64,000 bases of DNA from Pseudogymnoascus verrucosus (taxonomy: Eukaryota): assembly GCA_001662655.1 (NCBI GenBank), contig KV460222.1; one strand, 5' to 3'. Of the stretch, positions 1 to 64,000 are shown in pieces (positions within the stretch are counted from its first letter, which is position 1; each line of letters opens with the position of its first letter). The notes under the pieces are model-generated. The model made no database searches, was not told where the DNA came from, and was given only the letters and a program-made list of their open reading frames with translations. The translations under genes and the position numbers were made by a program.

Positions 1-176
1 GGGGCAAATAATCTTTCTGCTCCTTCATGCTCTCACCATAAAATCACGTGACAGCTTCGGTGACGCCCTCGGTAACTTCCGATAGCTGGGGAGGTTGTCC
101 AGTCAAAGTAACCATCAGAGCTCATCCAGAGCTCAATCATCGCCCCAATCGACACTCCAGGCATACCGACTTGAGA

Positions 177-891
177 ATGTCTTCAGATCTACCGCTTCAA
201 ATTGGAGAGACGTTACAAAGTCTCTCTATCAATCGCAATCCCTCCACGACCCATGATATCAACCCGAGCACCGCCGCTTCAGAAAAAGTACCCGTGACGG
301 TCGAGGAGACAACTCTGGACGCCGAGTCGTATTCTTCGTCGCTTGCCGGCTCAGATATTGACGATGAAGAAGAATACTCCTATAATATTATCCGCCCAAC
401 ACGCCGGCGGCAGTCACTCCCTCCGCTTCCGGATCTGCGATTCGAACAGAGCTATCTAGCTAGCATTGCGGACGCGGAGACATACCAGATGGTTGCATAT
501 ATCACAATAAGAGACCAAGTATGTTGCTATAGCTTGAATATTCTGGGTTTACGCGAGAGACACTTGCTAATATACAGCAGGTAATCCTCCCTCTGCTTCA
601 AGGCACGATGTGGACACTTGCTCTCCAAGGCTGGCGTCACTGGAACAGAGGCACAAAGCTCTCTGGCAAAAACGCTGGTGCACGGATTCGACGCTGGTGG
701 TGGAGGGTCAACAACTGGCCACTAGACCAGAGTGCATCTTCAATTATAAGGTCGGCGAGCAAGGACAAGAAATTCGCCTTTAAAACCAAGGAGGTGAGAG
801 GCGACCCGTTTTCGTGACAGGCAAGTCGCAGGGGCTGACTCCATAACCTTTCCAGTTCTATGAGATGCAACAGAGTTCTGGTGGAGATTGA
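177..891 (+). CDS. DUF1770-like conserved fungal protein (3 exons: 177-518, 581-793, 856-891)
   Basis: Motifs LPPLPDLRFEQSYLASI and RDQVILPLLQGTMWTLALQGWRHW...RRWWW. GT-AG introns with GCTAA/GCTGAC branch sites keep the frame. Confidence 0.8.
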
Positions 892-1609
892 ACAAATATA
901 TATAATGGCAACATGGGTTGAAACGGTGGAGGAATATGGTCGCGACGGCTGCGATGGATTTACACCACTTTTTTCGCAACCATGATGGGATAGCAATCTG
1001 GCTGGAGTTTGGAGTTTGTGGAGCGTCAACGTATATTGGCGCCTGGGAGCATAGAGCACATCTTTCAGTGCCGCGAGTACTGATACTGGCCTGGAGTATT
1101 ATTCTCCAGCGACGTCCAGGAGAACAAATACCCACCAACGGGACATATCCGGAAAGGAAAGAAGGGCTTGTATATAAACATATACTACTTCGTGTTACAT
1201 TCTATAGACTCGAAGTAGACCATGTTGTACATTATAATCCATGCATTGAGTCTGAAACTCGTGTCTGGTCTGGTCCGCATATGCTTCATTTCAACATTAT
1301 GGTACTGATAAGTAGTTTCGAAGACAATACTGGATATGGTATTCTAACTATGAGATAAATTCTTGTTTGGTTTTCCCGCTAGTTGATTTTGAACTGTGTT
1401 GTCCTTGTGGCTTTCCATGATCGACCTTGTCTGACCTTATGAATGAGGCTGAGAGAATGACCCCACTTCGATGCATCCACCCAAGCTATCGCTTGTGACT
1501 AAGCTTCCAATGGTAAAAGACAACTTGCAATTTCTGTCTTTCTTTCGAAAACATCAACAGCTCCAAAAGAATTTTCTTTTTGCTATAGGTTCCATCCAAG
1601 CTAACAACC

Positions 1610-2846
1610 ATGTCAGCTGTGGACATGTTCTTTGCGGCGCCGCCAGTGACTAGGTATGCTCTACTTTCTTCTTGACACTGGAAAGGCAGAGCTAACCCAG
1701 GCTTCCACAGGACACTGACGGCGCTCACGTTTTTCATTTCCGTCGCCCACTATGCTGGTCTCGTACCAGGCATATTCAATTGGATATATTTCCATCATTC
1801 ACACATATTCAAATTCCCACCTCAGTTGTGGCGGTTTGCGACATGCTTCATGCTCACTGGCGAGAGGTTTAGCATCCTGATGGACCCATACTACAGTGAG
1901 CATGGGCCAGGTTCACCATCCACCGAGCTTTACTAATATGTTATAAGTGTACATATATGGGAAGAAGTGCGAGACCGGCTCGTCCAAGTTCACGAAGCCA
2001 GGAGATTTTTTCTTCTATCTCGTTTTCGTGTGTCTAGCGCTCCTGGTAGGCTCACGCCTTTTCATTTACTACTGTCTCTTTTTCTGTCTACAAAACATTA
2101 CCTTATCTATACTGCCCGCCCAGTCTAAATATAGCTGGTGACGGTTCCTGAAGACAAGGAAGATCGCCCCTTCGCCTCAGCAGTCCCGTCATTCGCAAAA
2201 TATTTAGGGGCTGTTGGGGTGTTTGGCATGGTGGGATGTCCTTGAGAAAAACCCGGACGATTCACCAACGCGCTCCGGGTGGTTGTGGCTCCCTACATCT
2301 CTTTAAGAGAAAGAAAACTTTCCGTGCATAGTGCCCGTGCAAGGATGACGTTTTGTACTAAACTTTACTAACACTGGAAAGGGCGTCAATTATGCCATCT
2401 TTGGGAGCGCATATATTTTGACATCTGCGCTTTTCACTGCCTTCGCCTACACAGCGACGCAGGATGAGGGAGGGCAGACGAGAATATTTATTCTGGACGT
2501 CCCTACGCGTGCTCTCCCACTGGCGTTATGCTTCATGACCTTCGTGTCTGCGGGGAGCATGCACCCTGCATTGGTTCAGGCGACGGGAATTCTCGTGGCC
2601 CACCTCTATGACTTCCTCACGAGACTATACCCTACGTTTGGAGGAGGCGTAAACATTTTGACCACGCCGACCTTTGTTCGCCGTTGGTTCGAACCGAAGA
2701 CCATCTCTGTAAGCCACAAGGCTCATGGCACGTCGTTTCAACCCGCCGCGCCGCGGGCGGCTGCTTCAGGATCCACGGCTCCTGGTGGGGTGCTGCCGGA
2801 ATCGTGGAAGAGCCGTGGATCGGGCCACAGACTTGGCGGTGATTGA
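1610..2846 (+). CDS. Derlin family rhomboid pseudoprotease, Dfm1/Derlin-1-like (exons 1610-1653, 1711-1895, 1948-2045, 2382-2846)
   Basis: N-terminal PPVTR, the WR motif (PPQLWR), GILVAHLYDFL and a C-terminal SHP-box-like RGSGHRLGG. Intron phases are consistent. Confidence 0.88.
2134..2300 (+). ncRNA. Candidate intronic box H/ACA snoRNA in Derlin intron 3
   Basis: Hairpin 1 (GGTGACGG/CCGTCATT), H box AAAATA at 2197-2202, hairpin 2 (GGGGTG/CGCTCC, TGGTGG/TCACCA, TGTCC/GGACG), then ACA at 2295-2297 plus 3 nt. It lies in an unusually long 336-nt intron. Confidence 0.7.
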
Positions 2847-3246
2847 GTGGGATGGAACCACTTTGACTGTAATTTAAGATTAGCGGGAGTAAGATAGCAG
2901 AAGAATGAATTAAAACATGAATTACTACAATCGCTGGCCTGAATGCCTATTTGCATGTGAAGGCGTTTGGAAGCTGTGTCATACGCAAAAATAATTGTAT
3001 TGATGCCAGCAATTTAAGCGGATGCAATTTCTCTCGTCCGCCTCTATTTTGAAGAACGATGATAATTATGGCCTTTATTTTACGTTTGCTGTAATCACTA
3101 CTATCATGGATATATAGTTCCTCTCGGATTTTTGGGTGGTAAGTTCATCGTATGTTTCATTATATTACGACTAAAAATTACAAGTAATGCTTGCGCCCAG
3201 CGCCCAGAGCCATATATGCAGCTGGTAGCACACTACCACCCTAACT

Positions 3247-6133
3247 TCATGCCTTATCCAAGGCCCGGGCAGGCAAGTCATCAACGTCCATACCATCGCT
3301 GGTATCAACTCTACCTTCAGAGCTGTTACTTAAAGCAGGGATCAGCATAGGCATGCCGCTCTTTGCCTCCATCTCGACTGACTTCCCGTCTGAGAGTTGT
3401 GAAGTTTCGATACCACTCTCCTGCCCATCTTTCTCCATGACCACGTCTTGCCTTTGTTGGTTGGTTCCGAAGGGATCATCTGTACTACTCCAAGGTGCTT
3501 GATGCTGGTCGTGGGTCGTTGCGGATGCGCCTCCATCTATTTTGAACTGAGGGGCTGGGTTCAACCCCCCTAAGAGAACTCGGTTTCCATCCTCAGCTGA
3601 AGAATCCTCGGAACCCGAGTTGAACTTTCGTTTCGGCGGCGACCGAGGCGAGGTGATATCCGTTGAGTTATCAATCAGCTCGGGATTCGTTGAAAACTCC
3701 GCACGGAACGCCAGGTTGTCGGCGCGAACAAAGTTCTACGTCAGTTAGCTGGTGATAATTATTAATGGGAAGGGTGTATCTGACTTCAAGAGGCTCTGGC
3801 AACGGGCGGCGGGGTTCAGCAAGTGCTGCTTCGCTAGCGTACACGATTATGCAGCATTTAATCTCTTTGCTGGCTGCAAATAGTACTTCGGTTTGTGCGA
3901 CTTTCTATTAGGCAGTATGGTCAGCCATGAGCACGTTTTATGATCGCAGTGGAAGCTTCTTACAACAACGTTCACCTGCCGAGAACCCGACGGCGAGTAC
4001 TCAATCTTCCACCATTGATCGGCATCCTTCCCAGTTCCGTCTGCATCTAGATCCATTTCAATGAGATCAGGCTCCGCTCTCCTCCGTACATAGGTAATGT
4101 GATTCGAAATGGAGACTCCGCACAGCGTATATTTCTGTATTGGCGGCTGACCAGCCTCAGTGGCAGGTTTGGTGTAGAGTTTGGATAGTTCTCGGAGGCT
4201 CTCCCGAGCTTTCTCCTTTTCATCAGCAAGTGCTATTTTCAATGTTAGCAAAATATTGAGCTGCAGTGCATCTTAACCGACCTGTTAATTTCTTGTCAAT
4301 GCTTTCCAGCACGTTCTGAAGTTCCGCAGAGATGTCCAGTCGTTGAGTCCGTCTTGTTTCAGAACTCAGCTCCGTCTCGAACGAGTCCGAATCAGTACCG
4401 TTCAAAGTGTTTGGCGGTAGTAAATCTTTGTCATGCCTCATTGAAGCACCGAGCAAGTCTTTAACTTTGACCGTCTTTAGCATTGGGAACGTGTAGTGCG
4501 TAAGCTTATTCTCCAGAGCACATATTTTTTTCATACGGTCTCGGATAGCAGCTTTCCTTTTCGACATCTCAAGAGAAGCCTCGACGTTACTCTCCATGTA
4601 GCGATCTGGATACCAAGTAGCTGGTACCTTTATGCCTTTACCACCTTCGTTACCTGTTATACGGAAGGCAATCACTTCTCCCAATTCTTTGAGAAACGCC
4701 CTTGTATTTGTCTCCAGACCTGACATCATCCAAAGGGCATAGTCAGCAAGATCGTAAAGGGTCTCCACGTCCTCCACTATACTACTATGCGGTATGTCGA
4801 GGTCCAACATCGCAAAATGTCTTGACTGCAGAGCTGATTCGCCTAAACCTGGCTGTACCGCCTCGGAGAAGAGAGACGAGACTGGTACCCGTTCATCGGG
4901 CTTGGAATATATTTGATTTAATGCCTCGAAGAATTTCTGCTCCGCGTCGATGGCCTGGGATTGTCTTAATGCAGCATTATTTACTAAAGGTTCTGCTGAG
5001 CCGTAGCTTCGATCCGATTTATCAAGAAAGGCCATCAACCGTTGAGTTTCTCGAATAAACTCGTCATAGTCTTGTGGAGTAGGCAAGCCCCAGTCCACAT
5101 CGTTGGATTCGGGTATGGCTGAATCTGGTAGCTCGATGGCTTTGCCTGCCCACCACCCAGGATCGTTTCCATAATTAGGTATTAGGTTGGTCCGGTCCAG
5201 AAGGATCTCTCGAATCAGAGGAATCTCATGATATATTGTCAACATCTCTGCCAAGCGGTTGTCTTCTGCACTGGGCTTTAAAAAAGCCGGCATACTATCC
5301 TCCCTCTTCCGATCGATAGCATCTGGATCTGGAAAAAAATCTTGGACGGAACTGTTTCCCCGGACCATGCCCCATTGATTTTCGTCATATGTGGGCTTGT
5401 TCGCTGGACCGAATTGCACTGGCCCTTGTGTGACTCCGTATTGTTGAGGGGGGATCCCGGCTTCTTGTGCTGATTGTGCCAACGCTCTTTGTAGGTCGAT
5501 ATCAACGATTTCGTCTTGAGCTAGAGTGGCTCGGGGATCAGCTGGTACGGCTGGTTAGCATATAGCTTGCGCATGCATTCGGTGGCAGCCTACCTGCGGC
5601 GTGTTCTTTATCTAACGATATAATTCTGCCAAGAGGCGACGTGTTGCTTGATCGTGACGGAGGCCTCGTGGGTGCACCGTAAAAGCTTCCACCGCCTGGG
5701 TCATCAGCTCCCTGGACCTGGAAAGCTGCAGAAATGTGTTAGAAGATCAGGCGACACGATAGTAGCACACGGGTTCGGGTTGCGAATGATATAGTTTGTG
5801 TACGCACATATTCCAGTATTGTTGTTCGGTGCCCCATCCCGATCACCGTTGAACGCGCCTTCCTCCCAGTTATACTATAATCCAAAAGTCAAATCTTCGG
5901 CTCCGGAACATTCAATATCTCGTAGATTCTCACCTTTGTGCTGTTGGGGTTATCGAAGAGCTCATTTAAGGCGAGGTTCAAATCATTATTGTTACCCTAT
6001 GATATTAGCGCAAACACCCCTAGAACCCATAAAGTCTCTAGCTCACCTTTAGTCTTCGAATAGCTTCATCTCTCGATATGCTGGCCATCATAACCATCTG
6101 CTCGATGTCCTCGTCGGGAGGCTGAGCCGCCAT
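3247..6133 (-). CDS. UBA-like/UIM-containing protein with a degenerate USP-like body (multi-exon)
   Basis: Start MAAQPPDEDIEQMVMMASISRDEAIRRLK at 6133; UIM DIDLQRALAQSAQE. ORFs 4223-5482, 3847-4251 and 3247-3564 can be joined by GT-AG introns. Confidence 0.8.
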
Positions 6134-6882
6134 GGCTGCAAGGCTGGCCGCGCACGAGTGAGCTGAGTCGGTTCCTTGCAAATCGAAGCATTTATTGAGA
6201 GACTCTGCATCGAGATATCGCGTTCCAGAGATCGTTTCCCGGAGATCGTGCGTGGCAAGGAGGCGCTGGGTGGCTATAGCCTGTGGCCAGAGCTTAAGGT
6301 CCGGATTTGAGCTGCTGGTATGGTGCTATTTAAGGTGCGGGTTCATATATGGATAGCGATTACGGCAACAACCTTACAAACAGCCAACATCCCTGTGAGC
6401 TTCCGTGCCGATTTAGCGCGCTTCTGGAAGTTGCCGCATATGGACGACGACGACACATTGATGGCTTTTAACTACGGAGGACAAGTGTTGGACTTCTGTT
6501 TAGCATCGATTAATTCTATTCACAGTACTTTCATGACATCGTATCTGGAACACAAGGGATATATCATTCATGACTTGTTTATTCACAGATATGCTCTTCG
6601 CATTTAACTCGCATTTGTGCCAGCCCATCCAGGATCTTAAGCGGTCCGCGAACTGCCAGCCAGTCCATGATCAAGCCCAGATTCCTATAACCGGTTGGGC
6701 CGAAACACATTAAATTCAGAATCAACTCGCATTTAACTCGCTGTCTTGACCATCAGAAGATCTTTCTCATTTTTTTTGTCATTTCTCAGTACCATCATCA
6801 ATCATTTCATTTCATTCATCCGTCTTCTCTCTTAAATAGAAAACGCCTTTCGAAGTCATAGCATAGCCCTTCCGCCCGTGGA

Positions 6883-9800
6883 CTAAATTGAAACATCATA
6901 GTAAATGATGCTTGATGTCCGCGAATTGTAAAGGAAAGCATTCCGACGCTCACCCCTCCTATTCGCGAGAAGACCTTTCAAATGGTCCTCAATTTGCTGG
7001 ATATATCGCTTCTCTGCGGGTCCAACACTCTGGGCCAATTGCTTCCACTTGTCCGGATCCGAAAGAGGCGTCTCTTTGATCTTGAAGAGAACATCGTCCG
7101 TAGTCTCGATAGCTAGAACTTGGCCATCCAGGAACCCTTCCACAAGCTTGGCAGCAGCTACTTGGGCTTGGTTTTGGATGCTGTTTTTAAGGGCGGCCTT
7201 CTTAGCTTTCGTCCCAGTGGTAAGGATATGAACCTGCTGCTTCAAATGAGGAGCCATAGGACCGTCATTGTTACTGGTGCGGCGCGCCATCTTGTTGAGA
7301 TTCTGTCCCTCGCGATGATCGCGATCGCGTATTTGGCCTCGAAGCCAAGAGACTACTTGACTCTCCGCCATGTCCACATCCTCGACGTCCTTTCGTCCCA
7401 TGGTCTTGATTTTGACCATGGAGTCCTGCTTGATTGTAACAATCCAGAAGTGATCATAGTCCTTATACTTCGACATCAAATCTTCCGGTGACCGAGCATC
7501 ACCCGCAAGTTCTGCGCTGATCTGGTTGCGCCACAGCTCATTCATGAGGCTGACTCCCTCAGAGCGTAATACGTGACCATCAAAGCTGCCCACCAAGACG
7601 TCGCACTATAGCCAGGAGATTAGTACTTCTGTGCATGGAATGTAATTTACATGCTCTGGAATTCGACTTACTCGTTTACCCGTCCAGATACCACGCAATT
7701 CAATTGCAGGCTTTTTGGACTGTTTTTTGATAGATTTCTGGTGGTATGAGAACATAGATTGAGCCAAATTCTCCCAGGCAAAATTGAATCCTACAGCATG
7801 GCAGACCTCAGGCTGCCGAGCCGTCTTAGGTAGGAACTCACGCACTAGACTGTCATAGCGGCCGCCAGCTGCAAAGACTTCCTTTTTGTCTCTGTCATAA
7901 AGACAGGAGAAAAGCATGCCACCCTTGTAAAATCTCTCGCGAATGCTACCCAAGGGGGTAATGAAAATCTTGCTTGTCACGCCAAATCGCTGTATATACT
8001 TGACGACATCTTTGAGATGGGCGATAGCTGGAGAAGCTCTGTTGAAGGCCTCAGTGCCGTCCAGGAGAGTCTTTAGTTTCTGGAATACTCTGTCAGGCGA
8101 GTCTCGGAAGTCAAACGACGAAAGCTCATCGATGCTTGCTGCGGAAAGACCGTTGGAGCGGAGATCAGTCTTGATTCTCGACCATGTCCACTGGGAAACG
8201 TGAAGTTTGCTCAACGTCTCTGTTGCGCTTAATCGGCAACCAGCATCGACTCCGCAGTGATCGAAGATAAGGTTCAGGATATCTGAGTGGTTGAGCTGAA
8301 AGCACATTGGCACAGTGGCCATGCAAGGGAACGACGCGATGATCTCATCTAGGACCTTGATAACTTCCGCCTCTTTAAGCGCCAGGTCGAGTGAGTCGGA
8401 TACAATATCGAAATTGACTTCTCCGAAAGACAATGGCTGGCCTCCGCTTTTGTCGCGAAAAACGTCCCCGAAGGCGTAAGAGTTCTGCATTCTAGGCGGG
8501 TTCTTGGCGATGGAACGGGCGAAGGGCAGTGTTAGATCGTATCGCAACTGGACCAAGGTGCCACCAGGTTCAAGGAGCTGGACAGCATCCGACGCATAGT
8601 AAGACGAGCGTGGGAACATAATTGGCCTCGGGACCTCCAGAGCTCCGTGAAGTCTGAAAACGGAGATGAGCTGCTCCTTAACATGGGTTCGCATGATGCT
8701 GTCGGCAGGCGCAGGAGGTTTCTTATTGCTCATATCCCATGCCAAGTCTTTCGCCTGATCAGTTGGGCGAGAATAGAGAGCAGCCATCATCTTAGGATAG
8801 TACGGAGACTTGGGATCTTGAAGACTTGCCAATGCTAACTGGATTGCTTCACTGCCCATCTGTACCGGGAGTTTTCCGCTGTCAAGTAGAGAAGAGCTGC
8901 TGGGTCGCACCTCAGGATCGTGGTTCAAAAGAGAGAGGATTATATCCCCAAAGTGACCCTTCTTGTCGGCCTGGAAATCGCTGGGCAGTATGGTCTTTGG
9001 GTTTCGGAGCTCTTTCAGCACTTCAGCACGCTCCATGCCAACAATAGGATGATAGCACATCTCGAATAAGATAATCCCGAGAGAGTATAGATCGACCTTA
9101 CTCGTGTAATCCGCGCCGAGCATTACTTCGGGAGCTACATAACTAGCTGTCCCGATATTGGTCGTCATATCATGAGTGCCCTGGGTAGAAGATAGCGTCT
9201 CTGGTATGGTATATTGACCTGATGTAGCCAGACCAAAATCTCCCAGTCTGATGTTCGAAGCCCCGTCGATAAACACATTCTCAGGTTTAAGATCGCGGTG
9301 TACCACATTGTTGCCGTGAAGGTACTTTAGAGCCTCAAGTAGCTGCCGAAGGAGGCGCCAAATTTCATCAACGTTGTCCAGAAGTGAGCCTCGCTTGATT
9401 ACATCTCGAAGGGTTTTGCCTTCACAATATTCCATCTGAATATAAAGAACTGTAATCCCAGCTGGTCGTGAGTCGGAGCGTGTACGGGTCAGAGCTAGTT
9501 GGCGCCTATTCCTATGCTGGATTGCTGGGACACTCAATGAAGACGCTTCATCCTCGTCATCTATAATTGCTTCCTCGTTGTCGTCATCGTCGTCGGAGGC
9601 TGTATCAGCGTCATCGTCGTCATCAAATTCAATGTAGCGGGACGAGCTTATGAAATCAAGACCTCCGGTGCTCGTTCCAAACTCAATCCTCAAACCATTG
9701 TCTCCAGGAGAGGCGCCTGTTGTTCCATCTGCAGTTGAAGAGTCAAGCTCTGTGTCGGCGTCTGCGTCTCCAGTGTCTGGAATGATTTCAGTCCAGGAAT

Positions 9801-11817
9801 TATGGTACTGGACGATATAGGGATGGCGAAGAGCAGATAGGAATTGAACTTCCTTGATAATCTCTTCTAAACTGGATGAAGACTTCTGAGTTATCTTCTT
9901 CACAGCATAGAACTGCCCGTCAAGCTTTTTGCGAGCTTTGAGAACCTCGCCAAAGCCGCCTTTCCCAAGTCTTCCTTCTTGAATGAAGTCCTCGTGGTAT
10001 CTGCTGAAGTGAAGGGGACGGTGATCTACCTTCGAACCACGCCTCGCCGACAACGAGGTCAGGGCTATGGATGATCCTGATTTGGGCAGCGGCATCGATA
10101 CTTCGTCATCCGTTCCCTCAGTTGTTGTTAGGAATGTTGACATCTTGAGATCGCTGGCACGGGGGCGTTTCCTAGGGTCAGGCGAGAACAGTTTGCGGAT
10201 CATGTCCTCTAGCGATCTCGAAACAACTTGTTCTTCTGGAATTCTTTGTGGTGCAGAAAATTCTCTCAAAACACCGAGTCCCCAGATCATCTGCAAAAAG
10301 ATGATACCGAAGTCCCATATATCCGTCTTGTCGGTGTACTGAGGTCTCTCAGAGTTGACGTTCTCTGGTTGGACCCAATAAACCGATCTAGCAAGCTCGA
10401 GTTTCCCGGGAGACGTCGCGTTTTTCAACGTGTGCAAGCGGTGCTGAAACCCTACGTCTGCGATCTTAGGCGTTACAACTCCCAAAGGGGATCTTACAAG
10501 CAGAACATTCGAGGCATGGAGGTCTCGATGAGTGATTCCTTGAGAGTGGAGATAAGTTAACGCGTCAAGCAGTGCCATGGCCCAGGACTTAACTCTCTCC
10601 GCCATGAGACTCCCTGAGATATCGAGGCATTCTTCAAGCGATCCTTTGTTTCCATATTCGGTCAGAATACTAAGAGTCCATAGGCCATCCGAAGCTGCAT
10701 TTGTATCGCTCTCCTTTGTCAGTTTATAGGCATAAATGCGCAAGATGTTATCCCGATCGATTTTCATCAGAGTGGAGATCTCTCTCTCTAGTCCCGCCAG
10801 TTGGGCTCTGAATTCGGTTTTCTTGTTGTTCTCGCTACTCCGAATAGTTGTCTTCTTCAACACCAACAACTGAATAGGATCACCTTTGAGGACCGGGCGT
10901 GCTGTGAAGCATTCCGATACAGGACCTTGGCGGATCCTGTAATAGCTGGTAACTGCTTGGAAAGTTCTCTCATTATCAAAGTCGTCAATAAGCTTGATGG
11001 GCTCGTCAAACGCCACAACCGCTCTCATTTCCTCGAGATCTTCATCAACAATCTGGTCTTCATACGCAACTGGAGCTTTGCTCTTTCTCCGTGAGTCTTT
11101 GGTATTCTTTTCATATCTTGCAACCAGAACTTGAGCATCGGCAGTTAACCTCTCTTCTTCAGCGATCTGGGCCGCTCTCTCGCGAGCAGCTTGCTCCTCT
11201 TCCTCCTTTGCAGCTTTAAGAGCAACAGCAGTCTCGTGCATGGCTCTCTCCTCTTCCAAGCTTGGAATTTCTCGTCCAGCAGCCTCTGCTTCTGCCGCAC
11301 CATCAAGAATTTCCTTCAGAGCTTCGCCGATCTCATGGATCATGGGCTCCATAGGTCGCTCAACAGCCATCTCAGCTGCCTTTGTCTCGACCACTTTTTG
11401 AAGTTTAAACTTGGTCCCCTCCCGAAGACTGCGAGGGAACTTGAGAGTGAGGACCGGGGCCGACTTGGGATATGTGGCCGTGAATACCACATGGAGAACC
11501 ACGGATAGGTTTTCAGTCGCAGAGGTAACCCGAATGTTGAAGGTCGGTTCTAATTTCTTGGCCAGGTGAGCAAGTGGCTTCCGATCTGAGGAGGGGTATT
11601 ATCTTACCTTCCATGCACCTGGCTTGGTATCTTCACGTTCAAAGTCATCGCCATAGATGGCTCCGAGCACAAGCAGCTCGTCTTCCTGGATTTGGTTATA
11701 TTCGGATTCTGGAGCAGGCTTGTTGGCTTCGTTGTCTTTCAAGCTTGGGAAGCTCGTGTTGTTCAGTTTGGTTGTCTGCTTGGGTTTCGATCCACCCCAT
11801 GGATATGTTGGAGCCAT
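6883..11817 (-). CDS. GCN2: eIF2-alpha kinase Gcn2 (RWD, pseudokinase, kinase, HisRS-like and C-terminal domains; 2 introns)
   Basis: QEDELLVLGAIYGDDF (RWD), LGKGGFGEVLK, LYIQMEYC, HRDLKPEN, DFGLAT, LRYDLTLPFAR and AAGGRYDSL (HisRS-like). Introns near 11607-11558 and 7671-7608. Confidence 0.96.
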
Positions 11818-12210
11818 CTTATCATATCATGTAAGATGGTTGAGGCTATGCGAAAGAGGAGACAAGAGCAGCAAAAGCTGCCGTGTCTCAGAAGCTAGGT
11901 GCGGGCATTGTTTGTCAAGTTGTTGCTGTGTTCTATCGAGGGCAAATGTGCAAAGTTGTTGCTCGGCGACCTGACCGCGACTTTACAATCGAGGAGCAAG
12001 GCTGACATCCCCGGATATACATTACGCCGCGCCCTCATTTCAGCCTTTTCCGACCGATGCATGTGCTAATTGAAGATCTATGTTTCAAATCCTATGCTAC
12101 ACTTTGTTTCGGATGTTTCTGTCACCCCCGGAACCATGTTCCTTGTGATAAGCATGGTGGCACCCGACTGACCGATACCTGTAGGTCTTGTCTAGAGAAA
12201 TTTATGTTGG

Positions 12211-12603
12211 GATTGACGCGCCACAGAAACAGCTGTGGCAGACTGAACCACAGAAACATATGGGAGACAAACATCATAGAGACATCTATGGGGGATTAAT
12301 ACGATAGAAGCACCTATAGGAGAGGAAATTCACACTATAGAAATACCTATAGGGGATTAATAATATAGAACTGCTTATAGGAGATAGACACCGCAGGAAC
12401 ACCTGTATGAGACTAACACTACGGAAATACCTGCGGGAGACTAACACCACAGAAACCCCTATACATGATTCACACTAGAGAAACCCCTATGGGTGGGGGA
12501 CATTGTAAAACTTGTAGGTGATTGACGCTACAGAAACCCCCATACGTGATTGACACTATGGAAGCACTTATGGGAGATTGGCACCGGAGAAACCCATATG
12601 TAT
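12211..12603. repeat. Degenerate ~28-bp minisatellite (~14 units), consensus approx GATTRACACTATAGAAACACCTATRGGA
   Basis: Repeated units such as gactaacactacggaaatacctgcggga, gactaacaccacagaaacccctatacat and gattgacactatggaagcacttatggga. Confidence 0.85.
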
Positions 12604-12726
12604 AAATATTATTGTTAAATTAAAGCTTAGACAGAAGCTAAAATGAAGAGAGAAACAAATTGCTTTTGTGGTATATCTAGACATCCATGCGCCATCGCCC
12701 TGTTATATATTTGCCTGTTCCTTGTG

Positions 12727-15700
12727 TCATGATGCCCATTTTGAAAAATCCAGCGCCCCAACCATATTTTCGTCGTCTCCATGTCGCGGCTCGTTATCAG
12801 ACTCAGCGGTGGACGGTGGTCTCGCTGGTCGATCATGATCGTTGATATTAGTTAAGAAGTTTGCCACTGATGTTCTCCGAAGAGTTGTAAAACTGTCTCT
12901 GACACTTCTTGAACTATCGGTTGTCGACGGTGCCTGTCCCTGAGGTGCAGTGCCAGGAGGCGACGTTGTTGAGGTGCTGGCGTTTTTGTACTTATCTCTT
13001 AATCGTTGTATTTCCCGATACCGGCTGCGCCATGATGAGATATACTCGCCACCATGCCTGTTGGCCCACACGAGGCAAAATACGGAAGCATTAAGTGCAA
13101 GCAAACGTATAAAGTCGGGGAGCGCTTTGAGCCTCAGGATCTTAGTTTCAGATGCGGGAGAGACTTCCGGGAATCCTTCCTTGCTCAAGACCTGAACTTT
13201 GTAGAACGAGGTGTTAGGGTCGACGCTGCTCCGATCACGGGTGGCAACAAACGAGGGTCGTGATTCTGGGGTGATAACGATGTTGACATAATTAAATTCC
13301 GACGGGAAAGTATTGAAATCGAATGGGTTGCCAGAATTGTTAAAGATTATATTGACGAAGTCATTGCCGATGTGGCGCTTTTTACCAATACACTGAGGAT
13401 CGTGCTCGAGATTGGTAGGCATCATTGTCGTAATATGGAACACCAACTCGGTTACACGGTCTCGCCAGCAAATTGTGAACTCTCCGTCTGTGTTGTTATT
13501 TCTGTCCAATCCTTGTGTATTAAAGGTCGCCTGCTGGAGCTTCGTCAGGGTGCCTAGACCGGCTAGGAGGGCCATATAATCAGTGCTGCCGCTGATGTTC
13601 GGCAATATCTCTTTCTCGGTTTTCTGTCCCGGGCCAATATAAACGATGCCCACCTTGTGACCGTCAACTGTAGAAGTGCGATCGAGACTCGAGATGGCAC
13701 GTTTGATCATGTCGTCATCTGGCAGGTGTATGGGTTGCATGGAACTAGAAGTAGGTGCAAATAGTTGCACAGGGAGATTGCTTGGGAGGAAGCAGTTCTT
13801 GTTCGGACGACTTGGGTCTCGTACACCATCAGTTGGGCTCAATATTTGATGAGCTCGCGGTGCTTCGTAGTTTTGGTGAATCATATAGTGTGAGGTGGCA
13901 GATGCCTGTCTCTTTGTGATTTGAGCCCAGCCACTTCTTGTAGCTTGTTCGACAGTAATGACACTCTGACCCACAATCCAGCGGGATTTGAGGACCTCAT
14001 CGTGATTCTTTGATGAAAATCCAGGGTCTCCTTTTGATTCGTCGACATCTGCATACGCTGTCCTGCGCATAAAGTCCAGGGTCACCTCCGCTTGCTCATC
14101 TAGCCGCTGTTTGCCAGAATCGTCTGTCCATACAAGATTTTTTGTTATCCAACTAACATGGCTTCCACGGTCTGAGACACGCAGAGACAAAAACCAGTAG
14201 GTAATGACGTGATATGCCAAAGTAAACACATATTGAGGTAGATCATTAGAAGAGTTGGTAGCACTGCTGTCCCCTTTGGTACCATCCCCTGATGCGGTTG
14301 ATGGATCCAAAGCAGAACTCGCTGGACGGCTTGAAACTGTGCTGTTCCTATTCGACATTGACTTGGAATTTTGATCCCGTACATATTGAAGGTAACGAAA
14401 GCATATCCCGAACACGGTGCGATATTCCTCGTCCCTGAAATTTGAGTAAAGATTGGGTAACCGCGCAAGGCAAGCTAAGAATTCAAGGATATGGACAGCA
14501 ACATGGGACTGCGTGATAATCTGAGACATTTTGACCAAAATGCTTCCCAAGACAAGCTTCATCGAAGCAGGAAGTTCGTGGCAGCAGATTGACAATGCAT
14601 GGATGCAGAACTTCGCTGCTCGTTCCCAAGCACCAACACCATGTATGAGCGACTTAACAAGCTCGTCCTCCTCGCTACGTGAGAAATGCTGGTGATAGCT
14701 CATAACCATAGTAAGCGCTTGGAGCACGCAGATGGCAGTATCGGATTTTCGCAGCCCCGAAGACACAGGAGGCTCATAAAAACTCCCGTTCTTGATTTGT
14801 TCGCAGAGAAGGCTTCGAAGATGTTTCACCTGAGGAACAGATCCCTTAAAAAGTGCATGGTTGGCTAATTGTGAAGGTAAGTGGACCAGGATATAGCTGT
14901 ACAGTTCCCAGTCGCATCCTTGCTGTAAAAGTCCAATGACAATTTCAAGCCATATATTGATTTTGAGGGTTTTCCGCTCCATCACATTGTGGGCGGTATT
15001 GTCGTCTAGATCTGTTTTGTTTGCATGATCATAGTCAATTGACACTAGTATAGGGCTTGCCTTGTCTGACAGCTGTTCCGGGAGGGCTGCAGGGTCTGGG
15101 GTCATCCACATCTGATGGTTGCGCTGAAGGGTGCGGCTCACACCACTGGTATTCCTTGCGGCGGAGGCAGTTGTGTACGACTGACCCGCAGAAGTACTTC
15201 GTATCCCGCGAGCATCCTCTGTTCGTGTTGACCGGCTTTGCTGAGCTTCATCAGCTGCTTGCTTCTTGGCTAATGACGCGGGCGTGCGATAGAGTAGCGT
15301 TGCTAAAGCTTCCGACTCTGTGAATGGTGTAAGGAAGATCCGGTTTGCCCAATCAGCACGGAGGCGGAGAAGCATCCTCAAGGCGGAAAGGCGGGCTTCC
15401 GTATCACAGGAACTGGATCGAACGACCCAAAGAATTTCATCGAAGGCTCGAAGGCATTTTGTTGTAGAGCTATCCATTGTTCTCATGAATATTTGAATGA
15501 TCCCTCTTGTGATAATACCGGATGGTGCCGACGGCGGAGCATGGTTCTCGAGTGCACCAGATGACCGACTAGACTGTATAGACGGGCGAGAAGCCTGCGG
15601 GAAGAGAGGGGAATTTAATCGATCGTTGCTGACACACTGGTGTAATTGCTTGATGATGAACTCAAATTCATCTTGTTCTGCAGTATCGCAAACTGTGACT

Positions 15701-17550
15701 GCAAAAGCCACAATATCATGAACGACGGCGAGATCATTCTCGTCTGCTAAGCCACTGAGAATGTCGGCGACCAAATTTTGCTTCCTGTCCGTGTCATTAT
15801 ATTCCTCCATCATTTCGACTAGGTCATAGACATCGGTGACTGCCTGGAGAGCTTGTAGTCGTGTCTCGGTCTGCCGATTTCTGTTCAGGAAGAAAGCGTC
15901 TAGTAATATTTTGATATTGAGCTCCCAGTTGCTATCCGAAGGGTAGCAGAATCGAAAGTCGATGTAATACCGAATTACCAACTTAGCACATGAATCGGGT
16001 ATGTGGACTGATACCCTCGAGAAGAACAAAATGCAACTCTCCCGTTGCATGAAGTCGTCGGGCTCCATTGATAGGAGAAGGTGCTCGACCCTGGTTATTA
16101 GCTCATAAAATGTTTGAGCAATGCCAGTCGTGATATGAGTGGAGCTATCGGTCGTCGACGACGCAGACGAAGACGAGTTGAATTGCTGCGTGGCCTTGTT
16201 TATAACCTTGCCGTCTGATGTTTCCAATGCACGAACAGCGCATTTAGACACTATGTCGAACAGTTTGGTCCAGTCTTCCTCCAATATACTCGAATTTAAT
16301 GAAGCCTCGTCCTCGCCAAATAGAGATAAAATAAGATGCATTATGTCTTGATCTACCTTGGGTTGGTCAACAGCCAACGACATGGAGAGCGCATCCATGA
16401 GAAGGCCAAACGGCACAGGCGGATAACCTCCTTCTCCGCATTTGGCTATGATTCTCTCTAGGACGGAGAGTGACCCGCGAACCTCTCGGACAACCGCCTG
16501 CGATTTTTTTTGGTTCGTGTCCGGACGGCGAAGGACGTCGAGAAGGATCCAAATTGTGGTATGGCCATTGTGAGACCTGCATAGATTCCCAATCGTATGC
16601 CATGCGTCCCGCCTGATATCTCGAACCATAAAGTGTACAGAGCAGAGCACCGACACAAAATCCTTCAGTTTATCGCTTGGGATTGCGCCGTATGTTACAA
16701 TTGCATCCAGCATTCGCACACAAGCGCGAATTTCGTTTGGAAATGTCGCATGGACCGCGATGTAGATTATCTCGTCGATGAGAGCTCCGGTTTCTTCATC
16801 ATCTGAGACATTGAAGCTGAATTTGATGACATTGACAATCAAATTGAAAAGCTGGTGGATATTCGTCTCCTCGCCCAAAGGCACCTTGGTTTGAGTGGAT
16901 TTGTTGGACGATTGCCTTGGTAATTTGCGTGCACGTTCGAATGCTTCGAAGGACATCCGTAGCCACCGAGTAAGGAGTGGGATTGCATCATAATGAAACC
17001 CCGAGAGGTCTTTCCCATTATTTGCCAGCTCAGTCACAGCAGCAAGCTGCAGATGGTAATCATCTGGGTGTAGCGGTGCCGTTAATGTGTTGAAATACTC
17101 CTTCCTCTCCAAATCTGTCGCAGAACTATGCTTTACACATGCTGTTAAGAGTTCAAACCCAGTGCGGCGAACGTCGGCGGGGTTTTCAGGAGATATGAGG
17201 TCCTTCGCTGCGTACCATATGCTGGTAACACCGCTCAGAGGATAGTCCGAGACGGCAAGTCGGAGAGCATCTGCCGCCGCAAGCCTATCCGCAAAAGAGT
17301 TGTCTGGCTTCAGCTTCTCATACAAGTCCTCATACTCCGACGGGCCGCCATAGATGGCCCCCCTCGATGTATCCGGCCCATTCAACTGTTGCGCAAGCTG
17401 AACTGTCGCAACCGGTATCGAAGAGGGGGAGTAGGGCGACGACGGAAGGCCTCTGTTCGTCTTCTGCCCAGTCAAGGTTTTGAAGACTCCTGCAAGACCC
17501 GTACTCTTCGGTTCTGGAGTCTGCGCTACGTGCCCGGAGGGTGGAGGCAT
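12727..17550 (-). CDS. TSC2: Tuberin (TSC2), Rheb GTPase-activating protein
   Basis: 1607-aa uninterrupted ORF. C-terminal Rap-GAP-type domain (HKVGIVYIG, FHITTMMP, KKRHIGNDFVNIIFN) and central tuberin domain (DWELYSYILVHLP, ILEFLACL). Confidence 0.95.
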   Translation of the reverse strand: MPPPSGHVAQTPEPKSTGLAGVFKTLTGQKTNRGLPSSPYSPSSIPVATVQLAQQLNGPDTSRGAIYGGPSEYEDLYEKLKPDNSFADRLAAADALRLAVSDYPLSGVTSIWYAAKDLISPENPADVRRTGFELLTACVKHSSATDLERKEYFNTLTAPLHPDDYHLQLAAVTELANNGKDLSGFHYDAIPLLTRWLRMSFEAFERARKLPRQSSNKSTQTKVPLGEETNIHQLFNLIVNVIKFSFNVSDDEETGALIDEIIYIAVHATFPNEIRACVRMLDAIVTYGAIPSDKLKDFVSVLCSVHFMVRDIRRDAWHTIGNLCRSHNGHTTIWILLDVLRRPDTNQKKSQAVVREVRGSLSVLERIIAKCGEGGYPPVPFGLLMDALSMSLAVDQPKVDQDIMHLILSLFGEDEASLNSSILEEDWTKLFDIVSKCAVRALETSDGKVINKATQQFNSSSSASSTTDSSTHITTGIAQTFYELITRVEHLLLSMEPDDFMQRESCILFFSRVSVHIPDSCAKLVIRYYIDFRFCYPSDSNWELNIKILLDAFFLNRNRQTETRLQALQAVTDVYDLVEMMEEYNDTDRKQNLVADILSGLADENDLAVVHDIVAFAVTVCDTAEQDEFEFIIKQLHQCVSNDRLNSPLFPQASRPSIQSSRSSGALENHAPPSAPSGIITRGIIQIFMRTMDSSTTKCLRAFDEILWVVRSSSCDTEARLSALRMLLRLRADWANRIFLTPFTESEALATLLYRTPASLAKKQAADEAQQSRSTRTEDARGIRSTSAGQSYTTASAARNTSGVSRTLQRNHQMWMTPDPAALPEQLSDKASPILVSIDYDHANKTDLDDNTAHNVMERKTLKINIWLEIVIGLLQQGCDWELYSYILVHLPSQLANHALFKGSVPQVKHLRSLLCEQIKNGSFYEPPVSSGLRKSDTAICVLQALTMVMSYHQHFSRSEEDELVKSLIHGVGAWERAAKFCIHALSICCHELPASMKLVLGSILVKMSQIITQSHVAVHILEFLACLARLPNLYSNFRDEEYRTVFGICFRYLQYVRDQNSKSMSNRNSTVSSRPASSALDPSTASGDGTKGDSSATNSSNDLPQYVFTLAYHVITYWFLSLRVSDRGSHVSWITKNLVWTDDSGKQRLDEQAEVTLDFMRRTAYADVDESKGDPGFSSKNHDEVLKSRWIVGQSVITVEQATRSGWAQITKRQASATSHYMIHQNYEAPRAHQILSPTDGVRDPSRPNKNCFLPSNLPVQLFAPTSSSMQPIHLPDDDMIKRAISSLDRTSTVDGHKVGIVYIGPGQKTEKEILPNISGSTDYMALLAGLGTLTKLQQATFNTQGLDRNNNTDGEFTICWRDRVTELVFHITTMMPTNLEHDPQCIGKKRHIGNDFVNIIFNNSGNPFDFNTFPSEFNYVNIVITPESRPSFVATRDRSSVDPNTSFYKVQVLSKEGFPEVSPASETKILRLKALPDFIRLLALNASVFCLVWANRHGGEYISSWRSRYREIQRLRDKYKNASTSTTSPPGTAPQGQAPSTTDSSRSVRDSFTTLRRTSVANFLTNINDHDRPARPPSTAESDNEPRHGDDENMVGALDFSKWAS

Positions 17551-18360
17551 AAGATCCTGCTATCGGACTTCCGGCGAGACGGTGATATCTGTAATGGTTG
17601 AAGGTCAGCCACAAGCTCTTTAGCTTGAGCGCATCCGCCTTCGTCCCAGCGACTGGTGCGTGCCGCTGGCAATGTAGCTTGACTTGGGCGACGACTAGTG
17701 CTGCGTACATACACTCGTACATACACTCGCCAGGCAAGGCTCAACCAAATAACGCGAAAGGACGGGCTGTCGGGACTTACCACAGAATGGCCGAGACACA
17801 TGAGTGCGCGTCAGAATTGGTAGGTATGAAGCTTTTATAAGCACGACATTGATGTTGAAAAGATAAGGATGCGAAGCGGGGATAAGAGGCCAGTCCTGGT
17901 CTCATTTCACAAGGGTCGGCAAAAGAGCTTATCTACTGTGTACTCTATAGATAAGGTAAGGTCACTTTGAAGGGAATAAGGAAACATGACGATCTCAAAG
18001 AAGAAGCTATAAAAATAGTACAGTAAAAGGGGTTATACCTTGTCGACGATCATAAAATTATGCCAATTCAAAACCGCACTCTCTCACCCCGACTAGACAT
18101 GGTTCCAATTTGAAAGCTATTTTCTTAGTAGCTGTGTAACCCTGACGATGCACGATCATCGACCAAAATGTCGAGATCTCTCAATATGTGGCTTAGTCAT
18201 CCAACCGGAAAAATTAGTTTATCCGACGTTGCTGCCCGCACTCTGGTTGCCGCTGTTTGTGTTTAGTTTCGAGAGAAGCGGAAGCATACAAATATAACAA
18301 CTGTGCTTGTTGAACTATTCCCAGCCCATTCAACAACGTATATTCCTGAATATACTTAAC

Positions 18361-21300
18361 ATGGATGCTGAACTTCAGACAGTTGCGCAGCTTCTCCAAG
18401 CTACTTTGGATCCGCGCCAGCATAAACAAGGTGCATATGTCTATCTCTATCGCTGCCTATTATATGCTGACTATGACAAGCTGAGGCGGAGCTGTTGAAA
18501 ATACAGCAGGAGAAGCCGGCATTTTCGTTATCACTCTTGCAGATAGTAGCTTCTGAGTCTTTCCCTTTGAACACCAGACTATCAAGTGCTTTGTGCTTCA
18601 AGAACTACATCCGTTTCAACTATGTGGTAAGTTCAGTGTCCCGTTTGCAAAAGGCCATTCTGACAATTCATTTCAGGACGAGGAAGGTCGATACAAGCTT
18701 CCTGAATCAACAGTAGTTACGATTAAAAGTGAGCTTATTGGACTTATGATAAGAGTGCCGTCATCCATACAAGCACAGCTTGGGGAAGCGATCAGTTTGA
18801 TTGCGGATTCAGACTTCTGGCAGCGTTGGGATACGCTTGTCGATGTAAGTTTTGCCCACGCCCGCATATAAGTCGATTGATTCTAACTCCGACTAGGATC
18901 TTGTTTCTCGCCTGACACCTGATAACGCAAAGGTCAACAATGGAGTCTTGGAGGTTGCACACTCGATCTTCCGGCGCTGGCGGCCGCTTTTCCGCTCAGA
19001 CGACCTCTTTGCGGAGATCAACCATGTTCTGGGGAAGTTCGCGGAACCGTTCTTACAACTACTTGTGGTATGACTTCAATCTCCAAATAAAATTTATAAG
19101 AGTGATAATCTAAGGCGATAATCTCATGACAGAGCACCGATAGGCAGATCGAGGCCAACAAAGACAATGCAGCTGCATTAAAGGAGAATTTTGCAACTAT
19201 GAACCTTTTGGTGAAGCTTTTCTACGACCTGTCGTGCCAGGATCTCCCACCAGCTTTCGAGGACAACATCCAGTCTATTACCACGCTACTACAGAAATAT
19301 CTCACTTACGATAACCCCCACCTACACACGGATGACGATACCGAAGCTGGGCCACTCGAGTTTGTGAAGACAGATATTTGCGAAGTTTTGGTGCTGTACG
19401 TCCAGAAGTACGAAGATGCTTTTGGAGAGCTCCTTCAACCATTCATTACCAGTGTGTGGAACCTTCTCACCACCATCGGCCAAGAAACGAAATACGACCT
19501 TGTTATCAGCAAAGGCCTGCACTTCTTAACTGCCGTTTGTGGGATAAAGAAACACGCAGAGAACTTCAACAACGAGGGTGTACTTGAACAAGTTGTTGAG
19601 AAAGCTATACTTCCTAGTGTAAGCCTAAGAGAATCCGATATTGAGCAATTCGAAGATGAGCCGATTGAGTACATTCGCAAAAATCTCGAGGGCTCAGATA
19701 TTGACACGAGGAGGAGAGCAGCGACAGAATTCCTGAGGACTCTCCTGGGCCATTTTGAACCTCTCCTTACCAAGGTTGTTGGGAAATACGTCGAGCATTA
19801 CTTTGCGAAGTATGCCCAAGACCCCAAAAATGAGTGGCGCTCTAAAGACGCCGCCATTTATTTATTCTCTGCTATTGCAGCGAGAGGAGCATCAACTTCT
19901 AGCCATGGAGTTAAGACAACGAATCAGCTGTTGAATGTAGTGGAGTTCTTCCAGAATAACATCGCAAGCGATCTCTTGAATTCCGAGGGTGTCGAGCCAA
20001 TCCTGAAAGTGGATGCCATCAATTACCTTTATACCTTCAGAAGCCAGTTGACGCACGAACAGTGGCAGGCTGCATTCCCGCCTCTTGTCCAGAACCTGGC
20101 TTCCCCCAATTATGTCGTTTACACTTATGCTTCGATTGCTGTGGAGCGGGTGTTAAGCTTGGTGGATGACTCTGGAAAGCACGTATTTGGCAAAGATCAA
20201 GTTCAGCCATATGCGAAAGACCTTGTGGAGCACTTGTTCCATCTGATTGAGAAGGATGCGGCACCAGAAAAGATACAGGAGAATGAATTCTTGATGCGCT
20301 GTGTTATGAGAGTGTTGATCGTCATTAGAGAAGGCGTGATTCCAATCACAGACACCGTTCTTCAGCATCTCATCAACATTACTGAGATCATCAGCCGAAA
20401 CCCCAGCAACCCGCGATTCTACTACTACCACTTTGAAGCTCTGGGCGCTTTAATCAGATATGGTGCTCCTTCGCAGCCAGAAAGGTTTGAGGAAGCATTG
20501 TACGCGCCATTTGCCGGAATCCTAACGAACGACGTTGAGGAATTCAAGCCATACGTATTCCAATTGTTTGCCGCACTTTTGGAATCGAGACCTTCGGAGG
20601 CTCTTTCTGAATACTACAAAGCCCTCATTACTCCAATTCTTATGCCGGATCTATGGGTATCCAAGGGAAACGTACCAGCTCTGTCTCGCCTCTTGTGCTC
20701 CATTATCCCTCGTGGCGCTCAGGATATTGTGGCCAACAACCAAGTCGAGGCGGTCCTTGGAGTATTCCAGAATCTTATAACTAAGAAAGCCAAACTTGAG
20801 TCATATGCATTCGACATTTTGGAGAGCGTTATTTCAACCTTCAACGGGTACGTTACTTTGCTTCTAAATTTTGAGGTTTGAAATTCTGCTAACATATAAC
20901 CTTCCAGCCAAACCCTGGTCACATACTTCCCCGCCATTCTTCAACTCGTCTACTCGCGCCTATCAGCGCCGAATGTGACTGACGCATTCAAGCTTCGATT
21001 CGTGCGATTCTATCACCACGTCTCTGCTCTCAACGACCCCAAACATGGATTCGGCGCAGATTATTTCATCGCCGCATCCGACAGCATCCAAGGCGATGCA
21101 TACGTCCCTCTCTACCTCACCATCATCCTCCCATTCACGCAGCAACTTGCCAAGCCGATTGACCGCAAGACAGCTGCCATCTCTCTCACAAAGACGCTCA
21201 CCGATTCGGATAAGTTTGCCTCGAAATACATTAAAGGCTGGACTCTTACCGCAGGGACACTCATCAATCTTATGGTGAATGCGCCAATGCCAGTGGCGGA

Positions 21301-21550
21301 TGACGCAGTTGTCGTGGAGCAGGATGTTGACGATCTGACCTTCGGCGTCGGCTTTACGCAGCTGAATACCTGTCGCCGCCAACCGAAGGACGCCTGGCCT
21401 GAGATGACGGATATCAAGACCTGGGTCGCGCAGTACTATCGTGCCGGCGGACAGCAGGGAAGCGGAGTCGATGCAGCAACGCTGGCCGGCTGGGTTAACG
21501 AGAGGTTGAACGATGAGCTGCGCACTGCCTTTACGGCCTGCCTCAGCTGA
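18361..21550 (+). CDS. CSE1: Importin-alpha re-exporter Cse1/CAS (multi-exon)
   Basis: IBN_N-type start, QLGEAISLIADSDF, FYDLSCQDLP, FEDEPIEYIRKNLEGSDIDTRRRAA, ENEFLMRCVMR, GNVPAL. Several short GT-AG introns. Confidence 0.95.
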
Positions 21551-22029
21551 GCTAGCAGAATGGAGATGGCCGTAGGCGGCATTTTTCAGGAGTATAAAAG
21601 GATAGGGGAGGTGATGTCTGACGACATTTGGCGGGCTTATGGGGAAATCCGGCCAGGGGAGGGAAGGGGCACTACAAGTGTAGAAGGATGGATTTCGAGC
21701 TCGGTATTTAGTTAGAATTATGGCAACGATGATACCACGTGTTGTTCGAACCTGAGATATCTTTGATGCAACTCCGATTTCATTTTGAAGTGCCTCCCCG
21801 ATGTTGTCGAGAGATATAGTGCTAGGGCTCGCACCTAATATTGTGCATGCAGACTGGACTGTGAGCTAAGATCAGATGCTACTTTGTCTTCTTAAATTGT
21901 CTCATTTCCCATCCATATCTATAAGTAACCCACAACACGTCCTATGTAACTAAATACAGTACAGTATATACTCCTACACCAGCAACCCCAGGGTATCTAT
22001 CCAATACAACCCAATGCACCTCCTCAACC

Positions 22030-23337
22030 CTAGCTCGTGCTCACCCCCTCAGCCGCCAATATAGCCTCCTCTGTCTGTGTCCCTGCCTCCCTCTGCTTCT
22101 CCGCCGCCTGTCGCTGCAGCTCCTCCTTTCTCTCGGCCTTTTGTAACGCCAGAGCGGCCTCCTGGCTGCGATAGCTCGCGAGCCTCAGACTCGAAAGCAC
22201 GACGAAAGCCATGAAGACGATAGCCAGAACGGCGCGGCGTGTCAGGATCCAGCGTACGCCCTCGACCTCGGACTTGGTGTCACTGTTGAGCGCGACCGTA
22301 ATCTTGTAGCTGAGTTCCTGGATCTACGATGGGTTATTAAATGTACTGCCCGGGTGGGTGGGGGTGCGTGGATGAGTGGAAACACATACCTGGCTCTCCA
22401 TATTCGAGTGCTCCATCCGCACCTCCATCTTGCGATCATTGAACATCTCCTTCAACTCATCCTTCAGCGTCGCCAAATCCTGCGTCATCTTCTGGTTTAG
22501 GATATCCGCCTCATTCTGCAGCATTGTGCGTCGCAGCCGCATCCCCTCCGCGCTCGCCTTGCGCGCATTCTGGATTTCGGTTCGCAGCTCCGAACACGCC
22601 GCTTGGAAGAGGTATGTCTCATTCTCCACGTCGCTCTTGCTCACCAGCCCGTCTTTGGCCATGTCCAGGTTGGCTGTGAGCAGTGCTCGCACGATCTTCA
22701 TCGTCTCCACGCTCTGTGTGGAGGTGAAACCCCCTTCGGCGATCCGCTGTGTCAAAGTATAGGAGTCGAAATGATGCACGTATGGCGCGGGCGCGAGGTG
22801 CGGGAGGCTGCCGATGAGGCTCTCGAGCGGGGGATCCATGTGCAGGACTGAGTCTGTAGGAGCGGTGTCGCGATTGGCATTCGGATCTGGTGCGTCATCG
22901 GTGGTTTGCACAGGATTGTCCCTGTACTTGTCGGTCTCCACCTCCGCCTTCTCCTCCACTACCGGCGTCGGCGCTGCCGTCGCATCGCCCTTTTCCCTCG
23001 CTGCATCCGCAGCTGAGATACCCCCCTCCGCAATCGCATCGCCAGTATCATTCTCAGCAGCCCTCTCCGCCTGGCTCGTTACCCGTCCCTCACCCTCACT
23101 GCTCTCCTCGACCTTGTCCTCCCTCCCCTCCTTCTCCCCTTCAACAATCGGCTCAACACCTTTCCCCCTCCTCTCCGCGAACTTTGCCCCTCCCCCTGCC
23201 GTCCCCGCAAACCCCGCTCTCCTCTGCCTCCCCGAATGCGCGCATTGGCGCACAGCAGCGCCAGGCCCCGGACACTCGGCGCGGCGCACGGCGCGGAAGA
23301 GATGCGGGTATAGGAATGTGAGGCGCATGGTCGACAT
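22030..23337 (-). CDS. DUF1640 (CCDC90/MCUR1-like) coiled-coil protein, probably mitochondrial (1 intron ~22389-22325)
   Basis: Arg-rich presequence-like N-terminus, HHFDSYTL...GGFT...ENETYLFQAACSELRTE, coiled coil and a C-terminal TM segment. Confidence 0.85.
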
Positions 23338-24706
23338 TGTGGGTGTGTCGGATGGGTTGCAGCTGCAACTTGCGCTCGTGCGTGTGTGCGGGCTGTGAGG
23401 TGGTGGATTGGATCTTGGAGCTGGTCAGCGAGTATGCAAGGAAGCTTTATGGTGGGACGGGTGGACGAGGCCGCCGGGGAAGGGGCAATGATGTTCCAGG
23501 TGTGGGGTAGACACGTGATGGGGATAACCCGCCCTCATTCTTTTAGGTATAGTGGAATTTGAAATAAGAATCCCCGATTACTTCAATACTTAGTTTCTAA
23601 AGTAGAAATGGTTGCTATTACATAATGAGACAATGAGGCTACGAACAGCAACCTTCACCCAGTTACCTAGAAGGCGATTATAGGCCTACGGCCTCTATTT
23701 ATTCCTGACCCTGTGGCTAACTAACGGTAACGCTACCCGATTGGTTAGTATCGATAAATCCAATAAGCCTCATATAGCGCCCTACATGCATATTACACGG
23801 CTCCTCTCATTACTGGCTAGCCTTGCCTCGCAGCCGCCAACCCTTGAATTAAATACATCTGGCCTACAGTTAACATGTAGCTGGTTATATCGAGAACATG
23901 TATATCTTGAGATACCCGGAGCCATTCTCTATTGTCCCTGACCTCTAGTGCTGACCTACTTGCAGTGTAGGCTGTGCTGTTATCTCGTGTCAAAATTTAT
24001 CATCTAGACTCTTGCCGTTACACTCATAACATGTCTAGCTCAGGTGATAAATACGATACAGTGGGCATCGAAGGAATCCGTGTAAGGAAGAGGTAGATCT
24101 TGTAGTAGAGCAGGTTATAGCAGTGCGGCCACAGTGCTGTACTTATACACTGCATTAAAACCAGGTGTACTCGTTGATACAAATTAGGGGAGTATGATAC
24201 AAGGCCTCATTGCGGATGCCCATATCAAGGGTCTTGCGCGTGGCTTCACTGCCTAGAGCTGCCAGCTCATACTACGTGCATGTCGCATACAACTGACAGC
24301 ATATGTCCGCCAGCCTTCTCGTTTAACGTCTGCCATTGCTCTTCATGCCGAGGCAGCTGATACTTATACACGTGTTGGTAAGTATCCAAATATCTCTCAC
24401 GAGTAACACTATCGCCTCAAGGGAGAGAATGGCTGACTGGCTACAATGGATCAACAGTCGTTGCCGACGATCGCCTATCGGTTCATTTTACAGAGGGTGA
24501 GGAATTGTTCCCTGGCCCAATCGACGTCGTCTTCGCCATTGCCCTCCAAAAATCAAGCAAGTGACCGAGGGCACAGTCACTGTAAATATCACCACCCCTC
24601 TCAGTTTCTAGACGACAGTAGAGAACCATCTATGAGGATGAGTTACATGTTTAGTTTATGAGTCTTTAGCAACGACTTTAAATATCATATACTCTAACAC
24701 TTCTAC

Positions 24707-25890
24707 CTACAATCCCAAGACGCAATGAATACCCGCGATCACATTTTGAACAAACCGCTGGCTATCACTCAAACAGGAAAAGATCCAGAAGTAATGAGGA
24801 TATCCCTCATAATAATCGGACCACACCTTCACGCCTGCGTTCCTCAAGGCGATCTCCATCACTTTTCCGTCGCCACAAAGGGGATCGAATTCGCACGTAG
24901 CGAGATAGGTCGGAGGGAAAGACGGCAAATTTTTACTCAAAGCAGGGAATTGAACAGGGTCGGCTGGGTCACTGTCGATAGCGTCTGCGAGATATCAGCA
25001 TCCAATATATACCTAGGGAGATGTGGAAGCTCACGATAGAAAGTCTTCATCGTCTTCCTGTTTATGACAGGAGTGTCCTCAACATTGTCGTTGGTCGCAG
25101 TGTACGCGGAAACATATTCTTCTGGGATGTTTGAGGGGTGTAAGGTGGCTGGCACTAAAGCGACAATGCCAGAAATCTGGCTTCTTTTACCATCTGCTAT
25201 TAACCTCTCGGCGATGCCGAAGGAGAGTGCTCCTCCTGCAGACCCTCCCAAAGCGAAGTATCTGGTCTGATCTCCTCCTAGTTCGCTCGCCGCATTCCAC
25301 GCCTGTGCCATATCAATCGTCAGCATCTCCAACCCATAGGGACGACTATATAACAGTACTGACCCACTCCCATGCGGCGATGCAATCGTCTATCATGGTA
25401 GGCATTTTGTTCTTGGGTCCCAAACGATAATCGATTGAGACCACGATGCAGGGGGAGAACTGGGAAATGGCTCGGCATAAAGAATCCTCTGCCTCCAGAT
25501 CCCCCAAGCACCACCCCCCTCCATGGCTGTAAAGGCAGACCGGCAACTTACCAGCTGCAGACGATCCTTCAGGTTTATAGACACGTACCATCGGGCCGTC
25601 TTTGACTTTATGATCCGCTGATTGCTTTTAGTCTTGGTTCATCCTTCATTATCCTGTGTTGCACGTACTAGCAGCCACCACTGAAGGATCTTGAGGCGGC
25701 AATTGACTTTTAGCCAAGGCTACAATAGTGTCATATTGCCCGACCATATCTTCGATGCTTCCGTTGAGTACTGGACGCATTCCCAGGGCTTTCTCAAACT
25801 TGCCATTGAGTATAAGTTAGCTCCTTCTCTATATAAAAGCAAAATCTGGTAAAACAGTACCTCGAGCCACTCGGGATTATATGTTGCCAT
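24707..25890 (-). CDS. HSL-family alpha/beta hydrolase (esterase/lipase), 5 exons
   Basis: HGGG oxyanion motif, nucleophile GGSAGG, DPL and GYPHYF catalytic Asp/His motifs. Start MATYNPEWLE at 25890. Confidence 0.9.
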
Positions 25891-26016
25891 TTTGATGTTG
25901 ACTTTAAGTGAGATCTGAGTGGGTTGTAGTAAGGAGACAAGGTTGTATAATCGCCTAGGTGTTCTTCACTTCAACTTATACTTTAGCATACAGAACTGCA
26001 GGGCCAGATATGATTG

Positions 26017-26031
26017 TGTGCGATTCGCACA
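26017..26031. promoter_or_regulatory. Palindrome TGTGCGA-T-TCGCACA upstream of the esterase
   Basis: Perfect 7+7 inverted repeat ~127 bp upstream of the esterase ATG; extra half-site TGTGCGAC at 26056-26063. Confidence 0.7.
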
Positions 26032-26329
26032 TAAGTAATTTGGAGCTAGACTGTCTGTGCGACTAATTCATGAGCCTATCATGGTAGTGGGGGACCGATG
26101 GGCACCCAGAAGGCGGGGAAACACTACTCTCGTTCTCTATATCGGCTTTGGCGGGTACGCATCAGTCAGCCTACGGTAGCAAGATCAATAGCGTCGAATG
26201 TGTTCTACTACATGATTCCCTCAATATATTTGCGCAAGCTAGGGATATTCAAGCGTCGTACATTCACGGGTTCTTTTGCGTCTTAGAGTGTTCAATGTGA
26301 CAAGATATTTGCATTCGCAGTTTGAAATT

Positions 26330-28139
26330 TCACAAGAAACTTAAAGGCCCTATTTTGGTATATATCGCACTCACAACGATTGCACCGGCAGCGAGTACCC
26401 ACCCCATCGACATGAGACTCGAGGTCTGCTGAGTCTCTTCGATTATTCGGCCAATGTGCACTGGACCCTGGGACTGAAGTTGCGCTTTGTCACTCCCAGA
26501 CACAACAAAGTCATCCCAATCAACTACCGATGTCCGCTCCTGGTATTCAACAACAGTTCCACACCAATTGTTCGTGACCAGTCCATCAGCTGTCTTATAC
26601 CAGCTCTTACAGCTTGGGTTAGCAAATGTGCTGTTCTGTAGACGCTTTTGGATTTCGACATTATAGCTTTTGATACGCTGTGGGGCAGGGGCGATTGAAA
26701 GAGTGCCACCACTGGCACGTGCCTTCATGGTCGCTGAAATCAAAGTGTTGATATAGCGAGATTGTGCTTCTATCATAAGGATGATGGAATTGTGGCCTAG
26801 ATTCGTGTTGGGCCCGTAGAGCATCCCAAAGTTGGGAAGCCCTTCCACCGCGATCCCCAGGTAAGCCATTGCTCCATCCTTCCAAATATCTTCGATAGAT
26901 CGTCCATTGAGACCGGTGATTTTGATGGGATACATGAAATCGACTGTTCGGAAACCTGTCGCGAGGACTATCAAGTCGAACTCCTCAGCCTCGCCACCAG
27001 CCTTAATACCAGTAGAGCATACTTCCTCAATGGACCTTGTTTCAAGTCTGACGTTAGCCCTGTTTAAGGTTGGAAAGTAATCATCTGAGATGATAACCCT
27101 CTTGCAACCAGGCGGATAGTTGGGTGTTAATTGTTTCCTCAATGTAGCATTCTCTGGTATCTGTCGGTCCAACATTTCAAGTGACAGCTTTTTGAAGATG
27201 GAATTCATGGCCGAGTGTTCGTCGACGGCTGCATCGTAGAAGCTCTCACGATAATCCATGAGACCAGCGCGATAACGTTTACGAATTGTTGGGATATATT
27301 GATACATCCATTGCATCGTCCTGCTGATCGGCTTATCGTCTCGAGGAATCACCCAGTTTGGGGTTCTTTGGTAAACTGTGACATTCTTCGCAACCCCAGC
27401 AATTTCTGGTATGATTTGTGCGGCTGTGGCACCATTGCCGATGACCGCGATTCTCTTGTCCTTCAAATCAAACGAACGGTCCCACCGCGCTGAATGCATG
27501 GTTTTTCCTTGGAAAAGATCAAGGCCGTTGATGCTCGGATAAGCAGGCACATTAAGTTGACCCACTGCCGACACAAGAAAGTCACTTGTGATGGTGTAGG
27601 ACGGGGAATATTCGGCCTCCTTCTCACTAGCAGTGCGAACAACGGTCGACCATTGTTTGAGAGACTCATCCCAGGTCGCCTCTTCCACGACCGCATTGAA
27701 ACGAATATGCTCATAGAGGCCCCATGAATTAGCCACCCGGATAAGATATGCCAGGATCTCCTCTTGTGTTGGGTATTCTCGAGTCCATGAAGGATTTGGA
27801 TCAAAGGAATAAGAGTACAAATGACTCCATACTAGAGTGAGTTAGAAAAGTTATAATCTTTAATGTGGGAGCATATGGTTTACTGTCACAGCAGCATCCC
27901 GGGTATCTGTTGTCGTTCCAAGTCCCCCCAATTTGGCCGCCCTTCTCCACGATTATAAAATCTCGGCTTTTGTTCCTCTTTATCATGTCGATGGCGGTAC
28001 AAATGCCTAGGAGTGCGTTGTCAGCATCTGTATAACCGCCATCTCTTCTACATATTGTAGTTCAATGATCTCACGTACCTGAAGCTCCAGCACCGATAAT
28101 TAGGAGGGGCGTTCTGTTCTGATTGCGTGAGGTAGCCAT
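26330..28139 (-). CDS. Type I Baeyer-Villiger monooxygenase (3 exons)
   Basis: FAD motif [27 protein letters not shown] fingerprint [11 protein letters not shown] (FxGxxxHxxxW), NADPH motif [14 protein letters not shown]. Confidence 0.93.
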
Positions 28140-28495
28140 GATGATGATGAACGGAATACTGGTCGGGAGAGATACGAAAATCAAACTTCGAGTAATGAAT
28201 TGTTTGAAGAGCTCTAATATTTATCGGGTAGCACCACGTAGTTTATGTAAAACTCAGTTGCTGTCGAACTCTTGTCGCATTAAAGGCGATCGACTCAGCT
28301 ATTGTTCAGTTCAATATCGCCATGCTCCACACATCTCATGCCCCGCCAAACCCCTCACATTATTTAACGCTAGTTCGCCTGAGGGCATGAGTGCGACGTC
28401 GTACATTCCATATATTGAATATTCACAGTGGTCATTAAATGCATATTCTCACAATTGCTGGTTTACGGATTGATGGAGAGTTCCCGCGACTATCA

Positions 28496-28510
28496 TGCGC
28501 GACTCGCACA
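28496..28510. promoter_or_regulatory. Palindrome TGCGCGA-C-TCGCACA in the divergent BVMO/GMC promoter
   Basis: One mismatch to the consensus; a second variant GTGCGA-CG-TCGTACA lies at 28391-28405. Confidence 0.65.
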
Positions 28511-28807
28511 AATAGCATCCACTACTCTTAGCCCCACTTAATACCCCGCGATCTGGTCTCCCCTGCAATCTCGTCGTGGACTGTCCTTGTGATCTTCATC
28601 CTAGACCTTTGCCTGCATGAAAAGTGCAATCTAGATGCGGAGATGGGGTCGCACCCGATGGTCGACGAAATGGATGGCGGTGATAAAAAGTACTGTGTCC
28701 GGCGCACCCCCCGCAGAATAAATGTATGACGGCACAACCATACGAACTTTTTACCCCCCTATTTACTCTACACTCACAAGTGTGATAACACAATCGCATT
28801 AGATACT

Positions 28808-30919
28808 ATGACTATCTCTAACAATGTCGCGGACCACATAACAGAGGTAGATATCCTCATTGCTGGAGGTACGTCGGTCCATATCCATAATACTTTATCA
28901 CCAATACGACTCTAATCGTCCTGGCCTATATCTAGGGGGAACTGCTGCTTGTGTCCTTGCTGGGCGTCTTGCCAAACTCGACCCCTCACTGTCCATTTTA
29001 CTAGTTGAGGGTGGCAAAAACAATCATAATGACCTTACCGTCAATTGTCCGGCGCTCTTCCTTAAACACCTTGCACCAGACAGCAAGACCGCGATCTTTT
29101 ACAAAGGAAACAAAAGCGATGCCTTGGCTGGCAGAGAGCCGATTGTACCAACCGGAGGCATACTTGGCGGTGGATCATCTATAAATTTTATGATGTAATC
29201 CTCCTCGTCTTATGAATCTTAACTTCTCTCACTGTTATAGGTACACGAGGGCCCAGGGCGTCGATTTTGATAGCTTCAAAACCGAGGGCTGGACGCAACA
29301 AGATCTGCTACCCTTATTGAAGAAGGTGGGCACCCATGAGAAAATAGTTTAGAAGTCTGACCTAATATATGATAGCTCGAGACATTTCATTCGGATGATC
29401 CTATCATTGATCGAAATCTTCATGGCTATGATGGCCCCATCCATGTATCAAGCGGAACTCATCGAGCCACTCGTGCAGAGAGAGAGTTTCTCGAAGTTGC
29501 CTCGACACAAGGTTGGCCAGAGATAGTCGACCTTCAGGATCTCCAACAAAATAATGGGTTCTCAAGCTGGCAGCGTTATGTTAGCCCTGACGGAAGTATA
29601 TTACCCATTATATAAAGCTTCACTTATGGATTAAGGGCTAACACGCTTCAGAACGGCAAGATTCTGCACACAGATACATCCATGACTTGTTAGAACATGG
29701 AGACTACCCAAACCTTCACGTCCTCACGGAAACCCTGGTTAGCCGTGTCATCTTCGATGCCAAACGTGCAGTAGGTCTTGAGGTTGAGCCTAATATGGTT
29801 CACCGACCTCTCACCGGCCTCAGCAAACATCCCCGCACGCGCATTACAGCTAGGAAAACGGTTGTCATCGCTGCCGGTGCATTGGGCACCCCTCAGATCC
29901 TTGAACGATCCGGCGTTGGAGAGGAGAATCATCTTAAGAGTCTTGGGATTCCCGTCGTCGCTGATCTCCCTGGCGTGGGAGCGAACTACCAAGATCACCA
30001 CCTTACCCTTTTGCCATATAAGACCAGTCTTGCGCCAGATGAGACCATCGACGCGCTCCTATCTGGCAGGCTGGATTTAGAAGCTGCGGTTAAGGAGAAG
30101 AATCCTATTCTAGGCTGGAATTCCGTCGACATCTCCTCGAAGCTACGACCGCGAGATGACGAAGTTGCAGCACTTGGGCCCGAGTTCCAAGCAGCATGGG
30201 ACAGAGACTTCAAAGACTCACCATCGAGACCTTTAATGCTCATGGGCATTGTTTCTGCCTTTTTAGGGGACCCAAGTTCTGTTCCTGCTGGACAATACTC
30301 CACGGTCGGCTGCTATACAGGCTACCCATACTCTCGCGGCTCCATCCATATTAGTGGTGAATCGGTTTACGACCCTCCGTCATTTGAAACCGGATTTCTC
30401 AGTGACAAAGATGACCTTGACCTTAAGGCTCAGGTCTGGGCATATAAGCGCCAGCGAGAGATTTGTCGACGTCTCAGCACCTACCGTGGTGAACTACAGA
30501 TTGGGCATCCCAAATTCTCGACCGGAAGTGCTGCAGCTTTGGTGTCTTTTGAGGATGGTGCGCAGCCTGAAAACCGTAGTATGGAGGACCGCTGTAAAAT
30601 GCCCAATATCGAGTACTCGGCCGAAGACGACAAAGCCATTGCGCAGTACGTCCGCGAGAACCTGAACACCACCTGGCACTCGCTGGGTACCTGTGCGATG
30701 CGGCCCCTGCAAGGTGGCGGTGTCGTAGACAAGGATCTAAACGTTTATGGCGTGGAAGGCCTTAAGCTCTGTGATCTCTCGATCATTCCCGAGAATGTTG
30801 GTGCCAACACCAACAACACCGCACTCTTAGTTGGGGAAAAGGCCGCGGCTATTCTAGCTACAGAGTTGGGCCTCACCGATGGGGAAGGCGCGAAGGGGAA
30901 CCGAACAACCCAGTTATAG
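28808..30919 (+). CDS. GMC oxidoreductase, alcohol-oxidase-like (multi-exon)
   Basis: DILIAGGGTAACVLAGRL, GGILGGGSSINFMMYTR, GVGANYQDH, TTWHSLGTC and ANTNNTA (catalytic His/Asn). No signal peptide seen. Confidence 0.93.
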
Positions 30920-31735
30920 TCGCATGCCATAGATCATGTAAATAAGGAGGGTCATCCTGGTTGGCGCCCTACATAAATGCTATGAATACTTTACAATAAG
31001 GTTCTAAAAGCGTTGGTCGCTCGCGAGTTTAGCCACTACAAACTCAAGCGTGGGGGTCTCAACGACTACATCTTGGAATTAAATAAAAACAAGCATATTT
31101 TATAACTGACTTGGAGCACCATAGTTTTAATATTTAATACTAGAACCCTCTGTCATAATGCAAAAGCAAGTCTCTTATAATTGTAGCAGCCGGTGCAAAT
31201 TGGAACTTATGAGATTTGTGCTCCTGTCTTGCTGGAGGTACAGAGCTTAAGTAGGGAGCTCTGCAGTTCGTAACAGTAGCCTGTATTAGGGCCCGCGAAA
31301 GTTCGGAAATTAAGCTTCTTAAGGCCCCTAGCCGAGGGCCTAGCTGGAACTTGCTCCGCCCAAACTTTGGGCTCGAAGTGGCTGTTCATTGGGGAATTGA
31401 GGTCACAGGTGTGCTGGGTAGGCCTTAAGCCTTGAAATCTCTGTTGCTGTCTTGCCAACTTTATGCCAAACTCAAGATGCAGACCGTTTAGCAATTGAGG
31501 GCCCACGGCAACTTGTCTTAGCTTCCGTACACAAGGCATTTCTGAAGATATTAATTGAATGCTATCATTCTATACTATGGATACATCGAGGTTGATGAGT
31601 AGTACCCCGCTCTGGGGGCGCGTTTAGTGGCTGAAGAGTAACAAGTACTTCCAGCACCTAGCTGTATACGTCATATCATATTGAATCTAGCCAACCACGA
31701 TGATCTCCCCGCTACCATATGCCCCGCTTCATGCA

Positions 31736-31750
31736 TGTGCGAGTCGCACA
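31736..31750. promoter_or_regulatory. Palindrome TGTGCGA-G-TCGCACA upstream of the bZIP gene
   Basis: Perfect 7+7 inverted repeat ~190 bp upstream of the first ATG. Confidence 0.7.
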
Positions 31751-31940
31751 GGTCGTGCGGAGTCTACACAATCCGGGGCCCCGCGTTTCCTATTCATAGA
31801 TCTTCCGCCCCTAACGTCCAATGTCAGAAGACGCGGATAGAGCAACGAACACATCTTCCACTCACCTGGATGAGAACCCTGACACGCTATTACTGTATGT
31901 CAATTCAAGGTTCTTACAGTCGACCATCAATATATAATAT

Positions 31941-33618
31941 ATGCTAGCTATCATGCCGAAGACCCCGAAGACGCAGGCGCGTGCGACTACGGTGTTTGAC
32001 GGCGATTCGAAATGCCAGGCTCCCGTGAAGCCCTGGAGCTCAGGGCGCGTCATGACCAAGGAGCAACGGGCGAGGAAACGGGCAGTGGACAGGCTGGCAC
32101 AGCGAGGAAAACGGCGGGAGAGAGAGGCGCGAATCACACAGTTGGAGGCGGAACTCGCAGCAGCACGGTGCAGCCAGTCAGCTTACACGGCCCGTCCTAA
32201 CCAGGGCGAGGAAGAGAGAGTCCACAATGCCCTCCAATTCGATACTGTGGTTGCAGATATGGACTTAGCACACATTATAGACCCCGCGGTCTGGTTCGAA
32301 CCGCAAGCAGCCGGCTTGAATGCGAGCGAAGCCCGCGATCCTACTGAGCACGATCTCATTGAGCAGCTGTCGCCATCTGCCTTTATGCCAACAGCCCACA
32401 TCACTCAAAACGCCCTCGCGGGAGCGATTCTGCCAAGTGAACATTATACGCCGCACACATTTGCCCTGCCATCGCCCAACAATTTGCTGCATACATCGCG
32501 GATTGACGACGCTCTCCGCCGACAATCCAGTTGCAGTTCGATGATCAATTCGTCATTCGGCATCGATATCTTTGCTAGCAATAGTGCCGCCGACCTGCAG
32601 TACCTCTCGCCATTGGAGGACGGATATGAAAGCCAGACTATAACTGAGGGCCCGATATTTAGCCCTCTGCCCGTCTTCTCAAATACAAATACTACGACCA
32701 CACAGCCATACGAAAGTAGGAAAATAACAGCATCCTGCAACGTCGAGCTGAGTAGGGTGCTCCATCTACATAGGAGAGATGTTATCCTGCAGGAGCAAGC
32801 CAACGAGGATTTCCTTATTCGGGCGATTCTCTACGGCTGGGAGACCGTGGAGTGTCAGCATACAATATGTCCACTCCGGCGAACGCTGCGTCGAATTGAC
32901 GATCTTATTTTCCGTGATACTAGCGATATCACGAGGCTAGTCATGCTGGCTACTATTTACAAGATGCTTATCGTGAGTAAAGCCTGGCGTTCTTATAATA
33001 ATAGGGCATTGCCTAACTGAAAGGATGAAATAGTGTCGAGTCAAAGCCGAGTCATATCAAGAATTACCACAATGGTATAGACCTCGGTACAGTGCCCTCT
33101 AAATTTTCCTGATATCCGGTCACTAATAATAAATAGACCGACACAGAAACAATTCCCACACGACTATGTGATGGACTACTTCGCCTGGTTAGCTTTTGCC
33201 CTTCATCTCTTCCTGCGCTCTCTGCTTATAACTAAATCACAGGCCCGGTCTGCGCGAGCGGCTCGTGCTATCAGAACGGTACATCCTCACCGAGAGTTTC
33301 TGGCAGACTTTTGCTCATTCCTTCCGATTCCACTGGCCGTATGGTCTCGGGGAGGCATTTGCCACGGACAAGAAATCTGGCTATGTCCGATTCTCTGGCA
33401 CATTCTGGAACCACCTCCTAGAAATCCGTCACTGGCGCATGGACGTTGGTTTTTTAGAGATGTTCCCTGAGTTCTACGATGATGTTACTCCAGTGGAGAA
33501 GATTTGCCCTCAGTTGGAGTTGCCCCGTCGGACTAGTTGTTGGAATACAGAACTGTGGGAAGATGAGAGGAATGGAGAGGGACAGAGTGGTGCGAGATCA
33601 TCGCAGGGGTTGGATTAG
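31941..33618 (+). CDS. bZIP-like transcription factor with C-terminal DUF3425-like domain (4 exons)
   Basis: Basic region RARKRAVDRLAQRGKRREREARITQLEAEL; spliced C-terminus LPQWYRPRPTQ...PHDYVMDYFAWPGLRERL. Confidence 0.82.
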
Positions 33619-33689
33619 TACATAAACCGTGGTTTAGAAGCTGTATAAGTTGGACTAAAATACCATATTAATTTATAATACCGACAGAA

Positions 33690-34949
33690 TTATTTAAACC
33701 CTTTAACTCTCTTAAACTCCCATACTCTCCCGGCCGTTGAAGTCTCCAATACAGGCGCGTATTCCAGGACAGACTCAATAAATACCAACACCAACATGAC
33801 ACTTACCTTCCCCGCCTGTCCCTGTAGAACCAGCGTATCGTTCATCAGCCCGACCCCAAATGCCGACTGCTCCATTTTAACCTCCACCACAGGTGGCTAA
33901 ACTCACTACGCGTCAGCCGATCTCCTTTAAAAACAAATACGTGAGGATATCCAGAAAACGGGAAACTGAAGAGAACCTACGCGGTCAACACGATGCGGGT
34001 TTCCTCTACACCACCGCTTTAGATAGGCTTCCATGCACTCTAAGCTGGGCGCATGGCTTCCCTGGATAACAACGCGGTTATCCATATCCTGGCTCACAAG
34101 GAGCCAGTAAGGGGGCCTCCTGAGCAGCTCTTCTGGGCGGGGAATGAGAGCAAGGTCTGGGAGCCGGTCACTGGCGCTTTCTTGGGCCGCGATGCTTTGA
34201 CGTGGAAGAGCCGCAGGCGTGCGGTTTTGGGGTTCGATCGAGACGTCAGCCCATTCGGGGTCTTCGGATGCAATGGTTGAGACTGGAGCATCGAGAGATG
34301 ATGAAGAGAGTGGCGCGAAGAGAGAGAGAAAGTCTGATGAGAGACCTGCGTGGATTGTGCCGGCTGGGGGTAGTACGGCTTTTGGGAGTCCGATGACGAA
34401 GAGCTGTTTGCCTGGAAGCCATGCCGTGGAGGGCCTTGTTCCTGTCGTCAATACCTGTTGAACTACTTAGTAACCGCCGCAGCTGCATCGCCTTCCCCAC
34501 TTCTTGAATCGTTCTCTGCTCACAGAATAAAGAAAGAGCCCAACAGAAGAAGCATAAGAGAGCTAGGACTCACCTCAACAACAACCTTCACCACGGGATT
34601 CATCTCCTCCAACAACCTTTCCACGCCATCCTCATTCTCTTCGGCCTCTAGCCACGCAGTAAACACATCACACCACGAGACGATAACCCTTGCGATACCA
34701 GGGATGAATGTCGCGGGATCATCGTAGTACGGCTGTAACGCAGCCCAGAGAATTGGCCATTCCGGATCGAGAGAGATGGGGTATCCGATTGTCTTTCCCA
34801 GGCTGGCGGTGCGGATGGCAACGGCAGAAGTCGGGGAGGTGACAAGGTCACGGATGTTGCTGCGCAGACGCAGTGGCCTGAAAATAGCTGAGAGTTAGAT
34901 TAACGAGCGGAAAAATAGACGAAGGGCCATACAGGGTAGCTGATGCCAT
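33690..34949 (-). CDS. Hypothetical fungal protein (4 exons)
   Basis: Spliced model MASATLPLRLRSNIRD...DPEWPILWAAL...LPDLALIPRPEELL...SHAPSLECMEAYLKRW...SAFG; introns have consistent phases. Confidence 0.65.
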
Positions 34950-35492
34950 TTTATCGGTTTTGGGAATAGGTGCGTAGTGGTGTATGGGCCGAGTTGCGGG
35001 CGGGGGGTCTTTGAGCTACGAGTGAGCGTTGTGTCTCCCTTGCATTCAGGACCAGAGGTTGCAGCGGGGAAGTCGGAAGCAATTAATACGAATTGACCCT
35101 TGTAGGTTCGTGAGTGATGGGTTCTGCCTTGGAGCTCAGCTCCTGTAGCCAAGGCTGAGCTTGTAAACGCCCCACGGCACGGCTATATTGCAGCATCAAG
35201 CCACGCTCGCCAAGGCCATACGTGTGATAACTGCGATTGCTAATAGGGTAATATTTTACTGTAGCTAACTGGTTCTGATGAAAACAGGCGGGGACGGGAT
35301 TGAACAGGTTAGATTGATTTATATTCTATCCTGGTCGCGTTTGATGGCCTACTCTAGCTTATACTGTAATCTTAATATTCTACCAGAAGGTTATCCTATG
35401 CTCATTTCTCTACCTACAGAAACTAGCCTATTCTACGGCATAAATAGTGGTCATCTAAAAAGGCTATAGAGCAGAGCAACATATGTGACAGT

Positions 35493-36590
35493 TTATAGGA
35501 TATCCATGAGCTTGCTAGCAGCATCATGGACATTTGTGCCAAAGTAGCTAGGGGTGGTCTAACCGATAGTTTTTAGTATCTGTTCAAACACATTTATGAG
35601 TGGGAACAGCTTACCTGAATGACCAAATCCCCATTGTCCAGGGTGATCTCGTTATAGCTCGACTGGCCAGTCGTCAACTTGTCGACGATTCTTAGCTTGA
35701 GAACTCCATTTGGCGCCGCCTCCTCTAGCCCCTCTCTCAGCATCTCGTCCTCGTGAAACTTCTGGTAAGTAAGTGCACTGACGAAACCTTCGAAGTAGCT
35801 TGTCGCGAAGTTGCCAAGGTTCGTCTCCCAATCGTCTCTCACGTCCTTTCCCCCTTTCAGGCCAGCAGCCAGCTGCTCCCAAGAAGGGTCAAACGCGAAC
35901 TTCTCATTTTGCAGTGCCTTGCGCGCCTGCTCGAGGTAGGAACCAATCTTCTCGTCGTAGTTGGTCTTGATGGAGTTGCGTGCGGTATAGCTAAGTGGCG
36001 AGGCGCCCTCGGGTTGTGGGGCGGCAGAGAGAGTCTCAGCGAGCTTCTGGCCCGCTTGGTCGATGTTAGTACCGAGGCAGGTGGGGTTGAAGAGGAGGCG
36101 CAGTTTGCCCTCTTCGATGTCGGTGCCGCAGTAGCTGAACTTGGGTGATGCAACGAGGGTAATGGTGTGGGTTGGGGCGACGGTGTTAAGCTCGGTCTTG
36201 CCTTCCTCGCCGTGCTGGGAAAGGAAGTACTTCAACTGGTAAATGAACCCGTCGATGTAGCTGGCAATTCATTAATTCAGTCTCAAGGTGGGATTGAATT
36301 AGAAAATGCTAAGACTCACGCATAAATGCAGTCGCCGAGGGAACTGTGTCCGTAAGACCCCTCCTCTGCGTAGGGATAGATGGCGAGTGGGTTGACGTCG
36401 AACGTCCAGGCTTCCCCGAGCAGGGTTAGAAGCTGGGCTTCGAGTTCTGGCTTCTTGTTCTCCCAGCTATCGCGCACTATCCAGGCCAATTAGTCAAGTC
36501 TTTAAATATACTGGCAAGATGGTGGGGTGACTTACCATTTTTGCGGATAGCAAGAGGAAGCTTATCTGCGGGGGCTTTATCGGCAGACAT
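35493..36590 (-). CDS. Hypothetical fungal protein with an internally duplicated domain (4 exons)
   Basis: MSADKAPADKLPLAIRKNVRDSWE...; second unit LSYTARNSIKTNYDE.... Both units end similarly (GKLRLLFNPTCLGTNIDQAG vs GDLVIQTTPSYFGTNVHDAA). Confidence 0.8.
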
Positions 36591-37472
36591 AGTTTCTAGT
36601 ATAACTGGAGGACGAGAGGGGGTATTTTGTACGAATGAGAGAAAGAGCTGGTTTGTAAAATGAAGAGTGTCCTGTTTGTTTGGAGGAAGGTCCCAACCTT
36701 TTATGTACAGCTTAACCCGTCACTCCCGACCTCGTCCTCTCAGCTGGAAAGCCTCACAAAGCGCCTCTGTCAATAGCTTCTTGGCTTTACGGAACTTTCC
36801 TGTGACAAGCTGTGGGTCGCCATATTGTGGTGTAATACCCCTCACCTTACCATATTATATTTGTGGGTGTACGACGCCACAGACGGCTTGGGTTCAAAAC
36901 AAACTATTTAAAAGGGGTCTGTGCAATCCAGGCACCGGCCAGCGGATAAGAAGATCTCGAGACTACCCCAGCCTTACCACAGCCTTGTCGACGGCAAAAT
37001 TGTTCCAAACTATAATATTCAATTAATTATGACAACAACAGTTTAATGCCTAATAACTCATAATCAGCCTTGCCATTCGCCCTGAATGGATCGCTTTATA
37101 TGGCGAACCAGAGTAGCGCTTTCACGTTTCACGATGGGAATAAAAGCAGGGGCGGCTCATAGAAGCATTCTTGGCACGGACCCTGCTTGAGACCCCTGTT
37201 GTCTGCTGCTGCCTGTTACCAGGGGAAGCACTTTTGTCACCTGCAGGACAGAAAGGAATGCGAAAGCACATCGTGGATGCTCCTCGACAAAGCTGGACGC
37301 ATCATATCACAACGTGGTAGAAGCAAATGGAGGGAACAATTAAAACTGCATTGATGCAGAGCCCCTCAAAAGCGAGAATAGAATCTACAGAATAGGCAAA
37401 CTGGTAACGTTTACATGGTAGCTCACAGCAACCCTCCCCCCAAACCAAAACTCTAACTAAAAATCCCTTAGC

Positions 37473-38964
37473 TCACTGCCCCTTGGCTCCATGCTTCTTA
37501 GCTGCCTCCTTCCCAGATTTTGGCTTCTTGAACCCAAGCTTGGCAAACCCAGGTATGTTTCTATTCTCACCGCCAGAAGTGAAAGTGGCTGTCATGATCG
37601 CAGACGTCACAGACGAAGTACCATTTACTGTACAAGACACAATATTAGCAGATGCGCTCAAAACCACAGAAGCTGTACCATACCAGTAGCGGTCACGCTC
37701 GCAGAACCAACATCTGTCCCGACGACGCCCGGAGGCGCAGTGCCACTCGGTCCTCCACCAGACGGCATGGTGCCATTACCCATTGCTCCGCCGCCACTGC
37801 CTCCACCAACATTTCCACCACCCTCAACAGCATGTCCGCCATCGGCTGCAAGCTCAGCTGCTGGCGACGCCGTATATGTCGCGGTGCTATTAACCGCAAG
37901 CGAAATCCACATGAAGAGTCCATCTACCACCGTCTCTCCAAGGAGCACATAGTTCAGCATCGGATCGGAGTCGTTCACCAGCTCGCCCTGCACGACGCGG
38001 TCCTCGGCGTTCGTGGTGATTGCGATTGTGTTAGTAGAGTACGGGCTCAGCGCCTCAACCTCGGTAATCAGGTCCTGATCGAAGAAGAACTGTCCGATGT
38101 GCGCGATGGTGCCGCCGGTGTACGTGTTGTTTGACAGGACCTCGCCGTTGAGGTGCGCTTCAACGTGGACGTGTGTTGCGCGCCCGGAGTAGTGGCCGGG
38201 GAAGATGGAGGTGAACTGCGCGACACCGTTTTCGTCAGTGGCCTGCAGGCCGCGGAGGAAGGTGGCGTCGATATTGGAGGCATCGGTGGAGTCGCCGTTT
38301 CCTTGCGAGATGACGCCGGCGTAGACGCCGGTGGAGTTGCAGTGCCAGATGTCGGCTGTGAGGTCGACGATGGGGAGGCAGGTCGAGATGTCGATGAATT
38401 GCAGGTCGAGGATAACTTCGACACCCGGCTGGTCGTCTCTGATGTCAGAGCGAACGTACTCTCCTTGGACATCTGAAGAGGTTAACAGGGGCGATGAGGA
38501 GCGGTCGGGGGTAGGTACAGAAGGGGCCTTCTTCTCCTTCAGGCGAGAGGAGGCACGATGAGTTGGAGAAGATGATATCTTCCACGCCTGAAGTGGTCGG
38601 GCTAACATCCAAGGAGGATAGGTGAGATTCGTCCGTGGCATCTCTTCTCACGACCTCGCGACGTTCTAGAATAAGTGTTAGTTCTGTTACAGTCAAGAGT
38701 GTCTGGGGAAGGCTCACTCAGGGGCAAACCGCGATCAGCCCGAGCCTTCGCAATGGCATCCTCCCGGCGCTTGACGGACGCATCTTCTACACCGCGCTTG
38801 CGGAGGGCATCAGCGCAGTGGGAGAGGTCGCGACGGGCAGAGTTCTTCAGAAATGCATTCCGCTCGGCGATCTCCTGGGAAATGTCGTGTTCGGGATGGG
38901 CGACAACCTGCGTGGCAAGGACGGCCGCGACGGCGGCAACGAAGGCCTTGGAAAAGTAGACCAT
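37473..38964 (-). CDS. Secreted intradiol ring-cleavage dioxygenase-like protein (4 exons)
   Basis: Signal peptide MVYFSKAFVAAVAAVLATQVVA, EGPFY, DIWHCNSTGVY, FLRG, FPGHYSGRATHVH, GQFFFD. Last intron ~37683-37628 adds a Ser/Thr then Lys-rich tail. Confidence 0.88.
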
Positions 38965-40569
38965 TGTAAAAAATATGAGTATGTAGGTGCAATATTCTCT
39001 GCGGATATCGAACAGAATGGATAATAAGGAAGGTATCGTGAGTCTATTTAACCTTCATGCCGGTAAACCCTTCGAGGTAGTGGAGCAGCACATGAAGGCT
39101 TGAGATAGAACATAGATGCATACGTAACCTACTATATGTGAAAATCTGGGGATTTGCGAACTCTAGACTTCAATCTACATGAACGACGGAATTATCCTTT
39201 CTGTTGTAAACTCGACGACCTCGTGCCAGCCAATTACACGGCGCTAATAGTAAGCTTGTCTGAACCAAGCAAGGCCAAGGGACCAGCTAGAACAAGATTG
39301 ATAGATCCTAAAAGGGGTATTGCGATCCTGAAAGCTTGTGGGAGGGGTCCCTTGCAGAAGCATGGGGAAAATTAAAAGTCAATGCGAAATGGTTCTCACT
39401 GCCGTAGCGACGCGTCAGTGCATACGCGGCTTGCGGCTCATAAAGTAGATTATCACCAACATTAAAATAAGGTGTGCTAGTTGAGAATTAAGGCTAGCCT
39501 ATGAGCCTTCTCTTATTACCATGCCAAGAAGCTTTTGTGGATTTATATACCAGGATGCATTTTGAGCGGCTTGGGCGGTTTCGGTGAGGCCGTAGCAGTG
39601 AGCTAATTTGTAGTTTGTGGGGTAATTTGTGAGGATTGAGTTTATCTCTGTCTCTACTCGTGAGATAAGATTCCATTTAATATTCTCGAAGTCATAGCCG
39701 ATGCCAGATTTTACTTAGGTGGTGCTTCCTGGAAGCCTTCATGTCAGCAAATATCTAACATATTTACCCAAAGTTAGAATATTGAAAAGAAGCGCAGCCA
39801 AAGACGGGCCAAAAAGGGGAGACGAAAATAGAGAGCCTGCATCTCCTCTCCACTGCGCCGTGGCCGTGATGACACGGAAAAATAGCTCGTTGCTAAGATA
39901 GTTAGACCAGCATCCTCCAAATCTACCATAGATATCCCGAAGTCAGCTGGTGAGGGTCCCAGGAAACGCACCCAGGAAACGCATCCACAACAACAGCATC
40001 CGTCCGGTAACCAGTGATAAGAAGCACCGGATATCTCCATGTGGCACCCAACTTGTCAGGCGCTGGCTGCGCCAAGAAGAGAGAGAGAATCGAAGCCGAA
40101 AACGCAACCTCGGCCCCTAAAAACCGAAAAAACAGAGATAGCTCCTGGGAAACAAAGTACGCGGCAATGCTCCGCCACCTTATCAACACGAAACCAGTCT
40201 TTACATAGCAAAATGGTCATTATCCATAATGGCCACGCCCCAAAAGATTATCCAATGACACAGGTGACTCGTCGTCAATATCCTACCGCTCATGTTGCTG
40301 CAACTTAAGTATTGTAGTATCCTCGTTCTAGTGTCTCAGCTGCTACCCCCTTCTTCTCCTCTGGGTGCCCGCAAAGAAATTAACGAGCCACTCCTTTCTT
40401 TACATGGGTAAGTAAGCGTAAGCTTCGTATAGGAATATTTGCGGATAACTAGACTAGATGCGCGGCTTTCACCATGGTATTGTCATAATTCTATCGAAAT
40501 AACCTTACGCAAGATCGTGGTGTTGGAGCTCCTATTTCCGCCTGACATTGGTTCAGCTAGTCCACCCTG

Positions 40570-40912
40570 TCCCAAAGGATTCATCGTTAGCACAAACCCC
40601 TATGCCGCATCTATCTCTCCACAAAACTTCGCTAACCCGAAAGATTTCATCCCTGAGCGTTGGTTAGGCAAGAATAAAACAGATGCGTCAGATGCAACGC
40701 GGCCGTTTAGCTTGGGGAGTAGGAGTTCTTTGGGGCGAAGTCTTGCGTGGTCAGAGATGAATATTGCGTTATACAGGTTGATTTGGAGGTATAGAATTGA
40801 GAGAATAGGTGATGAGGTGGACTGGGAATGGGAGAGTCGGATGCAATTACTACGAAAGAAGCCGAAGTTGATGGTTAAGTTAACAGTACGAGTTAGGGAA
40901 GATAAGACTTAA
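40570..40912 (+). pseudogene. Cytochrome P450 C-terminal relic with heme Cys replaced by Ser
   Basis: FANPKDFIPERW and PFSLGSRSSLG (expected FxxGxRxCxG); no upstream P450 sequence found. Confidence 0.82.
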
Positions 40913-41032
40913 TGGTGCGGGTAAGAGAAAGAGCAGTAAATGTAATCTCTAGCGATTTATATGAGTGCTATTCTATGAATGCGATGGAGTGCCAGGGTGA
41001 TATGTTGAAGTCTTTTGAGATGTGTATCATCA

Positions 41033-42672
41033 TTAGTGTACACCGTTGACGCCATTCGTATTCGCCCCCTTAACGGCATATGTTCGTCGGAATTGGTCGT
41101 CAATATGCTCTAGATAGTACACTCCTTCGCCAATACTATCCAAGTCACCGGTCGGCGTGTAGTTCTTCTGGCCGTATGCTGCTTCGCGCAACTTGCAAGC
41201 CTGTTTAGTGAGGGTCAGCCATTGTTCGTGATAGTCATAAGGAGGGATATTAGGAAGAGCAAGAACCATTGTGCCATAAGAAAGAAAGAAAAAAAATACA
41301 CACTTCGTCATATTCCTGCGGGTTGGCGACGTGTCTTGCCTCCAATCTCCTCGCGAAATCAATCTTCCCAACAATACTGCTCACATCACCTACTACCTTC
41401 AGCGTGAACAGCGTACTGGCAATCCCACTACCGTAGCTAAACATGCCAATCGTCTTGTTCTGTAGCTTGTCAGACCCGACGTGCGACAGAACGCTGATAA
41501 GTGAGCAGTATAGGCTGGCAGTGTACATATTTCCGCAGCGGCTAGGATCTTTGATGCATGGCTCGATGCGCGAGGTGAAACGATCCTTGGTAAGGCTAAG
41601 AAACTCTCTCTCAAGATCCTTAGACTTTAGTGACTCTTCGTGAGATAGGTCTTGGAGTGATTTGGGGACGCTTTTGAATGTTACGTCAGCATTGTTGCTA
41701 AGAAAATCATTGTACAGCAGTCGGCCATAAGATTTGCTGACGAGTTTGCAGTTAGGCGTATGGAAGGCCATGAAATCGAAGACATCGATTAGGCTTTGGC
41801 GTTCCCGATTCAAGACCGCAACGGCGTCTAGGTTGCACTCCTTCAGCTTGGAGTCTATAGCGAGGCGGCCGGCGTTATTGCGCAGTTGCTTGTAGCAGCC
41901 ATCAAGAGCTGAGAGATAGCAGGAAATAGAAAGATGACCGTCTACTAACGGGTATTCAGACTTCATGTCGGGCTTGTAGAAGTCGTATGCATGAGCCATG
42001 TATGTACCACGGAGGGCAGGGACATATACGATCGGTGCATCGGGGCCAACAAGAATCGCAACTGATCCAGCACCACCAGTGGGTTTTGCAGCCACGTCCT
42101 TGTAAATGGCAATGTCGCAAGCAACGACAATGGCATCTCGGCCATCCCATGAGCGAGATTCGACCCAGTTAATGGCGTTGAACAAAGCGTTGGTACCACC
42201 GTAGCACGCATTAACTGTGTCGGCACCTTCTAAGGAGTGGTTGTCACCGAACAGTTGGGTAAGAACGGACTTGACTGATTTGGCCTTATCAATGGGTGAT
42301 TCTGTACCAACTTCGAGACGCCCAATGGACTGTGGGTCTATCGAGTACTTGCGGAGGAGGGACGAGACAGCGGTCAGGGCGAGAGAACAGACATCTGCAA
42401 GACGTCAGAGTGGTTTCTTCAAATCGGCATTCGTAGATTCTAGCTGCATAACTTGCCTTCCCGGTCGTTGCAGAAGTTCATGGACTTTAAACCAAGACCA
42501 ATGGTATATTTACCAGTGGATACACCTTGGTGAGCCTCAAACTGGGACTGATCTAACGTCTATACGCAGTGTCAGATGAGCTTTGAATCTTGAGAAAAAA
42601 AAGCGCAATGTGTACCTGGCTAGGGACATAGATCTCAATGGCCTTAATGCCTACGTTCTTGGGATATGCCAT
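41033..42672 (-). CDS. Hydroxymethylglutaryl-CoA synthase, ERG13-like, probably a second paralog (4 exons, one GC-AG intron)
   Basis: GIKAIEIY, GKYTIGLG, GRLEVGTE, catalytic NACYGGT, YDFYKP, FHTPNCKLVSKSYGRL, GNMYTASLY, FSYGSG. Confidence 0.93.
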
Positions 42673-44305
42673 GGTCTGTTGCTGAAAATAAAGCTGTGAA
42701 ACTCGACGATGTAAAGTTGAACACTTCCGCTCGACTTGTTTTTTGAGAAGTGCACATAGACTCGGAATTAGTTAGAGCCGAACAAGCAAGACTAAATATA
42801 GAATAAAGGCTGTATGGGGAACATCCGGGTCAGGTTGGGAATATGCCAGCTCTAACTTAACCGGCCTCGCAAGTGGACATCCCTTGCTGCCTAATTTCCG
42901 TTATTAGTCAACTTACCTCCTTTGGGTATTACCCCGTATAGTTTTGCTCTGGTCTACCTTGCACCATTGGCAGGGTTGAGGTTGGAGTTTAAGAGGAGAG
43001 AGGAACGGCCGCGTTAATGTACAGGATTTTCCAATCATACTAAACGTATAGAACACCCGATTTTAAGGCCAAGTTTTCAAACTAAGCAAATATCTATTTC
43101 TAGATTATCTTTACATATAAATGCACTTTGATCTGCGTAAATAGGCTTCCCTGAGTTATGGCAGGACTAGCCTTGCTCACATTGGAAAGGAGATCGACGG
43201 TCGTGCTGTACTACAGTACTATAATATCTTTTTAGTGGGGGGATATATGGCGCTACTGTGTGCAGGCCAATGTCACATTCCTACTCCGTACAGTATGAGA
43301 CTCGTACAGTACATGGCCGCTGGTACCTTAGCTAATGCAGCAGAGACCTCAGGCAGGGACGCTGAGGGAGGGTATTACTAACTGCTCTGGGTAATGAAGC
43401 CACCCGCAATTGCAGGGGCATCTACAATGAGGCAATGAGGCTTTGCTTTTCTACCCTTAACTTATATAAAAGAGTATATATGATTCCAATATAGTGTATA
43501 AGTGCGGTGCTGTTCTAGCTTGCTCCACTACCGACTGTACCTACACCTGCATCGCACCTATTCCTATGATGCCCACTGTATCGTATTTCTCACGCGAGCT
43601 GTGCACTCTCTATACAACGTGCACCATACCCACACTGTGCGCAGTAGATTTCATTTCCGGGTGACGTCCCGGGGCGCCAAGCGAGCGACGGATCGGACCG
43701 CAGTTTTCTGCTATGGCTCAGAAAGTCCTAGTGTTACTTGGGGTATAATTACTTCGTTTGCTGACACTATCACAAACAATCTATGGGCAGTAGGAGAGGC
43801 TTAGGGGAATACAGAGCTGATTATTATAGAGGATGTCGAACATAAAACTAGCTATAGGAGTCAAGGGGCAGGCAAATATGCCAGGAAGGGTTATGAACAT
43901 AGTGGGTCTCTTTCGTTTCTGTTTTCGACAGAGTGGGGGAATGTTGTCGTATGTCGTGAGGCCAAATCCATCAATCCCAGCTGCATAGCATATATTAAAA
44001 CCAACAAGCCCTTGTTCACATCCTCAAAGGTCCCAACCTTCGACAGATATCTCCATACTGTAAGATGAAGGTGCCCTTTTCTCTACTTTTCTTCTGCCTA
44101 GTATTTTTTTTATTAAGCTCAATCCTATCCTCATCCGCATTTCGCCCAGCCTCGCAACAAGACCTGTGCAAACATCAGGTTCATTATCATAGACATATAA
44201 CATCCACAAACTAGACTGTCGATAGTCGATGAGAGCAAACCCTTTCAGAATACCTCACGCATAAAGGGGATATTAGAATGTTCAGCACTCTTTCGTTCAT
44301 TTAAG

Positions 44306-44683
44306 ACGGAGGTCTACACGAGCGCATGGGCGGTGACGCATGATTCTAAGTATTTTAAGGATCTCATGGACTTCAACCCCGAAAGGTGGCTTGATCCCAA
44401 CAGCCAAGATGTTAAGGAGGCCAGTCAGCCATTCTCGTTGGGACCAAGAGGATGTTTAGGCCGCAAGTTAGTTGCGATCGCTGTGCTCCTGTTTATTACT
44501 TAGTCGGACTAAGTCGGACGGAATGCAGCTTTGCCTACATGGAGATAAACTTGCTGTTGGCTAAAAAGCTATGGAAGTACGACCTTGAATTAATCAATCA
44601 GGGCTTGGACTGGCTGAATGAGGGTAAAGTTTGTAATGTGGTGGAAACCAGAGCTGTTGGTTCATTTTCGACAGCCCTCTTAG
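44306..44683 (+). pseudogene. Cytochrome P450 C-terminal relic with a frameshift
   Basis: TEVYTSAWAVTHD...FNPERWLDP...SQPFSLGPRGCLGR, an intron, then FAYMEINLLLAK. The terminal VMWWKPELLVHF is in a shifted frame (~44632) and no intact N-terminus is present. Confidence 0.82.
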
Positions 44684-44839
44684 TGGGTGCAAGAACTTTA
44701 GAGGTGCAGAAGATAGTATAATGTAGCTTTACAATAAAATTATATACATATACACTCAACATACAGCAGCAGCCTAGTTCCGTTACTCTAGTCCGCAACA
44801 AATCCACGTCTAAATATCCAACCTCACAAATAAACACAT

Positions 44840-47800
44840 CTATACCCACCCAAACACCTCTCCCACCCCCCCAACACACCTCCCAACCCCCAACCACACC
44901 ACAACCCCAACCACAACCTGCACCACCAACCCCGTCCCCCCCGCCATCATCCACTTCGGGCTAAACACCCTATACAGCATCAAATGCCTCCTCAACCACC
45001 CCGCCCCCCCCGCCGTCACCGCCCCCCACCCCAACACAACAAGCAACCACCACGCCACCCCCCTCGCCACCTCCCCCGCCACCCCTCCCCCCCTAACCTC
45101 CCTCTTCCACAGCACCACAAGCGGTACTCCCAGCCCGGCAAGTATCGGGCCACCAAAAGTATTCAACCCCACCATCAGGGGGCTCCACGGGTACACCACA
45201 GCATGCAATGGCACAAACGCGCTCTCCCACTGCAAACTGGCCAGCGTAGCCTGGTGCCCAGTCTTGAAATAGTAAAAGGACCCCATCAGTGCCAGAGCCA
45301 CGGGCGCAATGGGCGACTCGCGGAGTTTCAGCACATCGACCAGTTCCGCCAGCGCGAGGATCTGCCACGCGCCTAGCGCGAGCGCGAAGGCGCCCATTGG
45401 CTTCTGGAGAAGCAGGAGTGGCAGCAGGAGTGACGAGAGGAGAAGCAGGTACGAACTCCCCTGCGCATTAGCGTATCCCAGCACCGTGACGGTCATGCGC
45501 GAGGAAGCCGCAGCGGGCGCAGCGGTGCTGGAAGGCCCCTGGGTAGCAGCGCGGGTAATGCTGACGCAAGGAGATGAGTACGCGTACGCCACCGGTCCGG
45601 CGACAAATCCGATTCCCAGCACCACCTGCGCGATAGCTACGCGCGCGGTTTTCAGAAGTCCAGTAGGGAGGAAGGGGAACCATGCCCCGTCATCAGCGGC
45701 GTCGAGGGTCCAGAAGATGGCGCATGCGAGAAGCCCCGCACGCAGGGTATTGAGGAAGAGCGGTGCAGGGCCGCGGTAGTTGCGGGAGGGGAGGAGGTAG
45801 GATTTCAAGACTGACGGGAGCAGGAGGGTAGTGAGGTAGGGGAGGGCGAGTTGCCAGGGTGCGGATGTGGAGGATGTCGCGGAGGCGTAATATGTAGAGC
45901 GGCAGAAAGGCATTTGTTCCTCACGGCAGAGTTTAGACAGGGAGGCGAGCCATGTGAGGAGCGTGAAGAGGACGGCTTGCGTGATTCCCAGGGTTCGCTC
46001 GGGCGAGGGGAGCGAAAAGGAGGCGAAGAGGAAGATGAGCCCGAGAGTGGTGAGGAGGAAGAGCAGGATTTGGTCTTCCCAGATTGTGAAGGAGTTGGCG
46101 CCGAAGCCGATGGCGGGGAGGGCGGGGAGGAGCAGCGCGAGGAACGACCACGGTGTTGTGGGGAAGGGTGCGCGGTAGGGGAGGGGGGAGCCGACGGCAG
46201 CGATGAGGGCGGCGAGAAGACTGCAGGCTGTGGCGCCGAGGAGGGTGTCGTTGATGGTCGACGGTTCGGGGGAGAGGGAGGATGCAGTGACGCCGAGAGA
46301 GGCGCCAGCGAGGATTCCGATGAAAGCACCCTTCACGACAGAGGTTGTGAAGTCATCTGGCTCGGAGTCCATCCCGTCCGCATCAGCGTTCGCAGGGGCA
46401 TCCACACCGTTCTTTTCAAGTTGCAGCTCCGCCTGCTCGAGCTCAGGCGACATAACAGGGCTATCCGTGCCGGCATTCCGCGCGAAGAGGAGAAGCACCA
46501 CCAGACTCGCAGCCATGATCGCAAGACCCTGAACCATACTCGTCACATCAAAGCGCGCCCACAGTCCACGGCAAATATCTAGCGTCTCCCGCTGATACGC
46601 GGTGAGCAGAGCATACGCCCTCTTGTACGTCCCCTTCTCCCCGCCAAGGCTTCTTTGTAGCGCCTCCTGCGCACCCCCCCAAAGCGCCCTCGTCCCAGCA
46701 TTCCCTTCCTCAATGCCCCTAGCCTTGAAATAGGCATCCTGATACCTCTCCACACCAGCGGCCGTCATGGCAGCCACACTAGCTAGGTTTGCCCAGTCAT
46801 TGCCCTTCCGCCCCGCGAACGCCTCCTCAATTGGGCGTCCGAGGTTATTAAATGGAATAGGCAGACCCAGCAGCAGCGCCAGCGTGGGCACGAGATCGAT
46901 CTGGTTCACAGCGCGAGCATCCTTCGCAGTTGCCGGTGGCAGCAGCGTTTCCGGGGCAGTGCGCCCGAAGATCCCGCGGCGCGAGTACATCCACAGCGCG
47001 GCTTGCACTTCGTCGTCGCTCTCGCCGCCGTGGTCGCCCTTAGCATCCATACCATGATCACCCATCACAACAAGCAGAGTGTCGTCGTCAAGCGCAGCTA
47101 CGATATCGCGCAGCACGCCGTCCATCTGTGCCAGCTTCGCCGTCATGGCAGGGTGATCCGGTCCATACCGATGTCCCGCATGGTCAACGCCCAGGAAGTG
47201 CGCAATCAGCACATCCCAGTCCTCCTTGCCAACGCCAGCTGCTCCAGCGGGCTTCTGCTTCAGCAGCGGCATGACGTGCTCGATGACCCCGTTATCGAGA
47301 GTATGCAGATCCCACACATTGAAGCTGTCGTAGGCACGACTAACATTTTCCTCAAAGTACCCCGGAAACAGCGCCGTCCACGTATCATCCCCCAAATGCG
47401 CAATACGCCTCCCTGCCACCTTAAGCTGCATGAGCAAATTATCCTCCTCAATCGCCGTCCCCGCAAAATTGCTCCCCGCATCGATGAAAGTCGGCAAAGT
47501 CCCCGTCGTCAGTCCCTTCAGGCGCTGTAAGGTTGTAGTCGGCGGGTCGGCGATGAACGGGAGGAGAAACGCATTATGCGGTTCCTTAACAGCCGTCTCG
47601 TATAGGAAGGGTAGGGCATTATGACATGCCAGCGCCGGCTGCTCCTCACTCCCATTCACAGGCACCGCGAAATCATAACGCAGCGCATCCACAATAACCA
47701 CAACCGCCTTCTCAAAGCTCCTCGGATGCCAGCACCCCTCCCTCGCCGAGTCCGGTGTATAGTGCCTCGGCGGGTCCGCACACGTCGAGTGCTCCTCCAG

Positions 47801-48064
47801 CACCAGCCTCGTGAGCAAGAATCCCTTTGTAAAGAAGTAAATCCCCGCAGCGTTAACCAAGAACAACCATGTGAAGAAGAGGGTCGTCCAGTTCCACTGA
47901 CGCCGGAAGTCGGCGGCGCAGATGGCGTCGCGCTTTTCGGCTGCGGTGGGGAGGCGGGAGGCTTCTTTTTTGATGGCGGCGGCGGCGTCTTCTTTGGCTT
48001 TTATTTCGCGCGCTTTGGCGTAGAGGGCTTGGATGCGCGCGTAGTCGGGGGAGGAGGAGGCCAT
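44840..48064 (-). CDS. GPI13: GPI ethanolamine phosphate transferase 3 (Gpi13/PIG-O)
   Basis: FFTKGFLLTR, IVDALRYDF, DPPTTTLQRLKGLTTGTLPTF, HFLGVDHAGHRYGP, GDHGM, TGHQATL, RRHLMLYRVFSPK. First ATG is at 48064 (the ORF track starts at an upstream GTG). Confidence 0.95.
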   Translation of the reverse strand: MASSSPDYARIQALYAKAREIKAKEDAAAAIKKEASRLPTAAEKRDAICAADFRRQWNWTTLFFTWLFLVNAAGIYFFTKGFLLTRLVLEEHSTCADPPRHYTPDSAREGCWHPRSFEKAVVVIVDALRYDFAVPVNGSEEQPALACHNALPFLYETAVKEPHNAFLLPFIADPPTTTLQRLKGLTTGTLPTFIDAGSNFAGTAIEEDNLLMQLKVAGRRIAHLGDDTWTALFPGYFEENVSRAYDSFNVWDLHTLDNGVIEHVMPLLKQKPAGAAGVGKEDWDVLIAHFLGVDHAGHRYGPDHPAMTAKLAQMDGVLRDIVAALDDDTLLVVMGDHGMDAKGDHGGESDDEVQAALWMYSRRGIFGRTAPETLLPPATAKDARAVNQIDLVPTLALLLGLPIPFNNLGRPIEEAFAGRKGNDWANLASVAAMTAAGVERYQDAYFKARGIEEGNAGTRALWGGAQEALQRSLGGEKGTYKRAYALLTAYQRETLDICRGLWARFDVTSMVQGLAIMAASLVVLLLFARNAGTDSPVMSPELEQAELQLEKNGVDAPANADADGMDSEPDDFTTSVVKGAFIGILAGASLGVTASSLSPEPSTINDTLLGATACSLLAALIAAVGSPLPYRAPFPTTPWSFLALLLPALPAIGFGANSFTIWEDQILLFLLTTLGLIFLFASFSLPSPERTLGITQAVLFTLLTWLASLSKLCREEQMPFCRSTYYASATSSTSAPWQLALPYLTTLLLPSVLKSYLLPSRNYRGPAPLFLNTLRAGLLACAIFWTLDAADDGAWFPFLPTGLLKTARVAIAQVVLGIGFVAGPVAYAYSSPCVSITRAATQGPSSTAAPAAASSRMTVTVLGYANAQGSSYLLLLSSLLLPLLLLQKPMGAFALALGAWQILALAELVDVLKLRESPIAPVALALMGSFYYFKTGHQATLASLQWESAFVPLHAVVYPWSPLMVGLNTFGGPILAGLGVPLVVLWKREVRGGGVAGEVARGVAWWLLVVLGWGAVTAGGAGWLRRHLMLYRVFSPKWMMAGGTGLVVQVVVGVVVWLGVGRCVGGVGEVFGWV

Positions 48065-48480
48065 GGTGCTTGGGACGGTTGGGTGGGAGCCGTGTCCGAG
48101 CTCTTGGGTGTAGATTGCGTTGCTGTTCACAGCATAAGATGTGTGGGTTTATAGGATCATAAAGCTGTATCTAAAAATGCTCAACCATATCCACCCAATT
48201 GACAGGTGTAGTAAGAAAAATAAGTGTTTCTTGTTGTCGTCCGTTGGTGTTTGAATAGGAACCGGACGCGGCGGAATATAAATTTCGAGGGGTGCCCAGA
48301 CAGGGTGACGTGAGTGGCCCTCCCATCACGTGAATCCCTAGAGCTGTCCCAAAACAATCATCAAACCACTCTGAATTCGTCTTAGCGTTCATTACACTAG
48401 CGCGATTTCAAAAATTTCCCATCGCCTATATATACACCTTTCACTCCCCGACCTTTTGACCTTTTTCTTCTTTTCTTCTT

Positions 48481-48672
48481 TAGCTCTCTTTGCCTATTGG
48501 CTTAGATCAAGTGTAGTATCTGTTCTTTTCAGTTTAATCTCTGAAATTGTCCTATTGGACAAATCAATGATTAAATCTATTTTTGAAACGAGTCTTGGGA
48601 CCGCTGGGTTTACTCATGTTCCAGGACACAGTGTCTCTGGTATTACACTGCCTCCAGATGACGCGACACACT
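48481..48672 (+). ncRNA. U2: U2 spliceosomal snRNA
   Basis: CTCTCTTTGCCTATTGGCTTAGATCAAGTGTAGTATCTGTTCTTTTCAG 5' region with branch-pairing GTAGTA (48513-48518), Sm site ATTTTTG (48579-48585), 3' stem-loops and upstream TATATATA (~48427). Ends approximate. Confidence 0.95.
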
Positions 48673-49280
48673 TCATTTTTCATTGCATTCTCTGGCTTGT
48701 TTCCAGGGTTGTGAAGAAGATTGGTTTGGATAGTTGTAGGCGTAAATAATCGAGCTTGTGATGTGTGATATATGCGGAAGGAGGTTTGTGAGGGAGTTCG
48801 ATGAATTTCAAGATTTGGTGTTGTGCGTGAGCCTGAGCCACCAAACTCGGACCATCAGTAGATCATCACTCCGTACGGTAATTCACGATTTGAAGGTTCT
48901 GCAGGAACGCGAGGGAGTAAAGGATTACACCGGGCGTACAGTCGGTGAATTGAATGAAAAGGGCCCATTTATACATATCACAGCAAAACTTAATATAGTC
49001 AATCAATGAATTTCGCTACAAGCGGTCGTCTGTATTGCCTCTATGGACCCCAGAAATGAAGGGAATGGCTGCTTCCCAGCTCAAACCAACGACAGCCAGA
49101 GAGCAAGCACCGCTAAACTGAGTAATTGTTTTGTATTCCCAATCGCCCGCTCCTTGACGAAGAAAAATGCCAATGCAGAAAAGTAAAAACAGAGCCTCCC
49201 CCAGAAAGTGATGTGAACACAAAAAGCCCCTATGTTCGTTCGTATGGCGTCTTTTTTTTGTACAGGAACTTTCGGACATC

Positions 49281-49281
49281 G

Positions 49282-49322
<41 letters not shown>
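49281..49322. repeat. (GTT)14 microsatellite
   Basis: Direct reading. Confidence 0.95.
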
Positions 49323-49323
<1 letters not shown>

Positions 49324-49511
49324 GATAGTCCGCAGCGAGTATATAAACATTCCCAAGACTTTCCAAGGCCCACCCAAAAAAAACAGGGTCTCATCAGAGG
49401 AGGCAAGCGCAGAGGAAAAAAAGAGCCATCAAGTCGTTAAGCAGCCACCCATTCCGAAATTCTCAAAACCCCCTATCCAGTCCCATAGCATAGCCAAGCC
49501 CCAGGGCTCGC

Positions 49512-50012
49512 TCACAGGAACTCCTTCTTCTCCTTCAGCCCGCCCATGAGGTCCATATCCAGCTCATCCCACTTCTTCCCATCGCGCTCATACTTGGGCA
49601 GCTGCTCATCCCTCACCGGTTCAAGTCCTACGCCCCCCTTCTCCCCAACCCTCACGACGACCACGCGCCCCTTCAGGTGGCGACCCTGTCCATCAACATC
49701 ATCCGGGAAAGTGATCCTGATTTCCGGCACCGGCGAGCTCGGGCCGGAACCCGGGCTGGAGCTACCGCTGCTGTAGCGCTTCTCGTCGTAGTAAGGGGGT
49801 GCGGAGACGTGGAGGTCGTGGATGTTACGGGTTTGGTAGGAGGGGAGGACGGTGTGGCGCGAGGCGCGGTGGGCTTGGTATTTGCGGACGGCGTAGATGA
49901 GACCGACGGAGACGAGGCCGGCGAAGGAGAGGGAGACGAGGACGATCATTAGGTCGATGGTTAGGGGACTTGAGCCGTCTTCGTAGTCGTCGCGGCGGAG
50001 GAGGGAAGGCAT
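49512..50012 (-). CDS. Small single-pass membrane protein (166 aa) with PxIxIT and PY motifs
   Basis: TM segment LMIVLVSLSFAGLVSVGLIYAV followed by RK; LPSY, PPYY, PEIRIT, LPKY; good start context (CCGCCAAAATG). Confidence 0.8.
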   Translation of the reverse strand: MPSLLRRDDYEDGSSPLTIDLMIVLVSLSFAGLVSVGLIYAVRKYQAHRASRHTVLPSYQTRNIHDLHVSAPPYYDEKRYSSGSSSPGSGPSSPVPEIRITFPDDVDGQGRHLKGRVVVVRVGEKGGVGLEPVRDEQLPKYERDGKKWDELDMDLMGGLKEKKEFL

Positions 50013-53000
50013 TTTGGCGGTTGTGGTGGGTGGTGTTGTGTTGTGTTGGGGGTTCGTGATGTTGCTTGGTCGTGATTGTACTCGGTGTGTTGAGTTGCGT
50101 GTGCGTGGGTGTGTGCGGATGGAGAGGAATGAACGATTAATTAATCTATTGATGAGACGTCGTTAGTGACTGTGTGTTTCTGTAGAAGAAATAATAAAAT
50201 GAACTGTGTCCCAGCTGGAAAGTCGTGGGCCAAAACCATATAACGATCGTTGGATTGCTGGTTTGTTGATATCCATCGGTCGGCATTCCGGATAGGTTCA
50301 GTCGTCTGCTCCCCCATCCAAGAAGGGAAGGAATGAAGGAATCCCCAAAGCAGCAGCGATGACATCAAATCACATACCTCAACTAGTAGTATCGACGCTT
50401 TATCTTCCCTCCGTCTCGTAAAATAACACAAATATCCGAATCGTCAAATGAGTGAGCAAAGTAGTCGGAAGAGGGCAAAGCGATGCACAGGCAAGAGAAT
50501 GAACCCGTTTCTGCAAATCTAAACCCCTCCGTAAAAAAGAGAGCGTGGGTATCCCGAAGGAAGAACAAAGGATTGTCGTGAACGAAACGTCCGGGAACAC
50601 AAAAAAACACAAGAGCAGGGCGCTTATTGTCGTCGTTGTCGATGAAGGAAGAAGAAGAGGAAAGGCAGGACACAAACCCACGACGATAGCCCGCCCGCCC
50701 CCCAGCCCAGAGCGGCACGCACGCATTCACTCCAATCCCACCCCAATCCTCCCAATCAATCCAACGGCCTGCCCAGACCCGCCACCGCACACCGGATAGC
50801 AGGAAGCCTCAGCACAATCAACAGGGCAAGGTGTGATCAGAAACCCAATCCGGATAGCGCGCGCGTAGAAGGGGTATAGCGCCAGGAGAACAGACGACTA
50901 ATTCAGGGCCAGGCGCTAGGGGACGGATGGGCCCAGCCAATGAGAGTGTAGTGTAGACGGGTTTTGGAGGTTGGTGGGGGGAAGGGGGGGTGTTGATTGG
51001 TGGGTTGGTGGGGGAGGGGAGATTGGGATGGGAGGGTGATTGGGGCGGGGGGATATTGGGGGGGCAGGGGATGAGACAGGGGGGTTGGAGGGTTCCGTGG
51101 GTGGATGGGGATGGGGATGGGTGGAGGGAGTGTTTGAGATGTTTGAGCTGTTTGAGCTGTTTGCCTGTTTTTGGGAGGGAGAGGGAGGGAGATGGGATGA
51201 AACGCGGTTTCTGATGTGGTGAGGGGGTTGTGGTGAGGAGAGTTGTGGGGAGAGGGGCCAATGGGGAGGAGGGATTTTGGGGATCTGGGGATTTCTGTTT
51301 GTTTTATTTTGGGTTTTGGCAGTATATACTCTCGCTCTATCAACGCGCTCTATCAACTCGCTCTAACACACCCTATCAACTCGCTCTAACGCCCCCTCTC
51401 TCTATCTATTTATCACCATCACGCGCTCACTCCTGACAATGTTCTACCAGAACTCTTTACAACACATGTGCACCAACCCATCCATCGCACTGCACCGATA
51501 TAGATAGCGATACAAACAAGCTATCTCACCCCAACTGCATACTCGCCCAGTCCGTCCCACCACCACCCCCCAACCGCCCTCCCACCTCCCACAGAGATCC
51601 TGCTCCCACCCGTCCCCCTTCGTCCCCCGTCCCTCCCGTCCCGTATAACCCTCCCCCTTCCACATACACTCACGTCATGCGCCTCTTGGGCGCTTCGCCG
51701 ACTACAACTAGGAATAGTTGCGACGAGGGTGGGAAGGGGAAAAAGGGGGGGGGGGGGGGGGGTTCGCAAGAGATCCATCTGTGTCGCAGAACCGCTCCTC
51801 GTCATCTATTCCGGTGTACAGAGCGATATTCTGCACCACGAAGCGTTGGACAGACCCCCAACCCCCACCTTCCCCCTTCACTTCACCGCCCTTTCTAAAC
51901 GCGTATGTATGTTCAAACCCGACATACCCATCCCATCCGCACCGAACGAACCCCTCACCAACTCGGCCCGTCAATCGGCTCTCTCGAGCGTCATCTATCC
52001 ATCCATTAAGAAAGCCTAGCTAGTCCAGTCGTCGAGAGGGATATAAATCACCACACCCCCTCGGGGCCGGAAAAACCATCAGCCCTCCTTCTCCTTACCC
52101 CCAGGGCACAGATCCCCTCCCGTCCCCTGCACCCTCCCCTCCACCCTCCAGCCCTCCACAATCATCGGCGGCATCTGCACGACATCCTCCTCCACCCTCC
52201 GTCCCATCTCTAGACACGGCCACACACACACAGCACAAGCACAAAGCCGGCCTCATGCGTGTGCTGTGTACATAATATATGTACCACTATCTGCGTACAC
52301 AGAACAAGCACATGCACGGTCGGTCGACATCTATAAGTGGATGTATCTATGCTGGGTGTGTTGTGCCCTGCTCCCTTCCTGCAACAGATACACATACAGG
52401 CGCCTGCAGCAGCAGCACGGGTTGGGTTGGGTTGTACCCGTCCGTCTGTTCGTTGTAACGGTGAAGGATGTTGTAGCCGAGGGGTGGTGTGTGATGGGGG
52501 GATGTCTTTTTTTGGTTTTGTCGTATTACAACCGCAGCAGCAGGAGCAGCAGTGGTGGTGAGGAGGGGCGGGAAGGTGAGGCAAACAAGACAGAAATAAG
52601 ACAGGATAAGACAAGCAAACACCCCCCCTCCCCCCTTACTTCCCCCTTACCTCCCCCCATCACATCCCGCCGTCACATCACCCATCACCCTATCCAATCT
52701 AATACCAGTTACGTGAATTCGTACATTGAGAATCCCCCCCAAAAAAATTCCAACCCGCCCCCCGCCCCCCGCCCCCCGGCCCCTTGGCAGACAAACGGTC
52801 GGTGGTCTCACCCTCCCTCCCCGCTGCTCGCTCCAGACCTCAAAGGTATCCCCCATCGGGACCCTCCAGCAGCGGACCGGGGGCGGACATCGGATAGTGG
52901 GACCCGGATATGTACGGGAAAGGGATAGATGCGTGCATGCGTGCGTGCAGTAGTCGACGGTTGCCGCCCGGTCTGGGGGGGCACGACATGTCGTTAGTGT

Positions 53001-53419
53001 GGGATGGGTTAGACAGACAGTACAGTCTGGTTCAGTCCAGTCCGACAGCAGTACAGTAGTAGACAAATCAGATAGGCAGGGCGGAAACGGAAAGCGTGAA
53101 GACTGGGCGACTACCAGTCAACATGTCCGCCGGTGAATGGGAATGCCTGGAATGTTTTTCAACCCCCACACCATACCACGCCTCAACAGTACGCGGTGAT
53201 GTGATGTGCTGTACGTCTTCCCTCCTCAACACTCCCTCCGCCGACGAACCGGATCCCAGTGATCGGAGCGATCTGATCGGAGCGCCACGCTGTGCATGAG
53301 TCCGGTGGTGGGTGGGCCTGGGCTTAAGCCAATCGGTAGTGGGAGGGAAGGGGATGTGGCTGGCTGACTGACTGACTGATGGATGGGGTGGAGGTGTGGT
53401 TGTGGTTGTCGTTGTGGTT

Positions 53420-53484
53420 GTGTGGTGTGGTGTGGTGTGGTGTGGTGTGGTGTGGTGTGGTGTGGTGTGGTGTGGTGTGGTGTG
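53420..53484. repeat. (GTGTG)n pentanucleotide microsatellite
   Basis: Direct reading; boundaries approximate. Confidence 0.9.
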
Positions 53485-56400
53485 CGTAGGTGTGTAGGTG
53501 TCCACAGAGAGAGGGAGAATGGAATGGGTGGAATGGGTGAGAAGACGAGGGTGTGCGGTACGAGGAATGGCATGATGCATGTATGTTTTTTTACGCTGGT
53601 ATTAGGGGGTTTTGATATAGATATCGTATGACTCCCGAGGGCGAGGAGGAATGGGCTGTCCTGTCTGGTCAGTGAGTGCGTGGGATGGCATGGCATGTAG
53701 AAACCACCTCAATAGTAGGTGAGGTGAGGCTAGAGAAGCTGTAAATGCCACATCACCACATCACCACCGCCACTCCCACCATCGTTCCTGGTCTTGTACC
53801 TATCCCGTCAACCAGGCCATCTCATCCCACGGTACCGTCAGTTAGCAAGTTAGATAAACGAGTGTAGTCTCCCACCGGCGCGCACAACTATTTTTTTCGT
53901 TTTTCTTTTTTTTCGAAATATTATTCTAGAACAAGAACGCGTATATATACACCGCACCATAACCCAACCTCATCACGCTGTTTCGTTTGCTGTTCCAAGG
54001 GGCCTCCCCCCCGCCCTCCCTTGGTTTGATGGATGTCTAGTACGGTAAGTTAAAAATGAGGGCGTGCGAATAGTGCGCCCATTCCATCTATCTAGCGATC
54101 CATCCATACCCATCTACCTCGGCTGATGCGGGGGAATGGGGCGAGAGCACGGGTAGTGGTAGTGGTTTCCTAGCTCTTCGCCGCCTGTCTGTCTTCCTTG
54201 GCCCCTTTTCAATGGGTGTTTGCTCGACGGACGACTCGATGGGGGATAGCTGGGCGGAGGGGGTGGTTTGTTTGTCGCTGTCTCACCCCACTTCTTACTC
54301 ATATCACCTATCGGCCGCGCTTAGCCGTGCTGGATTTTCGGATGAAGTGAAAGGGGAAACCGGGGGGGGGGGTGGATTTGTGTGTTTGCTCTTGTGCGCC
54401 ATTCTATTCTGTGGTAGTGTGTTAGCAGTGTTAGTAGTGTTCCGTTGTAGTGTGCGTCGTTGTGTGTAGTTTTATTTAGCCTTCTTTATTTTTGACAGTC
54501 CGGCCAGCGAGAAAGGGCGTTGGATCGGTGAAAGCTTAATACCCAATTTCCTGGCACCAGTCTTACCCCTCTCGGAATAGTGCGAGTTACTGGGCTGAGC
54601 CGGGCTGAGCTGGGCTGAAAGTGGAAAAGCCCGGTTTTTGTCTGTCTAGTTTTACACTAGTGTGGTAATTATGGGATATGTGGTTTTACATTTTAGCAGT
54701 AGTATGATGCGACGAGAGAGATGACAACTTTGGTGGCCCCCACTCCCCGTATTGCCCAGTCCAGCCCAGAGGGAGGTAGAGGAGGTACTTCCAGGTGATG
54801 GGTGTGCGCTCTTTCACCGGCCGGGGACAGGAACGCTTAAGGTACTTGGGGGGTACTTTGCTGGAGGGTGTGGGTTGTATGGGGATTGTATAGATGGATG
54901 ATGTCGCGGGGGGGTATTCCCCGATGTCTGAGGTGGGAGTTTCTCCGTCTTTCCCTTGTCTTGTTTTCTCCCCTTTGTCGCGCGTCAACCCCCTCGAACA
55001 AACTTAAGTACTGATCGTTTGGTTTTGTTTGGGTACTTCGTGTTGGGTGATTCGTGTGGTGTGGTCGCATGTACCTCTGCACCTCCTCCACCCCCCTCCA
55101 CCCCCTTCACCCCCTTCATCCTGCCCTGCGCGCACAGTCCCTCTAGGTATTTGTATGCAATATAGTACAATATAGTATATATTACGATAGAGTACTGTAC
55201 ATGCGGTACTGTGAGTATTAGATTGATATAGGGAGAGATAGAGTAGATAGAGTAGATATAGAGTAGACTCTAGACTTCCGATAAGCGCAGTTACGAACTG
55301 TATATAACTAGAACTATATAAACCGATAGAAACTAATCTGACATAAACTGTGTTCTGTTATGAACTCCCTGAACTATACTTTACCAAGAACTGACACAAT
55401 CTGGCCCAGTAGATTCTCCGCACGTCGATGATGGACCTTCTCCACTGCAAACTAACTACAACTCACTAACTAGACTATACACTACCACTACTAACCACCT
55501 CTCCGTGTCTCCACCTGGCTATCAATGATCGAATGAAGAAAGTATCTGCCTTGCTGTAACAAGTAACACGCACCAGGTAAGTAACAGGTAACAGGTAGTA
55601 AAAAAGGTGACCAAGGGAGAATAATCAACTATTCGACTTATCGAAAGGTGTTCTGTATAATATTGTGTTTAGTATTCTAGTATAGTATGGCATGGCATGT
55701 TTGTATGGTACTATCTATACTCTACTACTCTACTACTCTACTACTCTACAAGTATCTTATGTTGCACTAGTCGCCGCTACTTGACAGACTCCCGTACTCT
55801 ACCATACTACCACCATACTACTACACACCTGCTAAAGTAGAGTACACTACACTACTCCAACCTGACCACGAGCACACAAACCTTTGAACCCTCGAAAAAT
55901 AAAAAAAGATAGAAGAAACATAGACTGACTGCCGCCAAAATATCAAGCCATTCTTTAGGGCATCACCCCAATCGTCGTCTTCTTCAAATTCACCGCCATC
56001 CCCAGTCTCTGTCGCACCTTCTCAGCCTCGCCTCTCCTCTCTCCTTCAACTCCAAATCCGCTCGAACCGCCTCACTGTACCTACCAGATCCGTACCTGGC
56101 AACATATATCGACCTGTCGACTAACCTACATTACAAAAGCGTACAACCCTTCTTCCTGCCGAAACCCTTCCAACCTACCTACCTCCCGCCCACCGACAGA
56201 CACCAAGGGAATATTCCACATCTGACAGACACGTCTGTCCCTCGATCGAAGATTCCTCGAAACCTCGAAACTCAATCTCGACCGCACGTCCATCTACCTA
56301 CCTACCCCCCTCTCCTCCGCCTCCCCCTTCGGTCACCTCTCCAACAAACATCTCTCCCAGCGCTCAACTCTCAACTCTCAACCCTCGATCCTCACCCAGC

Positions 56401-57389
56401 ATTCCCTCTTTCGACTTCCCCCTTGCAGCTTTTCCGACCCCCCGACCAGACTCCATTGGACAAGTTGCGAAACAGGAACTCAACGTCTCCTTCCTTTCGC
56501 CTCCAGTGCAACAAGCAAGAGTCCAAAAATACAAGCCCGAGTAACTCCAACTGCAGATGTGCAACAGTGTACAGATAGACACAAACCGTGGACATCAACA
56601 GCCTGCCTGCACGCCCCGCGCAACTCACTCTACACCGCATACAACCGCCTACACCACCTCGACCTATACCTATACATACACCACCTACACTACATACCTA
56701 CTCTCGTCCTCCCCACCGCTCTCCTCCTCTCGAGAGTCTACCAACACGTAGAACGTGTTGTGTTGTACGGCTACCTGCTCGGAGTTTAGTTGTCTGGTGC
56801 GCTTACTCCCACGCCGCATATGACAAACGCAAAAGGTGTCGTGCGACCAGCTTGATTCATTCGGACAGTCCTTCCTTCCACACACAACCCCCCCCCCCCT
56901 GCCTTGTCCGACTCAGCATCTTGTCTCTGTCGCCCTGTTTGCAGGTTTCCCCCCTTCAGCGGTTCCTTCAACTACTCCCCGGTCCCCTTCACCCTCAGAT
57001 GCTCGACCTTCTTCTTCCTTCTCCTCGCCGCCTACTTCTTCTACAACCTTTCTTTGTACATGCAACTTACACTGGTTGAGAGTCACATATTTCAGGAAGA
57101 GACCCTTTCACTGTGGTACGTTTAACCGTTGTCAGCCAGTCGCTTCCACTTTCCTCAGCCGCTTCCGTCGGACGCACCTTCCTTCCTCCACATTTGCAAG
57201 ATGTACCAGCGCCATGCTAACTAAGCCGTTTTTTCTCTACAGTTACATAGAGAATCAGACCAACGGGATATCGAGTAAATAGAAGACGCTAGCTGTCGAC
57301 GACCTCTACACACACATATACACCATCTCGAATACTCGTACATAATACGACAAGACAACACCTCCGAACTTTCTGGCTACACTTTGCAC

Positions 57390-60300
57390 ATGACTATCAA
57401 TAGACCTACTGGAACCATGAACTCGGTAAGTTTCTTTGCCCCTTCCCATTCCGGCGTGAATAAGCTCCGTTGCTAACATCTGTTCCTTCCAGGCTCGTGG
57501 GACTCGTTTCGGGGACTTCCCGTCTACCGCTGGACGAAATAATAATATAGACGACCAGCAGCCCACACAAAATACTACACTTGGCCAAGGCTTTGGTACA
57601 AATAATACTTGGAAAGCCCACGGAGGAATCTGGGGTAACGGTAATGCTATTGGAAGTGGATATAGCGTTGGAAAGAGGGACGCCTCGCGCGCTAGAGGTG
57701 TGTTTATTTGCCCCGTATCTCCTGATTCAGACCCTGACAATTGCCTCATAGTTATTGATGATGATGACTTGGCTGCCCCAAGTGGCTCGGGGGCACTAGC
57801 CGCCTCCTCCGAGGCCGACCCATGGGGGACTCGCAACAATGGACCCTGGAATCCAGTTGACCCCACATCGCCGAACCACAGTGGAGAGACATCCCCAAGC
57901 CGTCACCGGGGGAGCAATGCGAGCGCGGCCGCCAACGGCCTGCTCTCGGAAGCACAGAACACATCGCCGTACCTGGCCACGTCGAGGCCGGCCATCGGAC
58001 AGGGCCCGGGAATGAACCACCGCCCCATGTCGAAGAGCAACCTCGACCCAGCGTCGGGGGCGTTCAAGTACCCATACAGCTCGGTTAGCTTTGGCGACAG
58101 CAGCGAGCAGGGTGGCTTGCAGGCGATTAATGGCGGATTTGACTTACAGGATGGATTCATGTATGATCAACGCCGTGAAATTGGCTCGGGCTACAGAAGC
58201 ACGCAAGGAGGTGCCTCGCGTGAGCCGAGTCTGCCACCCTCGAGGCGTCCTGAGACTGCCTCGGGTGCGGCGACCAACTCTTCGATATTTGGCCAGGTCC
58301 CGTATTCGGCATTCGGCCATACCCCACAGAACTCTTTACATATTCAGAAGCCCAGCTTGACCGGCAGGACCCAGTCGTTCGGATCGGCAAGCAATGGGCG
58401 GAGCTACAATACCGGCTCGGACAGGTCGCAGGATGTGGATGCCCATTACACTCGTGGCACCTTGCTCGACAAAAGCCTCCAGGGTGCGCTTACCGACGCG
58501 GTGAGCGCTATCGAACAGCCTCGAGTGTCTCCAACCACATATCCGGAGTATAATGGACAGCAATCACAGCCAAATGGACAACATATAATGTGGGACGAGA
58601 ATTCGATGCACAAACGGAACAGCTACTTCGGAGGCAGCTACGGTGATGGTGCCTTCTCGAACCAACTGAATTCGAGGAGGCCCTCGCGAGCCGGTGAGTT
58701 GGATGGCTTGTCGGCGCTGGCTGACCGCCCGAGCCAGCCGATAAGCCCACGGTTTTATAACGCAAGTGGAGTGATCAGTGCAGAGCTCAACGCGTACGCC
58801 AACGCCAAGGCGCAACATCTGCAGGGGCTCTCTGAAATTGAGCGCGGGCTCCAGAGGCTGGAGCTTGGGCAGCACCAGCAACAGGCTGGATTCTATAATC
58901 CCCAGGCGATGTACAACCCCCACTTCCAGGCACAATACCAGACGCAGCAGTGGGACTTCGGACCACAGTCATTCCGCGGGGCCCCGCAGGGCTTCGCGCC
59001 TTACGCGGTCCAGATGCCTTCTTACGCTCCTGTCTCGGTGCCCAGGGGCCCTGCCCGGGACCAAGATATCGGCCATGGCGTGAGGAGTTTGCTGTTGGAG
59101 GAGTTTAGAAACAACGCCAAGTCGAACACGAGGCAGTATGAGCTGAAGAACATTTACGGCCACGTCGTCGAATTCAGCGGTGACCAGCACGGCTCGAGGT
59201 TCATCCAAATGAAGCTCGAGACTGCCAACAGTGATGAGAAGGAGCAGATCTTTAGAGAGATTCAGCCAAATGCGTTGCAGCTGATGACTGATGTCTTTGG
59301 CAACTATGTCATCCAGAAGCTCTTTGAGCACGGAAACCAGATTCAGAAGAAGATACTGGCCGAAATCATGAAGAACCACGTCATCGAGCTCTCGCTGCAG
59401 ATGTACGGCTGCCGCGTCGTACAGAAGGCGCTCGAGCACGTTCTCGCCGACCAGCAGGCCGAGCTCGTAAAAGAGCTCCAGGCCGACGTGCTGAAGTGTG
59501 TCAAGGACCAGAACGGCAACCACGTGATCCAGAAGGCTATCGAGAGATGCCCGACGGAACAGGTCCAGTTCATCCTCGACGCCTTCCGTATGCAAGTGCA
59601 TACGCTCGCGACGCACCCGTACGGCTGCCGCGTCATCCAGCGCATGCTCGAGTACTGCACGCCTCCTGACCAGGCGTCGGTGTTGAAGGAGCTATTCGCG
59701 TGCGCGCAGATGCTGATCATCGACCAGTACGGTAACTACGTCGTGCAGCACGTTATTCAGCACGGCAAGCCGGAGGACCAGGCGAAGCTGATCTCGATGG
59801 TTACAAACCAGGTCCTGACGCTGTCGAAGCACAAGTTTGCGTCGAATGTCGTGGAGCGCAGCATCTCGTGCGGAACGACGGAGCAGAGGCAGACGATCGT
59901 GGCGAAAATAGTGGCGCTGGAGAGTGATGGGAGTAGCCCGCTGCAGCTGATGATGAAGGATCAGTATGGAAACTATGTTATTCGTAAGTCATCCCTCGTC
60001 CTCCCATTACTCATACCCCGACCCTTCCCCTATAGTAAAGCAACTAACACTCCTCTCCAGAAAAACTCCTCGGCCAACTCCAGGGCGCTGAGCGCGACGC
60101 CTTCGTCGAGGACATCAAGCCGCAGCTCCTGCAGCTCAAGAAGTACAACTACGGCAAGCAGATCGCCGCCATCGAGAAGCTCATCTTCGTCGCTCCCACC
60201 GGACCCAGCACCAGCTTGCACCGCCAAACCGCCAGCAACGCATCCGCTGCGCCCGCTTATGGCCGTGGAGCAGCACCACCCCAGGGACCGGCGATCACGC

Positions 60301-60506
60301 TCGACGTCAGCTCCGTGGCGCCGACGCCCATGCTCACTATGGAGCAGAATAGCCCCGAGAGCAGCAACCTGCCCAGCGCCACTGGATCGACTGTCGATGA
60401 GTCGGGCGATGTCGGTGGCAGCTCTGTGAAGGAGACTGACGTGCCTGAAGTGCAGATTGAGAGCGAGACTTCGTCGCTCGACACGGAATCGACTATTAGG
60501 TGTTAG
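57390..60506 (+). CDS. PUF3: Pumilio-family RNA-binding protein, Puf3/Pumilio type (4 coding exons)
   Basis: Eight PUF repeats with recognition residues SRFIQ, NYVIQ, CRVVQ, NHVIQ, CRVIQ, NYVVQ, SNVVE, NYVIQ (the UGUANAUA code). In-frame ATGs at 57390/57417; last intron 59984-60060. Confidence 0.92.
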
Positions 60507-62540
60507 GTTTTTACATTTTTATTTCTTCTTTTTGCACACAGAGGATCGGTGGTGTCGAAAATGGGAATTAAAAATGGGTTGGAACGATGTGTGGGGGATA
60601 CTGGTGCTTGTGTCTATTTGGGGCCCCAAAAAGTTGTTTTTTGTGGTTTTCTCCTGGTGCCGTTCTTGCTTTTTGAATCCCCATGGTGGGGGAAGAGGGG
60701 GGTTTATATCTATGGGCTCGGCTTTGCTTTTGGGGAGTGATTATAATTTGTGTTTCAAAGCGGGGAAATAGGATGGGAAAGGGTGACTTATAAAAAAACC
60801 GGTGTGGGGTCATTATTAAGGGGGTGGGTGGGGTAAATGGGGGGGATAATGAGGGGTATAGGGAGTGTTTGTTGTTTTTTGTTCAAATTGTTTTCTTGCT
60901 GCTTGTTGGTTTTATTGTGGTTTTCCATCTTGGCTGCTTTGTTCGTATGGGAGAAGGCCGGGGGATACAGACGCCTTTTTAGGGGATTGCTTCTTCTTCT
61001 GTCCTTTTTTGGGGGTTGGAATTTGCTGGGGGGTGTTTTTGATTTTGGTTTTGATAACTCTTTTTTGGGAGGGTGGAGATGATTAATGGAATGGGATGGG
61101 ATGTTTATCGGGGGAGGGTATGAACAGGGGCTTTGGATCTTTCTGGATGCGTGGTGCGAATGCTTGCTATGCAATGCGATGCGAGTCTGGGGGCGGGGCA
61201 GATGATGGAGCGTGATATGAGCGGTTAATGAATGTATACACTGGAACGCAGCAGCAGTTGGGGTTTTATTGTGCTTTCTCTGGTTTGAATCTTGTGAGCT
61301 GGGTCTGGGTCTGGGTCACTAGACTGAACTGGGCTTATTTGAGGTTTGGGCTGATGAAAGCGTGGGACTGTGACTTACTGACTGACTGGCTGATTCTGGT
61401 GCTCTTTTCTGATGCTGTTTGTTTACTGTGGGGGATTTGGGGGTTGGGGATAGATGGATGGGATGGGATGGGATAGGATGGGAGGGGGGTTTTTGTATGC
61501 TACGGCTAGATGGAAAGATTGCTGTGTTTACTCTCTGCGTTTTGTGTGTGTGTTGTGTATGTCATTGTGATTGTGCCTGTGCTTTGTAATGTGCTGTGCC
61601 CGTGCCTGTGCCTGTGCCGTGTTTTCCAAACATGAAGGTCTACGATGATACACACCTAATCGTGGTCGGAAGCAAAGTGCGTTTCGCGAGATTTTACATC
61701 GTAAATGTGTCAAAAGTCGGAACTTCTTCATTTTTCTATACCTTTAATATAAGCCTATTTTACGGACTATTTTTAGTAATTAATAACTCTATAGTTTTAT
61801 AAAAATTTAAATACTTCTAGTGTAATAGTTTATATATGTTTTTTATTAAAAATTAATTCTACTACATTTCATTTCTGTCTTTTTATTACCCTTAACTCAC
61901 ATTATAGGTACTAGAAAAAAATCAGGTACCTGCTATATCAGCCGTCTTATTTGAGGCAAAATTTCCGGGGCACCTGCTATGGATGTTAAAGGGCCTTTCT
62001 AATGGACCATGCCTTAGTTGCCGCTGCGTCAAGAAGACGGGTTGACACAATCCCAGGCATAGACCAGGCCACAGAGCAGGTAGAGCAACTGCTAGATTCG
62101 CTCAGCCTTGTTAATTGGCTTCTTAAATGAGTCGCCGGGCCGCCACATCCACGGATCCACCTAGTATGGTTCTAACAGTGCATTGCGAAGTAACTACACG
62201 ATCTTCTTACAATACGGTAATGGGTACCTGTCTGGCTCATGAATCAGATAGGATAATATATGATAGCTATAGTTGGTTCTAGATACAGTCGCTTGCAAAA
62301 TTGGCTTCCCGTCCTTTGTCTCAGCTGCAGGGAATTCAGGCTACTGTACTCGGTGTAACGTCCACTTGATTTAATTCGATGTTAAGCGGATCCAGTAGAC
62401 TACCCATACATGAATATTGATGCCTAGATTAGAGTACCAATTTTAAAGAATGAGGCTGTGAGCATCTTGCATTTTCAGAACGCAACAACAGATACCTAAA
62501 TCTCATATGCTGAAGTTTGCATGCTGTAGGACCTTCGAAG

Positions 62541-63706
62541 ATGGTTAGTGATATACCCAAGATGCTCCGACTTACGGATGTTGCCGTGGCTAGCAAGAAC
62601 TTACCCCGCTTTAGTCTCTTAACCAGGTATACCCCGAGAACAATCCGGATGCTAGTAAAGCTGCCAAAGTCGAGTGAGTATGCCTCCTATAATGATTGGT
62701 AGCCAATATACTAACAATCTGGTGTGTAGTATTATCTTAGTTCACGGCCTGAATCCCAAAAGTAAGGACGATGAAGCACATGCGTTGAATACCTGGACCG
62801 AGAATGGCAGACTCTGGCCTAAGGACGATCTACCAAAGAGGCTCCCTGATGCACGAATATCTCTCTATGTATATGATTCATCAGCAGTTTATGGTGGTAG
62901 CCAGGCAACTTTTGCCGACAAGGCAAATGAGCTCCTGGAGACCATTAGATGCGACCGGGAGGACTGGGAGGGGAGGCCTCTCATTCTCATGGGACATAGC
63001 CTCGGTGGTATTTTGATTGAGCAAGCCTTGATAAATGCTCGACAAAATGAGACCTATCAGCATATTTATGACGCAACGTATGATCTTATCTACCTGTAAT
63101 ACTTCTAAGTACTGACAGAGAACCCTAGGGCGTGCCTGGCCTTTTTCGGAACTCCCCATGAAGGTGGTTCAGGAGGGATGGTTACCGCGGGGAAGACAGC
63201 TGCAAATGTGGCTTTATGGCTAGGATTTCAAAAGGGGGACAACATTATTGAGACCTTGGACAAGGGTTCTATGTTCACGGATATCCTCAAAGACCACTTT
63301 CGGCAGCAATTTGAGAGTTACCGGATGGTATCTTTCTGGGGTGACAAAGACACAGTATGTTCTACCTCGCGTAATGAGTAACGGTGTAAGACCTCATAAT
63401 TGACTAAAATTTACTAATTGCCCCTTGACTTAGATTGTCTCAAGAGAGAGCTCTAAATTTGGGCTCGCTGGGGGTCGTGAGCGAATCGTTGAGTTGAAAG
63501 CAGATCATCACGGAGTTGCAGCTTTTGGCCACACTACGAAGGATGAAGGTAACCTGAAAAAGGTAACAAGTAATGTGAAATGGTTGTATGATGAGGCCCT
63601 GAAACTGGGTATGTTGGAATCACTCACCTCCCCTCCTAAGGGTATTGTGGCAGATCCTGACAAGGATGCTCTGCTCCGAAAGAGACTGGAAGCCCTTAGA
63701 AACTGA
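62541..63706 (+). CDS. SesB-like/DUF676 alpha/beta hydrolase, short form (a spliced long form probably continues past the window end)
   Basis: IILVHGL, LWPKDDLP..LPDARI, RPLILMGHSLGGILI (GxSxG), FFGTPH, ADHH. Start inferred as ATG followed directly by an intron at 62544-62614. Confidence 0.8.
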
Positions 63707-64000
63707 TGAATTAGAGTAGTGTTGTCCTTTTTTATTAAGCTAGCGCTACTGAATTTAATTATTCATATGTGATAGATGTGCCCTAGAACTAATTTGGTTC
63801 TAGTTGACAAGATTCAGAGCCATCTTGAACACTCAAGGGTATGTACTACTTAGAGTTCTTAGCACCAACTTCGTCACTAACAGTGCAAACTATTAGGCAA
63901 ATCCTAGACTGCAACAAAACGGTATAGCATTCACAATCAATCTCATTTTACTATTTCTGATTACGAGGCAGCCATGCAAAAAACTCACTGCATCGTACCC

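Follow-up and report, generated by a model that had tools for sequence, protein, structure and literature searches.

The promoters of a four-gene cluster in Pseudogymnoascus verrucosus share a 15-bp palindrome, TGTGCGA-N-TCGCACA, which is real, rare and confined to the cluster. It is probably the binding site of the cluster's own regulator, a bZIP-like DUF3425 factor with Asp in the place of the invariant bZIP Asn. A cluster-specific factor acting on palindromes in the promoters of its cluster is ordinary biology; the worth lies in the pairing of a clean, conserved candidate site with a member of a large subfamily of fungal bZIPs in which the "invariant" Asn is missing. The base at which the site departs from AP-1 is the very one read by this Asn, and the pairing makes both the target of Asp-type bZIP-DUF3425 factors and the role of the Asp testable. 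The whole stretch analysed, 64,000 nucleotides of contig KV460222.1, is referred to as the window.

Palindromic sites in the cluster promoters

Site 1, the perfect palindrome TGTGCGA-T-TCGCACA (26017-26031), lies upstream of the esterase gene, 126 bp from its ATG at 25890. Site 2, TGCGCGA-C-TCGCACA (28496-28510; one mismatch), lies between the divergently transcribed genes for BVMO and GMC, which share it; the BVMO ATG (28139) is 356 bp away and the GMC ATG (28808) 297 bp. Site 3, the perfect palindrome TGTGCGA-G-TCGCACA (31736-31750), is located in the promoter of the DUF3425 regulator gene itself, 202 bp from the ATG at 31953 and 190 bp from an in-frame ATG at 31941 (all distances use ATG positions read off the sequence ruler). 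The centre base differs among the three sites and, apart from the mismatch in site 2, the arms are constant. The divergent BVMO/GMC promoter further contains a variant with a 2-bp spacer and CRE-type geometry, AGTGCGA-CG-TCGTACA (28390-28405), and the esterase promoter a half-site, TGTGCGA(C), at 26056-26062. All of these elements had been named in an earlier sequence-only reading, the three full sites with the same coordinates and sequences. Its phrase "every promoter of the cluster" holds for promoter regions, three of which each carry a site and together serve four genes; its distance of about 127 bp for the esterase becomes 126 bp, and its 190 bp for the regulator applies to the ATG at 31941.

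With up to two mismatches, the window contained 10 strand-matches compared to 0.57 expected from shuffled sequences (0 of 100 shuffles reached 10), none of them in the intergenic regions on either side of the cluster (23425-24697 and 33620-33926). In the 30-Mb genome, exact matches to TGYGCGANTCGCACA were found in three places, all in the cluster (reversed control: 0); the earlier reading had seen no further full copy in the window. Allowing one mismatch, TGTGCGANTCGCACA was found in five places genome-wide, three of them in the cluster (control: 4). The two off-cluster 15-bp sites with one mismatch (C2:974009 and C8:356918) equal the control in number and have uninformative neighbours. The perfect 15-mer, expected 0.06-0.12 times per genome under a Markov model, was observed twice, 5.7 kb apart, and the only exact genomic match to the 2-bp-spacer form GTGCGACGTCGYAC is the cluster variant. 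Half-site plus core, GTGCGASTCG, occurred 97 times versus 125 in the reversed control. The motif is thus neither common genome-wide nor part of a repeat, two of the findings that the sequence-only reading had said would refute it.

The cluster regulator has Asp at the invariant bZIP Asn position

The regulator gene (31953..33618, + strand) encodes a bZIP-like DUF3425 factor with a basic region, a short zipper, a disordered linker and a compact C-terminal domain that includes DUF3425. The DUF3425 (PF11905) match reached 65.8 bits on the full-length ortholog P0002 and, on the exon in the window, 27.6 bits against a cut-off of 27.1. Asp46 stands at the invariant Asn position and is followed by Arg54 (D46-x7-R54), so that the factor, with Asp in place of Asn, deviates from the N-x7-R/K basic signature; in profile alignments with PDB bZIPs (best E 0.029) D46 aligns with the Asn of 7aw7 and c-Jun. 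Asp was found in all 21 aligned sequences covering this position. The invariant Arg is kept, a Leu follows ten residues after it, and the zipper (I61/L64/L68) spans about two heptads. The AF2 model of P0002 shows a continuous helix at residues 36-78 (pLDDT 80-94) and a domain at 256-460 (pLDDT ~97). Pfam bZIP_1 and bZIP_2 matched neither P0002 nor P0013 at E 0.001, nor the window protein; the ortholog encoded on metagenome contig L059 matched Pfam bZIP at E 0.009 (16.5 bits, under the cut-off of 27.6), and UniRef and Atlas cluster names label relatives as bZIP. A homodimer prediction for two copies of residues 22-475, made with no alignment, scored 0.01 and speaks neither for nor against a dimer. 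Foldseek searches with the full model and with the C-terminal domain of the relative P0201 (pLDDT 95) returned no match at E≤0.001, and the best VIA Z values in the two fold searches were 5.3 and 6.0; these searches thus gave no functional clue, nor do they prove the fold to be new.

The fungal Asp-type bZIP-DUF3425 subfamily comprises 808 representatives at E≤0.001, and among the best 150 of these, 99 of 107 parsed relatives have Asp at the Asn position. Asp-for-Asn fungal bZIPs were not reported in the literature searched, and a whole-word search for the motif strings likewise found no relevant report, both searches covering few subscription journals and no figure-only logos.

The candidate site resembles AP-1 in geometry and differs by a transition in each half

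AP-1/GCN4 sites have the consensus TGA-S-TCA and CRE sites TGA-CG-TCA. Changing T to C at ±3 of TGA-S-TCA, a single transition in each half, gives the palindrome core CGA-S-TCG; the variant with the 2-nt spacer, CGA-CG-TCG, has CRE geometry. The earlier description of the site as unlike AP-1 and CRE sites is thus not supported as to geometry; compared by sequence, the site looks AP-1-like in geometry, not AP-1 in its bases, and TGASTCA does not occur in window positions 22001-42000. The site shares with AP-1/GCN4 and CRE the pseudo-palindrome and GA/TC at ±1/±2, and may also share the 1-bp S centre and the 2-bp CG variant, but has C where these have T at ±3 and adds conserved GTG/TGTG flanks that extend it to 13-15 bp. 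The centre is S in six of seven full sites (three in the cluster, one on L059, three off-cluster; p = 0.06), and the CG spacer is represented by one variant, which carries a mismatch.

The conserved bZIP Asn forms hydrogen bonds with C2 and T-3 of AP-1 (PMC8754650), and Asn contacts are also described in the available text of PMC6545440. Unlike canonical bZIPs, the cluster factor has Asp at this position, and the Asp may read the C at ±3. More tentatively, and rather doubtfully, the Asp-type subfamily as a whole could represent a specificity switch (T to C at ±3), in which the N-terminal PWSSGR-x-T segment would read the flanks, the ~200-residue domain, which has no clear solved relative, would sense an inducer, and the regulon would reach beyond the cluster to an aldehyde dehydrogenase gene and an acyl-CoA ligase gene. 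The palindrome would in that case offer a sharp handle on this recognition code. Binding could also be methylation-sensitive, as there are two CpGs in the site.

A rule that Asp implies a nearby CGA-S-TCG was rejected: five of six other Asp-type paralogs had no CGASTCG in nearby promoters, and Asp is therefore not sufficient. The divergent promoter of a second esterase-BVMO-regulator cluster (L049; regulator basic region QRARKRAADR) contains five CGA-G-TCG cores. These constitute one 15-bp tandem expansion, open in frame on both strands, and therefore represent one event and could be coding; moreover, ATCGASTCGAT is common in the genome (25 places; control 7), and the L049 core alone is therefore not specific.

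Conservation in relatives

A metagenome scan for distant promoters reduced 311 candidate stretches to one locus of 1172 bp, L059, covering the regulator promoter only. The same word, 14 bp identical (L059:419-432), lies there 417 bp upstream of an orthologous factor (n = 1) that is 34% identical to the window factor; over 107 aa, the L059 ORF and P0013 have the same sequence. The L059 promoter (849 bp) and the promoter of the window factor are unrelated but for this motif, which is their longest common word and also the top blastn match in the 64-kb window. Among 1000 random stretches of 1033 bp, one had a common 14-mer. Absence from orthologous promoters, a further finding that the earlier reading would have counted against itself, was thus not observed at this one locus. 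A site in the factor promoter would be just as compatible with an upstream regulator.

In the ~88%-identical relative X23, no substitution is listed at 26009-26040, around site 1, while 32 changes are listed over 25837-26045 in its flanks (substitution ~15%); the chance of a 32-bp substitution-free gap there is 0.005, and of a 15-bp gap 0.08. Near site 2, the aligned block of X23 starts at 28490, 6 bp ahead of the site, and around site 3 positions 31645-31767 are unaligned, a replaced stretch. X7 and X4 (~98% identical) carry the whole stretch in one piece, and in two named Pseudogymnoascus genomes the locus tags of BVMO and factor are two apart.

Off-cluster cores and alternative explanations

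Three more perfect 13-bp cores, missed in the earlier reading, occur elsewhere in the genome, two, at C13:185603 and C13:186108, upstream of an aldehyde dehydrogenase and one, at C7:107057, upstream of an acyl-CoA ligase. Three such cores are mildly above expectation (p 0.06-0.22), and two within 505 bp have a probability of ~1e-4. One-mismatch 13-mers were not enriched (30; control 47), and 12 of the 25, comprising single sites at nine loci, a pair at a tenth, and site 2, revealed no consistent theme on inspection.

AlcR of Aspergillus nidulans autoregulates and has the half-site WGCGG. It resembles the present case in its inverted repeat of a TGCG-containing half-site and in its alcohol and aldehyde oxidation genes, and an unlinked AlcR-like Zn2Cys6 activator might recognize an inverted repeat of GTGCG(G/A) half-sites, with the cluster bZIP as a downstream target. 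We regard this as unlikely, even though site 3 has a CGTGCGGA half-site next to it (31754-31761) and two perfect cores precede aldehyde dehydrogenase: AlcR is a Zn2Cys6 factor of CGG triplets with a 2-bp spacer, while all full sites have CGA, never CGG, and a spacer of 1; the cluster promoters are enriched in GTGCGA (8 in 2142 bp versus 20 in 56271 bp) but not in WGCGG (6 versus 205 in the same lengths); and no site among 30 has any of the 75 ADH_zinc_N matches within 20 kb, ADH being the canonical AlcR target. In the available text of PMC13606033, alcA and aldA are under AlcR control; the AlcR site published there, atgcatgcggaaccgcacgagg, resembles the context of site 3, a point in favour of this reading.

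It is less probable still that the site belongs to a different Asp-type bZIP-DUF3425 paralog, unlinked to the cluster, or to a heterodimer, in control of a wider alcohol/aldehyde regulon. Perfect cores do exist off-cluster, and the genome has 18 DUF3425 loci (19 matches), at least six others being of Asp type; against this, the three best 15-bp sites all lie in this cluster, and the paralogs are distant (30-36% identity, over the C-terminal domain only), some having other palindromes of their own. That the copies are repeat remnants, a transposon footprint or a structural hairpin rather than a protein site is very improbable and already largely refuted. Chance produces CpG-rich palindromes, and the window holds 22 perfect ones with arms of at least 7 bp, but sub-words of the motif are not enriched genome-wide, a search for larger repeats within each of the three promoters found none, the arms are kept as the centre changes, and the word persists upstream of the 34%-identical ortholog. 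Moreover, a hairpin with a 1-nt loop cannot close stably.

In the favoured reading, the cluster's own factor would bind as a dimer and activate. The dimer would grip GTGCGA-S-TCGCAC, an AP-1-type pseudo-palindrome with C for T at ±3 and flanks extended by 3-4 bp, would also tolerate the CRE-type 2-bp CG spacer, and would feed back on the factor's own gene via site 3.

Comparison with known regulators

Saccharomyces cerevisiae Yap8/Arr1 is likewise a cluster-encoded bZIP with an extended 13-bp pseudo-palindrome (Y8RE, TGATTAATAATCA) in a divergent promoter, and Yaps share with the cluster factor a Gln at the GCN4 Ala239 position (PMC6545440, available text). The cluster described here differs in the GC-rich core of its site, in a factor that has Asp for Asn, lacks Phe/Tyr at the Ser242 position and carries a DUF3425 domain, and in encoding catabolic enzymes, not arsenic export. 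The earlier reading, which knew of no defined site for this family, overlooked Curvularia lunata A7370, which pairs bZIP with DUF3425, binds a promoter directly and has an EMSA/ChIP-defined site, ACGGCTGAC (PMC13113314); as far as that report is available, the site is a 9-bp non-palindrome bound with a Kd of 10.6 uM, and A7370 acts in trans on another regulator. Talaromyces TeSrdA, a cellulase-gene repressor of 315 aa, combines bZIP_YAP with DUF3425 and was assayed by EMSA on promoters, the available part of the report resolving no site (PMC12765306). The cluster palindrome would give this large, little-studied fungal transcription factor group its first clean target. It could also help to predict what orphan Asp-type bZIP-DUF3425 regulators control within fungal gene clusters and, with 3-5 sites in 30 Mb, serve fungal expression tools as a near-orthogonal promoter element.

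Cluster genes and proposed pathway

Type I BVMOs are characterized by the motifs FxGxxxHxxxW and [AG]GxWxxxx[FY]P[GM]xxxD. The translated type I Baeyer-Villiger monooxygenase of the cluster (26330..28139, - strand; FMO-like Pfam) carries both and has a C-terminal hydrophobic segment; best PDB matches for a 94%-identical ortholog were OTEMO, CHMO, steroid monooxygenase and PAMO. The esterase (24707..25890, - strand), an alpha/beta-hydrolase (Abhydrolase_3) gene with several introns, matched PF07859 at E 1.5e-6 on one exon, and its translation contains a GDSAG-like motif, GGSAG. For the GMC oxidoreductase (28808..30919, + strand; GMC_oxred N/C Pfam), of alcohol-oxidase type, the best PDB matches were alcohol oxidases (E 1e-97; next GMC class 1e-29), and these closest solved relatives would place it in the alcohol-oxidase clade.

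The off-cluster cores suggest an alcohol/ketone catabolic regulon that goes beyond the cluster. The factor would co-induce alcohol oxidase, BVMO and esterase via one site per promoter and would probably extend to the off-cluster aldehyde dehydrogenase and acyl-CoA ligase, and the route may run from alcohol to ketone or aldehyde, to ester or lactone, to acid and to acyl-CoA. Subterminal oxidation from secondary alcohol to ketone, then by BVMO and esterase, is described for bacteria in the available text of PMC11644497, with the same enzyme set and order as in the route proposed for the fungal cluster; the bacterial route uses a dehydrogenase where the cluster has an oxidase. In run X16, a contig skips the first GMC intron at GT..AG; by this one joint it resembles RNA (depth 2.9), and it spans pieces of GMC and BVMO alone.

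Results

A rare palindrome in the promoters of the cluster

The cluster comprises four genes, with a CCDC90-like gene on one side and an unrelated ORF on the other: an esterase (24707-25890, minus strand), a BVMO (26330-28139, minus strand) with both type I motifs and BVMO matches in the PDB, a GMC oxidase nearest to alcohol oxidases (28808-30919, plus strand) and the Asp-type bZIP-DUF3425 regulator (31953-33618, plus strand), in which Asp replaces the invariant bZIP Asn. The sequence-only reading had placed a 15-bp palindrome in every promoter of the cluster, and we recovered one full site in each of the three promoter regions, at the coordinates proposed: 26017-26031 (site 1, esterase), 28496-28510 (site 2, BVMO/GMC) and 31736-31750 (site 3, regulator). 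The divergent promoter holds, besides its full site, the 2-nt-spacer variant already noted, with CG as spacer.

The genome of origin (G000; 30.2 Mb, 151 contigs) was scanned for further copies. Exact TGYGCGANTCGCACA occurred in three places, all inside the cluster, so that the motif is not common genome-wide; from Markov models fitted to 0.53 Mb of sequence, 0.06-0.12 perfect 15-mers are expected per genome. With up to one mismatch to the perfect palindrome, five places were found, three of them in the cluster (reversed control: 4), and with up to two mismatches the window gave 10 strand-matches versus 0.57 expected. The word GTGCGASTCG was not enriched (97 versus 125 in the control); the 15-bp motif is thus neither part of a dispersed repeat nor the site of a global regulator. 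A repeat or hairpin origin is unlikely, and the palindrome is almost certainly a real cis-element.

Conservation of the cluster and its sites

Named homologs of the regulator came from Pseudogymnoascus (73-93%), and near-full-length members of a metagenome clade were 30-34% identical. In two named genomes the locus tags of BVMO and regulator differ by two, and a longest contig of 355,208 bp is recorded both for a BVMO of 70% identity and for a distant regulator; these near-adjacent tags and the shared figure suggest that the cluster is conserved. Among 311 candidate stretches, one distant orthologous promoter was recovered, on a metagenome contig (L059) encoding residues 1-107 of the related regulator P0013, 34% identical to the window regulator. 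It carries CGTGCGA-G-TCGCACA at L059:418-432, 417 bp before the ATG. Apart from this motif the two regulator promoters did not align; its 14 bp form their longest common word, equalled by 1 of 1000 random stretches, and the top blastn match of the L059 promoter in the whole window.

In a sequencing run of a ~88%-identical relative (X23) the cluster is syntenic. Site 1 appears intact there, since among the substitutions listed none falls at 26009-26040 versus 32 over 25837-26045. An aligned block begins 6 bp before site 2, and the position of site 3 lies inside a replaced stretch.

Site geometry and the predicted binder

The AP-1 consensus is the pseudo-palindrome TGA-S-TCA, and CRE is its 2-bp CG-spacer form. 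Read from the centre, the cluster site is GTG-CGA-S-TCG-CAC. The view that it is unlike AP-1 and CRE sites did not hold: its core is of AP-1 type, but with C replacing T at ±3, and the spacer variant, CGA-CG-TCG, corresponds to CRE in the same way. The central base was C or G in six of seven full sites (p=0.06).

An ortholog profile of the regulator aligned to the PDB bZIPs 7aw7 and c-Jun, the best E-value being 0.029; D46 of the basic region paired with the invariant Asn, and R54 with the invariant Arg. In AP-1 complexes the invariant Asn hydrogen-bonds C2 and T-3, according to PMC8754650. From its chemistry, Asp would not donate to thymine O4 and could accept from cytosine N4, in keeping with C at ±3. 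The Asp is characteristic of the subfamily, being found in 99 of 107 parsed relatives (150 examined, 43 without a parse). In the AlphaFold model an N-terminal helix of 43 residues is followed by a disordered linker and a C-terminal domain of ~200 residues predicted with confidence; in the related proteins P0201/P0002, residues 256-460 are predicted to join a helical region and DUF3425 into one such confident domain, for which no clear solved relative was found in the PDB. Two features count against the bZIP reading: the regulator scores below the Pfam bZIP cut-offs, and its zipper is short. We nevertheless consider the cluster's Asp-type bZIP-DUF3425 factor the probable binder of the palindrome; that Asp causes the T-to-C switch, as a subfamily-wide code, is a tentative and rather doubtful proposal.

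DUF3425 paralogs and published sites

G000 contains 18 DUF3425 loci, and the neighbourhoods of the 17 others were retrieved. L049:3135-9100 (contig C1:1585-1591 kb) is a second cluster, with a beta-lactamase-fold esterase, a BVMO-type monooxygenase and an Asp-type regulator whose basic region has QRARKRAxDR in common with that of the window regulator. Its 480-bp divergent promoter holds five CGA-G-TCG cores, with flanks that differ from the window sites. These cores lie in a 15-bp tandem array (4435-4532, 6.5 copies), itself single-copy and with a reading frame open on each strand; they therefore count as one event, suggestive at most. Near the promoters of the remaining five Asp-type paralogs no CGA-S-TCG-type core was found, so that Asp is not sufficient and adjoining residues must matter. 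Other repeated odd-spacer palindromes, CGAATA-G-TATTCG (five copies at ≤1 mismatch), GCCACA-N-TGTGGC (two) and GAGTA-N-TACTC (three), were seen near the DUF3425 genes of loci L027/L028 (C3), L055 (C31) and L048 (C1).

bZIP and DUF3425 are treated together in PMC13113314, PMC12765306 and PMC9223689. One bZIP-DUF3425 factor, A7370, is described in the first as binding ACGGCTGAC, which corrects the view that no defined site is known for the family; ACGGCTGAC differs from the window palindrome. The A7370 probe hit-30 in the supplement ends in TGTGCGGA, similar in sequence to the window half-site, possibly by chance. In its logic, Yap8, as portrayed in PMC6545440, is the best analogue of the window regulator and its site. 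The literature searched contained no mention of the window motif; DAP-seq or microarray supplements may contain it.

Off-cluster sites and rival binders

The perfect 13-bp core occurs in five places in G000: two in the cluster, two on contig C13 and one on C7. The three off-cluster cores exceed expectation weakly (p 0.06-0.22), the close C13 pair clearly (about 1e-4). This pair of GTGCGA-G-TCGCAC cores, 505 bp apart (L061:4604 and 5109; C13:185603 and 186108), precedes an aldehyde dehydrogenase gene by ~1.2 and ~1.7 kb. A divergent TRF-domain gene, its ATG 0.6 kb from the nearer core, shares the intergenic region, which makes the target ambiguous; the locus is a candidate regulon member. Upstream of the TRF-domain gene, at L061:5178-5302, TCACGTG E-boxes occur about six times, several of them spaced by 24 bp. 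The C7 site forms a 17-bp palindrome, AAGTGCGA-C-TCGCACTT, which has a partial copy 19 bp before it (L063:5039-5070; C7:107038-107069) and precedes an AMP-binding acyl-CoA ligase gene by ~730 bp. Two one-mismatch cores, GTGCGAATCGTAC and GTGCGAATCGAAC, 32 bp apart, were found at L064:4866 and 4898 (C58:117365 and 117397); no clear target gene was identified for them.

The aldehyde dehydrogenase motif, together with the context of site 3, which resembles an AlcR site published in PMC13606033, means that binding by an AlcR-like zinc-cluster factor deserves weight; an AlcR-like half-site, CGTGCGGA, lies at 31754-31761, 3 bp after site 3. Such a factor would, however, call for CGG where the sites show CGA, the AlcR half-site WGCGG showed no enrichment, and of 75 ADH matches not one fell within 20 kb of a site. 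An unlinked paralog or a heterodimer is a less probable binder of the palindrome.

Oxidase, BVMO, esterase, aldehyde dehydrogenase and CoA ligase would make up a coherent alcohol/ketone catabolic route, resembling subterminal oxidation as outlined in PMC11644497. Elsewhere in the window, two cytochrome P450-like fragments flank an HMG-CoA synthase gene, one with a Pfam p450 match (40433-40912) and one recognised by eye (44200-44700); both look like relics.

Follow-up and report, generated by a model that had tools for sequence, protein, structure and literature searches.

Two-gene clusters in which a free effector and an NLR are tied together by short shared motifs (HET-S/NWD2; SesB with het-eN, sigma motif) are said to have been described by Daskalov and colleagues in 2012. 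Among the N-terminal domains annotated within fungal NLR proteins themselves, the sesB-like domain is one of the four most frequent, each at about 20%, in the available passages of Dyrka et al. 2014 (PMC4986451), which also list the sesB-like/NB-ARC/TPR architecture, e.g. Podospora anserina Pa_2_10340. In plants, RPS4 intron retention and premature intronic polyadenylation leading to TIR-only proteins are described in the available parts of Parker et al. 2021 (PMC8116057), and in the NACHT-ANK (nank) family of Tuber melanosporum alternatively spliced codon-sized micro-exons occur (Iotti et al. 2012, as cited in the available parts of PMC4986451 and PMC9815663). Catalogues of fungal NLRs have used domain architectures derived from single gene models, with one protein per locus assumed, and effector-only isoforms of fungal NLRs are not mentioned in the available passages of PMC4986451, PMC9815663 and PMC12258605 or in a full-text search. 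Here we describe a Pseudogymnoascus locus that we take, with some confidence, to be the 5′ part of a sesB-like hydrolase/NB-ARC/TPR NLR gene with a two-way switch where effector and NOD meet; as an NLR architecture this is nothing unusual.

The window, i.e. the whole stretch of Pseudogymnoascus verrucosus DNA that was analysed (64,000 nt of contig KV460222.1), holds the gene at its end (Table 1). The ATG at 62541-62543 is joined over intron 62544-62614 to TCTCTTAACCAG, yielding M-SLNQVYPE as in the relative P0005, and RNA contigs of runs X15 and X19 read ...CGAAGAT-G-TCTCTTAACC across this intron; this start is a small correction lying outside the coordinates given in the earlier note. The 5′UTR in relatives reaches upstream to at least about 62408, and both P0004 and P0005 match at 62615..62673 by tblastn.

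Table 1. Coordinates of the gene features in the window
Feature	Position	Strand	Evidence
Start codon ATG, entire coding part of exon 1	62541..62543	+	X15, X19 RNA contigs
Coding exon (SLNQVYPENNPDASKAAKVD)	62615..62673	+	joint 62673→62730 (GT..AG) in X15, X19
Coding exon, alpha/beta-hydrolase core and nucleophile elbow G-H-S-L-G-G	62730..63077	+	joint 63077→63129 in X17
Coding exon ending FWGDKDT	63129..63354	+	joint 63354→63434 in X19, X17; frame checked
Coding exon with K-A-D-H-H, ends at alternative 5′ splice site G/GTATGT	63434..63608	+	sequence, joined frame
Alternative terminal coding segment: 32-aa tail and TGA at 63704-63706	63609..63706	+	
Intron 1, 195 nt, phase 1, GTATGT...ACTAAT...TAG	63609..63803	+	spliced out in receptor isoform
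Micro-exon 1, 35 nt, V-DKIQSHLEHSR	63804..63838	+	in spliced X19 and X15 contigs
Intron 2, 58 nt, phase 0, GTATGT...CACTAAC...TAG	63839..63896	+	sequence; P0004 annotation; X19
Micro-exon 2, 25 nt, ANPRLQQN and first base of next codon	63897..63921	+	P0004; X19, 8 letters
Intron 3, 50 nt, phase 1, weak donor GTATAG...CTGAT...CAG	63922..63971	+	sequence, frame, P0004 annotation only
First 29 nt of exon bearing NB-ARC in relatives, (A)MQKTHCIVP..., cut by window end	63972..64000	+	

The exon carrying K-A-D-H-H ends with ...CTGAAACTGG at 63608 and is followed directly by GTATGT. This donor at 63608/63609 and the introns 63609-63803, 63839-63896 and 63922-63971, all proposed in the earlier note, were reproduced to the base, and so was its open spliced frame, since joining the exons by coordinate gave ...EALKL/VDKIQSHLEHSR/ANPRLQQN/AMQKTHCIVP to the window edge with intron phases of 1, 0 and 1. 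The distinct tail of ~32 aa that it had foreseen for transcripts left unspliced at 63609 was borne out as well: the unspliced frame reads 32 more residues (a count that includes the split Gly codon) to a TGA, with a second in-frame TGA directly after it at 63707-63709, and yields a protein of 302 aa. The tail segment doubles as the 5′ half of intron 1, which is 195 nt long, the gene's remaining six introns measuring 50-79 nt, and whose ACTAAT sits 13-18 nt upstream of the acceptor TAG, and the two micro-exons (35 + 25 nt) form a linker of 20 residues when spliced. The splice pattern is more than chance, because P0004 is annotated identically and the RNA of relatives shows junction 1 and the start of junction 2.

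In a Pfam scan of the 115-aa exon 62730..63077 alone, Abhydrolase_6 scored 27.2 bits against a cut-off of 26.3, and DUF676, PGAP1 and Hydrolase_4 matched weakly, below their cut-offs. The GxSxG nucleophile elbow of the alpha/beta-hydrolase signature was read from the sequence as G-H-S-L-G-G; the Asp of FWGDKDT is likely the catalytic Asp and the His of K-A-D-H-H likely the catalytic His, the latter candidate being conserved in each of the 15 rows that span the position in alignment A2. DUF7570 matched just residues 5-44 of the last exon, under its cut-off, and a PDB sequence search with P0005 returned 16 hits, all to the TPR part, with no solved relative of the hydrolase among them. The sesB-like label was given because of the hydrolase family, the position ahead of NB-ARC and the description in Dyrka 2014 and Wojciechowski 2022.

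All four annotated Pseudogymnoascus relatives and a Hymenoscyphus relative continue past the donor point. The relatives matching the hydrolase exon at 98% identity are hydrolase-NB-ARC proteins, and TPR repeats are present in most of them. In P0004, the hydrolase exon is 98% identical to that of the window and the same splice pattern is annotated with both micro-exons exactly placed, the same layout in a homologue that the earlier note had suggested looking for, and the protein continues into a Walker-A NB-ARC domain and TPR repeats. Micro-exon 1 has no ATG and is in frame with the hydrolase in P0004 (DDTITSRLEHSR at this point) and, as a longer linker, in P0005 (VKNIQKRLD), and the ANPRLQQN of micro-exon 2 is identical in P0004. 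At the last exon P0004 reads VMPKTHCIVPFEKNDRFTGRESEL...GLGGVGKT, and P0003, P0002 and P0001 open the exon likewise: the first 9-10 residues of the exon at 63972.. match all four, which go on with VPFEKN..FTGR and GLGG(V/I)GKT. In all five relatives V-P-F/L...F-T-G-R and then a G-L-G-G-x-G-K Walker A follow, i.e. a stretch like the V-P-F...F-x-G-R expected ahead of NB-ARC, with F or L after V-P, is present in every one. Pfam scans of P0004, P0001 and P0005 (P0002 and P0003 were judged by precomputed Pfam accessions only) detected NB-ARC in P0004 (E 2.8e-10) and P0001 (E 5.7e-10), TPR_10 (E 4.8e-72) and TPR_12 (E 1.5e-56) in P0004, and TPR_12 in P0005 (E 1.5e-11), with no TPR in P0001, a partial record, at the 1e-5 cut-off. 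The four annotated relatives model the effector-NOD junction in four different ways, and the P0003 model omits both micro-exons (60 nt), which keeps the frame; between P0001 and P0004 the hydrolase domains are nearly identical and the NB-ARC domains far more diverged. In the window, the N-terminal effector is joined in frame to the start of the NOD exon, with junction 3 taken from the P0004 annotation. Together, the five relatives, the P0004 pattern and an RNA junction seen in two studies support, at the level of sequence comparison, the proposal that the hydrolase is spliced onto a probable NB-ARC NLR.

The RNA evidence consisted of assembled contigs of relatives, mostly 95-99% alike, from four runs, X15, X17, X18 and X19, of a list that has 16 more; one source is a metatranscriptome of soil, in which different strains or paralogues may be mixed. 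X15, X17 and X19 are RNA-derived, because they are spliced at upstream introns; X18, which had been guessed to be RNA, runs unspliced over 63775-63922 and 62940-63090, looks like DNA and adds variants only. An X15 contig covering 63449-63608 passes straight into 29 letters of micro-exon 1 (27/29 identical to the window), and an X19 contig joins 63608 to 63804, skipping 195 nt (GT..AG); two studies of relatives thus have RNA contigs with this junction. Past 63838/9, the spliced X19 contig goes on with 8 letters matching the start of micro-exon 2 and then with adapter. Two contigs from the same library, the metatranscriptome X19, extend into intron 1, record 16 covering 63608-63707 and record 17 covering 63608-63692, though X19 contigs cross the introns 62674-62729 and 63355-63433 as spliced, and contig record 15 ends exactly at 63608, the point where spliced and unspliced contigs part. 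Spliced and intron-containing RNAs of relatives, not of this organism, thus occur in one library, as judged by the presence of contigs, whose depth is unusable for comparing the two forms. The long spliced X17 contig stops at 63604, short of the donor. The RNA contig cover lacks 63708-63774 and 63923-64000, where absence from contigs proves nothing; retention of intron 1 and termination within it are therefore indistinguishable, and junction 3 is that of the P0004 annotation.

A comparison with L001, a single locus from a metagenome scan whose contig ends at the equivalent of 63762, before the micro-exons and NB-ARC, indicated that the tail behaves like coding sequence. The tail is 84.2% identical in nucleotides with 0 gap columns (exons: 81-89%) and has 26 of 32 amino acids identical (83-89% in exons) and its stop at the same codon. 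Identity is 71-78% in the other internal introns, and gap columns occur in two of these three; the gene's first intron reaches 88% over the aligned columns but has 27 gap columns, and the stretch after the stop (63710-63762) is 62% identical. Likewise, the GC content of the tail is 0.50 (exons: 0.46-0.50) versus 0.32 in the post-stop part 63710-63803, an AT-rich stretch with motifs that may resemble yeast terminator elements. A near-length search returned one ORF, P0011, which bears the tail with a one-codon in-frame insertion; a search for longer proteins with the tail returned only the five NLR models and, among close relatives, no annotated protein of ~300 aa ending in it. Tail residues 75-89 of a 90-aa query were predicted helical (block pLDDT 72) in a fragment fold (mean pLDDT 70.6, pTM 0.39) that was used for the helix propensity of the tail alone, and no Pfam family covers the tail. 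At its first two or three residues, the splice donor in itself imposes a constraint. Constraint on the tail, as far as codon comparison goes, is weaker than that on the exons: 5 synonymous and 6 non-synonymous changes separate it from L001, versus 58 and 34 in the three large exons together, and the variants listed for close relatives are non-synonymous in 3 of 3 cases in the tail and in both cases in micro-exon 1.

Across the wider family, 73 hits were sampled, 47 of them ORF-type fragments reading at least 20 aa past the anchor; these come without genomic context, and a downstream NOD is unproven for them. A motif of the L-x-x-R-L-x-x-L type (L[EQHYRA]xR[LMFIV]xxL) was present in 24 of the 47 ORF-type fragments of distant relatives and absent in 23, versus 0.2% in shuffled tails, and it lay at most 8 aa from the C-terminus in 22 of the 24 fragments bearing it. 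The amino acid conservation of the tail, its frame-preserving indel and its conserved stop persist to relatives of about 40-47% identity. Of 54 such fragments, 46 carry G, S, C or R (NGT codons) at the donor codon, and in 42 the following residue is E, M or K. Translation of a GTGAGT, GTATGT or GTAAGT donor would give such residues, the DNA basis for this being the window and L001. Annotated long homologues, as read from printed sequences, lose similarity at the donor point. Judging by these protein sequences, a donor closing the hydrolase domain appears to be conserved across the family.

The two isoforms that the earlier note had suggested for this locus are supported, in that X19 holds both RNA forms and the tail is conserved in near and far relatives, and one locus probably makes both a free and a receptor-tethered enzyme. 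When intron 63609-63803 is spliced, the micro-exon linker would tie the hydrolase (putative Ser-Asp-His) in frame to an NB-ARC-TPR body that should lie beyond the window in this genome, and the product would be an all-in-one receptor. When the donor at 63608/9 is left unused, because the intron is retained or the transcript ends within it, the 32 conserved codons would be read to the TGA, and the product would be a free 302-aa hydrolase ending in a predicted amphipathic helix with L-x-x-R-L-x-x-L-R. We infer that both proteins are made. The receptor form may activate its hydrolase by NB-ARC oligomerisation, as in the general NLR model, and the free form may have a function of its own, e.g. as partner or regulator of the receptor.

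A rival reading is that of a single constitutive product: only the full hydrolase-NB-ARC-TPR receptor is made, RNAs that contain the intron are unproductive or have not been fully processed, and the tail is a relic of an ancestral stand-alone hydrolase gene that no longer serves as a functional C-terminus. On this account, retention would at most throttle receptor dosage through the early stop. Among the splicing variants of fungi, intron retention is the most common, and an mRNA that keeps an intron with an early stop is often degraded instead of being translated. The relaxed constraint on the tail, in the comparison with L001 as well as in the close-relative variants, also agrees with a single product, as do the RNA contigs, X15 having the spliced form only and no poly(A) tail being seen at the end of the short form, where the X19 contig ending at 63707 runs into sequencing adapter. 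However, a relic or a poison intron would not keep amino acid conservation, a frame-preserving indel and the stop down to about 40-47% identity, the GC content and nucleotide identity of the tail are exon-like, and the X19 contigs enter intron 1 while two other introns of the gene are joined across. We regard a single product as unlikely.

The conserved tail and stop would also suit two neighbouring genes, a hydrolase gene ending at 63706 and an NB-ARC-TPR gene starting at Met 63975, with the spliced contigs being read-through chimeras and the fused annotations artefacts. In 4 of 4 Pseudogymnoascus models, as in the window, the NB-ARC exon starts with an x-M pair, the four annotated relatives disagree on how the gap is bridged, and fungi are known to have effector and NLR genes arranged in pairs. 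Against this, the gap from stop to ATG is only 268 nt and is taken up by the remainder of intron 1, both in-frame micro-exons and introns 2 and 3, all with good splice signals; the exon-to-micro-exon junction was recovered from RNA contigs of two studies; micro-exon 1, lacking an ATG, follows the hydrolase frame in P0004 and P0005; and family-wide conservation of the donor closing the hydrolase domain seems likely. Two separate genes are, in our judgement, quite improbable.

The two-way switch might be extended to the whole family, a reading that we hold to be possible but doubtful. In this form it would be an ancient device, in which a conserved 5′ splice site overlaps a conserved tail, many loci encode both a free and an NLR-tethered hydrolase, the free form helps or restrains the receptor, and the same intron serves as a joint for exon shuffling. 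The extended reading counts the splice site and a ...L-E-x-R-L-x-x-L-R-stop tail in about half of the sampled sesB-like hydrolase sequences, likens the free form to a splice-encoded version of the two-gene effector/NLR clusters, and gives P0001 and P0004 as an illustration of an effector-NOD module swap at the junction.

If the two-way switch at this locus is true, some ‘all-in-one’ receptors would also release their effector as a separate protein, as do plant TNL genes with TIR-only products, and the switch would bear on the dosing of NLR activity and on the relation of free to tethered effectors. An intron exactly at the module boundary would also provide a concrete way for N-terminal domains to be shuffled between NODs, as they are documented to be. 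NLR censuses, in turn, inherit errors at the effector-NOD junction, because the models of four relatives differ there.

Several known systems resemble this locus in part. Like the truncated isoforms of plant NLRs, as presented in the available parts of the plant report, one locus would yield a receptor and a product made of the N-terminal domain only, through an alternative stop in an intron downstream of that domain; unlike the TIR-only case described there, the locus belongs to another kingdom, the domain is a hydrolase instead of a TIR, and the intronic tail is conserved across distant relatives. With Tuber nank it shares the nature of a fungal NLR gene with tiny exons whose inclusion could vary; according to the available citing passages, however, the nank micro-exons comprise 3 nt each, occur in large numbers and generate diversity in the C-terminal recognition repeats, whereas the two found here measure 35 and 25 nt, form the effector-NOD linker and showed no variable inclusion. 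As in the two-gene clusters, a free effector with a short conserved C-terminal motif would be encoded just upstream of an NB-ARC/NACHT repeat protein, but here within one transcription unit, and the tail is charged and predicted helical, unlike amyloid motifs; no amyloid-forming motif common to the effector C-terminus and the NLR N-terminus was found in this tail, which is also without a Pfam family. As a side observation, micro-exon 1 (S-R-L-E-H-S-R in relatives) weakly echoes the tail end K-R-L-E-A-L-R, with R-L-E-x-x-R in common; as a duplicate of the 3′ end of the tail it would agree in about 10 of 18 nt and 4 of 6 residues, by eye and not significantly. Like the fungal sesB-like/NB-ARC/TPR NLRs, the gene has an N-terminal GxSxG hydrolase, and its closest relatives have the NB-ARC Walker A and TPR_10/TPR_12. 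In the available parts of the literature cited above, the overlap of a conserved splice donor with a conserved tail of an effector-only form appears to be undescribed, and unlike in the described sesB-like NLRs, the effector-NOD junction here is an intron, the 5′ half of which is a conserved in-frame tail with its own stop.

Exons of the hydrolase gene at the 3′ end of the window were set from reading frames and afterwards compared with RNA contigs of relatives from the sequencing runs X15, X17 and X19, which are spliced and therefore RNA-derived. The ATG-to-62615 joint and the joint of 62673 to 62730 were found in contigs of both X15 and X19, that of 63077 to 63129 in a contig of X17, and that of 63354 to 63434 in contigs of X19 and X17. 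The donor, three introns and two micro-exons that the earlier note had read after the last hydrolase exon were each located in the window sequence, and joining the exons by coordinate kept the frame open to the window edge as claimed; equally, the unspliced reading adds 32 residues up to a TGA at 63704-63706, yielding the predicted 302-aa protein.

Features of the hydrolase gene and its junction at the window end
Feature	Position	Strand	Basis
Coding exon (ATG only)	62541-62543	+	Reading frame and RNA contigs of relatives
Coding exon	62615-62673	+	Reading frame and RNA contigs of relatives
Coding exon, 115 aa, G-H-S-L-G-G	62730-63077	+	Reading frame and RNA contigs
Coding exon	63129-63354	+	Reading frame and RNA contigs of relatives
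Coding exon, ends at donor	63434-63608	+	Reading frame and RNA contigs of relatives
Donor G|GTATGT	63608/9	+	Sequence
Intron 1, ACTAAT...TAG	63609-63803	+	Sequence
Micro-exon 1	63804-63838	+	Sequence, open frame
Intron 2, GTATGT...CACTAAC...TAG	63839-63896	+	Sequence
Micro-exon 2	63897-63921	+	Sequence, open frame
Intron 3, GTATAG...CTGAT...CAG	63922-63971	+	Sequence
First 29 nt of a further exon	from 63972 to window end	+	Sequence

In the first exon only the ATG is coding, and it is spliced to SLNQVYPE... (62541-62729), whereas three relatives are annotated with an unspliced N-terminus instead (MVSD.PKMLR...); in P0004, an annotated Pseudogymnoascus relative, a GFA domain is fused upstream of the hydrolase, and nothing in the window matches P0004 residues 1-74. 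Further upstream, an open frame on the same strand spans 989 aa (57460-60429, +) and has, in its C-terminal part, repeated ...G-N-[YH]-V-I-Q-K... units of a kind typical of Pumilio-family RNA-binding proteins. Between the two genes are a G/T-rich, low-complexity stretch of repeated GGGATG-like units (60430-61640) and a very AT-rich one (61700-61900).

Placing the contigs of four runs, all assembled from relatives, on 62400-64000 at 85% likeness bore out the proposed junctions in part. In X19, a soil metatranscriptome recorded as RNA, a contig joins 63607/8 to 63803/4, skipping 195 nt with GT..AG ends, and past micro-exon 1 its next 8 letters agree with the opening of micro-exon 2, after which adapter follows. 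A contig of X15, a separate study spliced at the upstream introns, covers 63449-63608 and continues with 29 letters, 27 of them identical to micro-exon 1; both mismatches recur in X19 and in the unspliced, DNA-like X18, at 63816 and 63822. Two studies thus show junction 1 and one of them, weakly, also junction 2; no contig placed on this region shows junction 3. The X19 exon contig stops exactly at 63608. Past this point one contig is the spliced one, and two variants run on colinearly into intron 1, one as far as 63692 and the other, followed by adapter, as far as 63707. DNA carry-over as the source of these intron-containing contigs is unlikely, because X19 contigs also join across introns 62674-62729 and 63355-63433. 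The two isoforms claimed for this locus are matched by spliced and intron-containing contigs of relatives, both assembled in X19; no poly(A) end was seen in the RNA contigs of relatives.

The 32-aa tail looks like coding sequence when compared with L001, a metagenome locus with 86% amino acid identity in exon 2. Including its stop, the tail shows 84.2% identity and 0 gap columns (exons, 81-89%), versus 71-78% for the other internal introns, two of three with gap columns, and 62% for the 53 nt past the tail stop; the first intron reaches 88% across aligned columns, yet with 27 gap columns. The stop codon is at the same position in L001, 26 of the 32 residues are identical, and an ORF from another assembly (P0011) has the tail with a one-codon insertion. 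GC is 0.50 in the tail versus 0.32 in the remainder of intron 1. Constraint on the tail is weaker than on the exons, with synonymous/non-synonymous codon changes versus L001 of 5/6 and 58/34, respectively; the close-relative variants listed are non-synonymous in the tail (3/3) and in micro-exon 1 (2/2). The search for tail-bearing proteins gave no short annotated protein ending in the tail among the closest relatives.

The last exon and its tail, used as query in a full HMMER search, yielded 73 cluster representatives; leaving out 11 long annotated proteins and 15 matches with a failed anchor pattern or <20 residues past the anchor, the motif count was taken over the remaining 47 short ORF-type fragments. 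L[EQHYRA]xR[LMFIV]xxL occurred in 24 of the 47, about half being without it, ended ≤8 residues from the C-terminus in 22 of these 24, and was found in 0.2% of shuffled tails; it did not select the hits, many of which owe their match to the exon part only. One family match is an annotated 155-aa protein from a lichen-fungus MAG, and the rest come from metagenomes and run assemblies without genomic context. Of 54 fragments, 46 encode G, S, C or R at the donor codon and 42 have E, M or K one residue later, as expected if a conserved donor GTGAGT/GTATGT/GTAAGT (NGT-GAG/ATG/AAG-T) were translated by ORF callers, and long annotated homologues, on direct reading of their sequences, lose similarity at the donor point. 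Taking these patterns and the tail motif together, donor and read-through tail both appear maintained.

For micro-exon 1 the window has ...S-H-L-E-H-S-R, where P0004 and also X15, X18 and X19 (63816 A>C, 63822 A>G) have ...S-R-L-E-H-S-R. A similar short helix may be common to both isoforms. The R-L-E-x-x-R spacing recalls the tail end R-L-E-A-L-R, and R-L-[ED] stands right after the junction in several annotated homologues (P0005, P0036, P0073).

The 115-aa exon by itself exceeds the Pfam threshold for Abhydrolase_6, and downstream exons contain plausible catalytic Asp and His candidates, so that the entire hydrolase domain would fall in both predicted isoforms. Searching for longer proteins with this exon returned 10, four from Pseudogymnoascus genomes (98% identical across it) and one from Hymenoscyphus fraxineus (90%). 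All five continue after ...LY-x-EAL-x-L to V-P-F/L...F-T-G-R and a G-L-G-G-x-G-K Walker A, agreeing with the predicted NLR continuation. A Pfam scan of three of the five detected NB-ARC (E 2.8e-10) and TPR_10 (E 4.8e-72) in P0004, NB-ARC (E 5.7e-10) in the Pseudogymnoascus P0001, and TPR_12 and TPR_10 in P0005 of H. fraxineus; the putative NB-ARC of the window gene, whose own region lies beyond the window end, is read from these relatives. P0001 and P0004 have nearly identical hydrolase domains and far more diverged NB-ARCs (53% identity across 651 aligned positions; P0001 has a 24-residue insert), which suggests a recent module swap at the junction or just past it, and the NB-ARC type downstream of the window is therefore not to be assumed. 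The two share the first residues of the NB-ARC exon, with divergence and insert coming after F-T-G-R, and the P0001 NB-ARC resembles that of Letharia P0010.

The micro-exon model is identical to the annotated P0004, namely EALKL / DDTITSRLEHSR / ANPRLQQN / VMPKTHCIVPFEKN..., and P0005 carries a related in-frame linker (VKNIQKRLD...). Both micro-exons are skipped in the P0003 model, and those of P0002 and P0001 contain partial, differing read-throughs into the intron. With four ways of modelling 63609-63971 in four annotated relatives, automated gene models clearly do not settle on one structure at this effector-NOD junction. The frame survives omission of both micro-exons (35 + 25 = 60 nt) and is broken by omission of either one by itself, which would allow a third isoform lacking the linker.

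We propose a single transcription unit in which the donor at 63608/9 would be alternatively used. When spliced, it would give the receptor, in which ligand sensing by the TPRs would lead to NB-ARC oligomerisation and this would switch on the hydrolase, a scheme based on the general NLR model and on the lipase role proposed for sesB-like domains in PMC4986451. When unused, it would release a free 302-aa hydrolase ending in a predicted helix (residues 75-89 of a 90-aa query, moderate confidence in structure prediction); the short RNA could arise via retention or via termination in the AT-rich 3′ half of intron 1.

As an NLR, the window gene is unremarkable, its architecture being known and its fused model already public (P0004). 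In the open literature searched, neither an effector-only isoform nor this tail motif was found described for fungal NLRs, and the proposed effector-only form with its conserved tail at a fungal NLR junction is probably what is new here. Small exons are a likeness to the Tuber nank genes, as these are cited in fungal NLR papers, and the dual output is similar to that of plant NLR genes, for which PMC8116057 describes TIR-only products via intron retention or intronic polyadenylation.
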